This document shows positions 1 to 64,000 of a stretch of 64,000 bases of DNA, piece by piece. Location of the stretch: positions 64,001 to 128,000 of the forward strand of contig JBEGVH010000040.1 in the NCBI GenBank assembly GCA_041178425.1, in the 5' to 3' direction. The position numbers and the translations under genes are program-made. The notes beneath the pieces were generated by a model. It saw only the letters and a program-made list of their open reading frames with translations. It searched no databases and was not told where the DNA came from. This DNA comes from Pseudomonadota bacterium. GTDB lineage: Bacteria > Bdellovibrionota > Bdellovibrionia > Bdellovibrionales > Bdellovibrionaceae. Position 1 is the stretch's first letter. The number at the start of each line of letters is the position of its first letter.

Positions 1-516
1 ATGCCAATCCTCAAGGAGGCCCAGCGCGGTTTTTTTAAAAAAGGCGGCAAGGGTTGGAAAAAAGAGATTCGGCGCTTAGAGCGATTGTCTGCCGACAAAG
101 AGATTTTTCTAGAAACAATCAGGGCGGAGATAGAGACAACTTCAGGGGCTAAAAACAACCCTTGGCATTTGACGGCTTTAGGTCGCTACCCAAAGGATCA
201 GTCAGGGGAACTTTTTGACATTCAATGGCGTCCGCAAACCCAAGAATTAAAAATCGAAAGTTTGCAAAAGTCGGAGGCAAAATTGAGTTGTGTTATACGA
301 TTCCGTGATCAAAGAGTGGTTGACGAGGCCTCTTGTGTCAATTTCGTACTTTTTCGTTTCGATAACAAAGATGTTAATCTTTCGAGGCTTTCTTACAGCT
401 TAAAAAAAGGCTTTAGTGGCGAGGGTAAAATCACCACCTCCAAAGGAGTCACCGAAAAGTGGAGTTTTCCGGTCGTAAGTACCGATGCTCCTGTTCCCTC
501 GGGAGAAGCCCATTGA
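1..516 (+). CDS. Hypothetical protein, probably 5'-truncated by the window edge
   Basis: Open frame from base 1 to TGA at 514-516, which overlaps the next start (TTGA). No recognisable motif. Confidence 0.6.
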   Translation: MPILKEAQRGFFKKGGKGWKKEIRRLERLSADKEIFLETIRAEIETTSGAKNNPWHLTALGRYPKDQSGELFDIQWRPQTQELKIESLQKSEAKLSCVIRFRDQRVVDEASCVNFVLFRFDNKDVNLSRLSYSLKKGFSGEGKITTSKGVTEKWSFPVVSTDAPVPSGEAH

Positions 517-1382
517 ACAAAAGCTTTTTTTTTATTTTATGCGCAACTTTGATCGGTTGTGATCTTTCTTTGAGGAGCCCGGATTCCACTCTACGTGAGT
601 CGTCTCCGATGCGAGATTCTTTAAGACTCATTGATCAGGGGCGCCCAGAAGAAGCCGCCGTTCTTTTAGAAGAAATAAATCTTTTACATCCAGAGGATGA
701 TGAGGTCGCCGTTGCATTGGCCTCTGCCTATGCGGGCATTGCTGGACTTAAAATAGCCTCTTATTATGATCTCTTTCGAGACATTCTGTTTTCGCGCCCA
801 CTCACAAGCCTTCCAGGGCTTTCGGGAAGTGAAAAATTTCGGACCATGATTGGCAAGAAGGGAACCGTTGAAGACGATCGCTTTGAAAAAAATCGACAAA
901 GTCTATCAGCAATGTCTGAATTACGATCCAGTCTTCTGATGGTTCTAGCACTGAGTGACACACTTGATCGCCTCCCGAATGTCTCCGAAGAAAAACAAAT
1001 GTTTTTGAGTGAAGCCATCGTCATTTTAGAGCGGCTCCAAAGCCCAAAGCGAGCGCACTTTGCTTATCGTGCACTTTTGAGGGCCACCTTAATAAAAAAC
1101 GAACTCAAACAAAAGCTCCAACACGGTAGAACCTGTGATGAAAGTGTTTTTGAGCTTATAGAATTAATTCGAAGAATGAAAGAGAAACTGGAATCTCTTC
1201 TTACCGACGTCGCCCTTGCCTTTCCTCGCGAACGGACCCAATTAAAACAAATTCTAGCATCGATTGATCGAAGTGTTCGTGAGTTGGATGTTTTGGCGCA
1301 AGTTCAAGGAAAGATTGCTTGGGCAAAAAGTATTGAGGAACTGAGACTGAGTGATGATGCCATGTCGTGTGGTGCCCATTGA
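513..1382 (+). CDS. Lipoprotein with an N-terminal TPR-like helical region
   Basis: TTG start at 513 after GGAG. Signal peptide FFFILCATLIG-C with lipobox, then TPR-like GRPEEAAVLLEE...VALASAYAG. All-helical composition. Confidence 0.7.
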   Translation: MNKSFFFILCATLIGCDLSLRSPDSTLRESSPMRDSLRLIDQGRPEEAAVLLEEINLLHPEDDEVAVALASAYAGIAGLKIASYYDLFRDILFSRPLTSLPGLSGSEKFRTMIGKKGTVEDDRFEKNRQSLSAMSELRSSLLMVLALSDTLDRLPNVSEEKQMFLSEAIVILERLQSPKRAHFAYRALLRATLIKNELKQKLQHGRTCDESVFELIELIRRMKEKLESLLTDVALAFPRERTQLKQILASIDRSVRELDVLAQVQGKIAWAKSIEELRLSDDAMSCGAH

Positions 1383-2437
1383 CCATTACGAGAGTGGTGT
1401 GCTTTTTAGTCGCGTTGTGGAGTTCTTTCGGACAAGCGAGTTATGTTCTCGATGAACTACCGACGGCCTTTGTTCCGAACTCTCAGTCTTTCGCTGTTCG
1501 AACAATGGGTGGAAGTTGTTTGGCTATGCTCAGCATCCAAGACGGTGTTCCCTGTGCTGCGAGCCTTTTACCTGTGATTCGGAGCCCTCGATTTTTTGCT
1601 ACTGGCCAAATTGGTAACGGCTTTGAAGCCGCAAAGACCACCAACGATATTCTCTATAAACCCATCTCAAAAACCGAGCTTGAAAACCTTTTTTCACAGA
1701 AGAATCAACTGCAAGCTGATGGAAGTTTAAAATTTACTTTTGTGAGCTCTGCGTTTGCTGCGGAATTTGCGCCCTACCAAGCTCATCTCAACGGAGTCCT
1801 CAGGAATGCCAGCTATCCAGTCATAGGTCTTCATGCCCTCAATGAGAAGAGGCTTTTATTCTCTGGTGCGAAAGAAGTTTGGGAGAATGTAACGGTGGGT
1901 TCCCATCTGAGACTCTTTCAAAGGCGTTATGTGCACGAAGAAATTCAAATGTTTCAAATGGTCACGAACTCAGGCGCGATTGTTCGAACGAGAGAACAAA
2001 GTGGGGTCTTTTTTGATCCCAGTGTTACGTGGTGGAGCGGCCAGAGCGACAATGATCATCAAACGCGGCTGACCGTGGGTATTGAAAACCTGGGATGGGT
2101 TAGTCGAACTGATGCCTACTTATCCACGGCATCTCAATGGGTGGCAGGATGGGGGTACTCATTGCCTCTGGGGCTCGGTCTCTTAGAAGCGGGTATCGAT
2201 GCCAGGCCTAGGAGAGCTCAGGCTATCGATGCTCGTGATTTTGTCTTGGGCACTAATTATCGGCTCGGGGGACTGCAATTCTTAGCCGGGATTAACCAAG
2301 ACACTTTAAACGGTGGAGTGAGCTTCGCTCTCAAGCAAATCAATCTGGGTGTTTCCTACTATACTACGCGATGGCCCTCGGGCGACTCGGAAGCCTACCA
2401 GCAGAGTTTGAGAACTCAATTTTCGGTGGGTTTTTAA
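1379..2437 (+). CDS. Outer-membrane beta-barrel protein (TraF/FadL-like barrel appearance)
   Basis: Signal peptide, alternating amphipathic strands and a C-terminal TQFSVGF BAM-type signal. TTG start overlaps the upstream TGA (the ORF track starts at 1367). Confidence 0.7.
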   Translation: MTITRVVCFLVALWSSFGQASYVLDELPTAFVPNSQSFAVRTMGGSCLAMLSIQDGVPCAASLLPVIRSPRFFATGQIGNGFEAAKTTNDILYKPISKTELENLFSQKNQLQADGSLKFTFVSSAFAAEFAPYQAHLNGVLRNASYPVIGLHALNEKRLLFSGAKEVWENVTVGSHLRLFQRRYVHEEIQMFQMVTNSGAIVRTREQSGVFFDPSVTWWSGQSDNDHQTRLTVGIENLGWVSRTDAYLSTASQWVAGWGYSLPLGLGLLEAGIDARPRRAQAIDARDFVLGTNYRLGGLQFLAGINQDTLNGGVSFALKQINLGVSYYTTRWPSGDSEAYQQSLRTQFSVGF

Positions 2438-2438
2438 T

Positions 2439-3023
2439 ATGAGATTTTTTACTTTTTTGTTTCTTTCTTTGTTGAATGTTGATGTCTGGGGTTTGCCCAG
2501 AGAGCTGTATGTCAATCCCGTTCCGCGATCCGAATTGGACGCAAAACCAACCTGGGACAATTTTCAAAAGGTGATCATCGAACAGAAAAAAAGAAATGAG
2601 CAGGAAGGATTGGCCTACGTGATTAGCGGAGGCATCGCTTTTGTTGGCGGGATTGTTGGCTATCAACGATCCAATGATCTTTTTGCAAAAGGGGCCTACG
2701 CCCTTTCGCAGAGCTTGGGCGTGGCCGCTGTCGGGTATGGTGCTCACGAATCCTTAATTGGGTCACAGGAACGATTAATTTATGACACTCTGAACGCGGA
2801 TCACTTTTTAAATCCTGCTCAGAGAGATCAGTTCGTTAAGATTTATTTTGATCTCGAAGCGAAAAAAAATCGGGAGACGCAAAGAATTGCAGCTCTCACT
2901 CACGGACTCTTGGCGGGCCTCAATCTTTATAACGGAGTTCAGGCGACCCATGAAGATCTTCGATCCACCCTTTATTTTATTGCTGTGATCAATGTCATCG
3001 CCTGCGTAACCTATTCCTTCTAG
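2439..3023 (+). CDS. Hypothetical exported membrane protein
   Basis: Signal peptide plus several Gly-rich hydrophobic segments; 1 nt from the upstream gene. Confidence 0.7.
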   Translation: MRFFTFLFLSLLNVDVWGLPRELYVNPVPRSELDAKPTWDNFQKVIIEQKKRNEQEGLAYVISGGIAFVGGIVGYQRSNDLFAKGAYALSQSLGVAAVGYGAHESLIGSQERLIYDTLNADHFLNPAQRDQFVKIYFDLEAKKNRETQRIAALTHGLLAGLNLYNGVQATHEDLRSTLYFIAVINVIACVTYSF

Positions 3024-3055
3024 CCCAACGAAGGTCTAGGACAACTAGACTTGGA

Positions 3056-3074
3056 TGTATTCATTTTGAATACA
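3056..3074. promoter_or_regulatory. Palindromic operator-like site TGTATTCA-TTT-TGAATACA
   Basis: Perfect 8-bp inverted repeat with a 3-nt spacer in the intergenic region upstream of the TIGR02147 gene. Confidence 0.5.
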
Positions 3075-3099
3075 ATTTTTTTAAATTCCAGGAGGATTA

Positions 3100-3126
3100 T
3101 CAAGTCGAGGTCAAAATATCCGATAG
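3100..3126 (+). promoter_or_regulatory. Sigma-28 (FliA)-type promoter
   Basis: TCAAGTCG-N11-TCCGATAG matches the TAAAGTTT-N11-GCCGATAA consensus spacing, 20 nt before the GTG start. Confidence 0.6.
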
Positions 3127-3146
3127 AATAGAGGGAGGAGGGTGTT

Positions 3147-3986
3147 GTGATCAAAAAGCGGACGTTTTTTGAACATACGAATTATCGAGAACTCCTCAAG
3201 TGTCTCATTAATGATCGAAAGGAGGAGGGAAAGCCCTTTTCTTTTCGATGGTTTTCACAAAAGGCAGGATATTCGTCGCCGAATTTTCTCAAATTGATAC
3301 TCGAGGGTAAGAGAAATCTTACTGACGACGCCGTCGATCGATTGAGTCACGTCTTTCAGTTTAGTGCAAAGGAACGCACATTTTTTCGCATTTTGGTTCA
3401 ACTCAATCAGGCCAAGACGCCAGACCACAAAGAGTCGCTTGTAAACGACTTGTTAAAGTTTCTAGGGCCCCAAGGAAAAACCCTTTTAAGCGTTGAGCAG
3501 TATAATTACTACGCCAAATGGTACTACATACCACTGAGGGAGCTCATTGCGGCTTCGGGCGGAGGTCTCTCGGTGAAGGAAATGTCTCGCCGGCTTCAGC
3601 CAAATCTCACGGCGGACCAAGTGCAAGAGGCGTTGATCACATTGAAGAGTCTTGGGTTGATTGTCGATGACGAGGGTCGTTGGAAAGTAACAGAGAAGCT
3701 TTTAACCACGGGCGATGAAGTAACCATGGTGGCTGTGACTCATTATCATCTCAATATGCTGCGATTGGCAGGTGAGAGCATCAGTCGCTTTTCGCGAGAC
3801 GAGAGAGAAGTCTCTTCAGTGACCCTTTCTTTAACTCCAGCGAAGGCCATGGAAGCGAAGAGGATGATCCAGGAGTTTCGAAAAAAGCTCTGGGCTCTCG
3901 AAACGGAAGAGCCTGAAAGGGAAGTCTACCAAATCAATTTTCAGCTCTTTCCGATGACAAGTAGTAAAAAGGCAGGGGCGCGATGA
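3147..3986 (+). CDS. TIGR02147 family / DUF4423 HTH protein
   Basis: Motifs YRELLK, FSFRWFSQKAGYSSPNFLKLILEGKRNL, YYAKWYYIPLREL, REVSSVTL and VYQINFQLFP. GGAGG Shine-Dalgarno (SD). Confidence 0.9.
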   Translation: MIKKRTFFEHTNYRELLKCLINDRKEEGKPFSFRWFSQKAGYSSPNFLKLILEGKRNLTDDAVDRLSHVFQFSAKERTFFRILVQLNQAKTPDHKESLVNDLLKFLGPQGKTLLSVEQYNYYAKWYYIPLRELIAASGGGLSVKEMSRRLQPNLTADQVQEALITLKSLGLIVDDEGRWKVTEKLLTTGDEVTMVAVTHYHLNMLRLAGESISRFSRDEREVSSVTLSLTPAKAMEAKRMIQEFRKKLWALETEEPEREVYQINFQLFPMTSSKKAGAR

Positions 3987-4468
3987 TGAAGAAATCAATT
4001 CTTTTGTTGCTCTTTGTCTGTTCGTTCACGGCGTGTTCGATGACACGATGGAAAGGCACCGATACTGGAAATCCCGATCAGGTGCGCGACCCAGTCTCAG
4101 GAGACTCGGGCGCAAATAATTCGAACCCAACGGATCCAGCAGCCTTGGTTGCAAGTAAAATCTGCAGTAAGTTGCAAACGTGTTTTGCGGGAAGTGACCA
4201 AACTAATTGTATGGATTCGGTTTTGATGGTTGCGGGGCTCGCACCGCACTTGGGTTATTTTTCTCGCTCTACGCTTAACGATGTTTTGAATGATATGATG
4301 AAGAACGTAGATTCCACCAAATTAGTTCTCTGTTCAACGGAACTGGATGCCATTTCTTGCGTGGGAGCGCCTATGAGTTCTTCGTATAATAGCGGGATGA
4401 GTGGGAATTACTCAAGCGTCGGAAATCTCTTTTCGGCCACGCAAAACTGCAGTTCCGTTGGCTTTTGA
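3983..4468 (+). CDS. Cys-rich lipoprotein with a GTDTGNP motif
   Basis: Lipobox FTAC, then GTDTGNP and several Cys. Overlaps the upstream stop (ATGA). Confidence 0.75.
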   Translation: MMKKSILLLLFVCSFTACSMTRWKGTDTGNPDQVRDPVSGDSGANNSNPTDPAALVASKICSKLQTCFAGSDQTNCMDSVLMVAGLAPHLGYFSRSTLNDVLNDMMKNVDSTKLVLCSTELDAISCVGAPMSSSYNSGMSGNYSSVGNLFSATQNCSSVGF

Positions 4469-4477
4469 AAACCCGCT

Positions 4478-5938
4478 TCATAGGCTTATATAAAGCATCA
4501 TTCGACTTTCGTCGAACTTTTGTGGTGCGCCGATGGCGTTCACTGCATCCACATGAACCGATTCATATTTTGCACCTAGCTTCCAGCTCTTTTTCATTTG
4601 AAAGCGGCGAGTGTAATGAAGATTCAGCCCCATGTGTGATTTCACCACTTTGGTTCCTGCAGGTTGAGATTCAAATTTTAATCCCAGCTCGTCGTTGGCA
4701 CTCAAATTATATTTAGCAATTAGACCACCACCGAAGTGCCCCGTTTGCAGGGCAAAGCCACTTAATTGGTGGGTGTAGTTTCGGTAGGCTCCGCCCACAA
4801 CGGGAATCAAAGTCAATTTTTTGAGATCAATCGAGTAGCCCAAGTTTCCGTATCCAAGAAAAGAATCGAGGCGATTGGTTTTTTGCGACATTGGAAGTGT
4901 GGTAGAGAATCCAGATTCAAAAATAAGTCTGCCCCAAATCGGTGCGCTCATGGTGAACATTTGCAGACTGAGCTCCGAGTCGGTGAGGGTGGATGTGCCT
5001 ACGGTGGACTGGTCAAGAGCAAAAGTCATACTGCTGTTGCCGATGCCAAAGTAAACTTCAAAATAAGAGATGAGCATCTCTAATTCATCCGCTTTTTTTT
5101 GCAACTCTCTGCTGCTTTCGCTCATATCTTTATTTTTTTTCTTCAGATCGGCGAGGGCGTCTTTGAGTGAGCGATTCTCTTTTTGTAACTCTTCGAGCAT
5201 TTTAAGGGCGGCTAACTGTTCAAGATTGATTGAAACTAAGTTAATCTTGTAGTTTTTACCTTTGAACCCAAAAGTCACGTTGCCAATGATACCACCCTGT
5301 TGTTCGGTGTCGGGAATTTCAAAAAAACGCCAGCGCTCGCCTTTACCAAGAATATCAAAAAACGTCGTCGAATCGATGTCTACTGATCGTGGAAACGACA
5401 AAGTGAGAGCCTTGTTGCCACTGGGTCTTAGTACGCAGTGCACCCCAATGGGGAAGGTTGTTTTTTCTGAGTCAGTGGAGAGTACTACGTCAGGAAAGTT
5501 TTTGGTGCATCCATCTTGAACGATGGTCGGATTTTCAAAGGTTTTGACCGCGAGCATTTTGGTGGCGGCACCGTTTTGTCGATTCACTAAGATTTCTTGT
5601 TCTATGTCTTGAGCGGCCAGAAAAAGGGTGCCATCTTTAAATGTGGCGCTTCCTTGCTGAGATTGCACAGAGGCCATAGAAAACTCGGGTGGTATAGCCA
5701 CTTTCGCTTTGTATGTGAGGGCTTTGACTTCTTTGTTGCCGTCTTTAGCGACAACCTCAAATTCCTCCTTCTCCTCAATCACAGAAAACAACATGGGTTT
5801 TTTGACCACTTTTCCCTGATCAAGTTCAATTAAGAAGAATTGCAATTTAGCCTGAACGACTGTCGAAAGGCAAAAGGCAAAAAGAAAGATCGTATTTCGA
5901 ATGGAGGATACTAATAAAACGTTTTTAAATTGTCTCAT
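4478..5938 (-). CDS. Exported protein: N-terminal beta domain, coiled coil and C-terminal beta-barrel
   Basis: Signal peptide, heptad segment LKMLEELQKENRSLKDALADLKKK, and C-terminal amphipathic strands ending LYISL. Confidence 0.7.
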   Translation of the reverse strand: MRQFKNVLLVSSIRNTIFLFAFCLSTVVQAKLQFFLIELDQGKVVKKPMLFSVIEEKEEFEVVAKDGNKEVKALTYKAKVAIPPEFSMASVQSQQGSATFKDGTLFLAAQDIEQEILVNRQNGAATKMLAVKTFENPTIVQDGCTKNFPDVVLSTDSEKTTFPIGVHCVLRPSGNKALTLSFPRSVDIDSTTFFDILGKGERWRFFEIPDTEQQGGIIGNVTFGFKGKNYKINLVSINLEQLAALKMLEELQKENRSLKDALADLKKKNKDMSESSRELQKKADELEMLISYFEVYFGIGNSSMTFALDQSTVGTSTLTDSELSLQMFTMSAPIWGRLIFESGFSTTLPMSQKTNRLDSFLGYGNLGYSIDLKKLTLIPVVGGAYRNYTHQLSGFALQTGHFGGGLIAKYNLSANDELGLKFESQPAGTKVVKSHMGLNLHYTRRFQMKKSWKLGAKYESVHVDAVNAIGAPQKFDESRMMLYISL

Positions 5939-6009
5939 CTCATTGTGCTACCTTTTCTCAATAATAAGCAGCGAAGCCTGAGAACCGAAACAAAAAAACG
6001 CTCACCGAA

Positions 6010-6022
6010 TCTCAGTATGAGA
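6010..6022. promoter_or_regulatory. TCTCA-N3-TGAGA palindrome (degenerate second copy at 6104-6116)
   Basis: TCTCAGTATGAGA and AGTCAGAATGAGA lie in the divergent promoter region between the barrel gene and the lipoprotein operon. Confidence 0.4.
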
Positions 6023-6168
6023 GAGTTAGACCAAGGTGTGTTTCTTCATGAGTCAGAGCGCTTGGGGGTTGGTCTTAGGGCTAACGATTTGCCCCAATCC
6101 AAAAGTCAGAATGAGAACTTAACACTTCTATTGATTGATTCTAAGCGGTCTAAGAGTAAACTTAGAGC

Positions 6169-8235
6169 ATGTGGCTACCTAGTTTTTATGGGATCATTAA
6201 ACGACTTACGGTAACTCTGAGAGTTGGCCCCGAAGTCATTTTGGGGGTGATGTTATTGTCGCTCGTTGCTTGTCAGCCGCAAAAAAAAGAAGAGGCAAAT
6301 AACTCGACCCAAAACTCACTGTCTCCGATTGAGAATGACGACGGAACCATTGATGCCCCTGTGGGAACCAAAGATTGTGCACTCAACGGTTCTAATTCTT
6401 CGGTCTGTGTGCTTTCTAAGGATTCCTATTTTTACAAGCAAGAAAACGGTGGTCGCAATCCAGAGGTTAAGGGTCCGTTGGTTTTTAAAGAGAGAACCAT
6501 TCAGTCTCTGCCCGATGGTTGGGTCGCGGCAATGACATCGGCTTCTTTTACCGATCCCAACTTGAAAGCCTCAAATATCCGAAGAGGCATTACCATTTTT
6601 GGAGTGACTGGAACAGTCAACTCGGATCATCCGCTTCCCTGTAATTTAGCGACGATGCCTTTCAGTGAGGCCTCGTGCTTGCTTTCGTCGGGCTTATTTG
6701 CTTACACGAGTGAGTACGGTGGACGCGCGAATGTTTGTTCTATCACCAACGGCTCCCAGCCAGAAAACTGTTGGCTCAACAATTCAAATACCTATTTTCT
6801 TTCAAATCAATTAGTCACCCTGATTAATCGTTGCAGTGCAAACGACGTCGATAGTTCCATTCCGCTCGCTGGTCAGTGTTGGACTCCGGCGGGTCCTTTT
6901 GTTTATACGCAGGCTTACGGTGGGCGTTCGACCCTCTGTAAAACAGATGAAAGTGCCAATGCGACAGCCTGTTGGGCTGAAAGCCTCAACGAAACAAACA
7001 AAGGCATCATTGCCTCTTCGAATACGCAGTCGTGGTGTAATTGGAATGAAAAAACGACTTCTACCTGCAAGGTGAGAATCAACGTAACGATCAATCCTGG
7101 TGATAGTCAGACGCCAGCCAGTCTGCCCTATGGGTATGTGTATCCGCTGCAATACGGGGGGCGAAGTAAGTACTGTTCAAAAAATAGCGACGGAAAGTGC
7201 TGGTTAGCGGTCGAAAAATCACAGCTCGAATCAAACCTCAAACCCGAGATCATTAAAGCGGGAGTTGCCATTTTTGGGGTCGTCGGAAAATTTAAGGGTG
7301 AAGGCGCGTGGAAGTCGGGCGCCCATCGGGATTTAGTGACGAGCCCTCTAGCAATTTCTGATGAGAGTTTTGTTTATGGTGGGGATCGGGACAAAGACAC
7401 CGGTTTCCCCGATGGCTATCGAGAGGTGCCCATGTCGGAGCTCGACGACGAAGGCACGTATTCAAACTCTGTTCTTCCTGTTGATAGAACGGGCTGGGGA
7501 AGCCTCACGTGTGGAACAGGATTAGATGCACAGGGGAATCCGGCGCCGCTACCTGCAGGTTTTGATAGTTGGAGCTTTCGTGCTCGTATGGCGGATTGCG
7601 GAGACGTTTTTGGTACGGCGGCCGTGTGGAACGGCACGACCAACGGAAATGCTGGTCAATCCAAATGGAAGCTTGTCATAAGAACGGGTGATCTCAGAAG
7701 TGGTAAGGGGCGTGAGGTTTGGCTCGATGAAAATACCGGTTTGCTTTGGAGCTCGCTCATATCAACGGCAACGAACTGGTGTAAGGCCTCGGGAAGCAAT
7801 AATATTGCTGGCAATAGTGCGCTTGAAAATGATCCTAATGATATTTGTGATAGCGCCGCTTATCAGAATCTCGCTGGCAATGCGGTGAGTGCCTGTTTTG
7901 AAGGAGATGGATTTAGCACCACGGATTCAACGCTGAGTAATGATGGCAAAGCCAACTTGTTAAAATCTTCGACAACCCTGCCGGTGGCATGGAGACTTCC
8001 TACTATTTACGATTTTGATGTGGGTGAATACAATGGGATGCGCTTTGTATTGCCCGATATGGGAGTCGCATTGAAGGGGATTCCGGGTACATTCTATGAG
8101 TGGACGGCAACAGTGAGTAGCTCAAATTCTAGAGAGGCGTGGGTGGTGCCGTCCCTTCTTGGTGGCCACGGAAAAATAGATCGCTCAATGACTGCGAGGG
8201 TGAGATGTATTGGTCGCGCCAATATTTTAGAATAA
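6169..8235 (+). CDS. Large lipoprotein with Cys-rich YGGR repeats, tail-fibre-like NIxxGxxIFGVxG motifs and a C-terminal DUF1566/Lcl-like domain
   Basis: Lipobox LVAC; four C..C..Y..GGR units; NIRRGITIFGVTG and IIKAGVAIFGVVG; VWLDENTGLLWS, WRLPT, EWTAT, AW and VRCIGR. Confidence 0.85.
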   Translation: MWLPSFYGIIKRLTVTLRVGPEVILGVMLLSLVACQPQKKEEANNSTQNSLSPIENDDGTIDAPVGTKDCALNGSNSSVCVLSKDSYFYKQENGGRNPEVKGPLVFKERTIQSLPDGWVAAMTSASFTDPNLKASNIRRGITIFGVTGTVNSDHPLPCNLATMPFSEASCLLSSGLFAYTSEYGGRANVCSITNGSQPENCWLNNSNTYFLSNQLVTLINRCSANDVDSSIPLAGQCWTPAGPFVYTQAYGGRSTLCKTDESANATACWAESLNETNKGIIASSNTQSWCNWNEKTTSTCKVRINVTINPGDSQTPASLPYGYVYPLQYGGRSKYCSKNSDGKCWLAVEKSQLESNLKPEIIKAGVAIFGVVGKFKGEGAWKSGAHRDLVTSPLAISDESFVYGGDRDKDTGFPDGYREVPMSELDDEGTYSNSVLPVDRTGWGSLTCGTGLDAQGNPAPLPAGFDSWSFRARMADCGDVFGTAAVWNGTTNGNAGQSKWKLVIRTGDLRSGKGREVWLDENTGLLWSSLISTATNWCKASGSNNIAGNSALENDPNDICDSAAYQNLAGNAVSACFEGDGFSTTDSTLSNDGKANLLKSSTTLPVAWRLPTIYDFDVGEYNGMRFVLPDMGVALKGIPGTFYEWTATVSSSNSREAWVVPSLLGGHGKIDRSMTARVRCIGRANILE

Positions 8236-10205
8236 TCTTGCTAGCGACCCTCGTGTGTGTTGGTAGCGGATGCGCGAAGCCAACAGCCACAGAGGACGAT
8301 AGCCTATTAAAGCCAGAGGAGACGGCCATCGCGAGCCCGTTGCCGCGCACCAAGTGCACCGAAGGTGAGAAAGCCTCTGCGCGCTGTATTGTGAACTCCT
8401 CGGAGAGTTTTTCTTATACGTCGTCGTTTAATGGTCGAAATGTCTTTGGTAATAACCTCGAAGGTAACGAAGGATCGGCGTCAGTGACTGTGCCCAAAGG
8501 CTTTTATCAAAGCAAATTTGTGAGCGTAAAAGACCTTGATTTTGTCGCCGCCAATATCGTGAGAGGCGTCAGTATTTTTGGCTTGGTGGGTGATTTGGAT
8601 GCGACGCAGATTCCAGATTGTACCGCCGAGGCCGTCGATTCTGGAGTTGCAAACACCACGAGTTGTCGGTTCACCGCCTCCGGAAAGTACGCCTATCAGA
8701 GCTCTTTTGGTGGAAGAAGTCAGGATTGTTCTATTCAAACAACGCTGGCAGATGGAACCACGGTGAAGGGTCAGTGTTGGCTTAGAAATACCGAACGGTT
8801 ATACGCTTATGAAGAGAGGCTCGACTACCCGGAGTGCAACTTGAACAGTCAGGCCGGCTATTCTTGTAAAACAGGTCCTTCCACTTATCTTTACAATCAG
8901 GCCTATGGAGGGCGAGATATTATTTGCCCGACCAACAAGGTGGTTAATTACAAATGTTTCGTTAAAGATCCCAACTTTGCTGTATACTCGATAATTCCCT
9001 GCAAAGAAAATCCAGAGGTTGATTCGGCCATCAACAACTACGCCTGTTTTCCATCGAGTATCGGGACGTGGGTTTATGATGTTCCCTTTGGGGGGCGATC
9101 TCAGAACTGTGAAGACAATAATAATGGTAATTGTTATTTTCAATTCAGCACCAAAGCGCAGTCATCGGTTAACTTAACGGATGAAAACATCAAAGCAGGA
9201 GAGACGATCTTTGGAGTGATGGGAAGCTTTATCACTCAGGGCTTTTATTGGGGCAGTGGGGCTCACCGAGATGCGGGCGATAAAAGAATGGTTTACCAAA
9301 AGCCACCAGGACCGGTGCCTAATCCTGCGCCCTACATTGAGGCCGAGGCAAGTTTTGGCACCTCACAAACAACACTACCAACAAACTACCGCTTTGTACC
9401 TAAAATTGCGACTGATACCGAAGCTCCCGTAGTCGCAAAAATGGTGAATAGAGTTGGGTGGGGTACTACCGAGTGTGGAGTGGATGTGAGCTCTGACACC
9501 ACAGCGAATAGAACGGTGTTGGAAAAGCGCATTCTCAATTGCGCGGCCAATGCAACGGTCGGGAGCGGCGCGACTTGGGATGGCACCACCAAAGGAAATG
9601 CCGGTCAGGGCGTTTGGAAGCTTGTCACCAGAAAAAACATCAGTGGTTCTATGTATGAAGTGTGGTTAGATTCATCGACCGATCTCCTTTGGAGCGGAAA
9701 GGTCTCAATCCCAACAGGACTTAATTGGTGTAAAGCTTCGGGAAATAGTTTTAGCACTAAAATCGATGAAAAAATGCGCGAAAACGACGCCTCGGGCATT
9801 TGTAATTCAAGCACCTATCAGAATAATGGACTCAATCATCCGATTAGTGCGTGCACTGAAGGTTTTGCCGGTTACTTAGCGTCTGACGATGATTCTTCCA
9901 ATGGGTTCTTGAGCACGGGAACCTTTCAGAATGGAAAAGCGGGTTTAAAAACGGTGGCGCCCTCGCTCAAGGCACAAGGGCGCATTTTTTGGCGTATTCC
10001 CACCATTTACGATTACATGCTCGCCAATCATAACGGGCTTCGCTATGTGCTTCCAGACGCGGGGCCGAATCAAGGAGCCGAAGAGTGGACGGCCACAACT
10101 TATTCGAGGGATCGAAGCATGGCCTGGACCTATAACTCCACCAACGGACTTCGTCGGGTTCAACCTAAAACCTATAATTATAACGTGAGATGCGTGGGAC
10201 GGTAG
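8205..10205 (+). CDS. Paralog of the preceding gene: YGGR-repeat, DUF1566-like lipoprotein
   Basis: ATG at 8205 (MYWSRQYFRIILLATLVCVGSG-C) after GAGGG. Same repeats and the motifs VWLDSSTDLLWS, WRIPT, EWTAT and VRCVGR. The ORF track starts at 8139. Confidence 0.85.
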   Translation: MYWSRQYFRIILLATLVCVGSGCAKPTATEDDSLLKPEETAIASPLPRTKCTEGEKASARCIVNSSESFSYTSSFNGRNVFGNNLEGNEGSASVTVPKGFYQSKFVSVKDLDFVAANIVRGVSIFGLVGDLDATQIPDCTAEAVDSGVANTTSCRFTASGKYAYQSSFGGRSQDCSIQTTLADGTTVKGQCWLRNTERLYAYEERLDYPECNLNSQAGYSCKTGPSTYLYNQAYGGRDIICPTNKVVNYKCFVKDPNFAVYSIIPCKENPEVDSAINNYACFPSSIGTWVYDVPFGGRSQNCEDNNNGNCYFQFSTKAQSSVNLTDENIKAGETIFGVMGSFITQGFYWGSGAHRDAGDKRMVYQKPPGPVPNPAPYIEAEASFGTSQTTLPTNYRFVPKIATDTEAPVVAKMVNRVGWGTTECGVDVSSDTTANRTVLEKRILNCAANATVGSGATWDGTTKGNAGQGVWKLVTRKNISGSMYEVWLDSSTDLLWSGKVSIPTGLNWCKASGNSFSTKIDEKMRENDASGICNSSTYQNNGLNHPISACTEGFAGYLASDDDSSNGFLSTGTFQNGKAGLKTVAPSLKAQGRIFWRIPTIYDYMLANHNGLRYVLPDAGPNQGAEEWTATTYSRDRSMAWTYNSTNGLRRVQPKTYNYNVRCVGR

Positions 10206-10209
10206 CAGG

Positions 10210-12501
10210 ATGAAACGACGAATCTTTAATTTAACATTCATCTCTTTTTCTTACCTCACGCTGGCCTCTTTTTTGAGTGCTTGTTCAGGGAATTTAAAAG
10301 ATCCCGTCATCAATATTGGTGATTCTCCCGACGGAATTTTGTATACGCGCCCAACCCCTTCACCCACACCAACGGGTCGTCCCGGTTCTGGTGGAGATGG
10401 AGTAGGCGGGGATTGTTATGAGAATCCCGATATCGGACGTTTCTGCGAAGCGGATGGTGGCACCTTTGGAAATGACGCGGGTGTGATCACCGTTAATCTC
10501 CTTAACTTCAATGGGGGTGAGGCCGTTAAAGGCGGTGGTAGTTACTTTATCAAATATAAAACGACGATCACTTATGAAAAATTCAAATCTGTCTATAGTA
10601 AAATCGAATTAAAAAAACAGTCGGAGCCCGACACCGCTTGGAAAGTGGTAGGCGAAAAAATCACCTCGAACGATGGGGAGTTGGTTGAGTTCAATTGGAA
10701 TGTGTGTCCGAGCCTCCAAGTGGAAAGTTGTGAAAGAACCAATTCCGGAGAACTAGTGTCCGTCAACGGAAGTGATTATCAGCTTCGCGTAACCAGTCAA
10801 CGATTGGCCAATCAGTCGGGATCAAAAGTATCAACGGGGACTTTTGCCATCGATTCGGCCTCTCCGGTTCTATCCACAAAGCAAACCGGAGCCTCGCCCA
10901 AAGGGTTTGTGGCCAAAGTGACTCAACCAAACAATGGTTTTATCAATCTAGAGCTCAAGGGTGCCACTGACAATTTGAGCACCATCAAGTCCATTTGCTT
11001 AAAAACCAATTCGGCTGCTCCAGAAGAGTCAAATGGATGTTGGATACCGGTGACAACATTTAAGGCCGTTAAAACTCCCATTGCGGGTGGCAATGAGCTG
11101 AACATTGAGACCTTACCGGTGTTTGTAGGGTTCGGCGCGATTGGTATAAATTATTATGTGTGGCTGATGGATGTGGCTGGCAATATTTCGAAAATGTCAG
11201 AGACTCTACTGGATGATGTTGTGAAGTATGGGATCAACGAAAAAGATGTGTTGTCGCTAAGTCGCGCGGCTATTAGTTTTCCTGGACGGGATTCATTTTG
11301 GCAGCCTGGCTCTGCCTCTCAAACAACTCCTAGTTACAGTGGTAAAATCACGCTGAAGACAATTGCGGGGGCGAGTGCGGTTCAATATTCGGGTCACCTC
11401 GATGATAACTTTATGGCTGATCCGGGCTCTCTGGTAGTGACCTCAGCAGGGGTGGCTTATATTAAGAGTCCAGACGGGGTCGGAACGACTAAGGGTGTAT
11501 TAAAATTCGACCTCAATGCCGGAGAATACAAAGTTCTCTTAGCTCAAGGCAACCACACGGTGGGAGCTGCGAACGGTACCACCGCTAAAGTTTATGATCC
11601 TTTGCGTATTGCTCTGGATTCGAATGAAGACTTGTGGGTGATGGATAAAAAAGAAGACGGCAAAGTGGTCATCTCCAAGGTCACGGGGCTCGCGGGCGAT
11701 TCTCCTGTGATGGCCGATGTTATTGGTGGTGGTGTGAATACAAATACGGCCGATAAGGCGGCCCTCGATCTGCAAATTGATTACTCTGACGACTTTCGAC
11801 ACTATGGAACCTTCGCGGCTCTTCCTGGGGGGCTGCTGGTTTTTTCAAGTGACTCTCCCGTCAGGGCATTGGCGCCCCTCGCCCCGACCGCTAGGTTTCA
11901 ACTGAGGGTGTATTACCCAGAGCGAGCGTTGGCGTCGCAAATTGCAACGATTTTGATTTCATCGACAGACCTACGAGGTGCGGAACTCAATACCCCTAGT
12001 GGATATCCGCTCAAGGCGGTGGAGGGTTATGGGACTTTTGGCGTTTCGTATGACTGGAGTCGACACGATGTTGGATATCTCTACGGTCGAGGCTGTGCTC
12101 CCATGGTAGTAGGTTCTGGCCGGACCTGTTCTGAGTTGGTCAATATGGTGTTTGATCATAAGGGACAGCTAGTTTCTTTTTTACCAACCCAAGGACCTTG
12201 GCTTTGGGGAAATGAGACTCTCACGGTCTCAAAGCAAAAAAATCTCTATGCGCTCAATGCTTACCGCGGTCGTCTGAGTGTTTTAAGAGGCGCTGCGCTC
12301 GACGAAAACTGGATTGATGTTTTTGCAACGTCGGGGGTGGGTGCTAATTACTGTGCGAACGGCACCGTGGCTGGTCAATGTGCCGTGCGCGTAAAAGATG
12401 TATTTATCGGCCCGACCGGACGGGTTTATTTTATTGATGAGCAGAGACTGAGATTTATTGATGAGGATGGAAGTGTGCAATCGCTTCTGTCGTTTGAATA
12501 A
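10210..12501 (+). CDS. Large lipoprotein with Ig-like domains and an NHL-type beta-propeller
   Basis: Lipobox LSAC, Pro/Gly linker, an IDSASP...DVAGN Ig-like unit, and propeller blades DPGSLVV, DPLRIALDSNEDLWVMD and GRVYFID. Confidence 0.8.
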   Translation: MKRRIFNLTFISFSYLTLASFLSACSGNLKDPVINIGDSPDGILYTRPTPSPTPTGRPGSGGDGVGGDCYENPDIGRFCEADGGTFGNDAGVITVNLLNFNGGEAVKGGGSYFIKYKTTITYEKFKSVYSKIELKKQSEPDTAWKVVGEKITSNDGELVEFNWNVCPSLQVESCERTNSGELVSVNGSDYQLRVTSQRLANQSGSKVSTGTFAIDSASPVLSTKQTGASPKGFVAKVTQPNNGFINLELKGATDNLSTIKSICLKTNSAAPEESNGCWIPVTTFKAVKTPIAGGNELNIETLPVFVGFGAIGINYYVWLMDVAGNISKMSETLLDDVVKYGINEKDVLSLSRAAISFPGRDSFWQPGSASQTTPSYSGKITLKTIAGASAVQYSGHLDDNFMADPGSLVVTSAGVAYIKSPDGVGTTKGVLKFDLNAGEYKVLLAQGNHTVGAANGTTAKVYDPLRIALDSNEDLWVMDKKEDGKVVISKVTGLAGDSPVMADVIGGGVNTNTADKAALDLQIDYSDDFRHYGTFAALPGGLLVFSSDSPVRALAPLAPTARFQLRVYYPERALASQIATILISSTDLRGAELNTPSGYPLKAVEGYGTFGVSYDWSRHDVGYLYGRGCAPMVVGSGRTCSELVNMVFDHKGQLVSFLPTQGPWLWGNETLTVSKQKNLYALNAYRGRLSVLRGAALDENWIDVFATSGVGANYCANGTVAGQCAVRVKDVFIGPTGRVYFIDEQRLRFIDEDGSVQSLLSFE

Positions 12502-12516
12502 AGGGTTGGAGGAACA

Positions 12517-15500
12517 ATGATGTTCGCAATCAGAAAAATGGCGTACTCGCTGGCATGCCTCGCTTTGGTGGCCTGTTCTGGACAGGTTCAAGAAGGGCAG
12601 CACGATATGCTTTATTCTATTTTGCCGCCTTTGCCTCCGACGGGTGATCCTGGCCTGAATTTTCCGATCGACCCTGAGTTGAATGTTCCTGGGTTGAACA
12701 TGAAGTCTTTTGTAGGGGGCGAACACATTCACTGGGGCACCCATAAGATTTCGTGGTTTTTAGAGCCTCTCGATACAAAAGACGAAGGGATGTACTCAAC
12801 ACAATTAGAGTTCTCCCGTGACAGTGGAACCACCTGGACGACGATCGTGGAATCGGTTCCGAGTGTAGGTGCCAAGCTGATGTCGTATGATTGGGTCGTC
12901 GGTCAAGACCCCGAGTGGGAGGGGATTAATTATCGAGTGCGCATTACTACAAAAAATGTTTATGGCGTTAAATATGTTAAAGAATCGGAATCTGATTTCA
13001 CCGTTGATAACACGGCTCCGAACTTGGTCTCTGACGCTTTAAAAGTCAACAGCAAGCAAAGCACTCTGGTGCCAGGGCAGGGCTGGACTAAAATTGAAAT
13101 CGAACGGAGCTACATGTCCGTTGACTTTAAGGCCGAAGACGCCTTGAGCCCCGTTTCTGCCTATTGTATTAAAATGGGTTCGTCGGTGGCTCCCACCGAG
13201 AACGATGAGTGTTGGAAGATACTCAACAACATGAATATCGAACCCGGGCTCTCTGTTGAAGTAAGAGGCGCCCCTGCTTTTGTGGGCTTCGTTGCCTTGA
13301 ACAACGAATTAAGAGTATGGGTCAAAGATATGGCGGGCAATGTTTCTGCTCTTTATGCTGGTTCAGGTGTTTACAATAAGGATCGGGCTCCGATTGTTTT
13401 CAATCCGGCATTACCTCCCGAAGTCACTAACGTTATTGCGGCCAATGTGGTCAACCCGTCGGTTCCCCCTGCTCGAGGGGAGTTGACGACGGGTTCGGGC
13501 CTCAATCGAATTTTTATCAAATGGCGTATTCGCCCTAAAGGCAAGGGCCAACTGGCAGCCACCAAGGGCGTAAAATTAGAGTACACCACAGACGAAGAAA
13601 CTTTTCTGCCAGTCACTGAAGATGAATTAAAAGATAAAGACAACTCGGCCAATGGTTATTGTTTTTCGTCGGGTGACACCGATATTTACTCTGGATGTTA
13701 CACCTGGGTAGGATCCAATTTGCCGACCAGCTATTTTCGTGTGCGGGTGGTTGCCACTAACGATGTGGGATTAGTGACCGCCTCGTCCAGTGATCCCCTC
13801 AATTCTGGATCGTTTCGCAATATTGCTGGTAACACCGACCCTGGAATAGGCAATAGCGCCGAGAGTGCCATCTACTCGTATAGTGGGGGTGGGGACTCTA
13901 GCTGGTCGAACCCGGGATCCATCGTGGTCACGCGCAAAGGACGCATTTATATTCGAGATGATCGTATGGGCATCTTAGTGGTTGATCCTGCCGATGGTGT
14001 GAACCGCGTGTTTATCAAGAGAGGAAACACCTCTCTTGCTGTGCAACCGGGCGAAGATGTTGATGTGACTCAAGCCACAACAGTGCCTTATCGGATTGCG
14101 CTTGATTACAAAGACCGCTTACTGATTCTCGAAAAAAACCGTGTTCGTCGGGTGAGTGAAAATAATATTATTTCTACTATCATTGGAATCAAACCGGGCC
14201 CCAATGGCACCATTGAGAGTGGTTTTGCTCGTTTTAAAGATAATGGATTAGTGTCTGGTGACGGGAAAGCCAATTGGTGGGAGAAAAAAACCGATGGAAC
14301 CTACAAGCATTTATCTCCAGAGGGCTGCTTTTCGGTTTACACCACGCCGGGAATTCCCGCACAATACTACGATTTTACAAATACGGGCGCCGCACAGGTT
14401 ATGTGGCCTCTTCCTAACGGCGATATTTATTTTTCATCGAGTAACTTTTGGGGTCAAAAAGTTCAATCGGCAGCCGATGCCGCGCCTTATTTTGCTATTT
14501 ACAAAGAGAATGACCTCAAGGGTAACCCTGTTAAGCGTGTTTATCCGCTTCGCCTTTGTGGATTAGGTCTCAATGATGGCATTAAACAAGATCCGTATTA
14601 TCCTTATGATGACATCTATATTTCTTCTTTTCCGGGAATTAACTTTAATCCTTATAACAGCATGGTCGAGAGCTTTTCTCTTAGGGTTCATAAACCCGTG
14701 AGTGGGGGAGCCATTTATTATGGAGCTTCTTTTAATCCGAGAAGTGGTCGTTCGCGGGGCGCCAACACGATTTATCCGCTGCCACGATCGGCGGCCGGAA
14801 ATGTAACCTACTGGGGGGCGCCAGCCCTCATTCCCACTCGAAAAGGGGGATTGTATTTTAATCACAACTATTCAAGCTTAGCAGGAACATTTAAATACAA
14901 TGCCAGTTATAACCAATGGGAACCGATCTTCAAAGCATGGAACAACGGTCAGTGCTACGATGGAACCAAAACTAATGAGTGTTATGTTGATAATCTCGAT
15001 GTTTATGTGACCGAAGACAATGTGACATACTTTTTTGATCGTGGTCGAATACGCGCAATATCCAACAACAAAATAAAAACTATTTTTGGTCAGTCCCGTA
15101 AATACGGGGACGGAGAAGTTCCCTCATCGGCGCGTTTGAATATGGTGGAGTATCTTGGTGTGTGGGGCAATGATAATCGCATCATCGTTTATGACACGCG
15201 AGAGTATGTGGCGCGGGAGATTCGACCGGGGGTGAGTATTTCGCGCATTATGGGATCGAATGGTGAAGGTAAATGTGAAGTCGTTAATGGGGAGTTCAGC
15301 TGCACCACAGGATATTACTACTGGGGTTCTCCGAACGCGGTGATTGGCAATCAATTTGATAATAACACCAAAGTAGGGTCGCTTGCGATGGATGCCTCGT
15401 GGTGGGGAATTCACTACTGGGATTGGGCTACGGGCTTTGTGGTCGATCGCGACAATGGGGACATATATTCTTATTCAGGGGGCGGGCCGTTTCATGGCAT

Positions 15501-16452
15501 TGCTCGATACTTTAATAATCCCAATTACAATGGGTCAGGCATCGCCAAGCGCCAAGGGCAAATGGTCATAGGCCATTATAATAGCCCCTGGAAGTACTTT
15601 GTCACGAAGGGTGAAAATTCTTGCGATAATAAGTCGGGTATGGCCTGTTACTTGGGGGGATCTCCCGACTCCGGAAACGGTCTCTATGGAGGTGGAAATT
15701 ACGCCGTCGTGGTGCCGGCAATGGGAGTGGATAAGGTCACTAATAAAAAAACGATCATCGCCACTACTCACGACTGGAGCTTTAATAATTACAATGATAA
15801 AAATAATTGGATCGGCTCGCACAAGCATTGTTTTATGAAAGCCATTCGTCTTCCAAACAATACACCAACGGGGGCGCCTATTGCGGCAGGTGCTGATCTC
15901 AACTCCTCGTTGGTGCAACACGTGATGGGGAGCAATGATCGTTGTGTAGGTTATGGTGGAAATGGCGAAGCTCTTCCGGCCGATGGAACAGTAATGACCG
16001 ACAATCCCAATTTTCCAAGTTGGCACTCAACAACGATTCCTCATCGTTTTATGACAGAGGGAAATGAAGATGCGTTGCTAATGAGTTGGCGAGGGTCGAG
16101 TCGAATCGTTAAGGTGCCTTTTGTTCGAAGCAGTGTGGCCGGAGTGGGTGAAGGGGTGATCACCGGAAGTGCGGCGACGGTAACAGTTGCGAATCTCCCG
16201 CGTGGTATCTTAGGATACAATTATCGGTTCTCTGGAGCGGGCAATATGCAATTCTATTATTGTGCAACAAATGGCCTCCTCTATAAGTACGAAGGAGGCC
16301 TAGAAACTCAATTAACCTTCCCAACGGGGTCTGGAATATCCTGTTACAACAGGGGTAAATCCATTGAGTGGAATAAAACAAAAACCGCCTTTTATTTTAT
16401 TTATACTCAGAACGGATTGACGGGAATCGGCGAGTATTACGTTGGCCCATAA
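12517..16452 (+). CDS. Very large lipoprotein with Ig/FN3-like domains and NHL-type propellers; paralog of 10210-12501
   Basis: Lipobox LVAC, FSRDSGTTW Asp-box-like motif, VDNTAP...DMAGN, YFRVRVVATN, NPGSIVV and PYRIALDYKDRLLILE. GGAGG SD. Confidence 0.85.
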   Translation: MMFAIRKMAYSLACLALVACSGQVQEGQHDMLYSILPPLPPTGDPGLNFPIDPELNVPGLNMKSFVGGEHIHWGTHKISWFLEPLDTKDEGMYSTQLEFSRDSGTTWTTIVESVPSVGAKLMSYDWVVGQDPEWEGINYRVRITTKNVYGVKYVKESESDFTVDNTAPNLVSDALKVNSKQSTLVPGQGWTKIEIERSYMSVDFKAEDALSPVSAYCIKMGSSVAPTENDECWKILNNMNIEPGLSVEVRGAPAFVGFVALNNELRVWVKDMAGNVSALYAGSGVYNKDRAPIVFNPALPPEVTNVIAANVVNPSVPPARGELTTGSGLNRIFIKWRIRPKGKGQLAATKGVKLEYTTDEETFLPVTEDELKDKDNSANGYCFSSGDTDIYSGCYTWVGSNLPTSYFRVRVVATNDVGLVTASSSDPLNSGSFRNIAGNTDPGIGNSAESAIYSYSGGGDSSWSNPGSIVVTRKGRIYIRDDRMGILVVDPADGVNRVFIKRGNTSLAVQPGEDVDVTQATTVPYRIALDYKDRLLILEKNRVRRVSENNIISTIIGIKPGPNGTIESGFARFKDNGLVSGDGKANWWEKKTDGTYKHLSPEGCFSVYTTPGIPAQYYDFTNTGAAQVMWPLPNGDIYFSSSNFWGQKVQSAADAAPYFAIYKENDLKGNPVKRVYPLRLCGLGLNDGIKQDPYYPYDDIYISSFPGINFNPYNSMVESFSLRVHKPVSGGAIYYGASFNPRSGRSRGANTIYPLPRSAAGNVTYWGAPALIPTRKGGLYFNHNYSSLAGTFKYNASYNQWEPIFKAWNNGQCYDGTKTNECYVDNLDVYVTEDNVTYFFDRGRIRAISNNKIKTIFGQSRKYGDGEVPSSARLNMVEYLGVWGNDNRIIVYDTREYVAREIRPGVSISRIMGSNGEGKCEVVNGEFSCTTGYYYWGSPNAVIGNQFDNNTKVGSLAMDASWWGIHYWDWATGFVVDRDNGDIYSYSGGGPFHGIARYFNNPNYNGSGIAKRQGQMVIGHYNSPWKYFVTKGENSCDNKSGMACYLGGSPDSGNGLYGGGNYAVVVPAMGVDKVTNKKTIIATTHDWSFNNYNDKNNWIGSHKHCFMKAIRLPNNTPTGAPIAAGADLNSSLVQHVMGSNDRCVGYGGNGEALPADGTVMTDNPNFPSWHSTTIPHRFMTEGNEDALLMSWRGSSRIVKVPFVRSSVAGVGEGVITGSAATVTVANLPRGILGYNYRFSGAGNMQFYYCATNGLLYKYEGGLETQLTFPTGSGISCYNRGKSIEWNKTKTAFYFIYTQNGLTGIGEYYVGP

Positions 16453-16462
16453 GGTGATTTAG

Positions 16463-16595
16463 GAGCGCCATCCAAGACTGACTCTAGTTCTTCGGAAAAC
16501 GAGTTCGGAGCGCAGCCGGAGGGAACTTGTTCCCGAGGGGAGCAGCGCTTGTTTGAAGTTTTACGAACAACTAGAGTCAGTCCTGGATGGTGCTC
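16463..16595. repeat. 133-bp palindromic MITE/REP-like element with 38-bp terminal inverted repeats
   Basis: 16463-16500 matches the reverse complement of 16558-16595 at 34/38 positions. Inner hairpin GGGAAC-TT-GTTCCC. TA on both sides (16460-61 and 16597-98). Confidence 0.8.
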
Positions 16596-17513
16596 TTATT
16601 CTTTTTTAATCGAGGTTTCGTCTTTCATTTTGATGCGTCCCTCGTCGTCTACATTAAATTGATAGTGGGTCTTCTGTTGCCCCGTTTTATTGAGTTTGAT
16701 CGTTGGCATTTTAATGTTTGAAAGACTGCTCACCAAACCGGTTTCGACGACGGCGTCGGTTAGGTTTCCTGTTTGATTGTATAAGGTCACGGTGACTTCG
16801 TAGTCACCAGGGGCTAATTTATTTGTGCTCCAGATTTCGGCGCCAGGCCCATAGCGAGAGTCAAGTACGAGTTCTCCTGCGGTGTCGGGGTACTTTCTAT
16901 TTTTAAAGTCATAAAGTTTACCAGAAGGTGTTTTGACCGTTAAGTCGATGTCGTGTTTTTCGGTGTCCCATTTGGTGAAAACAATAAGAAAATTATTCGA
17001 TTTAAGTTCTTCGAGTCGCTTAGCCAATTTCGCTTCGTCGGCAAGCTTCTTTTTGAGTTGTTTTTCGAGCTCTTCAATTTTTTTCTTGAGGGGGGCAGGG
17101 TCTTCAAATGCTTGTGTGGCGGCAATTTCGCGTGATTGAGTTTCGGTTTTGCTCGCAAGATCAGTAATCTGTAATTTTTGTTCCTCGAGTAACTTTTCAA
17201 GTTCGGCAATCTTATTCTCTAATTGAGTGATCTCTTCTTTTTGTTTGCTAACGGTGTCGCGAAGCTCTTTAAGTTCTTTGTCGGTGATTTTAACCATCAC
17301 GGGAGGAGCCTCTTTTTTTGCTTTGTCATTCATAGCATCGGCGATTTCAGCGAGGGCTTGGGCCCCATTGGGGTTTTCGGCGGCAAGAGAGTACATTAAG
17401 ACAAAAAAGCCAAACAGAAGTGTCATTAAATCGGAGTAGCTAACGAGCCATTTTTCATCCACATGAGGCGCATGATTGGAGTTGTGCGACGACTTCTTTT
17501 TGCTCATCCCCAT
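16596..17513 (-). CDS. MotB-like protein with a coiled-coil stalk and a YfaP/DUF2135-like C-terminal domain (no OmpA domain)
   Basis: EKWLVSYSDLMTLLFGFFVLMYS is the MotB transmembrane motif with its Asp. About 100 aa of heptads follow, then WDTEKHDIDLTVKTPSG...LVLDSRYGPGAEI...GDYEVTV. Confidence 0.85.
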   Translation of the reverse strand: MGMSKKKSSHNSNHAPHVDEKWLVSYSDLMTLLFGFFVLMYSLAAENPNGAQALAEIADAMNDKAKKEAPPVMVKITDKELKELRDTVSKQKEEITQLENKIAELEKLLEEQKLQITDLASKTETQSREIAATQAFEDPAPLKKKIEELEKQLKKKLADEAKLAKRLEELKSNNFLIVFTKWDTEKHDIDLTVKTPSGKLYDFKNRKYPDTAGELVLDSRYGPGAEIWSTNKLAPGDYEVTVTLYNQTGNLTDAVVETGLVSSLSNIKMPTIKLNKTGQQKTHYQFNVDDEGRIKMKDETSIKKE

Positions 17514-18388
17514 TAGGCACCTTTTTTCTTGTCTTTGGCACCCTTGAGATCGTAAACGCCGGCATCCATGGGCACCCCATAGACTTCGAAGAAAGATTGT
17601 TTGACCGTTTCTTTTAGTCGCATTTTTTCTTGAAAACTAACCTTGCTCTCGATGAGTTCAAAGATATGGGCGGCAGTGTATCCCTTTTTAATCATATAAA
17701 CGGTATCGATAATCATGTCTCTGAGTGACGACTGCTCTTCCGCTTGTCTCATGGCAAAATCGCTGAGAGGGAGCACCACAAAGTTTGCAACTCCAATTCC
17801 CCAGAATGTTGCGACAAGCGCGACGGCCATGGCTTTTCCAATTTCAGACACGCCACCGGCACCACCCACTTGTTGCATCATCTCAATCATCCCGGCAGAG
17901 GCACCAAGGAGTCCGAGAGCCGGAGGAAACTTGGCAATAGCCACAAGGATTTTGGCATCATCAAAGTACTTACTCACGACGGTTTCTTTTTTATCATGGA
18001 GAAGCTCCGAGAGTTGATCTTCGGTGAGTTCGCTTTTTGCGAGGGCGGCAAAGGCATCTTCGGCAAAAGGGTGTTTTAGTCGCGTTCGTTTCATCGGGTC
18101 GATGGCATAGGCGGCAGTTCCCTTAACCAGCTCAACAGCGACATCATAGCGTGTAATAATTTTTTTGCGAAACAAAAAGCCCATGATCACAAAGTCATAA
18201 ATATCTTTGAGTTTTGAGAGAGGAAACGCAAGAAATGTGACACCAAGTGTGCCAAGGACAACGAGCATGAGGGCGTGCGCATTCAAATACATTCCCGGGC
18301 TTGCAGCGTGCTTGATAACGCCAAAGTAAACAACGCCCGCAATGATGATGCCACCAATCCAATTGCTAAATCTATCGATTGATCCCAT
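17513..18388 (-). CDS. MotA family proton-channel subunit
   Basis: YLNAHALMLVVLGTLG, FPPALGLLGASAGMIEMM and IGKAMAVALVATFWGIGVANFVVLPL. Translationally coupled to the motB-like gene (TAATG). Confidence 0.9.
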   Translation of the reverse strand: MGSIDRFSNWIGGIIIAGVVYFGVIKHAASPGMYLNAHALMLVVLGTLGVTFLAFPLSKLKDIYDFVIMGFLFRKKIITRYDVAVELVKGTAAYAIDPMKRTRLKHPFAEDAFAALAKSELTEDQLSELLHDKKETVVSKYFDDAKILVAIAKFPPALGLLGASAGMIEMMQQVGGAGGVSEIGKAMAVALVATFWGIGVANFVVLPLSDFAMRQAEEQSSLRDMIIDTVYMIKKGYTAAHIFELIESKVSFQEKMRLKETVKQSFFEVYGVPMDAGVYDLKGAKDKKKGA

Positions 18389-18474
18389 AGACTCCCTTGA
18401 GATTTAATTGTCTCGTAAAATCCTAGTTTTGTCCATGGATTGCCAATGGTGATTGAGGATTTTGGATGTTTATC

Positions 18475-19317
18475 TTAAGACCTTCGATAGACTTTAAGTT
18501 CTACAGACTCTTTGCTTGAAATGACGTGACGGGGATAATGGACCCGCGAAAGAAAGAGTCCAGATGGTCTTGCTGGTCTACCAATCATTCGACGGTTGGT
18601 CATCGACAAGAGTCGAGTGAGTGCTTCAGCAGTTTCCTGTTTTTCTTGAAGTCTGAGTTGCGTGCCTACGAGATTGCGAATCATTTGCCGTAAGAATCCA
18701 TTGCCAGTGATTTCGAAGACAAAAAGATTTTTATGAGGTTGAGTCCAGCGCGCGCGATAGATTTTTCTTACTGAACTTTTAGGAGGTCGACCGCCCACAG
18801 ACTGGAATGTTTGAAAGTCGTGTTCACCGATCAGAACTTTTGAATAACTTTGAAGGCGACGAAGGTTGAGCGGGCGTGGATACCAAAGTGTGAAACGGCA
18901 GTGAATAGGCGAAGGCGTCTCGTCGTTCCAAACATAATAGCGATACGTTTTTGCATAGGCCGAACGATTCGCATGAAAGGCAGAGGAAACGACCCAAGCT
19001 CTCTTCGCACTGATGGTGGGAGGAAGAAGTGTTCGAAGTGCTTCAACGAGCGGTATTGTCTGGGGGTCCTTACTCACAGAAAAATGCACGTTTTGATCGA
19101 TTGCATGCACTCCAGAGTCAGTGCGACTGGCGGCCACACAGTGAATGGGCTCTTTGTAAATTTTTGAGAGAGCCCTCTCGAGAATTGTTTGCAGACTCAC
19201 CAAATTTTTATATACAAGTTGGGATTGCCAACCACAGAAACTGCTACCATCGTAAGCGATTCGAAGGCGAACCCGAAAAGGATTTTGAATTTTTTGTAGT
19301 TCGTCCTTGTGATTCAT
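18475..19317 (-). CDS. truA: tRNA pseudouridine(38-40) synthase
   Basis: IAYDGSSFCGWQ, ASRTDSGVHA with the catalytic Asp, GEHDF, GNGFLRQMIRNLVG and GLFLSRVHY. Confidence 0.95.
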   Translation of the reverse strand: MNHKDELQKIQNPFRVRLRIAYDGSSFCGWQSQLVYKNLVSLQTILERALSKIYKEPIHCVAASRTDSGVHAIDQNVHFSVSKDPQTIPLVEALRTLLPPTISAKRAWVVSSAFHANRSAYAKTYRYYVWNDETPSPIHCRFTLWYPRPLNLRRLQSYSKVLIGEHDFQTFQSVGGRPPKSSVRKIYRARWTQPHKNLFVFEITGNGFLRQMIRNLVGTQLRLQEKQETAEALTRLLSMTNRRMIGRPARPSGLFLSRVHYPRHVISSKESVELKVYRRS

Positions 19318-19473
19318 TCGCAGCTTTCAAAAAAGTAAAATTCAACTTGATGGATTTGAAGAATTCCTTCAGTTTGCATCAACGCAGTTCTAGCGGTGTA
19401 CGATATTTGCAATTGATAGACAAAGAGAAAACATCCCCTATGGGCCCAGTTTTTATAATGGAAATAATGGATT

Positions 19474-21792
19474 ATGAACGGAGAAAATGTGAAACAAATA
19501 CGATTTTTGTCACTCTTTATAGTTTCGAACCTTATCCTCCAGCCAATTTTTGCCAAACCCCTTCGAACAAAGTCACAGGCCGAGGCTGAAAAACGGGCCT
19601 TTGTTCAAAACTTAATCAGTCAGATGACTCTTGAAGAGAAAATTGGGCAATTGACCCAGTTTTCGAGCGATATGGATCAAACCGGCGCCAACCTCCGGGA
19701 GCAGTACATTCAGGATATTCGACAAGGCAAAGTAGGGTCTGTTTTCAATGCTTATACTCCCCAGTTTACCCGAAAGTTACAGAAAATAGCCGTCGAAGAA
19801 ACTCGGTTAAAAATACCGCTTCTTTTTGCTTACGATGTTATTCATGGTCATCGAACAATTTTTCCAATTCCGCTCGGAGAGGCGAGTAGTTGGGATTTGC
19901 CATTAATGGAAGAGACGGCTCGGGTAGCGGCTAGAGAGTCGGCTGCAGATGGTCTTCATTGGACGTTTTCTCCGATGGTGGATGTGGCCCGCGATCCAAG
20001 ATGGGGAAGAGTAGCCGAGGGCACGGGCGAAGACCCTTGGTTGGGAAGCGAAGTGGCGCGCGCGAAGATTCGCGGATATCAAGGAAAGAGTTTCTCAGAC
20101 CCCAACACCGTTCTTGCGTGTGTGAAACATTTTGCTTTTTACGGAGCCCCTGGAGGCGGTCGCGACTACAACACGGTTGATATGAGTCGACGAGCGATGT
20201 ACGAAACGTATTTACCTCCTTATCACGCCGCGGTTCAAGAGGGAGCAGCCACCTTGATGACATCGTTCAATGAAGTCGATGGCATTCCTGCGACGGCCAA
20301 TCAATGGTTACTAAAAGACTTACTTCGCATCGATTGGAAGTTTAAAGGTTTTATTGTGACAGATTACACCGCCATAAATGAAATGGTTTATCACGGGGTA
20401 GCAGAGGACGTTGAAAAAGCGGCTCGCTTAGCAATACGTGCTGGTGTGGATATGGATATGCAGGGTGCGGCTTATTATAATTACCTTTCGGCACTCGTTA
20501 AGCAGGGGCGGGTTTCAGAAAAACAAGTCGATCAATCTGTGCGTCGAATCCTTGAAGCCAAATATGATTTGGGTTTGTTTAAAGATCCGTATCGCCAAGT
20601 CACCGAAGAACGAGCAAAAGCTGTTTTAATGAATCCACAGCATCTAGCTGTTGCGCGCGAAGTGGGTCGTCGATCCATCGTGCTTCTCAAAAATCAGGGA
20701 TCGGTTCTTCCTCTAAAGAAAAACAGTCGGGTGGCTTTGATTGGTCCTTTGGCCCAAAACAAAAGAGATTTGATTGGTAACTGGAGTGCCGCGGGTGATT
20801 GGGGCAAGGCGATCACCGTGGCGGAGGGCCTGGCGGCTAAATCAGATATGAATTTGCAAATCTCCTACGAAAAAGGAGCAAATATTGTTGATGATCCAAT
20901 CTTGCTCCGAAGATTGAACGATCATGGCGCTTTGATCGATACCGATGAGCGAAGCCCTGCCGATATGCGGGCCGATGCTGTGCGACTCGCTCAGGTTTCG
21001 GATGTCGTTGTTGCCGTTTTAGGTGAATCTCAAGCGATGAGTGGAGAAGCGGCTAGTCGGGCTGATATTGGCCTTCCGGCTAATCAACAGGAGCTTTTAA
21101 AAGCTCTGGTGCAAACTAAAAAGCCAGTGGTGCTGGTTTTAATGAATGGTCGACCGCTCACTTTAGAGTGGGAAAATGAGAATGTGAACGCCATTCTTGA
21201 AACCTGGTTTCTTGGAACGCAAGCGGGGCACTCCATTGCCGATGTGCTGGTGGGTGATTATAATCCGTCGGGAAAGTTAACAATGAGCTTTCCGCACCAC
21301 GTGGGGCAGATTCCGATTTTTTACGCGAGCAAAAACACGGGAAGACCGAGTGATCCTAAAAACAAGTACACTTCAAAGTATCTCGATATTCCCAATGAGC
21401 CCCTTTATCCTTTTGGTTTTGGTTTAAGCTATACCACTTTTGAGTATGGTGTTCCTAAAATTGATAATGCAAGACTCTTCAAAACGACGAAGACCCCCAT
21501 CCATGTGAGTATTCCAATCACCAATACGGGGAAGCGCGCGGGCACTGAAATCGTTCAGCTCTACATTCGCGATGTCTTTGCTTCGGTCACTCGGCCAGTA
21601 AAAGAATTAAAAGGCTTCAAGAAAATTCGTCTTCAACCCGGAGAAACAAAAATTGTTGAGTTTTCGATCACTCTTCAAGATCTCGAATTCTACAACCAAG
21701 ACCTTAAAAAGGTGTCCGAACCCGGCGAATTTCGTATCATGATCGGACCTAATTCCTCCGATCTCAAAGAAATCCGCTTCGAATTGGAGTAA
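19474..21792 (+). CDS. bglX: Periplasmic GH3 beta-glucosidase
   Basis: MTLEEKIGQL, DVIHG, RDPRWGR, CVKHF, TDY nucleophile, SGEAASR and a C-terminal FN3-like ELKGF. The true start may be GTG at 19489. Confidence 0.93.
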   Translation: MNGENVKQIRFLSLFIVSNLILQPIFAKPLRTKSQAEAEKRAFVQNLISQMTLEEKIGQLTQFSSDMDQTGANLREQYIQDIRQGKVGSVFNAYTPQFTRKLQKIAVEETRLKIPLLFAYDVIHGHRTIFPIPLGEASSWDLPLMEETARVAARESAADGLHWTFSPMVDVARDPRWGRVAEGTGEDPWLGSEVARAKIRGYQGKSFSDPNTVLACVKHFAFYGAPGGGRDYNTVDMSRRAMYETYLPPYHAAVQEGAATLMTSFNEVDGIPATANQWLLKDLLRIDWKFKGFIVTDYTAINEMVYHGVAEDVEKAARLAIRAGVDMDMQGAAYYNYLSALVKQGRVSEKQVDQSVRRILEAKYDLGLFKDPYRQVTEERAKAVLMNPQHLAVAREVGRRSIVLLKNQGSVLPLKKNSRVALIGPLAQNKRDLIGNWSAAGDWGKAITVAEGLAAKSDMNLQISYEKGANIVDDPILLRRLNDHGALIDTDERSPADMRADAVRLAQVSDVVVAVLGESQAMSGEAASRADIGLPANQQELLKALVQTKKPVVLVLMNGRPLTLEWENENVNAILETWFLGTQAGHSIADVLVGDYNPSGKLTMSFPHHVGQIPIFYASKNTGRPSDPKNKYTSKYLDIPNEPLYPFGFGLSYTTFEYGVPKIDNARLFKTTKTPIHVSIPITNTGKRAGTEIVQLYIRDVFASVTRPVKELKGFKKIRLQPGETKIVEFSITLQDLEFYNQDLKKVSEPGEFRIMIGPNSSDLKEIRFELE

Positions 21793-21911
21793 GCCGTTTG
21801 GGCCGAGGTGCCCAGCGCTTCCAGCTCGTCGGAGCCCGAAGCTCCTCTCCGAATCAGCGCCTCTACCCTCTCTCGATCACCGCCAATTAAACTCATCCAG
21901 TTATCCAGGAA

Positions 21912-22064
21912 GATTGTGGAAAGGGAATTGGATCAGAGACAGCGGGCGGAGGGCTCCGAATAGCCGGAGGCGTTTTCAAGGAGGTTAACCTCCTTGAAAA
22001 TTCGGTGAGGGCAGGAGCCCGTCCCGAACGACGCTGGCTCTGATCCAATCCCCCTCCCACAATC
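21912..22064. repeat. 153-bp nested palindromic element
   Basis: Arms 21912-21944 and 22032-22064 match at 29/33. Inner GGGCTCC/GGAGCCC stem. Perfect 28-bp palindrome TTTTCAAGGAGGTTAACCTCCTTGAAAA at 21973-22000. Confidence 0.8.
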
Positions 22065-22139
22065 CCCCCAAAGTTAGCAATGTCATCCCTGCTGGCGAGC
22101 ACATTCTTTGCAACCCAAATAGAGCTTGCGGGAGGCTCT

Positions 22140-24926
22140 ATGTTGTTGAAACAGCCCTTACAGTTTATGATGCGTTTGTTGGTTCTTGGACTCTTTGTGT
22201 TTGTGAACGCCTGTCGAGGTCTTCAGAGTCAAAGTGCTAAGGATTTGTTTTTAAGCGGGCGCTTGCCGAAATCCTTAGAACGTTTGGCCAATCAAGATTA
22301 TCAGCTTCGCGCAAAGGAATCTGAGATTGTAGCGCGTGTTCAGAAAGACGCCTTAAATCCTAATCTTTTGACGGTGGCAGTGATTGATAATGGAATCGAT
22401 TTGGCGCATCCTGATCTCATTCATCAGTTGGCATTCGATGTTCGTGAGGGGCGCGTTGTTGGTGCCGGATACGACTTTATGGGTGAGGATGCTTGGGGGT
22501 CGTCGAATCTCATTAATGCTAATATTTTTGCTTTTGGTGCTAAGAGCATAGAAAAAGGTCTCATTGCAGGACCTCTAGAAAATCCAATTCAAACCTTGCG
22601 TGAAATGAACGAAGAATTTTGGAAGAGTCTCGACGGCGAGTTTGCAGCTCAGCCTCAACTCCAAAAATCATTGTTTTCTAAATTAAATCGGTCCAATTTT
22701 TCGTTGATTGGGGCTTTTAGTTTGGTGAATTATCAAAGTCTGTCATTAAAAGCCTACGAGAAAAATAAAAAAGAGAAAAAGCTTATTAACTTTCAAAGCA
22801 AAGAAAAAATGCTTAAGGACAGTCGCTTTGGCGGCCAAAAAGAAGTGGCTCAGTACATCGAGAATGCTTGGACATTAAATCCTGATCGTGGTCTTCCAGC
22901 AGAGGTTGCCTCTGCTGTCTTGCCAAGTTTGGAGCACGCGGATCTATTTTGGCAAGCCATTGAAAAATCTCTCGATAAGATGCCGGAGTCTCATTCTTTT
23001 AAGAGGGCTTTTAATTCCTATGTAGAATTTATGGCGCAACGAAGCCGTTCTTTTGATCGCGGCCATGATGCAACAATGATGAATCTCTTGCAGTCGCTTT
23101 CAAGCGCTCTCAGTTTTTCGAACACGTCAAGATCGTCTATCGATCCGTTGTCGGCCTTGAAGGTGAGTTTGCGAGATCTCTCGCGAACAGAAGGGGTTTT
23201 CTCGGAGTTCAGTAAAAATAGTTTATTTCAATCCGGCCGCTCCGAATCAGAGGCCCTGCAATCGACGATCAACCGATTTGAGTCGATTGTTCAGTTTAAA
23301 GAGAAGCAAGCATCACTCGCGCCAGATGAAGAAAAATACATTGCTGCGAGCAAAAAAATGATTGGAGCTTTACGTGAAGCCAGTCGTTGGGTGGTTGATG
23401 AGAGGTCTCTTGATCAAAGCGGTAAACGAGAAGATCTTGCCAGTGCTTATCGACGCTATGCCATTCGTGCCAGCCACCCTTTTTTAAGTGGCCAATCTGC
23501 CACATCGACGCATGGATCTCATGTGGGAGGCAAAATCGCCATTGCTCATCCAGACATTCGTATACTGCCTGTTCGAGTCACAACTCAAACGGTCGACATT
23601 GCTCCGGCCACCTTAGAGTTGATGAGAGCGAATTTTACGAAAGACTTTCAACTCTGGATCATGGAGCCCCTGGTTTACAAAGCCGTGGGTGAAACATTGG
23701 GATCGGTTTATCCTGATCTGGATTTTTCACCAAAGAGTCGAGCAGAAACCGCAAGACTTTTGATGAAGCGTTTGCAGGCCCCAATCCAAAGATCTTTTTA
23801 CAGTAAAGGTCTGGAGTACAAATTTTTGGGAGAAGTGAAAGCGGCCCTCGCCTTTGTCGGTGAACGCAAGGTGAAGCTGGCCAACATATCATTGGGTATT
23901 AATTTTGAAAAGGCTCCAACTTCGGTGAGATCAGAGAATCAGGAGTTTGCCCTTGAACGGGCCTTCGACTTTTTACGTTATGAATACTTTAAGTATCGAA
24001 TCGCTGAGACCATTGAGAAAAAGGCCCCCCACACGCTCTTTGTGATAGCTTCGGGAAATGACGGCAAATGGATAGACGGGCAATCGCGAAGTGCCCTTCC
24101 AGTGGATATTTCTTCTCCGTGGTTGGAGGAGTATCAAGAAGATCTTAAAATAGAAGCGCCCAATAATCGCATGAAGAATGTTCTTGGGGTCGGGAGTATA
24201 GATCCAAAACATCGTTTGTCGTCCTTTTCAAATATTCCAATTAACGTGCGAACGCCCTTTGTCTTGGCCGAAGGCGAGAGTGTACTTTCTGCTATTAAGA
24301 CGACTGATTTAGAAGCGGTTGAACAAATGATGAAAAAGAAATTTCCCGAAATCGAAAATATTTTGCGTCTCGATTTATCGAGTGGCGAGCTGAGCGGGTG
24401 GATGGAAGAAAACTTCAGGGGTTTAGAAGGTCTCTCCGTCGAAGAGCGCAAGGAGCTGCAAGACCATTTATCTCTCGGGATTATGAAAGATGCGGCAGCG
24501 ATTGGTGAAATGTTACAGGTTCTTAAGCTTCATCTTTTTATGAAGTTTCCGGAGCATAGAGCCCGCTTGACGGGAACCTCGATGGCAACCCCCACCGTGG
24601 TGGGAATCCTCTCTGAGAAGGTTATTGAAAAAGCGAAGAAATTAGGGGTTCCGGTAAAAGAACTGTATGATCATCCCGAGTTCACACCGGCTCGTTTGGT
24701 CGAGGATGTTTTTGCTCGTGCCGAACCACTCAGTCGGCGATCGGTCGGAATTTCGTTGGCGAAACTCGTCGGAGATAAAAAACAAGCGGAGGGTCCCTCA
24801 ATTCAAAAGATGGATTTGCAGATAGAAAAGTTTTTTAGCCTCGGACCTCAAGGAACCTTGCTGCAGGTTGGCGATTATCAGTCGATGTCTTGCCGTCGAC
24901 TGTTTTCGGTTGATTTTGCTCTCTGA
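22140..24926 (+). CDS. S8 (subtilisin-family) serine peptidase, probable lipoprotein, with large insertions
   Basis: VAVIDNG (Asp), THGSHVGG (His), ASGND (oxyanion Asn) and GTSMATP (Ser). GGAGG SD before ATG 22140; lipobox-like VNAC. Confidence 0.9.
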   Translation: MLLKQPLQFMMRLLVLGLFVFVNACRGLQSQSAKDLFLSGRLPKSLERLANQDYQLRAKESEIVARVQKDALNPNLLTVAVIDNGIDLAHPDLIHQLAFDVREGRVVGAGYDFMGEDAWGSSNLINANIFAFGAKSIEKGLIAGPLENPIQTLREMNEEFWKSLDGEFAAQPQLQKSLFSKLNRSNFSLIGAFSLVNYQSLSLKAYEKNKKEKKLINFQSKEKMLKDSRFGGQKEVAQYIENAWTLNPDRGLPAEVASAVLPSLEHADLFWQAIEKSLDKMPESHSFKRAFNSYVEFMAQRSRSFDRGHDATMMNLLQSLSSALSFSNTSRSSIDPLSALKVSLRDLSRTEGVFSEFSKNSLFQSGRSESEALQSTINRFESIVQFKEKQASLAPDEEKYIAASKKMIGALREASRWVVDERSLDQSGKREDLASAYRRYAIRASHPFLSGQSATSTHGSHVGGKIAIAHPDIRILPVRVTTQTVDIAPATLELMRANFTKDFQLWIMEPLVYKAVGETLGSVYPDLDFSPKSRAETARLLMKRLQAPIQRSFYSKGLEYKFLGEVKAALAFVGERKVKLANISLGINFEKAPTSVRSENQEFALERAFDFLRYEYFKYRIAETIEKKAPHTLFVIASGNDGKWIDGQSRSALPVDISSPWLEEYQEDLKIEAPNNRMKNVLGVGSIDPKHRLSSFSNIPINVRTPFVLAEGESVLSAIKTTDLEAVEQMMKKKFPEIENILRLDLSSGELSGWMEENFRGLEGLSVEERKELQDHLSLGIMKDAAAIGEMLQVLKLHLFMKFPEHRARLTGTSMATPTVVGILSEKVIEKAKKLGVPVKELYDHPEFTPARLVEDVFARAEPLSRRSVGISLAKLVGDKKQAEGPSIQKMDLQIEKFFSLGPQGTLLQVGDYQSMSCRRLFSVDFAL

Positions 24927-24960
24927 CAAGAAAAGAATTCGAAACATAAGAGGTGAACGC

Positions 24961-25755
24961 ATGGAACTTCAAAAATTACTTAGTAGCATGTGGATTGATT
25001 ATCGTACTTTAAATCCGTCGGCAGGAAAAATCTTTGATTTATTCACCGCCGAAGGGGAGAACGTGGTCAATGATCATATTGCTCTAAGAACATTTAAGCA
25101 TCCAAGACTCGGTTTGGAATCAATGGCCAAAACGTTTAAAATGTTAGGTTATTGCGAGATGAATGACTACCATTTTAAAGCAAAAAAACTTTATGCCAAA
25201 CACTACGAGCACTCTGATGAAACAATGCCAAAAATTTTTATTTCGGAGTTGTTGTTAGAGCAAATGTCGGTGGCGACTCAGGCTGCAGTTGAATCAATCA
25301 TCGAACAAATTCCTGATTCCGTAATCAATAGCCCGGAATTTTCCTTGTCTGGAAGAAGTTGGAATCTCTCTTACAAAACGTATGAGCAATTAGCGGCCGA
25401 AAGTGAGTATGCTTCTTGGCTGGCAGCGGTTGGTTTCCGTCCGAACCATTTTACGGTGTTTGTTAATAATATGAAAAAGTATAATACGATTCAAAAGGTT
25501 AATGAGCTTCTTGAAGCCCGTGGATATGCTCTCAATGCTTCTGGCGGTAAAATCAAAGGCACCCCCGAAGAGCTCCTTGAACAAAGCTCAACCATGGCAG
25601 AATTGGTGAGAGTGGGTTTCGATGACGGCTTCCATGAAGTGCCAGGTTGCTACTACGAATTTGCCCGGCGCTACCAAGATCAGTCAGGACGCCTTTATCA
25701 AGGTTTTGTTGCTACATCGGCCGACAAGATTTTTGAATCAACTAATCGAATGTAA
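24961..25755 (+). CDS. DUF1338 family protein (2-oxoadipate dioxygenase/decarboxylase-like)
   Basis: NDHIALRTF, PKIFISEL, ESEYASW, NHFTV, LEQSST, YYEFARRY and ADKIFEST. GAGG SD before ATG 24961. Confidence 0.88.
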   Translation: MELQKLLSSMWIDYRTLNPSAGKIFDLFTAEGENVVNDHIALRTFKHPRLGLESMAKTFKMLGYCEMNDYHFKAKKLYAKHYEHSDETMPKIFISELLLEQMSVATQAAVESIIEQIPDSVINSPEFSLSGRSWNLSYKTYEQLAAESEYASWLAAVGFRPNHFTVFVNNMKKYNTIQKVNELLEARGYALNASGGKIKGTPEELLEQSSTMAELVRVGFDDGFHEVPGCYYEFARRYQDQSGRLYQGFVATSADKIFESTNRM

Positions 25756-25789
25756 GTTTTAAAAAATAACGGTTCTTTCAAAGGTCAGC

Positions 25790-25821
25790 AACGAGCCCCC
25801 ATTGAGGGGCTCGTTTTTTTT
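25790..25821 (+). terminator. Rho-independent terminator
   Basis: AACGAGCCCC-CATTGA-GGGGCTCGTT stem followed by a T-run. Confidence 0.85.
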
Positions 25822-25854
25822 GGGCAAGGCATCCATGAAGTGTTCATTGGACCT

Positions 25855-26484
25855 CTAGAGCAATAAATTATGGCCGTAGAGATGCAGTAGATTGTCTGCT
25901 ATGGCTTCAAAATCAGAAGATTTTTTTAAGTCAATTCCAATGAATTTTGAGTGAAGATCGTTTCGGCGACAAAGCATATTTAAAGTAGAAAAGAGCATTA
26001 AAGTGATAAAGCGCGGATCAATGGACTCTTTGAGGAGATTGAGCTTTTTTGCGCAAGAGTAAAATTCCTCTAACATACGAAACACATCTAAAAGTTGATT
26101 CTCAAATCGGTGTAAAATAGATTTTGAAAGTACCTTTTCGCACTCTCTGTTGAGAAGGAGGTAGAGCTCAGGATCTTGAAGGTATCTGTTGAGCAGATGG
26201 TGAATATACAGATTCAAATTCTCAATAAAATCGTGCTTGGTCTGAGGGGTCTTTAAAATCGCGCGAGTCGACTCCCTGCCAATTTGAGTAAAGTCCTCAA
26301 GAATGGCATAGTAGAGTTCTTTTTTACCACCAAAGTGGTAGTTGATAAGGGCCGGGTTAGAACGACTCTTCAGTCCGATTTCTTTGACCGTCACGGAATC
26401 AAAACCCTTATTGGCAAAGAGCGACTTGGCGGCGCCCTTGATTTTAGAGGTCGTGTTGTAGGGGAGACTTTTGCTCAACTTCAT
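25855..26484 (-). CDS. TetR/AcrR family transcriptional regulator
   Basis: KIKGAAKSLFANKGFDSVTVKEI...PALINYHFGGKKELY HTH. The start overlaps the RND 3' end. Confidence 0.92.
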   Translation of the reverse strand: MKLSKSLPYNTTSKIKGAAKSLFANKGFDSVTVKEIGLKSRSNPALINYHFGGKKELYYAILEDFTQIGRESTRAILKTPQTKHDFIENLNLYIHHLLNRYLQDPELYLLLNRECEKVLSKSILHRFENQLLDVFRMLEEFYSCAKKLNLLKESIDPRFITLMLFSTLNMLCRRNDLHSKFIGIDLKKSSDFEAIADNLLHLYGHNLLL

Positions 26485-29400
26485 TTTCAACCTTTTCTAT
26501 TTTAATAAGTTCAAGATCTTGGTTTTGACTTCGAAAAAAACTTTTCATCCAACGATTAAAGCTCTCAATATATCCATAGGCCGCAGGAATAATTACTAGG
26601 GTGAGGATCGTCGAGCTGATCAAACCTCCTATGATGGCAATACCCATACTAGTTCTTTGTTTTGAGGCTTCATTCAGACCAATGGCCACTGGCAACATTC
26701 CGGCAATGAGGGCAAAACTTGTCATGAGGATAGGACGAAGCCGTGTGCGCCCTGCGGAAATGATAGCATCGCGTTCTGGAACACCCGAGGCCTTGAGTTG
26801 AAGTGTGTAATCCACCAAGAGGATCGAGTTTTTGGTGGCCACTCCGAGCAGCATCACACAGCCAATCATTGAATACATATCGAGAGTCTTCTGAGTTATG
26901 AACAAAGCAAAGAAGGCTCCACAAACTGCAAGCGGCAGAACTAACATGATGGTGAAAGGGAGAATAAACGATTCATAAAGACTCGATAACACGAGGTAAA
27001 TAAATAAAACCCCAAGGCCAACGGCAACGACCATGCTCGTGCCGAGCTCTTGGAAGTTTTGGGCCTGACCACTGAAAGAATAGGAAATTCCAAGCGGTAG
27101 TTTTAACTCACCCTTTGTTGTCATGGATTTGATATCTGCGATTGCACCACCCATACCGGGCCCGCTAGGGGCAATATCGGCACCGATCGTGACGGAACGA
27201 TTTCGGTTTTCACGATTGATCGTTGCAGGTCCAATGCGTTCTTCGGTTCGAGCAATCATATTTATGGGTACTAATTTGCTATTAATGTTTGGCACTGTAA
27301 TGTTATTGAGGCGGTTTCGAAGGTCTCTTTGTTCTGGCTGAGATCGGACTCGAACGTTGTATTCGATTCCATTGTCTCGAAGAACCGCTGGGGTTACGCC
27401 CTCGACGAGAGTTCTTAGTTCAGCACCTGCTAATTTGGTAGAAACCCCAAATTGTTCGGCCCGGATCGGATCGATCACTATTTGAAATTCAGGTTTACCC
27501 TTTGATACAGAAGAAGATGCGTCTTTAAGGGCCGGATGTGATTTTAGTTTTTCATAAACCTTTGAGGTATAAGCCTCGAGCTCCTCAAGATTTGCACCGC
27601 TAAATACAACGTTAAAAGGACGCTGACCGCCACCAACGGCATCCATATCGGAGACGATAGGTTTGTATTCTTTAAAAGCTTTAAGTTCCTCACGAAGAAC
27701 TTCCTTCACCTGGCTGGTCGACAGCTTTCTTTCTTTTGAGCCTTTCAAGATCAAGGTGAATGTTGCTTTGTGATTTTCTAAATCGCGATTCCCAATGACC
27801 ATGAGGAGGCGATCTAATTCTTTATGACTCTGAATGAGAGAAGCAATTTTAAATCCCACCTCTTGAGTTTGATCAAGCGTCGAACCAGGTTTTAGTTCGA
27901 AGCTGATCTGGAATTCTCCGTTGTCTTGTGGGGGAAGAAAAGTCTTCGGTACGAATTTGAGAATAAGAAGGCTTGCGATGAATAGGCCTATTCCACCAAG
28001 GAGGACTTTTTTTCGATGATTGAGGGTATGAATCAAAATGGCCTCATAGGTGTTTTCAAGATAGGTTTGAAAACGATCAAAGGACTTGATCGCCACCCCA
28101 AAAGTGCGGTCGTATTGAGACTCGATGCGATTGAGAATAGTTCCCCAGAGTCCATGGCGTTGTTTTGTTTCTGAGTGAGCCCCAGCAAAGTAGGCGGAGA
28201 GCATAGGGGCCATGGTGAGGGCATCAAAAAGGCTGATGAGCATCGCAAAGCAAATGGTCATCCCGAATTGTTTAAAAAATTGCCCAACCACTCCATCAAG
28301 AAAAGCAATGGGGCCAAAGACCGCAAGAACAGTAAAGGTTGTAGCAATCACGGCAAGGGTGACTTCTTTAGTCCCTTCATAAGCGGCTTTAAAAGGGGAA
28401 TGCCCCATTTCGAGGTGTCTAAAAATATTCTCCCGAACAACAATTGCATCATCAATCAAAAGACCAACGGCCAAGCTCAACGCCAAGAGTGTCATGATAT
28501 TAACAGTGAATCCGCTGAGAGCCATCAAAATAAAGGCACCAAGTAGGGAGTTGGGGAGAGCGATACTGGTGATGAGGGTTGAACGAAAGTTTCCAAGAAA
28601 AAATAAAACCACCAATATTGTTAGGATTGTTCCTATAAAGATGGACTCGTAAACATCGTCGACGTTTGCTTTAATCGGTTTTGAGTTGTCGCGAATGATA
28701 TTGATTCGATAGGGGATCTGCTGCTCGATGTTTTTTTCGTTAATTTCGGCAACCTTCTTTTTAAGAGCGTTAACAACCGCAATCGTGTTCGATCCTGATT
28801 GTTTGAAAATCCATAAGTTCAGCGAACGGTTGCCATTGAAAAAGGCGCGTGCTCTTTCGTCTTCGAGGGTGTCATTAATGGTTGCCAAGTCTTTCACTCG
28901 AACCGGTGTTTCGTTAGCAAAAAAATTAACAATGGTGTTGGCGATTTCTTGAGGGTTCTGGAATTCAGCTAAAGTTCGGTAAACGAGTTCCCCTTCAGAG
29001 TTGGCGACCTTTCCGGCAGGAATATTTTGCCCTGCTGAGCCTATACGTTGCGCTACTTGTTGCGCTGAAATGCCATAGGCGCGGAGTTTGTCTTGATCGA
29101 GCTCAACGTGGATTTCACGTTTACGTCCACCGAGAATTTCTACGAGTCCGACCTGCTCGATCTGTTGTAGTTGAGGTTTAATGACCTCACTGGCGTAATC
29201 ATACAACTCACTTGGTTTTAGGTTGCCCGTGATCCCGATACTGAGAATGGGTTGATCGGCGGGGTCAATGCGGCGAACGCTGTAGTCATCGACATCGTCG
29301 GGGAGCTTTCGTTTGACCGAACCCATTTTGTCGCGAATTTGTTGCTCGGCGTATTTAACGTCTGTCTTAAGAGAGAATTCGGCAATCACCACCGAAGCGC

Positions 29401-29659
29401 CTTCTTTATTGATAGAGCGCAGAGTTTTTATCCCTGAGATCGAGCTCAGTTCATCTTCGATGACTTTTGATACCAAGGTTTCCACCTCTTTGGGGCCAGC
29501 CCCCGGATAAGGTGTGGTTACGGTCACAACGGGAAAGGTCACATCTGGAAATAGATCAATAGGGAGTTTTAAGAGCGAGAGTGCTCCTACGGCTAAAATC
29601 AAAAAGAAAATGCACGTGATAAAAATTGGTCTTTTTATTGATGTGGAGACAATATTCAT
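26444..29659 (-). CDS. RND efflux permease (AcrB/AcrD/AcrF family)
   Basis: LPIDLFPDV, GLLIDDAIVVRENI, TKNSILLV and RLRPILMTS proton-relay motifs; 1071 aa. Confidence 0.95.
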   Translation of the reverse strand: MNIVSTSIKRPIFITCIFFLILAVGALSLLKLPIDLFPDVTFPVVTVTTPYPGAGPKEVETLVSKVIEDELSSISGIKTLRSINKEGASVVIAEFSLKTDVKYAEQQIRDKMGSVKRKLPDDVDDYSVRRIDPADQPILSIGITGNLKPSELYDYASEVIKPQLQQIEQVGLVEILGGRKREIHVELDQDKLRAYGISAQQVAQRIGSAGQNIPAGKVANSEGELVYRTLAEFQNPQEIANTIVNFFANETPVRVKDLATINDTLEDERARAFFNGNRSLNLWIFKQSGSNTIAVVNALKKKVAEINEKNIEQQIPYRINIIRDNSKPIKANVDDVYESIFIGTILTILVVLFFLGNFRSTLITSIALPNSLLGAFILMALSGFTVNIMTLLALSLAVGLLIDDAIVVRENIFRHLEMGHSPFKAAYEGTKEVTLAVIATTFTVLAVFGPIAFLDGVVGQFFKQFGMTICFAMLISLFDALTMAPMLSAYFAGAHSETKQRHGLWGTILNRIESQYDRTFGVAIKSFDRFQTYLENTYEAILIHTLNHRKKVLLGGIGLFIASLLILKFVPKTFLPPQDNGEFQISFELKPGSTLDQTQEVGFKIASLIQSHKELDRLLMVIGNRDLENHKATFTLILKGSKERKLSTSQVKEVLREELKAFKEYKPIVSDMDAVGGGQRPFNVVFSGANLEELEAYTSKVYEKLKSHPALKDASSSVSKGKPEFQIVIDPIRAEQFGVSTKLAGAELRTLVEGVTPAVLRDNGIEYNVRVRSQPEQRDLRNRLNNITVPNINSKLVPINMIARTEERIGPATINRENRNRSVTIGADIAPSGPGMGGAIADIKSMTTKGELKLPLGISYSFSGQAQNFQELGTSMVVAVGLGVLFIYLVLSSLYESFILPFTIMLVLPLAVCGAFFALFITQKTLDMYSMIGCVMLLGVATKNSILLVDYTLQLKASGVPERDAIISAGRTRLRPILMTSFALIAGMLPVAIGLNEASKQRTSMGIAIIGGLISSTILTLVIIPAAYGYIESFNRWMKSFFRSQNQDLELIKIEKVENEVEQKSPLQHDL

Positions 29660-29667
29660 AGTTGTTC

Positions 29668-31119
29668 CTAATTCTTTGACTTTACAAGCTCGTCGCGAGT
29701 CGCTTGATATTCATAGATTGATAATTGGTAATCAGCGAGAGCAGCACTCAGTGAAGACTTGGCTCTAAAATAAGTTCCGTAATCAATAATCAGTTCCGCC
29801 GTTGTGATGCGGCCGAAACGGTGATTTTTTTCTTGGTTTTTAACGGCCTCTTCCCACAACCGCACTGTTTCTTGTGCATTAACGGCAATGATGTATTTGG
29901 ATTGAAGATTGCGTTGGGTGCGATCAAGAGCTTCAACGAGGTCGTTGCGGAGTTTGGCTTGGTTATTGAGAGCTTCTTCGAAAGCCACCTTTTTTGAAAG
30001 ACTTTCGGCTTTTTGCGCTGATCCACCCCAGCGCATAATGAGTTCGAGGCCGACGCTGTATTTTGGATGCTCACGATGGTTCATTTCCGAGAGAGCCACG
30101 CTGTCGCTCTTGTCCAGGCCAGAGTAAGTGGCTTGGCTGGTGAGAAGAAGATTGGCCATTCGATTATTTGCAGCCGCTTCTTTTTCTGCCTGGGCGGCCT
30201 CAATTTGTAAAACCATGGATTTTGATTTTCGCAAGTCTTCAATGGTGGGAGATTGGCTCACAGCCATGGGCGAAGGAATTATTTCTGGAAGAGCGATCGT
30301 GACCTCCTCGGGCGCTGTTGCGTTGATCACGGTGTAGAGTCTTTCGATCAGATTGAGGTATTGGAGTGATGCGCTTTTCACATTTCGTTCTTGAGTTTGT
30401 AGCTCTGCTTTAGTTTTAGTGAGTTCACTTTTGTCGTCAAAACCCATACTGCTCTTTTGCTTTACCGATTTTACCAAGAGAATGTATTTGTCTCTCGCAG
30501 CTAAGCTTTGCTTGAGGTTTTCTTGTGCAGCATAAGCATCGAGATAGATCTTAATCGCTTGAAGAACGATGTCTTCAGAGGCTTCATCTCGCTCGAGGTC
30601 CGATCGTTGATATTGTTTTTCGGCGGCATCAAAAGAGCGACGATCGCGGTATCCAAAAATATTATTCAATAAATCCTGTTTAAACGTCAAAGAGGTAAGA
30701 TGGTAGTATTGAATAGGAATGGCGGCGGTTTGCCGCATAAATGCTCCTAAATCGCTTTCTCTGTGGAGGTAGGAGTAATCAATTCCAAGTTGCGATCCTG
30801 TTGAGAAGCGCCGACTAAGACCGAAACCGAGGCTGTTGTTTAGATCGCGGTCATTGTTGAGCCCGCCTATAGCCTCGATGCGCGAGTCTTCTTTTTGGCC
30901 TTTTAAATACATCTGAGTGTCAAAGTTGGCATTGACCTGCAAAAGCGAAAGCTCTGCCTTTTGAAAGGTGAGGGTGACATCTTTATGATAAAGACCCTTT
31001 GAAAGAGCCATTTCTATGACGTCTTGAATGGTTAAAGGCATTGGACTCGCTCTAACTATGGCTGGCGAGAGAGTGGTCAGGATTAAAAATAATAAGGGGA
31101 TCAAGATCAGTTTCGTCAT
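29668..31119 (-). CDS. TolC family outer-membrane channel
   Basis: Signal peptide from MTKLILIPLL (ATG coupled to the upstream TAA). LTIQDVIEMAL, two helical repeats and RFGRITTAEL. Confidence 0.85.
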   Translation of the reverse strand: MTKLILIPLLFLILTTLSPAIVRASPMPLTIQDVIEMALSKGLYHKDVTLTFQKAELSLLQVNANFDTQMYLKGQKEDSRIEAIGGLNNDRDLNNSLGFGLSRRFSTGSQLGIDYSYLHRESDLGAFMRQTAAIPIQYYHLTSLTFKQDLLNNIFGYRDRRSFDAAEKQYQRSDLERDEASEDIVLQAIKIYLDAYAAQENLKQSLAARDKYILLVKSVKQKSSMGFDDKSELTKTKAELQTQERNVKSASLQYLNLIERLYTVINATAPEEVTIALPEIIPSPMAVSQSPTIEDLRKSKSMVLQIEAAQAEKEAAANNRMANLLLTSQATYSGLDKSDSVALSEMNHREHPKYSVGLELIMRWGGSAQKAESLSKKVAFEEALNNQAKLRNDLVEALDRTQRNLQSKYIIAVNAQETVRLWEEAVKNQEKNHRFGRITTAELIIDYGTYFRAKSSLSAALADYQLSIYEYQATRDELVKSKN

Positions 31120-32006
31120 TACAAATCGTATCCAAAGCCCAAATGGAATCGTTCCATTTCGGTTGCGATTGGTTTTTCTGCGAGGGGCCATTGCTTATGA
31201 AGCTCCAAAAGGGAGTACCAGCGGGCGCTCAATTGTATTTTTGTTTGAGCGTTGAGGGCCAATGCGGGATTCCATCGAGACCAACGGGCATCAATGGCAG
31301 CGCCATTTTGCTGCCAGAGTTCTTCAACGACAGAGCCGGTGAGTCCGAAGCGAAGGGTGTCTTCAATGAGGCTTTTTTCGAGACTAATCCCCGCGTGAAG
31401 ATTCATATAAAGTATTTCGACATTCGAAAGGGTGTAACCATTGGTGTGTTGGAGGTGAATGTTTTTTTCTCCCACACCCGTTCCAAATAAAATACCAACC
31501 TGGTGTCCTCGCTCGTCGTCCTTAATAAGCCAACGCTGAATTTGGGCGGAAATCACCGGAATCGATGCAACCTGTGAAAGATCATAGGTCTGTTTTCCGA
31601 TCATGCTGACCGCGCCTCCTGGTGAGACAGTAGAGAATGTTAGGGCGGCTTCGGTAAAAGTGGGCGTCACGATCGACAGTGGAGTAGGTAAGTTGCGAAC
31701 TTGGAGTGGAGCCTTATGATTAGCCTTACTTTTTATTTTTGCTTGGAGTGGCTCGAGAGAAAGTTCTTGCTCGGCCTTGCCGCGAAGTGACATTACTGTG
31801 TCGCTTGAGGCCTTGTCTTTTTTGACAGGCAGAGTCATTGGGGCTGACGCCGAAAAGGAAGCGAGGGTGTGGAGAATTATTAGGAAACAGACCACCCCTT
31901 GAGTATGAGCGCGGCACTGAGGGAGAGAGGGGAAAAAAAAGTTTTCTCTTAGCACTTTAAGCTCCTTGATTGACAACTTTGTAAAAAGAGATAAACCACT
32001 TTTCAA
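31119..32006 (-). CDS. Hypothetical small outer-membrane beta-barrel (start uncertain)
   Basis: Hydrophobic leader, amphipathic strands and a C-terminal FHLGFGYDL. Confidence 0.6.
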   Translation of the reverse strand: MKSGLSLFTKLSIKELKVLRENFFFPSLPQCRAHTQGVVCFLIILHTLASFSASAPMTLPVKKDKASSDTVMSLRGKAEQELSLEPLQAKIKSKANHKAPLQVRNLPTPLSIVTPTFTEAALTFSTVSPGGAVSMIGKQTYDLSQVASIPVISAQIQRWLIKDDERGHQVGILFGTGVGEKNIHLQHTNGYTLSNVEILYMNLHAGISLEKSLIEDTLRFGLTGSVVEELWQQNGAAIDARWSRWNPALALNAQTKIQLSARWYSLLELHKQWPLAEKPIATEMERFHLGFGYDL

Positions 32007-32011
32007 GAGAT

Positions 32012-32050
32012 TTTAAATGTTCGTTTAAAAAAGTTAAATAATCGTTTAAA
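32012..32050. promoter_or_regulatory. Two tandem TetR-like operators (TTAAA-N4-CGTTTAA)
   Basis: TTTAAATGTTCGTTTAAA (32012-32029) and GTTAAATAATCGTTTAAA (32033-32050), 21 bp apart, between divergent operons. Confidence 0.55.
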
Positions 32051-32094
32051 AAATGAGTTGGTCTAAAAAATGGGTTGGTCATTGAGGTGAAAAA

Positions 32095-32616
32095 ATGCAG
32101 TTAAGTTTCTTGCGCTATCTCCTCTTTGTGCTTTTGATCGTCCCCATCAGTTGTGCTGATGGTGTTGATTTGAAAAAACACAAACAAAGAATCTCAGAAC
32201 TAGAGGATCGTGAAGATTTGCGGGCGACATTTGAATCATTGGTGGGAATTTACGACGGCCTCATTGTAAATAAGCGCCTCAACGAAGACCCTTATCCCGT
32301 GATTCTTGAAGTTTTTATTGGAGAAGAGCCAGACGGACTTAACGAAAACGGGGAGCTGCGTTTAAGGCCTGAACTTCGAGCTTGGTTTATGCGCACCGAT
32401 CAAGGACGCGACAACACCTCCTCCGAAAAATATATGATCGGACGCTTTTATAAAGAAACCTCTGACATTACGTTCGTTTCGCAGTCACGATCGTTTGGCG
32501 GTAAAGACGCGGTGACTATTAGTGGCGCTGTTCGTGGAGACTCCATCATTGGCGAAGCCAGCAACTTTCGTGGTTTTATGGGAACCTTCACGGTGAAAAG
32601 ACGGAGACTTCTATGA
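32095..32616 (+). CDS. Hypothetical lipoprotein
   Basis: Lipobox PISC and GAGG SD; beta-rich. Confidence 0.75.
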   Translation: MQLSFLRYLLFVLLIVPISCADGVDLKKHKQRISELEDREDLRATFESLVGIYDGLIVNKRLNEDPYPVILEVFIGEEPDGLNENGELRLRPELRAWFMRTDQGRDNTSSEKYMIGRFYKETSDITFVSQSRSFGGKDAVTISGAVRGDSIIGEASNFRGFMGTFTVKRRRLL

Positions 32617-33848
32617 TGAGAGCGATCGGCCAGTTGATTTTAGTGTTCAACCTAATGATGATGAGCGTGGGTTGTGGAAAAGCAGTAACGATCTCCGCAA
32701 AACCGGTCCCCTCTGATCTGTCTGATTCCGGCAAACCAACAACTCCGGCACAGCCCAAACCAAAAGATCCAAAGACTCCCATTGAACACAAAGATTTAGC
32801 CCCCTGGCGCTTTTTTTGTATCGATGGTCAAACCCGGTCTAATATTTTAACCTTTCGTGGAGATATCGGATTTGAAGGGCAGCCCAATCACCTGTTAGTT
32901 CGTGATGAAAACAGCCTTCCCATCACCGACATTCGCCGTCTTCACGCACTTACTTTTTCTGATCTCTTTGGACGTTTTGTTTATACTGGTAAAAAACTCG
33001 AAGTTGATACCATTCGCCTCACCCCCGACAAAACATCCATTCAAATCGCCGAAATGGATTTTTTTAAGGGAGAAACCTATTTATTAGGTGACTTTCCAAT
33101 TTACGAAATTCCCAAAGCCGTTTTAAAAGAGCTTCCATGGGCTTCAAAACGCTATAATCTTTTTGGATGGAACCCTCTTTCCAAAACGCTTCTTTTACCA
33201 ACGAACCAAGGAGTGTGGACAGCGGCTTCTCTCGAAACCTTCAAAGAAAAATCATTAGCCATGTTCCCGCTCAAGGAATTTTATAGTCCGATGTATTGGC
33301 AAAAAAAATGGATTTGGTGGCATTGGTTGCCTGACAGCAAAGTCGGGCAACTGGAGGCGTGGAATATCAGTACCCAAGGAGACTATACCTTTAAAAAAGT
33401 TCTGTGGTCTAAGGGTAAGCTCTGGCATTTTGAAGCTTCTGATCAATGGATCAATGCTCTCTTTGTTACAGGGAATCAGTTTGAATGGGTGATCTTTGAT
33501 CGTGATCTCAAGGTGAGATTCCAAAAAACGCTCCCTGGGGGAGAGTGGTTTTTGGGGATTGATCGTGACTTGGGGCGACCGTGGGTTGCGTTGGGAGAAC
33601 GGGACGAACTTTCCATTTACGAGTTTAATGGTAACGACTTAAAACTTTTAAAGTTAAAGGTGCCTCTCAGAGCGTCCGAAAAAGAAACCTCACTCGGACA
33701 GCTGGCAAAATTTGGTCAGAATCTGATCATGCAATACCTCAAAGGTGAAAACAGGGTTTGGAAGAGAAAAACGGCTGAGGGATGGAGTTCCCTCGACAAC
33801 TTGGGATGTAAAGATCTTTCTTTTATAGCAAATGAGGAAGGGCAATAA
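32613..33848 (+). CDS. Hypothetical lipoprotein, possibly a beta-propeller
   Basis: Lipobox SVGC, Pro-rich linker and Trp-rich beta strands; ATGA overlap with the upstream gene. Confidence 0.7.
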   Translation: MMRAIGQLILVFNLMMMSVGCGKAVTISAKPVPSDLSDSGKPTTPAQPKPKDPKTPIEHKDLAPWRFFCIDGQTRSNILTFRGDIGFEGQPNHLLVRDENSLPITDIRRLHALTFSDLFGRFVYTGKKLEVDTIRLTPDKTSIQIAEMDFFKGETYLLGDFPIYEIPKAVLKELPWASKRYNLFGWNPLSKTLLLPTNQGVWTAASLETFKEKSLAMFPLKEFYSPMYWQKKWIWWHWLPDSKVGQLEAWNISTQGDYTFKKVLWSKGKLWHFEASDQWINALFVTGNQFEWVIFDRDLKVRFQKTLPGGEWFLGIDRDLGRPWVALGERDELSIYEFNGNDLKLLKLKVPLRASEKETSLGQLAKFGQNLIMQYLKGENRVWKRKTAEGWSSLDNLGCKDLSFIANEEGQ

Positions 33849-33850
33849 AA

Positions 33851-35185
33851 ATGTCTCGTTTAAAAATAATTCTTATTTGTTCCTTTTTGCTTCCTTCGAG
33901 TGTGGGGTTTACTCAGGCTAGATCACCCCTCTTTAAGGTGTCTCCGGCGACGATTCGAAATCAATTGGTGAATAGTGGCTTAACGCTCAAAGAGACGGCC
34001 TTACGAGTCAAACAAGCAAAGTTGAGCGTTGAAGTGGCTCGAGGGAAGCTATTGCCGTCGCTCAATTTAGGGGTTATGGTAGGAAGTATGGCCAACCCCG
34101 CCTTCCTTTTGGGGTCGGTGGATTATGTGGTGCCCTTTCTTTTGCCCTCTCGTTGGTTTGATTTTTACAAGTCAAAAAATTTAGTCGATGCAGAAAAACA
34201 AGGTTTTTTGATCACCGAACTCAATCTTTATGCATCGACAGTCTCGATGGCCGCCAATTTACTCAATGACCTCAAGACTCGACAGATTCTCTACTATGAA
34301 ATGCGTGACTGGATCGAAGTTGAAAATCTCGTGCGTCAGGCCGTCGAGGATGATCGCGCTGTTCTTGCCGACTTAGATCGCGCTCGCAGTCAAACGGCAG
34401 GCGTAAGAATTCGTATTGGTCGGCTCAATGAGCTGTTGGTTCAGGAAATGGCTTCGTTAAAAAAAATACTGAACCTGCCTGTAGAAACCGAGATTCAGTT
34501 TTTACCCTTTGAGTTTGAGAGATCACAATTAGAAGATCTTGAGCTTGCTCAGGCTATTAAGAAAGTCTTTGAAATTTCGCCTGAACGAAAACAGGTTTTT
34601 TCTTTTATTCAGGCGGCCAAACAAGATCGATTTAGTAAGATCTTTGCCTTCATGTCTGGAGCCAGCGCTGGAAATGTCACGCGAGGTTTAAACCCGAATG
34701 AGGGTGCCAGCATGGCGTTTGGTGATCAGGTGGGGCGCTTTAACTTTCAATTCGGCTACGATTATTGGCCCACGATCAAAATTGCAGAAACCCAAATCAA
34801 AATGCTGCAGATTCGCGAAAATGAAATTCGAAATGAGCTTTCTCGGGTTACGACTGAGGCGCTGGCCGATAAAGAGTTCATCGAAGAGCGAATGGCACAG
34901 GCAAGCAGTGCGGCTGAACTCTTAGAGCGAGTTTTTATTGCCGATCAAAAACGCTACGGCGAGGGGTTAATTCCTCTTATTCAAGTGTTTGAGAGTCAGA
35001 GGCAATGGCGGGCGGCACTGGTTGAAAATCTCCGTGCTACCACGGATTTGATGCTGATGAGAATTAGCATGGATCGATTGATTCGGGCCGGGCAGTTTTC
35101 GTACCTTAAAGGGTGTGAAACGATGACGGCTTACGGTAAAGGCGGGTGCACCACAAAAGGGGCCACCGCGCGATTTGGCAAATAA
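33851..35185 (+). CDS. TolC family outer-membrane protein
   Basis: Signal peptide, AKLSVEVARGKLLPSLNLG, and RYGEGLIPLIQVFESQ in the second repeat. Confidence 0.8.
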   Translation: MSRLKIILICSFLLPSSVGFTQARSPLFKVSPATIRNQLVNSGLTLKETALRVKQAKLSVEVARGKLLPSLNLGVMVGSMANPAFLLGSVDYVVPFLLPSRWFDFYKSKNLVDAEKQGFLITELNLYASTVSMAANLLNDLKTRQILYYEMRDWIEVENLVRQAVEDDRAVLADLDRARSQTAGVRIRIGRLNELLVQEMASLKKILNLPVETEIQFLPFEFERSQLEDLELAQAIKKVFEISPERKQVFSFIQAAKQDRFSKIFAFMSGASAGNVTRGLNPNEGASMAFGDQVGRFNFQFGYDYWPTIKIAETQIKMLQIRENEIRNELSRVTTEALADKEFIEERMAQASSAAELLERVFIADQKRYGEGLIPLIQVFESQRQWRAALVENLRATTDLMLMRISMDRLIRAGQFSYLKGCETMTAYGKGGCTTKGATARFGK

Positions 35186-35297
35186 TTCACTTTTTTGATC
35201 AGTCTGCTTTGACGGAAGTCTAGTTGCGAGTTCTCCCGATCGTTGGAGCTTTGACCCCCTCTTTTGGTCTTGTTAGGATTATCGGGGGAGGGGCCGA

Positions 35298-35876
35298 ATG
35301 AATCTAAAAAGATTTTATTTATCCTGTTTCATGGTTTCGGTTGTGATGTTGTCTGAGGCACAAGCCTTGGAGGGCTTATCCATTTCGGCGAACCCCTTTT
35401 ATAAGCCTGAGTTTGCCCTTGAAAATGAGGTGACTAGCAACTCCTGCGCTCAGTTCGCTGGTGAGTGGCAAGGTAGCTGTGATGGCGCCGAGGGGAAAAA
35501 AGAGATTCAGATGAAGATCGCTCAAAAAGAATGTTTGAGTCTCAATGTCGATGGTCTCAATTTTCCAATCGATGGAATGGAAACAGGAGCCAGTCATCAA
35601 GGCTCTTCAATGAGCAATGAGAGCACAACCCTTAATTGGGATCCAGATCGAAATAAAATCGTCGGTAATTCTCAGTCTAATGGTCAACTTTTGGGTAAAC
35701 GAAAAACGTTTAAATACCAATTCAAGAGCAAATTCACGATGGAGCGAGATAAGTCTGCGTTGGTCGTAAAAACAGAGGCTTTTGTGGACACGTTTGTGAA
35801 TGATTTTAAAAGGGTTGAAAAAACTGATTCTGTTTGTCGACTCGAAAAAAAGTCTGATCAGACGAAAGTAAAATAA
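35298..35876 (+). CDS. Secreted hypothetical protein
   Basis: Signal peptide ending AQA, CAQFAGEWQGSC and four Cys. Confidence 0.75.
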   Translation: MNLKRFYLSCFMVSVVMLSEAQALEGLSISANPFYKPEFALENEVTSNSCAQFAGEWQGSCDGAEGKKEIQMKIAQKECLSLNVDGLNFPIDGMETGASHQGSSMSNESTTLNWDPDRNKIVGNSQSNGQLLGKRKTFKYQFKSKFTMERDKSALVVKTEAFVDTFVNDFKRVEKTDSVCRLEKKSDQTKVK

Positions 35877-35898
35877 TGGTCCGAAGACGGAGGAACGA

Positions 35899-36843
35899 AT
35901 GAAACTAAAAATAACTGCGGTCATCGCCATTCCTTTATCACTCTTCGTGGGCTGTGCCTTGCCGTCGAGCCGTGCTCGTTTAGCCGATAAGTTGGTGCGT
36001 CCAGTTCCCTTTGAGGCGCGAGGCCTAGCTGAAGCAAGTCAATTTAGACCGAGAGTTTTAGTGATACGATCAAAGATGGATGAAGGAAAAGTTCCGACCG
36101 AGTGGGCAAATAAGGCTGAGGATGAGTTTTGGAGATCGGTCGAACGTGCCGGTTTTTCAACGCTCTTAAAGCCCAGTGACATTGGGATTAATCTCAGAGA
36201 TTTTTTTGATCGAGGAAAACTTGATGTGGCCAAAATCCAACAGACTGCACGAGATAAATCGATACCAATCGTGATGGAGTGGGAATTGGCACCCATTCAA
36301 ATTCACCAAGATGCCGACCCAGTGGGGATGGTAAGACAACGTCGTCGCCAGGTGGTGGTGCAATTTAAAGTAAAACTCGTCGACACTCGAAAGGGCGCCG
36401 AAATTGCCAAAGAAACGGGAGAAGGGCACCATGAGGATCGTGACCTTCTGTGGTTAGAAAAAACAGATAGAAAAACAACTGTGGCCGATTATGATTCGAT
36501 GACCTTGGAGTTTCTCGTTAAACAGGCGGTGGATGACTTGCTGCCTAAGTTGATGGCCCATGTTCAACGGGTGTCTTGGACGGGCCGCGTGGCCATGCTC
36601 AAGGGTGATCGTGTTTATCTTAATGTAGGGCGCCAGTCGGGTGTTCAAGTGGGAGATATCTTAAAAGTGCTCGAAGTGGGTGACGAAGTTTTCGATCCCG
36701 AAACAGGGGATTCTATTGGTAAGGTCCCCGGTCGAATGAAAGGCACTCTAGAGATCATTAGTTATTTTGGCCAAGATGGTTCTGTGGCGGTGGTTCATTC
36801 GGGGGCAGGGTTTCAAGAGAATGATGCCGTTGAGTATTATTGA
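35899..36843 (+). CDS. Lipoprotein with a CsgG-like middle domain and a FlgT C-terminal-like domain
   Basis: Lipobox FVGC, VKLVDTRKG, and WTGRVAMLKGDRVYLNVGRQSGVQVGDILKV...DPETG. Confidence 0.75.
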   Translation: MKLKITAVIAIPLSLFVGCALPSSRARLADKLVRPVPFEARGLAEASQFRPRVLVIRSKMDEGKVPTEWANKAEDEFWRSVERAGFSTLLKPSDIGINLRDFFDRGKLDVAKIQQTARDKSIPIVMEWELAPIQIHQDADPVGMVRQRRRQVVVQFKVKLVDTRKGAEIAKETGEGHHEDRDLLWLEKTDRKTTVADYDSMTLEFLVKQAVDDLLPKLMAHVQRVSWTGRVAMLKGDRVYLNVGRQSGVQVGDILKVLEVGDEVFDPETGDSIGKVPGRMKGTLEIISYFGQDGSVAVVHSGAGFQENDAVEYY

Positions 36844-37555
36844 GTTTTGCTGAAGAATTCTTATTTAGTTGTGCCTGTTGATAAACGTGAACAGCAAGGG
36901 GAGGCGCTACCCAGCGCCTGACAAAGTATCGGGGGGCCATAAGGCCTATCGAGCAGCCCATGGAGGCTAGGCCCGGAGCCAGAACATTACAGGCAATATA
37001 GGCGCTCCAATAGAAGGAGGCCGTGGCAAATGGTACGAAATGCTTTTTATATTCTTTTTTGTCCCAAGTCTCATGGGTGATGGGGTCGCCATTGGGATAG
37101 TACGTGACAACATAGCCGTAGTTAAAGGCTTTAATGTCGTCGAGATGAAAAAATTCACAAAATGGTTTCGTAAGAAGTCGCTCGAGTTCCTCATAGAAAG
37201 CGCCGAGCCATTCGCAAACGGGGCGGTGATCGCCAAGATCCAATAAGCCCACTGGGCCCATTGCCAACTTCTGGGCGTAAAAATTCCATTCGGTCTCTCG
37301 TTGCGTAGCGATGTCGTGGTATCCTTTTTCTCTTAGGCTCTTCAAAGCAAAGTTCATGACTGCGGAAAACGAACTCAACCAAACCTTTTGAGCGTCTCCA
37401 TGACGAATGGCTCTTATTGCCTGCATTCCATGGGGAAAGAATTTTCTCGCTTCATGGCTTTGACTCATGATCGTTAGAGATTCCTCCGAAGAGGCTAGGG
37501 CCGTTGTTGAAAATAGCAATTGCATTGTAAGAAACAGGGCAGACAGTCGTTTCAT
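36758..37555 (-). CDS. Secreted hypothetical protein
   Basis: AGGAG SD then MKRLSALFLTMQLLFSTTALA signal peptide. The 3' end overlaps the convergent gene by 86 nt. Confidence 0.7.
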   Translation of the reverse strand: MKRLSALFLTMQLLFSTTALASSEESLTIMSQSHEARKFFPHGMQAIRAIRHGDAQKVWLSSFSAVMNFALKSLREKGYHDIATQRETEWNFYAQKLAMGPVGLLDLGDHRPVCEWLGAFYEELERLLTKPFCEFFHLDDIKAFNYGYVVTYYPNGDPITHETWDKKEYKKHFVPFATASFYWSAYIACNVLAPGLASMGCSIGLMAPRYFVRRWVAPPLAVHVYQQAQLNKNSSAKLNNTQRHHSLETLPPNEPPPQNHLGQNN

Positions 37556-37751
37556 GGTCAGGCTCCTTTTTTGGCCAGAGCGAATTTGAAATAATATTGA
37601 AGAGTAATTTGTTCCGAAATTCAAAAATAAATAGAAAGTATTTAATTATGACCAGACTTAAAAAGGGAGGACCTCGCCTTAAAACGGTTAAGATAGGGGT
37701 TTTTTGATAAAAGTCCTGGATTGAAGATGGGATCTGATGCAGCATTGAATT

Positions 37752-38585
37752 ATGTCTTTATTGATTCAGTGGTTATTTTTCATTCAGGCCTGTTGGGCGG
37801 TTCAGATCGCACAACAATCTCCCGACGTTGTTGCGCAAGAAGAAAAATCGGGCGCAAAGATTTTTTCGGTCAAAGAGGGCGGACTAAAATTTCAAGAGGG
37901 TAACGTTAAATTTGACCTTTTTCCTAACAGTGAAGCGAGAGACGAAGACGGGCATATTACTCTGGCAAAAGGAAGTCTGAGAGTGCGGGGCTCTGATTTT
38001 ACGGCCCTCAAAGTGGAAACGCCGGTTGCAAGGGTCACCCTGACCGGAAGTGACTTTCTTATTGAATACATTTTCGACCGGGCGACCATGCAGGTCACTG
38101 TTCTTGAGGGTAGTGCTCTCCTTCAAGGTCATTATCGCGACGACATTTTGAACATTCAGGTGGGTGAAAAGGGCGAGTTTGTTGGTGTGCCAGAAGCCGA
38201 TGGGCCCGCCTTTGATATTCTCTTAAAAGGACGCAAGGCTATTCGTGGACATTTAAAAGGCCCCGAGACGATGACTGCAGAAGTCCTGTCGAGTCTCCGT
38301 TCCAAGTACGAAATTGCCCAGCGCAAGGCCGAGAAAAAAGTAGTACCGAGGCCCAAGCCGGGCCAAATCTGTGTGTCTCCTTTTGCCAAATACAATGAAT
38401 GCCTTTGGGTCTGTAAGAACAATCCCTCCGGTAAAAAAGAGTGTCAGGTTCAAAGTCCAAGGGTTGAGTGTATCCGTGAGAAATGTCTCGCCAACGGCCA
38501 GTGGGGTGATCGAAAAGCCCTCAAAGGAGCCGCTAAAATGTCTTGCAAAACGGCCGTTCAAAAATTGGGTCCTTGCGACTACTAG
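37752..38585 (+). CDS. FecR-domain protein with a Cys-rich C-terminal domain
   Basis: ITLAKGSL, VETPVARVTLTGSDF and QVTVLEGS; eight Cys in the last ~75 aa. Confidence 0.75.
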   Translation: MSLLIQWLFFIQACWAVQIAQQSPDVVAQEEKSGAKIFSVKEGGLKFQEGNVKFDLFPNSEARDEDGHITLAKGSLRVRGSDFTALKVETPVARVTLTGSDFLIEYIFDRATMQVTVLEGSALLQGHYRDDILNIQVGEKGEFVGVPEADGPAFDILLKGRKAIRGHLKGPETMTAEVLSSLRSKYEIAQRKAEKKVVPRPKPGQICVSPFAKYNECLWVCKNNPSGKKECQVQSPRVECIREKCLANGQWGDRKALKGAAKMSCKTAVQKLGPCDY

Positions 38586-38675
38586 CGATGGAATCCTATA
38601 AAAAACCAAAGACTCGTCTAGACCTCTAACGGGGGCCAGGTTGTCATTGTTTATTCGCTCGGGCACAATGAGGGT

Positions 38676-39818
38676 GTGAGATTACTATCGTTGATACTTT
38701 CGTTCATTTTTACTTTGAATCAAACGCTAGCGGTGGCAGCTCCTCCTAAGCCACCCATCGAATTTCGTTTGGCTTTTGAAAATAAGATTCAAGAGGGTAT
38801 GGCCGTCTGGAATCGTGTATCGAGTTACGAACAGTTGATTAAAGAGCTTCCGATCATGCCGGAAGAGAAAAAACAAATGAAGAGTCTTTTGAAAGCACAG
38901 GGACTCCTAAAAATGAAGCCGGTGCCAGCGGAATTCATTCCCCAGCAAAGAAAGTTTGTTATGCATTTCTCTAAGGGCGATGAATCGATTATTCTGCTTT
39001 CAATGGCCCCGACGGTGATTGCTTTTAATGGTGAATCTATTATTGAAGTGTTTCCGAAGAGTTCGATTCTTGATATTGTAAAACCTAAAAAAAATAAATC
39101 AATTAAAAAACCGGTGAAGGGAGCGTTCCTCTGGTGGACACTTGTTGTTCCCGAAGCCCAGGCGCAACTCTATACCAACGAACAAATCATCGCGATGGAG
39201 CAGCAGAATCAACAGCTGGCTCAACAGCAAACCAGTTTAGCAAAAAACATTCTTTTGGCTGCTGGTCTCGCCTTTGGTGGCTTTCTGCTTGGTGCTTGGT
39301 TATGGGGACGCTATGCTCATCACCTCAATCCCAACTGGGGGCTCGAAGCCAAAAGCCGAGAGCGAGAAGACTGGCAACAATTCAATCGCAACAAACAGCA
39401 ATTAACCCAGCAGTACCCAGAGTTAGAGAGAGTTCTATTTCAAGACACTGCGAAGTTGAGGTTTTTTAAATGCGCTGAAACGCCAGCGGAAGGAAAGGCG
39501 AGTCGGCCTTCACCCGTTGAAAAGCTCAGTTTTATCTCTGGAGACCTAAAAGAAAAAAACTTTGATTTTATGTCTAAACCCGAAGAGTTGAACAAGTCGA
39601 TTCAAGCTAAAGATGAGTATTCGGAAAAAATAGACAAAGTTAATTTTTGTTGTATGACTCCACCCTGCGGCCAGTGGCTGGCAGAGCAACTCATTTCAAG
39701 ACCTCCTCCTAATCCAGAAGGTCCGGCCGAGTCCGTGCCGAGCTCAGAGGCATCTTCACAAAAAGAGTCTCCCCCTATAACTTTTGAATCTTCTGAATCG
39801 TCTCCAGGGAATAAATAA
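38676..39818 (+). CDS. Hypothetical exported protein with an internal transmembrane segment
   Basis: Signal peptide, TM ILLAAGLAFGGFLLGAWLW and a Pro/Ser-rich tail. Confidence 0.7.
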   Translation: MRLLSLILSFIFTLNQTLAVAAPPKPPIEFRLAFENKIQEGMAVWNRVSSYEQLIKELPIMPEEKKQMKSLLKAQGLLKMKPVPAEFIPQQRKFVMHFSKGDESIILLSMAPTVIAFNGESIIEVFPKSSILDIVKPKKNKSIKKPVKGAFLWWTLVVPEAQAQLYTNEQIIAMEQQNQQLAQQQTSLAKNILLAAGLAFGGFLLGAWLWGRYAHHLNPNWGLEAKSREREDWQQFNRNKQQLTQQYPELERVLFQDTAKLRFFKCAETPAEGKASRPSPVEKLSFISGDLKEKNFDFMSKPEELNKSIQAKDEYSEKIDKVNFCCMTPPCGQWLAEQLISRPPPNPEGPAESVPSSEASSQKESPPITFESSESSPGNK

Positions 39819-39842
39819 AGTACTCATAGGTTTGATAACGCC

Positions 39843-40346
39843 TTAGTAAATTTGAAAAGGGGCATCCCCCTGATTTTTCTTCTCCTTGATTTTTAAGGGA
39901 GCTTCGATCATGAGGTTGGGGAGAAGAAGTGTTAGTTCACTTAAAAAGGTTTCAAGAAAATCTGCCATAGGTTTTTTTGTTGAATTAAAGTCGACGAGAT
40001 GGAGTTGAGAGCAAGTTGTCATAGCCGAAATCGCGACCGCATCTACAAAAACACTGGGATCACGTTGGTCACAGATCCTAACACTGATATAATCTTCAAT
40101 CGCCCCTTTGCCGCAGCAAACGAAAAATCTTAGATTAAAAGGATTAAGATTGTGATTTAAAATAAAGGCCATTGACTCAGTTGAAACGAGGTCGCCACTG
40201 TCTTCCTCCAATGGAGGCTCTGCGGCGATTGAAAAGCCAAGAGGCAAAAGATGGTCTTTGGAATAGGTTAAAATTCGGTTCATCGAGGCATTCAAGATCA
40301 CTGCGTCCATTCTTTCATGTTCTGATGGCACAAAGGCGATAGGCAA
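39843..40346 (-). CDS. Hypothetical protein
   Basis: 167-aa ORF filling the gap between neighbouring genes; no motif. Confidence 0.5.
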   Translation of the reverse strand: MPIAFVPSEHERMDAVILNASMNRILTYSKDHLLPLGFSIAAEPPLEEDSGDLVSTESMAFILNHNLNPFNLRFFVCCGKGAIEDYISVRICDQRDPSVFVDAVAISAMTTCSQLHLVDFNSTKKPMADFLETFLSELTLLLPNLMIEAPLKIKEKKNQGDAPFQIY

Positions 40347-40485
40347 GAAGAACTCTCTCTAGGAATGAAAAATCTTTTTAGAGCCCTCCTTTGGCGGCCT
40401 TTAAAACCATTATAAGAGAACTCCCTCGGGTGCCGAGGGGATTGGCATTGACTCGGCCCGCGAGGCTCTGTTAGCTCAAAATCCT

Positions 40486-42366
40486 ATGAGCATTGAATTA
40501 TTGCCCTCAGACGTTGTTGATCAAATTGCTGCTGGAGAAGTGGTTGAGCGTCCAGCTCACATGGTAAAAGAAATTCTCGAAAATAGCCTTGATGCCGGAG
40601 CCACGGAGGTAGCCGTTGAGTTCGCCCAAGGGGGGCGATTCGTTAAGGTCACTGATAATGGATCTGGAATTGCTATAGAGGATTTGCCCAAGGCTTTTAT
40701 GCGATTCGCGACGAGTAAAATTCGCGAATCCGAAGATCTATGGCGACTCGCTAGTTTTGGATTTCGGGGAGAAGCACTGGCTTCTATTGCGTCTGTGAGC
40801 AAGGTGACTCTTTTTTCTTCGAACAATAATTCCGGACAAGGCTATCGACTCACCAATCACTTCGGCAAGCTGTCTGTGGTTGAACCGGTGAGTCGTTCAC
40901 GAGGTTGTACTGTGCTCATTGAGGAGCTCTTTCAAAATGTGCCTGCGCGATTAAAATTTATGAAAGGGGATGCCGCCGAATCCGGTCAAATAAAGCAAGT
41001 CATCAAGGCTCTCGCCATGGCGAATCCGTCGGTGGAATTCCGAGTCACACAAGATGGCAAGTTACTTTACTATTGGCCTGCAACCAATGATCACAAGAGT
41101 CGTATTGAGTCTGTTCTCGAAATAAAGCCCCTGTATGAGGGAATCGCTGTTCGAGGGCGCGTCACTGCAAGGGCTTTTTTTAGTGATCCTCATCAAGTAA
41201 GTCGAGTCTCGAAGAGTCTTTGGTTCTTTGCGCAAAACAGATATGTGCAAGATCGTTCACTTCAGGCCGCTGTGATGGAAGCCTATCGTCACTTATTGAT
41301 GCACGGAGAGTATCCGTACGCTGTTTGTTTTTTGGAGACCGACCCCTCCGAAATCGATGTGAATATTCATCCTACTAAGTCGCAAGTAAAATTTGTTAAT
41401 GCTCAGGAGGCCTTTAGAGCGGTTCAAGCCTCTATTCGCGACGTGCTAGCCACGGCTCCGTGGTTGCAACAAAATCCTGAAACCTCTATTGGGGTGGCTT
41501 ACAAAGAGGTTGCGAGCAAAATTGAAGGAAGGGCGGAAATCGTTGCCAAAAATTTAGAGTTCTCAGATACGGCCTTTCAAACGACTCAGTATCGCCAAAA
41601 GAGGGAAACGATCTCATCGACATCGGAGGCATCGTCGGTGCTTACTCTGAGCGATCTTGAGGCTCTGGGCTCATCGAGAGACTTCAGCTTTGTTGCAAAA
41701 GAACAAAAATCAAAAATCGCCGAGACAACGATTGTGGTCAATACGGGTTCTGAGGTGAGCAGAGTAACGCCCCTTGTGAGACACTGGAGCCTCTTGCAGG
41801 TGGTCGGGCAAGTAGGGCTCACCTATGTAGTTTGTCAGAGCGAAAAAGGATTAGTGCTAATTGATCAGCACGCAGCTCACGAGAGAGTGGCCTTTGAAAG
41901 ACTCATGAATGCTTGGCGTGGAGGGAAGATCGAGGTGCAAAACTTTTTGTTTCCTCTCTCCGTTGATTTAAGCGAAGAAAAAATGGAAGTTTTGCGTACA
42001 AGAATGTCAGAGTTTTCAAAACTTGGCATCGATCTCGAAGAGCTAGGGCCTTCCACTATGGGAATAAAGTCGGCACCGGCTCTTTTAAAAGATCGCGTTC
42101 TTGTCGAAGAAATGGAACGAATTGCAACGGCGATGCTCGAATGGGGTGATTCCGATTTGATGGAAAATGCTATCGGCGATGTCTGTGCGAGAATGGCCTG
42201 TCATTCGGTTCTGAGAGCTGGTCAGAGTTTATCAATGCCTGAAATGGTTCGATTGTTAGAAGAGATGGACGAACATCCGCTCTCTTCTTTTTGTCCGCAC
42301 GGTCGACCTGTCAGTGTGACTTACTCTTGGCCTGAGTTAGAAAAAGATTTTGGAAGAAGGGTTTAA
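40486..42366 (+). CDS. mutL: DNA mismatch repair protein MutL
   Basis: QIAAGEVVERP, GFRGEALASI, DVNIHPTK, DQHAAHER endonuclease motif and CPHGRP. Confidence 0.97.
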   Translation: MSIELLPSDVVDQIAAGEVVERPAHMVKEILENSLDAGATEVAVEFAQGGRFVKVTDNGSGIAIEDLPKAFMRFATSKIRESEDLWRLASFGFRGEALASIASVSKVTLFSSNNNSGQGYRLTNHFGKLSVVEPVSRSRGCTVLIEELFQNVPARLKFMKGDAAESGQIKQVIKALAMANPSVEFRVTQDGKLLYYWPATNDHKSRIESVLEIKPLYEGIAVRGRVTARAFFSDPHQVSRVSKSLWFFAQNRYVQDRSLQAAVMEAYRHLLMHGEYPYAVCFLETDPSEIDVNIHPTKSQVKFVNAQEAFRAVQASIRDVLATAPWLQQNPETSIGVAYKEVASKIEGRAEIVAKNLEFSDTAFQTTQYRQKRETISSTSEASSVLTLSDLEALGSSRDFSFVAKEQKSKIAETTIVVNTGSEVSRVTPLVRHWSLLQVVGQVGLTYVVCQSEKGLVLIDQHAAHERVAFERLMNAWRGGKIEVQNFLFPLSVDLSEEKMEVLRTRMSEFSKLGIDLEELGPSTMGIKSAPALLKDRVLVEEMERIATAMLEWGDSDLMENAIGDVCARMACHSVLRAGQSLSMPEMVRLLEEMDEHPLSSFCPHGRPVSVTYSWPELEKDFGRRV

Positions 42367-42368
42367 CA

Positions 42369-43247
42369 ATGAAGGTGACCTTTGTTGTTGGAGCTACGGC
42401 TTCTGGTAAATCAGAATGGGCCATCAAGAGAGCAGAAGCCTGTGGCGGTGTTATCGTGAATTGTGACAGCGTGCAAATTTACACTCACGTGCAAATTGGT
42501 GCGGCTAAACCCACGGCCAGCGATAGGCATCGCTGTGCTCATTATCTTTTTGATTTTGTTCAGCCCCCGAATGAATACACGGCCGGAGATTATCAGCGCG
42601 ATTTTTTTGCATTAATGCCCCAGCTAGAAAAGCAGGGGGCGGATCAGGTCTTCGTGGTTGGTGGTACAGGCTTTTATTTTCAAGCGCTCGAAAAAGGAAT
42701 GTACTCGGTAGACAAGGCCCCTGAGGAATTGGCGCAGGAGTTGCGCGAAAAAGCCGGCACCTCGGATGGGCTATCCGAACTCTACCAAGAATTGCAGAGC
42801 TTTGATCCTGCAAGTTCCGAAAAAATCCATGCCAATGATCAGTATAGAATTGTGAGAGCGCTCGAAATCATCCGCACAACAGGGCGTAAACCGAGCGATC
42901 TAAAAAAAGAGAAAGCAGCACAGGTCTCGAGTTTTCCCTATGCGCTTGAAAAAGTAGGAATTCATTGGGAAAGAGGGGAACTGCACCAGCGTATTCATCG
43001 AAGAGTAAAGACTATGCTGGAGGAAGGCCTCATTGAAGAAGTGAAAGAGCTCAATAAATTGGGTTTATCAACCTGGGCACCAATGAGTAGCGTCGGTTAT
43101 AAAGAAGTACAGAGCTTCTTAAAGGGTGAAATAAAAACCATGGCCTCTTTGGAGGAAAGTATTCTTATCAGCACAAGACAGCTCGCTAAACGCCAAATCA
43201 CTTGGTTTAGAAGAGATCCTCAAATTCAGTGGATCACTGTCTCATAG
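42369..43247 (+). CDS. miaA: tRNA dimethylallyltransferase
   Basis: GATASGKS, DSVQIY, VGGTGFY, RIVRALEI and AKRQITWFR; follows mutL. Confidence 0.96.
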   Translation: MKVTFVVGATASGKSEWAIKRAEACGGVIVNCDSVQIYTHVQIGAAKPTASDRHRCAHYLFDFVQPPNEYTAGDYQRDFFALMPQLEKQGADQVFVVGGTGFYFQALEKGMYSVDKAPEELAQELREKAGTSDGLSELYQELQSFDPASSEKIHANDQYRIVRALEIIRTTGRKPSDLKKEKAAQVSSFPYALEKVGIHWERGELHQRIHRRVKTMLEEGLIEEVKELNKLGLSTWAPMSSVGYKEVQSFLKGEIKTMASLEESILISTRQLAKRQITWFRRDPQIQWITVS

Positions 43248-43433
43248 AACGCCTCAGAGTGAGACGAGGAGAAGGCCTCTGTTTGAAAGATGACCACCTC
43301 AGAAGCGATATAAATCATAATACAGCTCCAGCTCGTTGACCTTTTAGACAGTTGTAAAACAGTGGAATCAAACTTTTGTTTTCGTAGCGAAGGTTCACAA
43401 AATCCCCTATCCTAATAGAAACCGGGGGACACC

Positions 43434-43910
43434 ATGCAAAAGGTTAAATTAGCCAGTATCGGTACATCCTTAATGTTACTTTTATTGAGCTTTCAAAATT
43501 GCTCTAATCGCAACTTTCAAAGCGGCAATTTTTCCACTCCTGAAAAGCGCAAGGAGTCCCTTAAATCGATTGAAACGCTCGATCAACAGATTGGTCGCCT
43601 CATCGCTGATAAGAGTTGTAAGGTGAACGATGATTGTGAGGCCTTTGGGTACGGCGCCAAGGCCTGTGGTGGTCCAGAGAAGTATCTTGTTTACTCGACG
43701 TATACGACGGATCCACAAGAGCTCGGTCCGCTTGTTCAGCAATTTAATCAGCTCTCGAACGAAAAAAATCTGTCTTCGGGCGCCGTGAGTACCTGCGAGT
43801 ACAGAGAAATGCCGCCCGTTGCCTGCATCTCTAATCAATGCTCAGAGAATCTTCCTGTGAGCATCAATAAAACAGCGGCCTTGCCGGGAGAAGACTCTTC
43901 GGTCCATTAA
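43434..43910 (+). CDS. Cys-rich lipoprotein
   Basis: SFQNC lipobox variant and SC..DDC...GAKACGGPEKYLVYS. Confidence 0.75.
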   Translation: MQKVKLASIGTSLMLLLLSFQNCSNRNFQSGNFSTPEKRKESLKSIETLDQQIGRLIADKSCKVNDDCEAFGYGAKACGGPEKYLVYSTYTTDPQELGPLVQQFNQLSNEKNLSSGAVSTCEYREMPPVACISNQCSENLPVSINKTAALPGEDSSVH

Positions 43911-44932
43911 GTGGTGCTAGTTCTTTCTTGTAATGAAGAATAGAGTGAAAGCCCAATAAAAGCAGCCCCGATAATTCCTGTAACCACTTCTGGAATGGGA
44001 ACAACCGTGTTTAAAAACATAATAACGGCCAATGCAAGAATGGCGTAAAAAGCCCCATGCTCGAGATATCTAAACTCTGTCAGTGTGTCTTTTTCAACAA
44101 AAAGGATCGTTAGGCTTCGCACAAACATAGCGCCAATGCCCAGACCAATCGCGATGATAAAGAGATTGTTTGATATGGCAAAGGAGCCAATCACGCCGTC
44201 AAAACTAAACGAAGCGTCTAAGACTTCGAGGTAGAGAAACATCATCGCACTCGCGCGATGCACGTTTTGCTCGGCATCTTCGGAGAGACTCAGAAAGGCA
44301 CCAATACCATCGACACCGATATAGGTAATCACACCAAAGAGCCCTGCCAGAAGAAACGACATCTTTTCATGCTCGGGGATCCATCGAGCCATGAGCGCGA
44401 GACCTAATGTTACGAGGGCTATCTCAATGGATTCCATTTTTCCCAATTTTGATAACGGCCGTTCGATTAACCGAATCCAATGGACTTCTTTTGAGGTATC
44501 AAAAAAGTATTTTAAGGCGACCATCATGAGAAAGGCTCCACCGAAGGCCGACACTGGTACGTGCGCCGTCAGCATCGTTTTGGAGTATTCATCGGGGCTC
44601 AGGGCTGCCAGTTTGAGGGCTTCCCAAGGACTAATCGATGTTGCCACGCTCACGACGATGAGTGGAAAAACAAGTCGCATTCCAAAGACGGCAATAAGCA
44701 TTCCCCAGGTAATAAATCGGTGTTGCCAGAGGGGGGTCATCTTCTTTAGAACGGTAGCATTGACAACGGCATTATCAAAAGAAATCGAGACCTCGAGGAT
44801 CGAAAGAACAAAAGCCAAAAAAAGCGCTTCGAGAGCTCCTTGTGTTGAGTGCTGATACTCCCAGCCTACAAAGGCGGCGAGTGCTAAACCAATCACTGTA
44901 ACCCAAATCGAACTATTGAAATAGCGAATCAT
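43907..44932 (-). CDS. DUF475 / TerC-family membrane protein
   Basis: LEVSISFDNAVVNA, YLEVLDASFSFDGVIG and YLEHGAFYAI. Confidence 0.9.
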   Translation of the reverse strand: MIRYFNSSIWVTVIGLALAAFVGWEYQHSTQGALEALFLAFVLSILEVSISFDNAVVNATVLKKMTPLWQHRFITWGMLIAVFGMRLVFPLIVVSVATSISPWEALKLAALSPDEYSKTMLTAHVPVSAFGGAFLMMVALKYFFDTSKEVHWIRLIERPLSKLGKMESIEIALVTLGLALMARWIPEHEKMSFLLAGLFGVITYIGVDGIGAFLSLSEDAEQNVHRASAMMFLYLEVLDASFSFDGVIGSFAISNNLFIIAIGLGIGAMFVRSLTILFVEKDTLTEFRYLEHGAFYAILALAVIMFLNTVVPIPEVVTGIIGAAFIGLSLYSSLQERTSTT

Positions 44933-46821
44933 TAAACGATAACCTCACTTTTATGGTGATCAATAAATTGAGGAAGCACTTCGTTGGGTGTTCCTAACAT
45001 TTTAATCTCACCGTTGTGGAGCCAAAGAATTCTGTCACAATGTTCCAGAGTTGATAGTCGATGTGCAATGATCAATTGCGTGCGTTGTGCAAAAAACTTT
45101 TCAGTGGCAGTGAGCATAATTTGCTCACTTTGTGGATCGACCGCAGAGGTGGCTTCGTCCATAACGATAATGGGAGCGTTTTGAACCAAGCTTCGTGCCA
45201 TGCAGATAAGCTGCCTCTCACCTTGGCTGAGATTTTTACCCCGCTCTTCAATTCGATAGTCTAAGCCATCGGGTAGAGCTGAATACCACGGCATTAGCCC
45301 GACCGATTCGATAGGAGAGAGGAGTGTCTGATCAGAAGGAGATCCTTGCATTTGCAGGTTCTCCCTCAATGAACCTCTAAATAAAACTGGATCTTGGGGG
45401 ATCAAGGTGATGAGTTGTCGATAGTCAGTCAAATTGAGTTGATTAGGTTTGGGGGGCGAAGAGGCGTCGAGATAAGGACTCTGGCCATCAATTGAAATTG
45501 AGCCCTCTGTTAACGGGTAAAGATAAAAGAGGATCTGAATGAGGCTAGACTTTCCACTTCCTGTTTTGCCTACAATACCGAGTCGTTCTCCCGCACGAAC
45601 GGAGAGATTAATGTTTTTCAACACCCAAGGGAGGTCATCTCGATAACGAAAAGAAACATTTTTAAATTCAATTGTTGCTGAGGCCTTGCTTGAGGTGCTT
45701 TCGTCATTTCGGCAGGGAGGTGGACTTTTTGCGCTCCAGTGCGGGGTTGGAAAATCAGCTGAGGCGGGTAGCCGCTCGCCGATCTCAATCGGAAGATGTA
45801 AATATTGATCGAGTCTTTCTGCGCCCACGAGAGCCTCATCGAGTTGGGCCAACCATTCAAAAAAAGTCTGAACGCTATTTCCTGATAAGGTAATAAAAGT
45901 GAAGGCAACACCAATGTCACCCACACTCACTAATTGATGTTGCAGAAGCTCAAATGAAGTCCATCCCGTGATCAAAAGAAGCAATGCCGTGAGGGAGTTG
46001 ATTTGAAGTGAGAAAAAAGTCAGTTTCTTGAAAGTTTTCATCCTCTGATCAAGAAACAAATCGTTGAGGTGTTGAAACTTTTGCATAAACACAGACTGAC
46101 GGAGGTAGGTTCGGATCGTTGAGGCTCCTTGGGCGGTTTCTGCAAAATGCGCAATCGAGGGCGCTCGATTGAGAGAGAGCTCTCTTCGCTCCTTTCTCAT
46201 TCCCTCGCGATGAGAGCGATACACAAAAAAATTGCAGGCGATGATAGCGATAACGAGAAAAAGGTAATAAGGGCTAGCCACCGTGATTAAGACGACCATG
46301 ACAATAAGATCAAAAATAATCGCAATAAATTCTGCGAGTGGGCCTCCGAAGAGTCTGAACACGTTGCCGTAGTCACTTGAAAAGCGAGTGATAATGCGAC
46401 CGGCAGGTGTGGTGTCAAAAAAGGAAAGTGGAAAACGTGAGGTGCGATAGGTCACCTCATCATAGAGGCGACTAATGGCCACGGCCGAGTACCGACTAAA
46501 GCCAATCCGAAAGAGAAGCGTGAGAAAAAAACCAAACAAGCAAAGGTAAAGAATATTTTCGATATAGTCACTCGGGTTCCAGTTTTGTAACCAAGCCGGA
46601 AGTGGGCGACAGTGATCCATTTTACAAAAAGAATCGACCCAGTACCCAAAGAGGTTTGTATTGAGCAGCAGACTGAGGCGACCTAAGAAACCTAAAAGGA
46701 AAAGCCCGTAAAGGGGGGTGAGAACGGGTTGATAGGCGAGCCGAAGAGTTTTAAAGAGGCTTCGTTGGTAAGTTCCCTGAAAACGGGTTTCTTCTTGTTG
46801 AAAATTAATTTTCGACTTCAT
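44932..46821 (-). CDS. ABC exporter half (TMD+NBD) resembling the C-terminal half of ABCC/MRP
   Basis: FFDTTPAGRIITRFSSD, GKTGSGKS, IPQDPVLF, LSQGERQL, DEATSAVD and IAHRL. Confidence 0.9.
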   Translation of the reverse strand: MKSKINFQQEETRFQGTYQRSLFKTLRLAYQPVLTPLYGLFLLGFLGRLSLLLNTNLFGYWVDSFCKMDHCRPLPAWLQNWNPSDYIENILYLCLFGFFLTLLFRIGFSRYSAVAISRLYDEVTYRTSRFPLSFFDTTPAGRIITRFSSDYGNVFRLFGGPLAEFIAIIFDLIVMVVLITVASPYYLFLVIAIIACNFFVYRSHREGMRKERRELSLNRAPSIAHFAETAQGASTIRTYLRQSVFMQKFQHLNDLFLDQRMKTFKKLTFFSLQINSLTALLLLITGWTSFELLQHQLVSVGDIGVAFTFITLSGNSVQTFFEWLAQLDEALVGAERLDQYLHLPIEIGERLPASADFPTPHWSAKSPPPCRNDESTSSKASATIEFKNVSFRYRDDLPWVLKNINLSVRAGERLGIVGKTGSGKSSLIQILFYLYPLTEGSISIDGQSPYLDASSPPKPNQLNLTDYRQLITLIPQDPVLFRGSLRENLQMQGSPSDQTLLSPIESVGLMPWYSALPDGLDYRIEERGKNLSQGERQLICMARSLVQNAPIIVMDEATSAVDPQSEQIMLTATEKFFAQRTQLIIAHRLSTLEHCDRILWLHNGEIKMLGTPNEVLPQFIDHHKSEVIV

Positions 46822-48589
46822 TTATTTTCTCTGTTTCCAAGGTCTTTATAAATTGCCGAAAGGGTTCTGAGGTCTTTATGAGCTCAGCTAGAGTTCCTTG
46901 TTCGCGTAGGGCTCCATTTTCGATAAAGAGGATTCTATCTACCTCTTTAAGGACCGATAATCGATGAGTGGCGAGAATTCTGGTTTTACTGACCCATCGC
47001 CCCTTTAGGAGAGATCGAATCATTGCCTGCTCCGTATTTATATCGAGGGCACTCAAGGAATCATCCATTAAAACCACCGGGCAATCATAAAAATCGGCCC
47101 TAGCGAGGTTGACTCTTTGTTTTTGCCCTCCAGACAAATTGACCCCTCTTTCTCCGATTTCTGTTTCTAGTTGCTCAGGAAGATTTTCGCCATCGATTCG
47201 AAATTGAGCCAGCTGAAGGCATTGAGTAACTCGGGCATCTAATTTGTTCGTGACTTGATAGTCGAAGGCAATGTTGTCGCGGAGGTTAGCACTCATTACA
47301 AAGCCCTCCTGCGGAACGTAGGCAAAATGCCGACACAACTGCTCTTGAGAGCAAGAAAGAACACTTTCGCCATTGATACGATAGGTGGCAAATTGAGCGC
47401 CTGTCTCACCTATAAGAGAAAGAAGGAGAAGAGATTTTCCGGAGCCAACCTCTCCCACAATGGCAACAAACTCTCCTGAATCGATTGAAAAACTAATATC
47501 TTTTAATAGGTTGGTACCATTGAGGCTTAGATTCAGATGAGCGATGTCAATGCTAGGGCCTGAGGTTTCCATTCGAGATATATTTCGGTCTTCGGTGGCG
47601 GGCCAATCTCTCCCCTGATTTTGGAGGCTCAAAAAAGCTGAAATTCTCTTGAGGGAGGTCCATCCATCAAATCCAAAAGTGAAGAACCAGGGTAGCTGGC
47701 GAAAAGGGCGGGTTAAGAAGATTCCCAGTATCCATAGTAAACTGAGGAGCTCTCCTGGCGTAACGGCTCCTTCTCTCTCATGTACGAGTATATAAACTGC
47801 GACTATATTGATGACAAAGGTAACGGTCGAAGAAACAGAATTCATTGTTTGGCCGTTGGTCACCATGGCAATTCGATTATTTGTTTCAGTCACTCGCATG
47901 GACTGAATTTTTTTTTCATAGGCTTCGACCCAACCCAAAATTTTAAGGGCCTTTATATTTAGAATCCATTCATTGACCAGTCCAATTCTCTCAGAGGCCA
48001 GTTGCTTAAAGCGAGTGAAGAAAACGGCCTGTCTCATCGCCAAAAAACTATTAATCGCAATCACAACGGCCATCACAAATAAAATTTTGGACAGCGGTAG
48101 ATGAAAGAGCCACTGAAGGCCGAGGGGAGCTAACAAGAGTGGAAATAATGTGGCCGCTCCGGTGGGCAACGATTGCTCAATAAAAATGGTTGCACCCATC
48201 ACGTCGGTGGCATAGAGCGCGACGATCTCACCAACCGTTTTTCCTTGGAGGCTGTCAGGTCGGAGGTTCAGAGTTTTTTGGTATATTTGCTCCCCCAATC
48301 TTTTCTGCAGAACAACAGCTTCTCTCATTCCGATGTAGTTGGCCGCGAAGCCAAAGAGCTGACTGAGCAGCATACAAAAAAAAGCCACAAAAACGAGGCT
48401 AAGAGGAGAGAGACTATTTTCGAAATCGAAAAAAGTGGCAGATGGTACGGAGAGGAGTCCGTCAATGAAATGTTTCTGAAAATAGGGGCCTAAAATACCC
48501 GTGAGGGCTCCCAAGAAGCTGAGAAAAATGATCAAAGCTCTCCAAGGCCATCGGTGCAAAAAGATTAAACGAAACAAGTGTAACGTCAT
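46805..48589 (-). CDS. ABC exporter half (TMD+NBD) resembling the N-terminal half of ABCC/MRP
   Basis: GEVGSGKS, AYVPQE, EIGERGVNLSGGQKQR and a degenerate Walker B LMDDSLSALD. Confidence 0.9.
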   Translation of the reverse strand: MTLHLFRLIFLHRWPWRALIIFLSFLGALTGILGPYFQKHFIDGLLSVPSATFFDFENSLSPLSLVFVAFFCMLLSQLFGFAANYIGMREAVVLQKRLGEQIYQKTLNLRPDSLQGKTVGEIVALYATDVMGATIFIEQSLPTGAATLFPLLLAPLGLQWLFHLPLSKILFVMAVVIAINSFLAMRQAVFFTRFKQLASERIGLVNEWILNIKALKILGWVEAYEKKIQSMRVTETNNRIAMVTNGQTMNSVSSTVTFVINIVAVYILVHEREGAVTPGELLSLLWILGIFLTRPFRQLPWFFTFGFDGWTSLKRISAFLSLQNQGRDWPATEDRNISRMETSGPSIDIAHLNLSLNGTNLLKDISFSIDSGEFVAIVGEVGSGKSLLLLSLIGETGAQFATYRINGESVLSCSQEQLCRHFAYVPQEGFVMSANLRDNIAFDYQVTNKLDARVTQCLQLAQFRIDGENLPEQLETEIGERGVNLSGGQKQRVNLARADFYDCPVVLMDDSLSALDINTEQAMIRSLLKGRWVSKTRILATHRLSVLKEVDRILFIENGALREQGTLAELIKTSEPFRQFIKTLETEKINEVEN

Positions 48590-48766
48590 ACCTGACTTTA
48601 GCCAACAGACCAGAGGGTGTCAAAGGAGGCTTCAATGTTTTGGAGGGAGAAGATAATGGCGACTCTGAGTCCTGAGTGTCCTCGAACTATTTGCCCTTTG
48701 GATGAAAAAACGTCACTCTTGAAAGGAGAAGCTATTCAGGCTGTATTTTGAGGTGGGACTGCACTT

Positions 48767-49675
48767 ATGGCATATCAGTTTTTGGCTGGTGACCGGCACG
48801 AAGGTTACTCTAGCAGTATTGTTAAAAAGCTCATGGTTTTTCCGCAAGGCAAAGTAACTCATGTAAAAGAGTTTATAGACGTCTTTAGAAAGGCTCGCGC
48901 GCAGAGTTTCGATGGTATTTTTCTGACAGAAGACATCGGAACAATGAATTTGGGTAAATTGGTTACGGCTTTGCGAGATATCGAAATTAATCGAAGAACT
49001 CCTATTTTTATTTTAAGTTCCAATCCAGCTCAATACGGTGATTTGGCTCGTGAATTTGAACATGTTATGGCCATTCACGTCGAAACGGGAATCAGCGACG
49101 CGATTCAGTGGATTGAAAATTGGTTGTTAAGGGGCCAAGGACAAGAAGATCAAGAGACTCATCCACCAGTTAAAATTGATATGAGAATTGTAAAACAATT
49201 GATTGACGCCACCAAATATTCGATTGAAATTTTCTCGGGCGTTTCTTCTGTGCGATCGATGCCTACTGAAAACTTCTACAAAAGCACCCGATACATCGAC
49301 CATGTTTCTGTGGCGGGAGTGACGGCCATTTTGTCGACGGTTTTTGCTGGGAGTATATTGATTGCCTTTCCCACGGACACATTATTAAGAATCGTTAGTG
49401 GAGCTCTTGGGGAGACGTGTTCGACATTCACCGACGAAGTCAAATCAACAACCGGTGAACTCATCAATATCATTTATAGCCAGGCAAAACGGACCCTCGT
49501 CGAAGATATGAACATGGACTTCATGAAATCGAGACCTTTTGTGATCGATGAACAATCCAGAATCCGAAGCTACCATGGCTCAGCCTCTTATATTGTTCCT
49601 TTTGAAAGCGAAGCTGGTCGATTTTTTCTTATTGTTGCCTTTGAGTCGATTCGTTCTTCAGCAACGGCCGAATAA
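48767..49675 (+). CDS. CheX-family phosphatase with an N-terminal degenerate receiver-like domain
   Basis: C-terminal GSILIAFP, GELINIIYSQAK (E-x2-N) and VPFESEAGRF. N-terminal FDGIFL and TPIFILSS. Confidence 0.8.
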   Translation: MAYQFLAGDRHEGYSSSIVKKLMVFPQGKVTHVKEFIDVFRKARAQSFDGIFLTEDIGTMNLGKLVTALRDIEINRRTPIFILSSNPAQYGDLAREFEHVMAIHVETGISDAIQWIENWLLRGQGQEDQETHPPVKIDMRIVKQLIDATKYSIEIFSGVSSVRSMPTENFYKSTRYIDHVSVAGVTAILSTVFAGSILIAFPTDTLLRIVSGALGETCSTFTDEVKSTTGELINIIYSQAKRTLVEDMNMDFMKSRPFVIDEQSRIRSYHGSASYIVPFESEAGRFFLIVAFESIRSSATAE

Positions 49676-49795
49676 GCTTGAGGTCCATGCTAAAGTCCAT
49701 CCCAACTACATTGGTCTAGAACCTTTTAGCCTCTCTCCAGACTTTTTGAGGGGCGAGGTCGCTTGTGCTAGTGTGATGGAAAGAGGAGATCTGAC

Positions 49796-51052
49796 ATGCC
49801 TTTGCTTCGAGCGTTTTTGGGGATCTGTGTGCTCATAGGTTTTTGTTATGTTATCAGTTCCCATCGTAAAAAGATTTTGTGGTCTGAAATTGTGTATGCT
49901 CTCCTGCTTCAAATTCTTTTCGCTTTTCTGGTTTTGAAAGTTCCTGGGGTCGTCTCTGTTTTTGATTTTATATCGAGCTTTTTTGTCAAAGTCTTAGATT
50001 ACACCCGAGAGGGATCAGAGTTTCTCTTTGGTCAGTTAATGAAAGTTGATTCCGTGGGATTTATTTTTGCCTTTCAAGTTTTGCCCACGATTGTCTTTTT
50101 CTCGGCCCTCACGACCCTGTTGTACTATTTCGGGATCCTACAGAAGGTTGTTTATGCTTGCGCCTGGGTGATGTCCAAAGGAATTCGGTTGTCAGGGGCT
50201 GAAAGCCTGTCGACAGCGGGAAATATTTTTCTAGGTCAAACAGAAGCCCCACTCTTAATTAAGCCTTATTTACCAACAATGACACGGTCGGAATTGCTGT
50301 GCGTGATGATTGGAGGAATGGCTAACATTGCAGGAGGAGTCTTGGCGGCGTATGTGGGCTTTTTGGGAGGAGAAGATCCTGTTCAACGGCAATTATTTGC
50401 CACCCATCTGCTCTGCGCCTCGATCATGTCGGCGCCGGCGACTATTTTGGTCTCCAAATTAATCGAACCCGAGACGGCGCGCGAGAAGCTCGACACCAAA
50501 CTGCGACAAGTCGATATCCCTGCCGGGCATAATGCCTTAGATGCAATTTGTTTAGGAACGACTGAGGGAATGGGGCTCGCGATGAATGTGGGGGCCATGC
50601 TTCTCGTTTTTACTGCGGTCATGGCCATGGCCAATTCTTTGATTGGGGGATTGGGGACGCTTGTAGGGGGAGAGGCGACGCACTGGAGTCTTCAGGCCGC
50701 CTTAAGCTATTTGTTTTCCCCAGTGGCATGGATAATCGGGGTTGATGGCAGTGACATCACTAAAGTGGGACAGCTGTTGGGTGAGAAGACTATTCTCAAT
50801 GAGTTTTATGCTTACGGAACTCTGGCAAAATTTAAGGCCGCTGGCGCCTTCGAGAGCCAACGATCTCTGATTATTGCGACCTACGCGCTTTGTGGATTCG
50901 CAAATTTTGCGTCGATTGGTATACAAGTCGGAGGGATCTCGCAAATGGCCCCCAGTCAACGAAAAACACTCACCCAACTTGGCATTAAAGCCCTGGTGGG
51001 GGGTACCATCTGCACGCTCATGACGGCCACCATTGTGGGTGCCATCTATTAA
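49796..51052 (+). CDS. nupC: Concentrative nucleoside transporter (CNT/NupC family)
   Basis: FAFQVLPTIVFFSAL, NIFLGQTEAPL, KTILNEF and YALCGFANFASIGIQ. Confidence 0.92.
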   Translation: MPLLRAFLGICVLIGFCYVISSHRKKILWSEIVYALLLQILFAFLVLKVPGVVSVFDFISSFFVKVLDYTREGSEFLFGQLMKVDSVGFIFAFQVLPTIVFFSALTTLLYYFGILQKVVYACAWVMSKGIRLSGAESLSTAGNIFLGQTEAPLLIKPYLPTMTRSELLCVMIGGMANIAGGVLAAYVGFLGGEDPVQRQLFATHLLCASIMSAPATILVSKLIEPETAREKLDTKLRQVDIPAGHNALDAICLGTTEGMGLAMNVGAMLLVFTAVMAMANSLIGGLGTLVGGEATHWSLQAALSYLFSPVAWIIGVDGSDITKVGQLLGEKTILNEFYAYGTLAKFKAAGAFESQRSLIIATYALCGFANFASIGIQVGGISQMAPSQRKTLTQLGIKALVGGTICTLMTATIVGAIY

Positions 51053-51108
51053 ATCTCTAATTCTGCACCCACTTTCAGAGGGCTGACGGTGAGTGTGATT
51101 GGTTTGCT

Positions 51109-51594
51109 TTAAGCTGCTTTTTGTTTTTTCTGAATAAATCGAAAGTATTTACTTTCAATCACATCGATTTCCATGGGTTCATTTTTTGAATCAACAACAG
51201 ACTCTGGAATATGAAGAGCACCGTGGTCATCGTATTCTTTTCCTAAGGTGAAAAGAACCTGTTTTTCTTCTCCCGTTCCATCAGAATAATAAGGAACAAA
51301 AAATGATTCAACCTTGCCCGTCGCAGGTAAAAAACCATCTACCATATTTATTTGATCAACAATAATTTTTGGACAATGGCGATAGACAACCTTTGTTTTT
51401 GGGAACGGGCTGAGCCATTTGATCCACTCTCTGATTCCACACGAATTAATCCCTTTGACCTCTTTAAAGTCAAAAATAAGAGTGTTGGCTCCATTGAGAA
51501 CATCGCTCGAGAGAGTCACCTCTTCGTCGATAGAGCCCGACACATCGATAAGAAGAGTGTCCTGAGTTTTCTTAATGTTAAAATTATTTGCCAT
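51109..51594 (-). CDS. STAS-domain anti-sigma-factor antagonist-like protein
   Basis: VSGSIDE and FDFKEVKGINSCGIREW, with Ser at the usual phosphoacceptor position. Confidence 0.75.
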   Translation of the reverse strand: MANNFNIKKTQDTLLIDVSGSIDEEVTLSSDVLNGANTLIFDFKEVKGINSCGIREWIKWLSPFPKTKVVYRHCPKIIVDQINMVDGFLPATGKVESFFVPYYSDGTGEEKQVLFTLGKEYDDHGALHIPESVVDSKNEPMEIDVIESKYFRFIQKKQKAA

Positions 51595-52411
51595 TACGTC
51601 CTCCTGTTGGGGGAATGTTTAAAAATTGTAGGTTTTTACCAATAGCGCAAAATTGTTTGTAGCTGGTTCTTAGAGGAAAAGTACAACTCACTAAAGTGGC
51701 TTCTCCTTTTTTGACAGCGATTGTAATGCCGGTAGAGTAGCGATGGAGAAGTGAACAGCCGATCCCGGCTCCACCGGGTTTATCACCAAGATTGATGATA
51801 TTTTTAGTACCGCTCAATTCAATATCGCGCATTCGCTGGATTATTTTAGGAATATGAAGGCTGCCATAAGCATCAATACAGGTGATGGTTGCCTTGTGCT
51901 GATCGTAAGCGGCAATGATCTCTGATGTTTTAGTCGACTTCTCTAAGCCCATTTTGATGGCCTCTTGGGGGGCATCGTAAACGGCGTTCATGAATAATTC
52001 TTCGAATGCTATTCTCATATGATCAGAAATAGTTGCTGACTCAGCCGCTGCGAAAAAAGGTTCCAACTTGTTAAGAATCAAATCTTTTTCTTTGGCGAGT
52101 GAAAAGGTTAAATTCACAGATTTAGGTTTTTCCTCATAGAGGGCCAGAAGGGGATTTGCGAGAAAGCCTTCTGGGTCAGATTTGACCTTAAGAGCCACGA
52201 GGAGTTCTTCGAGAAAGTTTCGATTATTGCTGTTTAGAAAAGTATTAAAGGGTCCGCGTGTTGCCAGTTCTAAAATTTGTCCCTCTGCCCATTGTGACGA
52301 ATGGAGCACTGTTTTTTCTGGGTCTGAGTATATTATTTTTCCTTGCCGATATTCGGTGACGTCAAAGGATGAAAAAGAGTCCATAAATTCGAAGAGTTTT
52401 GGGGCACTCAT
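51584..52411 (-). CDS. HATPase_c (RsbW/SpoIIAB-like) serine kinase
   Basis: N-box FEELFMNAVYD, G1 CIDAYG and G2 GGAGIG; no His-kinase H-box. Confidence 0.75.
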   Translation of the reverse strand: MSAPKLFEFMDSFSSFDVTEYRQGKIIYSDPEKTVLHSSQWAEGQILELATRGPFNTFLNSNNRNFLEELLVALKVKSDPEGFLANPLLALYEEKPKSVNLTFSLAKEKDLILNKLEPFFAAAESATISDHMRIAFEELFMNAVYDAPQEAIKMGLEKSTKTSEIIAAYDQHKATITCIDAYGSLHIPKIIQRMRDIELSGTKNIINLGDKPGGAGIGCSLLHRYSTGITIAVKKGEATLVSCTFPLRTSYKQFCAIGKNLQFLNIPPTGGRNGK

Positions 52412-54243
52412 GCGGCGTCTCCATATTTTACACAGAAAAAGGTAACATCATCAACAAGGGTTGTATTCGTTCGGTAAGACTGTAGGGAGTTGTTCATCAT
52501 GTTCACAAACTTAGGAGGATTGGATCTTTCGGGCATCGTCTCGAGAATAATCCTCAGAAACTCTCGTTCTCCCAGTGATTGCCCCGAAGGGCTTTGAATG
52601 TCGGCGATTCCATCCGTGTAAAAAAAGATAAAATCGTTAGGGTCTAATTGAAAACTCGTTTGCTCGTACACGGTGGCTGGGTCTTGGCCTAGGCGGGCAT
52701 TATTGACATCAATCAGAGGTTTGAGATCTTTTTTTCTTGGTTTCTGAATGTCGGCTTTTAGTAAATAAGGCGCTTCATGACTGGCATTGCAATAAGTAAA
52801 AACTCCTGTTTCGGTATCAATGATTCCTAGAAAAAAAGTCATCATGACTCGACCTCGTGAAACGTCGTAAATCGAGCGATTAAGAAGGCGCATAATTTGT
52901 TTGGCATCGAGGGTAAAGTGTTCCATCACACTCGCAGCACTGCGCGCGGCACTCGTGATAAGGGCTGCGGGGGCACCGTGGCCGGTGGCATCTCCTATAC
53001 AGAGCATGATCCTTTTATTGATTTTAGCGTAGTACCACCAGTCGCCTCCGCATTCGCTGGCAGGTTCGTAATGGCCGGCAATATGAACGTTGCCAAAGAC
53101 TTGTGTGGTCGGGGGAAAGAGAGTTTCTTGAACGGTTCTGGCGGTTTGCAGTTCCCCTTCCATCCTGGCTTTTTCAGCCGTCTCATTGAGGAGTCTGGCC
53201 ACTTCGGTCGACATGAGGTTAAACGAAGTCGCGAGGGAGCCAATCTCATCTTTCGACGGTACATTCACCCGAAACGTGAACTCCCCCTGAGCAATTCGTT
53301 GAGTGGCACTCAGGAGATCTCTGAGGGCTTTCGTAAGAGTTTGCGAGCCAATGATGCTCAAAAGTAGAGTAATACTCAAGAGAATGCCCGCAAAAAGCAA
53401 AGATTTAGTGACGAGAGTTTTGATAGCGGAGAGGGCCTTTTCTCTGTCAACGATAGATGTCACAATGAGTTTTCCGAAGCCAATTTTGTTATAGGACACC
53501 AGATAGCCTGATTTTTTTCTTTCGACGAGTTCTGTGCCTTCGGTGCTGTTTTTCTTTTTGAGGACTTTGAAAAATTCTGAATCGAGAATAGTCGGTGTGT
53601 TTTTTTTCTGAGTCACTTTTTCCTGGTAACCAAAGAGAAAATCACCGGAGTCTGTGGCCAGAAAGAGAGATTGGTTAGCTTTTGCGGAAAATAGATCAGC
53701 AAGTTCCTGACTCCTAAAAACGATTGCAAATTTTAAAACGCTTTTGTCAATAGGGTTTTCGATACTTTCAATCAAAAGAATATTTTCGTTCTTAAAAGGC
53801 GTGCGAACGAGGTGAGTTTCGTCTTTGTACCCATTCACCAACTGATTGATTTGTTGGAGGCTGGCAATAAAATCTTCGAGATCTTCTGGGTTTTTCTTTA
53901 AATGGTCTTTCAGCGTCAGTGGGGATTTCGAGCTATCAAGAAGCCCTATAAAAAGGAGATTGCTCTCGCCATTAAAAGTTTCGCGAGAGAGCATCCCAAA
54001 TTCACCATTGCCGACTCGATCTTGAAGAACTGGTTTCACCGAAGCTAAAATGGTCTGAAAGGTTCCCCTGGCTTGAGAGGCCAAACTTCGGTTAACATTT
54101 GAATTTGTATCGTAAATGTAAGCAATTTTGTCTTTTTCGAATACATTGATAACGAGTAACAAATAGGAGCCAAGCAGCAGTAGTGGAACTACTGTCAGGA
54201 GTATCATCACCTTGTATTTCAGCGAAAGGTCTGACCAACTCAT
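52408..54243 (-). CDS. Membrane sensor with HAMP and SpoIIE/PP2C phosphatase domains (RsbU-like)
   Basis: Two TMs flanking a periplasmic domain, HAMP DEIGSLATSFN, ECGGDW, GDATGHG, YTDG and DDVT. Likely start 54243 or 54261, not 54483. Confidence 0.9.
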   Translation of the reverse strand: MSWSDLSLKYKVMILLTVVPLLLLGSYLLLVINVFEKDKIAYIYDTNSNVNRSLASQARGTFQTILASVKPVLQDRVGNGEFGMLSRETFNGESNLLFIGLLDSSKSPLTLKDHLKKNPEDLEDFIASLQQINQLVNGYKDETHLVRTPFKNENILLIESIENPIDKSVLKFAIVFRSQELADLFSAKANQSLFLATDSGDFLFGYQEKVTQKKNTPTILDSEFFKVLKKKNSTEGTELVERKKSGYLVSYNKIGFGKLIVTSIVDREKALSAIKTLVTKSLLFAGILLSITLLLSIIGSQTLTKALRDLLSATQRIAQGEFTFRVNVPSKDEIGSLATSFNLMSTEVARLLNETAEKARMEGELQTARTVQETLFPPTTQVFGNVHIAGHYEPASECGGDWWYYAKINKRIMLCIGDATGHGAPAALITSAARSAASVMEHFTLDAKQIMRLLNRSIYDVSRGRVMMTFFLGIIDTETGVFTYCNASHEAPYLLKADIQKPRKKDLKPLIDVNNARLGQDPATVYEQTSFQLDPNDFIFFYTDGIADIQSPSGQSLGEREFLRIILETMPERSNPPKFVNMMNNSLQSYRTNTTLVDDVTFFCVKYGDAA

Positions 54244-54333
54244 CGCATTGCTTATCGTCATTTTAGGGGGAGTCAATAGTCCTGAAGTTTTAACTGACGG
54301 GTTGTTGAAAAAAACCAAGACGAAGGTCCAATT

Positions 54334-54359
54334 TAAAGGCTCAAAGAAAAGTCCGATAG
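54334..54359 (+). promoter_or_regulatory. Possible sigma-28-type promoter
   Basis: TAAAGGCT-N10-TCCGATAG (spacer 1 nt shorter than consensus), ending 7 nt before ATG 54367. Confidence 0.4.
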
Positions 54360-54366
54360 TGGCTGT

Positions 54367-57153
54367 ATGCAAACGTCTTCGATTCGGCGGCCTGAAAATC
54401 TCGATAAAATACTGGTGGGAGTGGCTCTTTTTGGGTTTGCTTTTCTTCTCTACTTTTTGATCAATGATTCTTGGATGCATCAACGCAAAGAGGATGGCTC
54501 GAGAACTAAAATTGGATCGGTAGTAGAGTTATCTCTTGATGTGCGTCGGCGTTCAAAAGATGAATTTATTTGGCTTCCCATCGAGAAAACCTTACCAGTC
54601 TTTGAAGGCGACTCCATTTTTACCGGTTCGAAAAGTCATACGACCATCAAATTAGATTCAGGCGTTCGTTTGGTGGTCGACCCCGATTCTCTTATTGTGC
54701 TTGAGCAAACTGCCGATGCGATGAAGCTCGATTTAAAATTTGGTCAACTCCGCGGAAGCCTCGATGACAAGAAAGCCGGGCTTTTAAAAATAACAGTGAA
54801 TAACAATGACATGGCTCTCGCTGGCAAATCAGTGGAATTTGCAATGGAAAAAGTGAAGACAAAGGAGACCAAACTCAAGGTAACAAAAGGAACGGCACAG
54901 CTTCTTGATGTGAAATCTAACAAGAAAATTGAAGTGAACCAGAATCAACAAATCCGCCTCACTCAAGCACCGACGGGGACCGTTCAGCAGCCAGTGGCGG
55001 TGGAAACTTCGATGGACTTCATTAATTTGAGTCGTTGGGCCATGCCGCGAAACCTTTGGTTGCCCCAAAGGCAGGCTTTAAAATTCTCTTGGGAGACCGA
55101 GGGGCCTGTGGACGCCTATGAGTTCACGCTCTCAGAGTCAGCCGATCTGACGAAGCCTTTGGTAAAAGAGCTAGTTCGTCGACCGGCGTATGTTTGGACA
55201 CCCACAGACGATTCAGGAAAAATCTTTTGGCAGGTCAAAGCTCTGAACAGAGCCAAAAAGCAGTCGATTGAGTCTGAAGTGATTCAGTGGTCCTACACGC
55301 TTCAGACGCCTCCCCACTGGACGAATCTCCAGGAGCCAATACTTATCTCTAAGCTAGATCTCAAGGGCATCGATTCGCAAAAGCCTTTGGAGTATTTTGT
55401 GTCTTGGGATGCGCCTCTTAAAACGGCGCAATTTCGTTTGGAATGGGCTCGAAATGCAAAATTCATCGATGCTCAGAGTTCGGAGTTTATGGATCATCGT
55501 TGGCGAATTCCTAAATGGGATACCGGTCAATACTTTCTGAGAGTGCGAAGTGAATCAATCGGGCGGCCGCCATCTCTATGGTCTAGGCCTTTGGTAGTTA
55601 CCATTACGGATCAAGACTCAGAGGGGTTAATTCCTCCCGCACTAGCGGTGACGGAATTGGAGACAGAAGCGAATAAAGGGATAGCCAAAATCGACTGGAA
55701 GCCACAAGAGAAAGCTGTCGACTATGTGATTGAGGTTGCTGATGCTGAGGATTTTGCGAATCTTTTAAAAACGACTCAGTTGAAGAAGTCACCTTGGTCG
55801 AGCGAGAGCCTTCCACAGGGTAGCTACTTTGTGAGAGTGGTTCCTCTCTCCGAAAAAGGGCGCCGTGGTCCGGCGTCAAAAATAATCAAATGGGTCTCTC
55901 GTTCCTCTGGACCTCAATGGTTGTTAGAACAAAAAAAGATAGACGTCGAAATACCACGAGATAGTGCTAACCATTTGATGGCTTTTCCTGACACGATCGT
56001 TCAATGGAAAGAGATGGGTTCTCAAAAAGCCACTCTTTACTATTTAGAGCAAGATCGGTCGCCTGATTTTAAAAATAAGCAAACCAATAAAATATCGGCA
56101 AATCAAATGGTGCTAAAAAATTTGGACGCAGGCGACTATTATTACCGACTTCGTTCTTACTACGCTGATGGAACTTTTTCTGTACCTTCAGAGCCGCTCC
56201 ATCTTCATGTCACAGAGAAAACAGCCATTGGTGTGCCTCAGCCTGTGATGATAACAAAAACCCTTGAGAGCTCGCTCAACTTAGAAGATCAGTCGATGGT
56301 GAAACTAAAGTGGAAAAAAATGAAAGAGGCGGTCCAATTTGTTGTTCAAATGAGTGAAACGGAAGACTTTAAAAATCTCCTCATTGAAAAGAAAGCGGAT
56401 CTTCAGCAGATTGATCTCTCGGTACAAAAAATAGGAACCTACTTTCTCCGAGTGGCTGGTATCTCAAAAAAAGAAGAGCAGGGCCCGTGGAGTGAAATTG
56501 TACCCTGGAAGGTGTCGATGGGAGCTCCGTTATTAAACCCTATGAGCAATGTTCTGATTGAAGTGGAGAGCTCAGAGTCGGCGGTGCCTTTGACTCCTTT
56601 GTTGATAAGTTGGAAGGCTCACAAGAGCTTGACCGACTTTCAATTGCAAATCGCCGAGGATGATGAGTTTAAAAATGTGGTCTACAATGAAAGAGTAAAT
56701 GGTAACGAGTATAGATACAATCTCACAAAGGGCGGAAAATATCGAATCAGAGTGAAGGGGATTGATCCTGGAGGAAGCGAATTAACGTCCTTTTCGGCCA
56801 TGGAATCCATGAGTTTTATAATGAAGCGACCACTGATTGCACCTCATCTGCTGTTTCCAAAAAATAAGACATCCTACGTTCTTGCAAAAATGAAGACATC
56901 AGAGCTTTGGTTAGCCTGGGAAAACAAAGACAAGGGGTCCACTTCTTATCAGGTGGAGTTTTCAAAAGACAGTGAGTTCAGTGAGGTCACCTATACTCGA
57001 AAAACAAACGAACCGCGCCTTCTGCTAGATCAAAAAATTATTAAAGGAAAAATCTACTGGCGGGTTAAAGCTATCAACGACGACCAACAGCTCAGTTCCA
57101 ACTGGAGTGAGGTTTGGAGTATGGCTGTGGTCGATGTGATGAGCGAAGATTAG
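54367..57153 (+). CDS. FecR-domain protein with multiple FN3-like repeats
   Basis: N-terminal TM and VFEGDSIFTG...DSLIVL, then about seven units of W...Y.lE.s...dF....G.Y..RV. Confidence 0.85.
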   Translation: MQTSSIRRPENLDKILVGVALFGFAFLLYFLINDSWMHQRKEDGSRTKIGSVVELSLDVRRRSKDEFIWLPIEKTLPVFEGDSIFTGSKSHTTIKLDSGVRLVVDPDSLIVLEQTADAMKLDLKFGQLRGSLDDKKAGLLKITVNNNDMALAGKSVEFAMEKVKTKETKLKVTKGTAQLLDVKSNKKIEVNQNQQIRLTQAPTGTVQQPVAVETSMDFINLSRWAMPRNLWLPQRQALKFSWETEGPVDAYEFTLSESADLTKPLVKELVRRPAYVWTPTDDSGKIFWQVKALNRAKKQSIESEVIQWSYTLQTPPHWTNLQEPILISKLDLKGIDSQKPLEYFVSWDAPLKTAQFRLEWARNAKFIDAQSSEFMDHRWRIPKWDTGQYFLRVRSESIGRPPSLWSRPLVVTITDQDSEGLIPPALAVTELETEANKGIAKIDWKPQEKAVDYVIEVADAEDFANLLKTTQLKKSPWSSESLPQGSYFVRVVPLSEKGRRGPASKIIKWVSRSSGPQWLLEQKKIDVEIPRDSANHLMAFPDTIVQWKEMGSQKATLYYLEQDRSPDFKNKQTNKISANQMVLKNLDAGDYYYRLRSYYADGTFSVPSEPLHLHVTEKTAIGVPQPVMITKTLESSLNLEDQSMVKLKWKKMKEAVQFVVQMSETEDFKNLLIEKKADLQQIDLSVQKIGTYFLRVAGISKKEEQGPWSEIVPWKVSMGAPLLNPMSNVLIEVESSESAVPLTPLLISWKAHKSLTDFQLQIAEDDEFKNVVYNERVNGNEYRYNLTKGGKYRIRVKGIDPGGSELTSFSAMESMSFIMKRPLIAPHLLFPKNKTSYVLAKMKTSELWLAWENKDKGSTSYQVEFSKDSEFSEVTYTRKTNEPRLLLDQKIIKGKIYWRVKAINDDQQLSSNWSEVWSMAVVDVMSED

Positions 57154-59045
57154 AAGCGAAAGCCTAGGCCACCCTGAAGTTCAGTCGTCGAAGTTGTTGC
57201 TGTCGTGGTGGTGTTAACTTTTGTTTGTAGCGCCTCAACGATAAGCTTCCAACTCCAATAGCTCTTTTTGTTTCTGTTGTAGCGGCTCTGCCAAGAGGCA
57301 GAAACAAGGCTTCCACCCTTGCATTCTTCATTCAGGCAGGCCGGATAAACGCCAAGCTGGGCCGAGTGAAAATTTCCAAAGAGTATCGATGTAGTCTGAT
57401 GGGGGCCATCATGGGCTATTTTTAATCCGGCCCATTGGTTTTGAGTGGAGCGACCAGAGGCCGTGCTATTGGTCACGCTCCGATAAGCAACCCGAAGGCT
57501 GGTGCTTGGTTGAACATAATAAAACCCTGACGTGAATCGATAGATCAGATCAAAATCAACAAAGCTAGAGTTTGTTTTTGCCGCTGAAAACGCTTGTGCT
57601 CCGAAGGTCATCGCGGTTCCCCAGCGAAGTAAATTGGCTGCGCCCGTCATGCCAAGTAATCCGTCGAAGTATTTTTGAAAGTAAAGATCCCCACGGAAAG
57701 AATTGTCGCTGCTTGAAAGAGTCGTTGTTTCTGATTTAACAGATGACCCCACAGAGCCACCACCTAGACCAAGGCCAAGATCCCAACCCTCCGCACGTTC
57801 AACTTCATAAGAACCGAGAAGTTTGATTTTATTAATTCCAATCTCTAGTAAGTGAGCCTTGTTATAGCCAAGAGCAATTTTATTGAGTGTCCATTCAAAT
57901 TCAGAGCCGCTGGTCTCAACGGTGTCACCCTCGGTTTTGGTAACCAGATTGAGGCCATCAGCATTTTTGAACTTTATTGTTAAAGACGACGAATAGGTTT
58001 TGGTTTGGTTATTCAAAAGGATGGGGCGCTGATCTTGCGTTGGAATCATTTGGGTGTTGATAGATAAAGCTTGTCGAAGTGGAACCTGTCCATAGGCTTC
58101 TATAAAAAGGGAAGACTCTTTGGTATCGACATTTGCCTCCCAAGGGATCGCTTTTTTGTTACCAGGAATTTTTTCGCGAGCTTTGAAATTCACCGAAGAA
58201 TTGGCTCGATTAAATGTGACATCTAAAAGTTGGAGCGGTACAAAATCACTACGCATTTCTACAGAGAGGCCCGAGATGAGTTGGGCGGCGAGGGACGCTG
58301 TTCTGATGTTTTGATCAAATTGGATAATACCGCTCTCACCAACTTCGGAGCCATTAACAAAAAGAGAATGATCTTTACGAACCGTCTTAATAAGAACGGG
58401 CTCCCAGCCATCCCCTTTTTGTTTCAGAGTATAATTGGGTGTACAGATCTGGATACGGTTCACTCTTGATTCTGAAAACAGGCAGAGAGTGAAAAATGAA
58501 TTTTTGGCTAACTGTGCTTCAATCGCTGAAACGTCATGCAAATAAAATAGTCCAGAGGATGTGCGCCCCTCTGAGCCTTTTTGGCGATCTTCTTCGACTT
58601 TTTCAATTTCGTTGATGTCTTTGATGGTCTGACTCCAGATGGCTCTACCATGGGGATCTTTAAGAATCAGAGTGCCACCCACGAGAAACTGCATTGGTGC
58701 TTGAAAAGTCATTGTCTCCGGGTCTTTTTTGAAGAGCTGCATATTTTTCGTAGAAATAACGATATCGCCGACAAGAATAGAATCATTATCGATAACCTTG
58801 TACTCAAGAGTCTGATTGAGAAACTTAATTTGTTTATCAGTGACGATGATATAGAAGTTTTCAATCAGATTGAGGCTGTCATCATCATTGCCTGCCGTTG
58901 ATTCGGAGGCTTCTGGCGTGGTTTTTTCTTTTGATTCAACTTCGGCTGTTTTGCTTTCAGAATTTTTACTATCGGCAGCAAGAGTGAGGATCGGTGTTAT
59001 CAGTAAAAAAAAGAGAATTTTTGAAAGTAAAAAATATTTATTCAT
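57150..59045 (-). CDS. Exported protein with a C-terminal beta-barrel; paralog of 59134-61176
   Basis: Signal peptide and C-terminal GGLGFRF; motifs shared with the neighbour (C..CTP.Y, TYSS, RWG, YRFT). Confidence 0.75.
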   Translation of the reverse strand: MNKYFLLSKILFFLLITPILTLAADSKNSESKTAEVESKEKTTPEASESTAGNDDDSLNLIENFYIIVTDKQIKFLNQTLEYKVIDNDSILVGDIVISTKNMQLFKKDPETMTFQAPMQFLVGGTLILKDPHGRAIWSQTIKDINEIEKVEEDRQKGSEGRTSSGLFYLHDVSAIEAQLAKNSFFTLCLFSESRVNRIQICTPNYTLKQKGDGWEPVLIKTVRKDHSLFVNGSEVGESGIIQFDQNIRTASLAAQLISGLSVEMRSDFVPLQLLDVTFNRANSSVNFKAREKIPGNKKAIPWEANVDTKESSLFIEAYGQVPLRQALSINTQMIPTQDQRPILLNNQTKTYSSSLTIKFKNADGLNLVTKTEGDTVETSGSEFEWTLNKIALGYNKAHLLEIGINKIKLLGSYEVERAEGWDLGLGLGGGSVGSSVKSETTTLSSSDNSFRGDLYFQKYFDGLLGMTGAANLLRWGTAMTFGAQAFSAAKTNSSFVDFDLIYRFTSGFYYVQPSTSLRVAYRSVTNSTASGRSTQNQWAGLKIAHDGPHQTTSILFGNFHSAQLGVYPACLNEECKGGSLVSASWQSRYNRNKKSYWSWKLIVEALQTKVNTTTTATTSTTELQGGLGFRF

Positions 59046-59133
59046 ACCGTCAGGATCAGAGAAACCAGGCAGAATTTCAAGTCATTTCGGCCCGGTTCCT
59101 GAATTTATTGATCGGTAAAAAAGGTCTTCTTTT

Positions 59134-61176
59134 TTAAAAGTTTAAACCCAGTCCTGCTGTTCCGTAGAGGGCTTGAACGTTCACATTGGATTTGCCTACG
59201 GAGTAGTTGTAGGCTTTAATTCCAAAGCCAGCCTCACCAAAAAAGTACTTTTTCCATAAAACTTTTCCGTGGAAGTTCAGAGCGTAATTGGGATTCGGAG
59301 TTGTTTTTACTCCTGAAGTGAGTGGTAAAACATAATAGACCAGTTCCATGTCAACCCACTTTGGATAGTTCATATACGGAAACCAACTAATGATGCGGTC
59401 AAAAACGAGGGGCATCGAACGGGCCCAAAATAGTCCTGTTCCGGCAAATGAACCCTTAATATCGGTGATCGTGATGTCTTCAAAACCAAGAATAAGTCCC
59501 CAGGTTTCATCGCGCTCCCACAACCCGGGAGTGAATCGGTACTTCATATCAACGGTCGTTAGCCCCAGTGACAGGGGCGTACCAGTGCCGCCATTGGGTT
59601 GAAAGGTTTTAAGGCTCGAAAGGCGCTTGGCTGAGACTCCCCAACGTTGTTTGCTCAAGAGGGGGCTTTCGAGTCCGAGCAAAGTTTCAAACCACTGATT
59701 ATAGGCAAATTCATTCAAGAGATTGAGCTGCATATCTTTTGACAAAACACCCGCCAGGCGAAAGCTAAACTCTCCACTATAGCCTCGAAAGAGGTTGTAA
59801 TAGGCGGTAAAGTTTTGGTTGTTTTCAGTGGCGATAAGGCCTCCATCTTGTTCTTCGCCTTTAACGTCGGCCGGAAACTCCCAGGTGAAGTTATTCGTAT
59901 TGCTCACTAAATTTAATTTACCTGGAGGGGCTGCCTTGAATTGGCCACCATTGATGGAGGCCCCCTTAATTGCCGGACGACTGCTGTAAGTAGAAAGAGG
60001 AGGATTGATGAGTGTGATTTTTGAGAGGGCCGTAGGGGCTTTTGAAATCTCTAAATTATAGCGAAATAAGCCACCACCTGCACCGGGAACAATAAAATAG
60101 GTTTTATTTGATGGCATCATCGATACCCAAAAATCTTTTGGAGCGGCGATGGTTGCTTGCCATTGCAATTTAGCTGTTAAGCTTTTAGGGTCAACACCCG
60201 GAAAAAAACGTGTTTCGGGAAAAGTGGGAATATTTGAGTGGCCGGTGAAGAAATAGGCTTTTTTAGTCTCCTCGTAGGCAAAATCGAGAAGGTTAAGAGA
60301 ATTGGGCTTGCTGAAAAATTCGACGGTGAAGCCTTGTTTTGAAACGGCGAGAAATCGAACCGGAGTTTCTGGTTTAATTTCAACCAAAGCTTCGGTGCTC
60401 GTTTCTTTTTGATCAAGAAAAACTTTTGTCGATCCTGATTGGATCTGTAGTTTCAGAGTTCTGTCTTTGTTTGAGTAACGATAATAAGGCGTGCAGGCCT
60501 TAAAAAAGTATTCGCTATCGGCCTTTTTCCAACAGAAGCGATAACCGCTTTTCATGTTCATGCCCATGAGAGCTCGCTTCATCTTTTCCGCCGACAACAG
60601 GGCGCTGGTTTGTTCTTGAGGGTTAACGTCTTTCCAGAAATTGTTGCTGAGGGTTTTGGCGAGCAGGCTTCCTTGATTGAACTGTTCTTTGGAAAACTCT
60701 CGTTCGGCAAGCACTTGCCCGCTTTCGCCAACCACTTCTAAAGTTCCGCTGGTCCCGAGGGCCATGGGAGCCGTAATAAAAAGAACCATGGTGTTGGGGC
60801 CGTAGGGGATTCCCGCAGGAATTCCCAAATTCTTCATTGGAGTGATGAGAGCCTGAAAGGTCGTTGGGTTAAAAGTGGCACCTGAAATGACCATGTCTTC
60901 AGCGCGATCAATACCAAAACTCAATTGGGGACCAATCACCTTGACGCCATTTTTTTCGGGCCTGAATTTTAAAACGTGAGGCTGAACCTGAAAGTCGGCC
61001 AGCGACAAGGGTTTGATCGGTGTGAGGGGCGTCTTTTTTTGCGGGAGCTCATTTTTCGCCGGTGCCGGAGCTGCAGGAGGCTCTTGGGGGACCGTTGGCG
61101 AGGGGGTCTCTTGAGCGAAAGCTGAAAGAGAGAGAAAAGAAAAAAAGAGGACGAGATTCAAATTAAAAATTTTCAT
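59134..61176 (-). CDS. Exported protein with a C-terminal beta-barrel
   Basis: Signal peptide ending AFA, Pro-rich linker and C-terminal AGLGLNF. Confidence 0.8.
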   Translation of the reverse strand: MKIFNLNLVLFFSFLSLSAFAQETPSPTVPQEPPAAPAPAKNELPQKKTPLTPIKPLSLADFQVQPHVLKFRPEKNGVKVIGPQLSFGIDRAEDMVISGATFNPTTFQALITPMKNLGIPAGIPYGPNTMVLFITAPMALGTSGTLEVVGESGQVLAEREFSKEQFNQGSLLAKTLSNNFWKDVNPQEQTSALLSAEKMKRALMGMNMKSGYRFCWKKADSEYFFKACTPYYRYSNKDRTLKLQIQSGSTKVFLDQKETSTEALVEIKPETPVRFLAVSKQGFTVEFFSKPNSLNLLDFAYEETKKAYFFTGHSNIPTFPETRFFPGVDPKSLTAKLQWQATIAAPKDFWVSMMPSNKTYFIVPGAGGGLFRYNLEISKAPTALSKITLINPPLSTYSSRPAIKGASINGGQFKAAPPGKLNLVSNTNNFTWEFPADVKGEEQDGGLIATENNQNFTAYYNLFRGYSGEFSFRLAGVLSKDMQLNLLNEFAYNQWFETLLGLESPLLSKQRWGVSAKRLSSLKTFQPNGGTGTPLSLGLTTVDMKYRFTPGLWERDETWGLILGFEDITITDIKGSFAGTGLFWARSMPLVFDRIISWFPYMNYPKWVDMELVYYVLPLTSGVKTTPNPNYALNFHGKVLWKKYFFGEAGFGIKAYNYSVGKSNVNVQALYGTAGLGLNF

Positions 61177-61239
61177 ACCTTTAGTCTTAGTGAAAAGAGT
61201 TCGGTTGTCTAGAAAAGATTGAATTCGAAGAGAGGCTAA

Positions 61240-62226
61240 TTAGCGAGTCATTCGTTTTAGTTTATAAATAAGATCCCATTTGGGGGCGAACTTGGCGATT
61301 TCATCGCAAGAAAATGTCACGTAAACGCCGGTCTCTTCCATTATTTTTTCAGAAATTACCTTTTTTTCAATCAATGAGTTGACGTCGTCCATCCGAACAA
61401 GAAAATCGAGTTCTTTCATAGACTCATCTTGCATGTCTTTCAGAGAGAGCTTTACTAATCCTTTTGCGTTAGGAGTTAACTTTTGTCCAAAATGAAGGAC
61501 CGCTTTTAGAATGGTCAGCTCATCTTCTCTTATTAGAATTCGATCTTTTTCTTGTTTAAAAAGCCAATCGTTGTACCAATCGACAAATTCGAACAGTTGA
61601 TCGGGCTTTTTATTGACGATCTTTTGTTTGCCTTCGCCTAAATCTTCTACCGAGAATAAACCAATTTCATTGAGGGCAGAAAGAAGCTTTTCCATTTTGT
61701 GGGTGGCTTCTTGAAAGATCTGAATCGTGTAATTACGCAAGCGAAACTGTGGAACGATTAGGCCATCTTCGGTGCTTTGTCCATAACGGTGACCCACAAA
61801 ATTCAAAATAGAGAGTAATTTGTTAATGGTATGTGGGGGGAAGAGATCCTCTTCTCCGGGTGGTTTTTCGAGGTTTTTAATTCGCATATTCGCTTCACGA
61901 AGATGGTCGTTGACCGTTCTCATGACGGCCTTGCACCACTCAGGAAAGTTTTGAAATTGTGCGTGTAGCGCTTTAAACGGAAGTACAATCACCTCGGAAT
62001 CTTTGATGGCTTTCACAGAGGCGCTGCGGGGGCGACCGTCAAAAAAGGCCATTTCGCCCACCATCGAGCCAGGCCCTAATTCGGCGAGAATGATTTCATT
62101 GGTATTTTTAGCTTTAGTAACAGCGAGACGGCCGCCTTTAACAACGTACATGGCGTCGGATGGATCTCCATCGCGAAAAAGGTAATGGCCTGCAGGTATC
62201 TTTACTGATGCTGAAGACAAACTCAT
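61240..62226 (-). CDS. Cyclic-nucleotide-binding (Crp/Fnr-like) domain protein
   Basis: LFRDGDPSDAMYVVKGG and GEMAFFDGRPRSASV. Confidence 0.88.
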   Translation of the reverse strand: MSLSSASVKIPAGHYLFRDGDPSDAMYVVKGGRLAVTKAKNTNEIILAELGPGSMVGEMAFFDGRPRSASVKAIKDSEVIVLPFKALHAQFQNFPEWCKAVMRTVNDHLREANMRIKNLEKPPGEEDLFPPHTINKLLSILNFVGHRYGQSTEDGLIVPQFRLRNYTIQIFQEATHKMEKLLSALNEIGLFSVEDLGEGKQKIVNKKPDQLFEFVDWYNDWLFKQEKDRILIREDELTILKAVLHFGQKLTPNAKGLVKLSLKDMQDESMKELDFLVRMDDVNSLIEKKVISEKIMEETGVYVTFSCDEIAKFAPKWDLIYKLKRMTR

Positions 62227-62283
62227 CTCCCCATAATGAAAGGAAGTTTCCTCTTACTATTGTGGGGGAGTGTTAGTTGTGGG

Positions 62284-62949
62284 TCAAATGCCTTTCAGTG
62301 GAATGGGACGAACATCGGTAGCCACTCGACAATGACCCTCGGTGGCTTTAACGACCTGTTCAATACTGAGGTCAGGGGCATGCTCGAGAAGCACAAATTC
62401 CCCCTTTTCAATTTTAAACACACCGTAGTCGGTAAAAACCTGATCAATGCACGATCGTCCGGTGAGAGGGAGATCGCATTTCTTAAGGAGTTTCGAATTT
62501 CCATCCTTATCGGTCTGTTGCATCGCTACAAGAACTCGTTTGGCTCCTGCCACAAGGTCCATAGCGCCGCCCATACCTTTGACCATTTTACCCGGAATCA
62601 TCCAGTTCGCGATATTACCTTCTTGGTCCACCTGCATTGCACCCAAGATGGTAAGATCGACGTGACCACCTCGGATCATGGCGAAGCTATCGGCGCTCGA
62701 AAAAAAACTTGCACCAGGAATGGCCGTAATAGTTTGTTTTCCAGCATTGATGAGGTCGGGATCAATGTCAGTTTCGCGAGGAAAAGGGCCAATCCCTAAA
62801 AGGCCGTTCTCGCTTTGCAAAAACACTCCTGAATCTGCGGGAAGAAAGTTGGCGACCAGAGTCGGAATTCCGATTCCTAAATTGACCACGCTACCCGCAG
62901 GGACTTCTAAAGCTAATCGTTGCGCAAGTTGTTCTCGATTGAGTGGCAT
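62284..62949 (-). CDS. scoB: 3-oxoacid CoA-transferase subunit B
   Basis: VNLGIGIPT, QSENG with the catalytic Glu, and GMGGAMDL. Confidence 0.93.
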   Translation of the reverse strand: MPLNREQLAQRLALEVPAGSVVNLGIGIPTLVANFLPADSGVFLQSENGLLGIGPFPRETDIDPDLINAGKQTITAIPGASFFSSADSFAMIRGGHVDLTILGAMQVDQEGNIANWMIPGKMVKGMGGAMDLVAGAKRVLVAMQQTDKDGNSKLLKKCDLPLTGRSCIDQVFTDYGVFKIEKGEFVLLEHAPDLSIEQVVKATEGHCRVATDVRPIPLKGI

Positions 62950-62969
62950 ATTAAATCCTCAAAAAAATA

Positions 62970-63671
62970 TTATTTACTAATCGTACGCTGTTCGATTCGT
63001 TTTTGATAATTGGTACCTTGAATGATACGTTGAACAAAGACACCCGGGGTATGGATTTGATCTGGGTCTAACTCGCCAACTTCAACAAGCTCTTCAACCT
63101 CAGCAATTGTTATCTTTCCTGCGGTGGCTACCATAGGATTAAAGTTTCGCGCCGTTTTTCTGAAGATGAGATTGCCAAACTTATCGCCCTTCCAGGCTTT
63201 GACAAGAGCAAAGTCTCCAGTGATTCCTTTTTCAAGAACGTAGTGACGTCCGTTAAATTCGCGGGTTTCTTTGCCTTCGGCCACAAGGGTTCCGTATCCT
63301 GTGGGCGTGTAGAAAGCAGGAATTCCAGCTCCGCCCGCACGCAAACGCTCGGCGAGAGTTCCTTGGGGTGTTAATTCCACTTCTAGTTCGCCACTCATGT
63401 ATTGTTTTTCAAAAGTGGCGTTCTCACCCACATAACTAGAAACCATTTTGCGAATTTGTTTAGTTTGCAAGAGAAGGCCCAGGCCCCAATCATCAACACC
63501 CGCATTGTTAGAAACGCAAGTGAGTCCCTTCGCTCCTGAGTCGCGAAGAGCAATGATGAGATTTTCGGGAATTCCGCAAAGGCCAAAACCGCCAACTAAT
63601 ACCGTCATATTGTCGGCGATGCCTTCGAGTGCCGCTTTCGCATTAGGGTAAACCTTTTTGAATGCGGACAT
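62970..63671 (-). CDS. scoA: 3-oxoacid CoA-transferase subunit A
   Basis: [29 protein letters not shown] and ARNFNP. Confidence 0.93.
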
Positions 63672-63675
63672 AGTC

Positions 63676-64000
63676 TTAGATCTCCGTTTTTTCGATAATC
63701 ATAGCAACGGCCTCGCCGCCACCAATACAGAGAGTGGCTAGTCCGTATTTTTTCTTATGAGTATGAAGAGCATGTGTTAGCGTCGTCAGAACGCGAGCTC
63801 CGCTAGCTCCAATCGGATGGCCAAGAGCTACGGCTCCACCATGGGGATTAACTTTCTCTGCCGCGATGTTGAGTTCTTTCATCGCCACCATTGTTACTAC
63901 GGCAAAGGCTTCATTGATTTCCCAGAAATCAATATCATTGACGCTGAGTTTGGCCATTTGAAGTGCTTTTTTGATGGCACCAACAGGAGCTGTTGTGAAC
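63676..64000 (-). CDS. Acetyl-CoA acetyltransferase (thiolase), 3' part only
   Basis: [15 protein letters not shown] and LCIGGG; the frame stays open to the window edge ([11 protein letters not shown]). Confidence 0.93.

Follow-up and report, generated by a model that had tools for sequence, protein, structure and literature searches.

Within the window, by which we mean the whole 64,000-nucleotide stretch of Bdellovibrionaceae DNA that was analyzed, a motA-type and a motB-type gene lie together on the minus strand, with the stop of motA overlapping the start of motB (Table 1). Pfam matched MotA_ExbB to the A subunit (E 2e-17) and MotB_plug (PF13677) to the B subunit (E 6e-15), bearing out the coupled pair described in an earlier, sequence-only reading of this DNA. 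Pairs of this kind are automatically annotated as flagellar MotB. Close homolog pairs are under purifying selection, with dN/dS values of 0.016-0.13 in 16 of 17 (one was not computable), and a pseudogene reading was rejected. The GC content of the locus (0.45-0.49) resembles that of its surroundings (0.43-0.48), so that recent transfer is not indicated; the locus matched no plasmid, and promoter-like sites were no commoner there than in shuffled sequences (23 versus 18.1, sd 3.8). As previously claimed, no flagellar or chemotaxis operon gene was found near the pair; the only matches of such type in the window were a CheX-domain gene at 48767 and, at 35899, a sub-threshold FlgT_C match (E 2.5e-4). 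The term "orphan" used for the motor does not fit in one respect, since conserved partner genes lie 0.1-11 kb from it in the window.

Table 1. Features of the motor locus, in window positions
Feature	Positions	Strand	Basis
Unannotated partner (barrel protein), 486 aa	4478..5938	(-)	sequence + model
Cys-rich lipoprotein, weak Lcl C-terminal domain match (cargo set A)	6169..8235	(+)	Pfam
Paralogous Cys-rich lipoprotein, Lcl C-terminal domain E 1.3e-6, below Pfam cut-off (set A)	8139..10205	(+)	Pfam
Ig/NHL-propeller lipoprotein, 763 aa, tag C-x3-[VILM]-x-[DE] (set A)	10210..12501	(+)	Pfam + pattern
Teneurin-NHL-like lipoprotein, 1311 aa, N-terminal tag (set A)	12517..16452	(+)	Pfam + pattern
MotB-type B subunit, 305 aa (TM helix with D28, plug, coiled coil, DUF2135-like tip)	16596..17513	(-)	ORF
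DUF2135/YfaP-like beta sandwich, TerD-like fold, MotB residues 174-300	16614..16994	(-)	profile + predicted structure
Periplasmic coiled-coil stalk, MotB residues 78-172	16998..17282	(-)	model
MotB TM helix, residues 20-46, ion-binding D28	17376..17456	(-)	Pfam + model
MotA-type A subunit, 291 aa	17513..18388	(-)	ORF

The A subunit retains the channel residues P156, T194, and P207, and its A163/A193 pair is a proton-type signature, on which a Na+-type reading was rejected. In flagellar stators, the charges that contact FliG are R88, E96, and D114 in PomA and R90 and E98 in E. coli. Here, the corresponding loop (residues 92-118) is degenerate: in our alignment, PomA R88/K89/E96/D114 correspond to A92/A93/K100/K118, so that all four FliG-contact charges are lost or reversed, and the R-x2-G-x3-L-E motif is absent from the loop, in agreement with the sequence-only reading. 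This loop is hypervariable across the family, and a Glu equivalent to E98 occurs in 1 of 41 family MotAs (32 rows have a gap at the column), compared with 11/11 and 13/16 in two groups of ordinary stators. The MotA/PomA models of NCBIfam matched the A subunit at E 1e-19 to 1e-20, yet far below the NCBIfam cut-offs; solved stators matched it at E 1e-12, and the A-subunit profile scored a median of 200 bits on flagellar-type MotAs versus 19 on ExbB/TolQ. In the motor phylogeny that had been proposed as a check, MotA paralogs were the nearest sampled relatives of the A subunit; AU tests (p 0.46 and 0.23) did not fix the root of the MotA tree or reject a single origin of the two A types. With a flagellar-type A subunit and relatives of this kind, the motor is, as judged from its sequence, a rewired flagellar-type stator and not a separate motor lineage.

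The flagellar affinity of MotA by profile also bears on whether the pair could be an accessory flagellar stator, anchored to an outer-membrane protein in place of peptidoglycan. FliG is encoded in all 24 other carrier genomes, the flagellar-cluster MotB of the source genome likewise lacks the usual OmpA motifs, and stand-alone motAB pairs of Bdellovibrio are treated as stators in the available text of PMC11323537, all of which would accord with such a role. We nevertheless consider it very improbable, as PomA R88, E96, and D114, described as indispensable for motility in the available text of PMC10374538, correspond to A92, K100, and K118 in this MotA, a TolQ-like A subunit occupies the equivalent position in 3 of 30 motor loci, and the genetic linkage is to lipoproteins and not to flagellar genes.

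Turning to the B subunit, all the motifs quoted in the sequence-only reading, including W-x5-D-I-D and G-P-G-x-E, were located (W22...D28, W182, D188-x-D190, D218, and G222-P223-G224-x-E226), and residues D28, W182, D188, D190, G222, P223, E226, and Y245 are invariant in 57/57 homologs, the ion-binding Asp among them. The coiled coil, previously put at about 100 residues, was modeled as helices 78-134 and 140-172 (~90 residues), and the distance from the TM segment to the tip spans 108-349 residues among 43 MotB-type homologs. Weak Pfam matches on this coiled coil (Anthrax_toxA, SMC, LmuB, and others) were dismissed as composition matches. Residues 176-296 were modeled as an all-beta domain with pLDDT mostly >90. 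Pfam revealed no OmpA match on MotB, profile comparison with OmpA-type MotB returned a probability of 0.4%, and the GH[TSA]D motif was found in 0 of 53 sequences; an OmpA-like C-terminal domain, set beforehand as one refuting outcome, was thus absent. In its place, the tip matched the DUF2135 profile (hhalign 97.3%, E 2.3e-11, 93 columns), a true YfaP encoded in an alpha-2-macroglobulin operon, an Atlas predicted structure (TM 0.88 over 127 residues), and TerD structures (Z 9.4, rmsd 3.7, 125 aligned), in line with the DUF2135/YfaP-like identity first proposed for it. The Pfam DUF2135 model (PF09906) itself is silent, with no match to the isolated tip at E up to 10 and no place in the leading Pfam matches of the 57 homologs, and a sequence search with the tip matched no solved structure (best E 0.03). 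The invariant acidic residues D188, D190, and E226 may constitute a candidate Ca2+ site.

A survey of homolog neighborhoods, which the sequence-only reading had recommended, revealed what that reading had missed, namely a co-inherited outer-membrane barrel and lipoproteins, which are the only conserved neighbors in motor loci, and a second, TolQ/ExbD-like motor bearing the same tip. The motor pair is present in 25 of 401 genomes of the phylum, and the full-length barrel in 21 of these 25 and in 0 of the 376 others, the search profile having excluded 4 of the 21 barrel-positive genomes. No barrel match was found in the other four motor genomes (G093, G289, G209, and G116), although G116 has a weak candidate adjoining the motor (E 1.1e-7), and in three loci (L174, L175, and L177) the barrel gene lies apart from the motor, yet beside cargo. 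The partner comprises a signal peptide, periplasmic beta domains, a coiled-coil neck (239-292), and a 10-stranded outer-membrane barrel (293-486). Its conservation is concentrated in the periplasmic domain, which contains two invariant residues, C144 and C168, and at 194-203 the conserved motif F-E-x-x-G-K-G-E-x-W, and which reaches TM <=0.36 against the Atlas, a value that is not proof of a new fold. The barrel fold closely resembles that of pOmpT (Z 20.8, rmsd 2.5 over 190 residues); an omptin protease reading was rejected, as no barrel Asp/His column reaches 45% (130 rows). With 196 clusters at 50% identity and no Pfam match, these proteins represent a new outer-membrane barrel family. The lengths of the MotB stalk and barrel neck (rho -0.35, p 0.09 over 24 de-duplicated pairs, with the mis-measured row L091 included) are no more than suggestive of length compensation. 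The earlier proposal of a non-flagellar motor that would couple, across the periplasm, to a protein partner finds support in the family-wide loss of the FliG charges, in the FliG and further MotB genes that the 24 other carriers encode, and in the co-inheritance of a barrel with periplasmic domains.

In 20 of 30 loci, the motor is accompanied by large lipoproteins that belong to one or the other of two unrelated sets, and in the DNA examined round the motor no cargo set was found in the other 10. In the window, the true start of the second Cys-rich lipoprotein is probably a little downstream of the tabulated one, and the teneurin-NHL-like gene is convergent with motB. The N-terminal tag is common to one family in each cargo set (15/29 and 8/10 lipoproteins), counts that refer to a pattern defined after viewing both families and to kin that are not independent, and these two families display no clear mutual homology (hhalign 14%). 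It was found in 1 of 175 other lipoproteins of the source genome and in 0/14 motor-free relatives, and is absent from two further cargo families (0/13 and 0/9), making it a candidate sorting tag. Ig/NHL relatives occur in 84 of the 401 genomes, mostly motor-free, and the Cys-rich repeat in 40; a motor is thus not generally required for these folds.

A dedicated barrel, a signal-like tag, and large lipoprotein passengers, along with low-complexity linkers behind the tag in both tagged proteins of the window, would also suit an energized export pore, in which tagged lipoproteins would be pulled or pushed by the motor through a barrel serving as the translocon, as a minimal type IX analogue. However, ten strands would be narrow for often disulfide-rich proteins of 700-1300 residues, one cargo family has motor-free relatives in many genomes, and the comparable Myxococcus barrels GltA/B/H are described in the available text of PMC9946355 as holding the lipoprotein adhesin CglB and not as its export route. 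Export is, in our assessment, unlikely.

The tip is found on more than one engine: a single tip clade (52 rows, support 100) spans two motor types, and the A subunits of each score hardly at all against those of the other (medians 3.8 and 0.2 bits). As the same tip is carried by an unrelated TolQ/ExbD-like motor, the output of the motor is probably periplasmic. Outside the phylum, the TolQ/ExbD-like form resides in trypsin-FHA, kinase, PP2C, and FHA clusters, and 80 such tip loci gave 0 barrel matches; the tip therefore need not bind a barrel. Together with the FHA-like gene that precedes the A gene in most TolQ-like Bdellovibrionota loci, these clusters are consistent with an outer-membrane-anchored sensor, whose barrel would be a fixed anchor replacing peptidoglycan and in which envelope contact or damage would turn the MotA ring or open the channel, with ion flux or a signal as the output, similar to Zorya; rotation of the A ring would be favored by a rigid outer membrane. 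The absence of a ZorA match, tail, or effector genes, the hypervariable outer cytoplasmic loop, and MotA-type loci without a linked conserved cytoplasmic partner render this reading unlikely.

The motor was detected in 0 of 26 genomes of the best-sampled genus of the family, and the matches listed name no B. bacteriovorus record; one cultured, non-pathogenic carrier is Bdellovibrio sp. qaytius (CIK05_13655). One motor subclade adjoins kinase, MreB-like, and LpoB-like genes instead of cargo. This MreB-like gene, the shared plan in which a motor, a small barrel, and a lipoprotein adhesin are combined, and the statement in the available text of PMC13104615 that the Bdellovibrio gliding machinery is unidentified would be compatible with an engine for gliding or surface motility that moves barrel-adhesin complexes along the cell, as in Agl-Glt. 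We find this distinctly unlikely, given the patchy distribution noted above, neighborhoods without a conserved cytoplasmic track-binding partner, and the six other TolQ/ExbB/AglR-like genes in the source genome.

Considering the observed domain architecture, the loss of the wall anchor and of the FliG contacts, and the evidence on co-inheritance, selection, and tag distribution, the best explanation, in which our confidence falls a little short of even, is a proton-driven 5:2 motor that reaches the outer membrane and energizes a barrel holding or deploying surface lipoprotein adhesins. A MotA5MotB2-type proton motor, with presumed 5:2 assembly and rotation, would have exchanged the flagellum for an outer-membrane platform, and its conserved residues suggest that MotB D28 is, as in flagellar stators, the site of proton passage. 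MotB would not bind peptidoglycan, its coiled-coil dimer would cross the periplasm, and its DUF2135-like tips, probably stiffened by Ca2+, would engage the conserved periplasmic domain of the dedicated 10-stranded barrel. The barrel may, in turn, capture large lipoproteins via their short tag, and motor force could deploy, hold, or release them at the cell surface, with accessory lectin-like or protease lipoproteins; a likely use would be attachment to surfaces or prey. Against this barrel-coupled reading, an unanchored MotA ring could spin idly, an issue raised for GldL in the available text of PMC9389320. A broader proposal, which we regard as possible and hold more hesitantly, is that the flagellar stator serves as an interchangeable engine of a dedicated proton-powered pathway, with tag recognition, display or movement of large adhesins and a protease, a MotB coiled-coil drive shaft, and no TonB-like transducer, which would form an undescribed trans-envelope class in predatory bacteria.

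Because the motor has lost its wall anchor and flagellar contacts and travels with a barrel and large tagged lipoproteins, our findings point to an undescribed powered machine for surface-protein display in some predatory Bdellovibrio-like bacteria; no account of such a system was found in the literature searched, whose coverage leaves out most subscription papers. How lipoproteins come to be exposed on the surface is, according to the available text of PMC9946355, for the most part unsolved. A flagellar-type engine without both flagellar interfaces, whose tip is common to an unrelated engine, further provides a natural test of 5:2 modularity and of which part of 5:2 motors turns. Stator counts are probably inflated by the automatic flagellar MotB annotation of such pairs.

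To our knowledge, MotA/ExbB-family motors either fix their B dimer to the wall or use a separate transducer. With the flagellar stators MotAB/PomAB (FIT, TGI4 type, PMC12505986), the motor shares a MotA/PomA-type A subunit, the MotB TM segment, plug, and Asp, and the channel Pro and Thr residues, but it lacks the OmpA-like peptidoglycan-binding domain, a FIT trait according to the same source, as well as the FliG-contact charges, and is linked to a barrel and lipoproteins. Like ExbBD-TonB and TolQR-TolA, it would carry proton motive force to an outer-membrane target, and a locus variant has a TolQ/ExbD-like motor; the window pair, however, is not of the ExbB/TolQ plus ExbD/TolR type by NCBIfam and profile scores, its target would be a 10-stranded barrel and not a plugged transporter or TolB-Pal, and no TonB/TolA-like transducer gene is conserved in the motor loci, though the rest of the genome may encode one. 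Zorya ZorAB is likewise a non-flagellar 5:2-type motor pair, but a Zorya assignment was rejected, as the 291-residue A subunit lacks the ZorA tail, the OmpA-like ZorB domain is absent, and no effector genes (ZorC/D/E) are linked; PADLOC gave no match for MotA (no ZorA), barrel, or cargo, and only a weak ZorB1 match on the TM region (E 0.0034). The tip resembles YfaP/DUF2135 by profile and TerD sandwiches by fold, whereas here the domain tips a motor subunit and lies beyond the reach of the Pfam DUF2135 model. As in GldLM/PorLM of the type IX system, where the available text of PMC9389320 describes GldM as a periplasmic shaft, the B subunit has a long periplasmic shaft that ends in a protein domain and has no wall anchor; here, however, the shaft consists of a coiled coil ending in a single beta sandwich, there are no ring proteins or large translocon, and Pfam and NCBIfam scans of the motor, barrel, and neighbors revealed no GldL/GldM or type IX families. 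The Agl-Glt machinery (GltABH and CglB, available text of PMC9946355) is similar in combining an inner-membrane ion motor, a small barrel, and large lipoproteins, and in its proposed working logic. It differs in that no conserved Glt-like genes occur in our loci, no match to Glt proteins or CglB was detected for the barrel or the cargo, and the motor described here is MotA-type, not AglRQS-type, with a B subunit that itself seems to span the periplasm.

The motA and motB genes occupy two overlapping minus-strand ORFs (sharing one base) whose extents, listed in the table, agree with the sequence-only reading. Their identities were likewise confirmed, as the first ORF matched MotA_ExbB and the second matched MotB_plug, and the best NCBIfam models for the first were those of MotA/PomA (E 1e-19 to 1e-20, far below cut-offs). 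No OmpA domain was found in the second ORF by a Pfam-type domain search. A B-subunit search returned 91 proteins, and in the alignment of the query with the best 56 of these 91 (57 rows), none annotated as OmpA, D28 was invariant (57/57), as were seven positions within the C-terminal domain. Among close homolog pairs of motA, motB and the partner gene (described below), 16 of 17 gave dN/dS of 0.016-0.13, the remaining pair being saturated. The motA-motB feature is genuine and under maintenance.

Features of the motor locus and related loci (G000, the window's own genome; C, contig; L, compared locus)
Feature	Location	Strand	Remarks
motA	window 17513-18388	-	291 aa
motB	window 16596-17513	-	305 aa
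Barrel (partner) gene	window 4478-5938	-	486 aa
Sub-threshold FlgT_C match	window 35899-36843	+	distant from the motor pair
CheX-domain gene	window 48767-49675	+	distant from the motor pair
Ig-like and fibronectin type III repeat protein	window 54367-57153	+	928 aa
Long membrane protein, FliG-like C-terminus	G000:C28:7772-11381		L007, L016; also L144, L148, L157, L158, L160; precedes motA-motB(OmpA)
ZorAB-like pair, order reversed	G000:C9:149790-152183		L013; B-like 472 aa, then A-like 317 aa, then FHA-like gene
MotB without usual OmpA-like motifs	G000:C10:47877-48773		L010; beside fliA/flhG; same in orthologs of several relatives
Giant teneurin-like Ig/NHL protein	G000:C9:227221-233112		also L264-L283; 1000-4100 aa, frequent in phylum
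Split motA	L059:1727-2679		also numbered L088; two ORFs, 214 and 91 aa; frameshift or assembly error
Fibre protein with Peptidase_S74 chaperone	L048:10874-16957		also L049, L051; 2000-2300 aa; directly upstream of motA, same strand
Barrel gene, two tandem copies	L176:1063-3629		upstream of subtilase cargo gene
TolQ-like/DUF2135 pair	L102:1-1597		also L184-L263

In the B-subunit model, residues 20-46 form a TM helix, some 90 residues within 78-172 are long helix, and an all-beta domain (176-296), hereafter the tip, follows. The proposal that this tip is DUF2135/YfaP-like rather than OmpA-like held in profile and fold comparisons: a 29-tip profile matched a genuine DUF2135 protein, encoded in an alpha-2-macroglobulin operon, at 97.3%, versus 0.4% for the OmpA-type MotB from the same genome, and residues 170-297 aligned to a DUF2135 cluster of the Atlas with TM 0.88. 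Pfam's own DUF2135 model neither matched the tip nor occurred among the top families listed for the 57 homologs. The top solved-structure matches were TerD proteins (Foldseek E 7.5e-5; Z 9.4 and 8.5, rmsd 3.7 and 3.5). Because of the titles of these TerD entries and the invariance of D188, D190 and E226, we infer a candidate Ca2+ site at these residues.

Among 401 sampled genomes of the phylum, 26 had a match to the tip, and removal of G173, a plain YfaP, left 25 genomes with 30 loci. At all 29 loci outside the window, a MotA/ExbB-family gene lies directly upstream of the tip gene (one split over two ORFs and one cut by a contig end). A species-genome scan yielded 26 loci with names, of which 24 bear titles of Bdellovibrionota lineages, one 'bacterium' and one Competibacterales; Bdellovibrio sp. 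qaytius is a cultured carrier. The best-sampled genus within the window's family carries the tip in 0 of 26 genomes.

Channel residues are retained among 41 family MotAs (P156 in 36, T194 in 40, P207 in all 41). The position of PomA T158 is Thr in 0/41, and that of PomA T185 is A193 in the window MotA; proton-driven stators have Ala at both positions, according to PMC10374538, where PomA R88, E96 and D114 are also described as indispensable. The reported loss of the FliG-contact motif was borne out by alignment, in which PomA R88/K89/E96/D114 correspond to A92/A93/K100/K118. Across the family MotAs the FliG-contact loop is hypervariable, and Glu occupies the E98 column in 1 of 41 (32 being gapped there) versus 11/11 and 13/16 in two sets of ordinary stators. 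The window's genome also encodes FliG and two further motAB pairs, one adjoining fliA. The non-flagellar reading is supported by the lost FliG-contact charges and by the occurrence of FliG, together with a MotB-plug match away from the motor locus, in each of the 24 other carrier genomes; that the pair serves as an accessory flagellar stator is very improbable.

At 3 of the 30 loci and three further named loci, the tip is combined with a TolQ-like A subunit and a B subunit whose TM segment is ExbD-like, labels based on weak TolQ matches and on the motif. The tip at these loci is identical in kind to that of the MotA-type loci, and barrel and cargo are mostly alike too. In a quick tree over 129 columns, all 52 Bdellovibrionota tips fell into a single clade with support 100. 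Cross-scoring between the two A types is minimal (medians of 3.8 and 0.2 bits), while MotA-type members reach 200 bits on flagellar-type MotAs. In a careful tree, from which 34 of 99 rows (near-copies or long branches) were left out, MotA-type members formed one clade (100/99), and its nearest sampled relatives were Bdellovibrionota paralogs (99/97), several linked to FliG-like genes. AU tests rejected neither the grouping of the two A types in one clade (p 0.46) nor a placement of the MotA-type members outside the remaining flagellar-type MotAs (p 0.23); the suggestion that engines were exchanged beneath a common tip, in either direction, is accordingly drawn from profile scores and architecture. 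Among the nearest sampled relatives are the MotAs of the pairs preceded by a FliG-like membrane protein (table), in which the FliG-contact motif is partly lost. The ZorAB-like pair was labelled by inspection, its B-like protein having a long coiled coil and an OmpA-like end.

The third recurring gene at motor loci encodes a protein with no match in Pfam, NCBIfam or PADLOC. It is modelled with a signal peptide, beta domains in the periplasm and a helical neck, and the ten strands at its C-terminus match 10-stranded barrels of the outer membrane (pOmpT Z 20.8, OpcA Z 18.7). The C-terminal residue is Phe in 92/129. Over 130 rows, the most conserved columns are periplasmic (C144, C168 and G198 100%; K199 and G200 98%; E 88%; W 85%), and no conserved catalytic Asp/His was found. 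The family is delimited, with 196 clusters, of which 183 fall below 1e-10. Strong matches spanning the conserved domains occurred in 21 of 25 motor genomes versus 0 of the 376 others; the profile drew on 17 of the 21, G084, G207, G298 and G400 being independent of it. Weak partial matches (E 1e-11 to 1e-6) occurred in 8 other genomes, and the search had no match in motor genomes G093, G289, G209 and G116, the last having a weak adjacent candidate. Of the named loci, 19/25 (L102 excluded) carry the barrel gene within the fetched DNA, 3 being duplicates of earlier genomes. A barrel gene distant from a motor adjoins cargo in three loci (L174, L175, L177), whereas in L178 it does not.

Members of two lipoprotein sets accompany 20 of the 30 motor loci. 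Set A, with members at 12 loci including the window, comprises when complete two Ig/NHL-propeller lipoproteins (teneurin-like, E 2.7e-8) and two Lcl-domain lipoproteins; set B, with members at 8 loci, comprises when complete a subtilase lipoprotein and two Cys-rich lipoproteins. In each set, one family carries the pattern C-x3-[VILM]-x-[DE] from the lipid-bearing Cys (15/29 and 8/10 de-duplicated proteins with a called lipobox); clear homology between the two was not found (hhalign 14%). The tag occurs in 1 of 175 other predicted lipoproteins of the window's genome and in 0/13 and 0/9 of the other two cargo families. Since it was picked post hoc, with both families in view, it was checked on 20 Ig/NHL relatives from motor-free genomes, 14 of which have a lipobox, and was found in 0/14. 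Ig/NHL relatives in 84 and the Cys-rich repeat in 40 of the 401 genomes, together with 10 of 30 motor loci lacking cargo nearby, argue against strict cargo-motor dependence. In one subclade (L083, L084, L090, L091, L093, L100), motor and barrel genes lie in a single run, flanked on one side by an MreB-like/histidine-kinase block and on the other by LpoB-like lipoprotein genes. Large cargo is absent within 10 kb in this subclade, and L100 additionally encodes a YD-shell/RHS protein.

The pair has lost its two flagellar interfaces, its cytoplasmic loop is free to vary, the engine is replaceable, and the tip and the barrel's periplasmic patch are constant; the motor's output is therefore predicted to lie in the periplasm. 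As the likeliest reading we tentatively propose, at slightly under an even chance, that the MotB stalk would transmit force to the barrel, which would capture the tagged lipoproteins and deploy or retain them at the cell surface for attachment. Export of the lipoproteins through the barrel is unlikely: the lumen is only 10-stranded, and in Myxococcus, according to PMC9946355, the GltA/B/H barrels retain the lipoprotein adhesin CglB without exporting it, both favouring retention. A sensor anchored in the outer membrane is also unlikely, as is gliding as the output.

Outside the phylum, the TolQ-like form is common (458 protein matches; names include Venteria, Thioploca and SAR86), and in Gammaproteobacteria and others the TolQ-like and ExbD-like/coiled-coil/DUF2135 pair occurs in clusters containing trypsin-FHA, Ser/Thr kinase, PP2C and FHA genes. 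No barrel match was found in the 80 loci kept of 167 with this form, and the pair appears to be a distinct signalling module linked to a motor, one so far undescribed.

The accessible parts of PMC12505986 do not describe the window's system, and its supplements lack DUF2135 and YfaP. Those of PMC11323537 give qaytius two motA/B clusters and do not mention DUF2135. The system is also undescribed in the accessible portions of PMC11323537, PMC11870529, PMC13104615, PMC9389320, PMC9946355, PMC10374538 and 10.1101/506055, subscription literature being mostly outside the search. The idea of a possibly undescribed motor class divides: the engine is a new variant of the 5:2-type motor, whereas the whole locus is possibly a new class of machine. 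Its working parts are laid out like those of Agl-Glt or GldLM, but flagellar stators, Zorya, Ton/Tol, Agl-Glt and Gld each have a defining test that the window's system fails.
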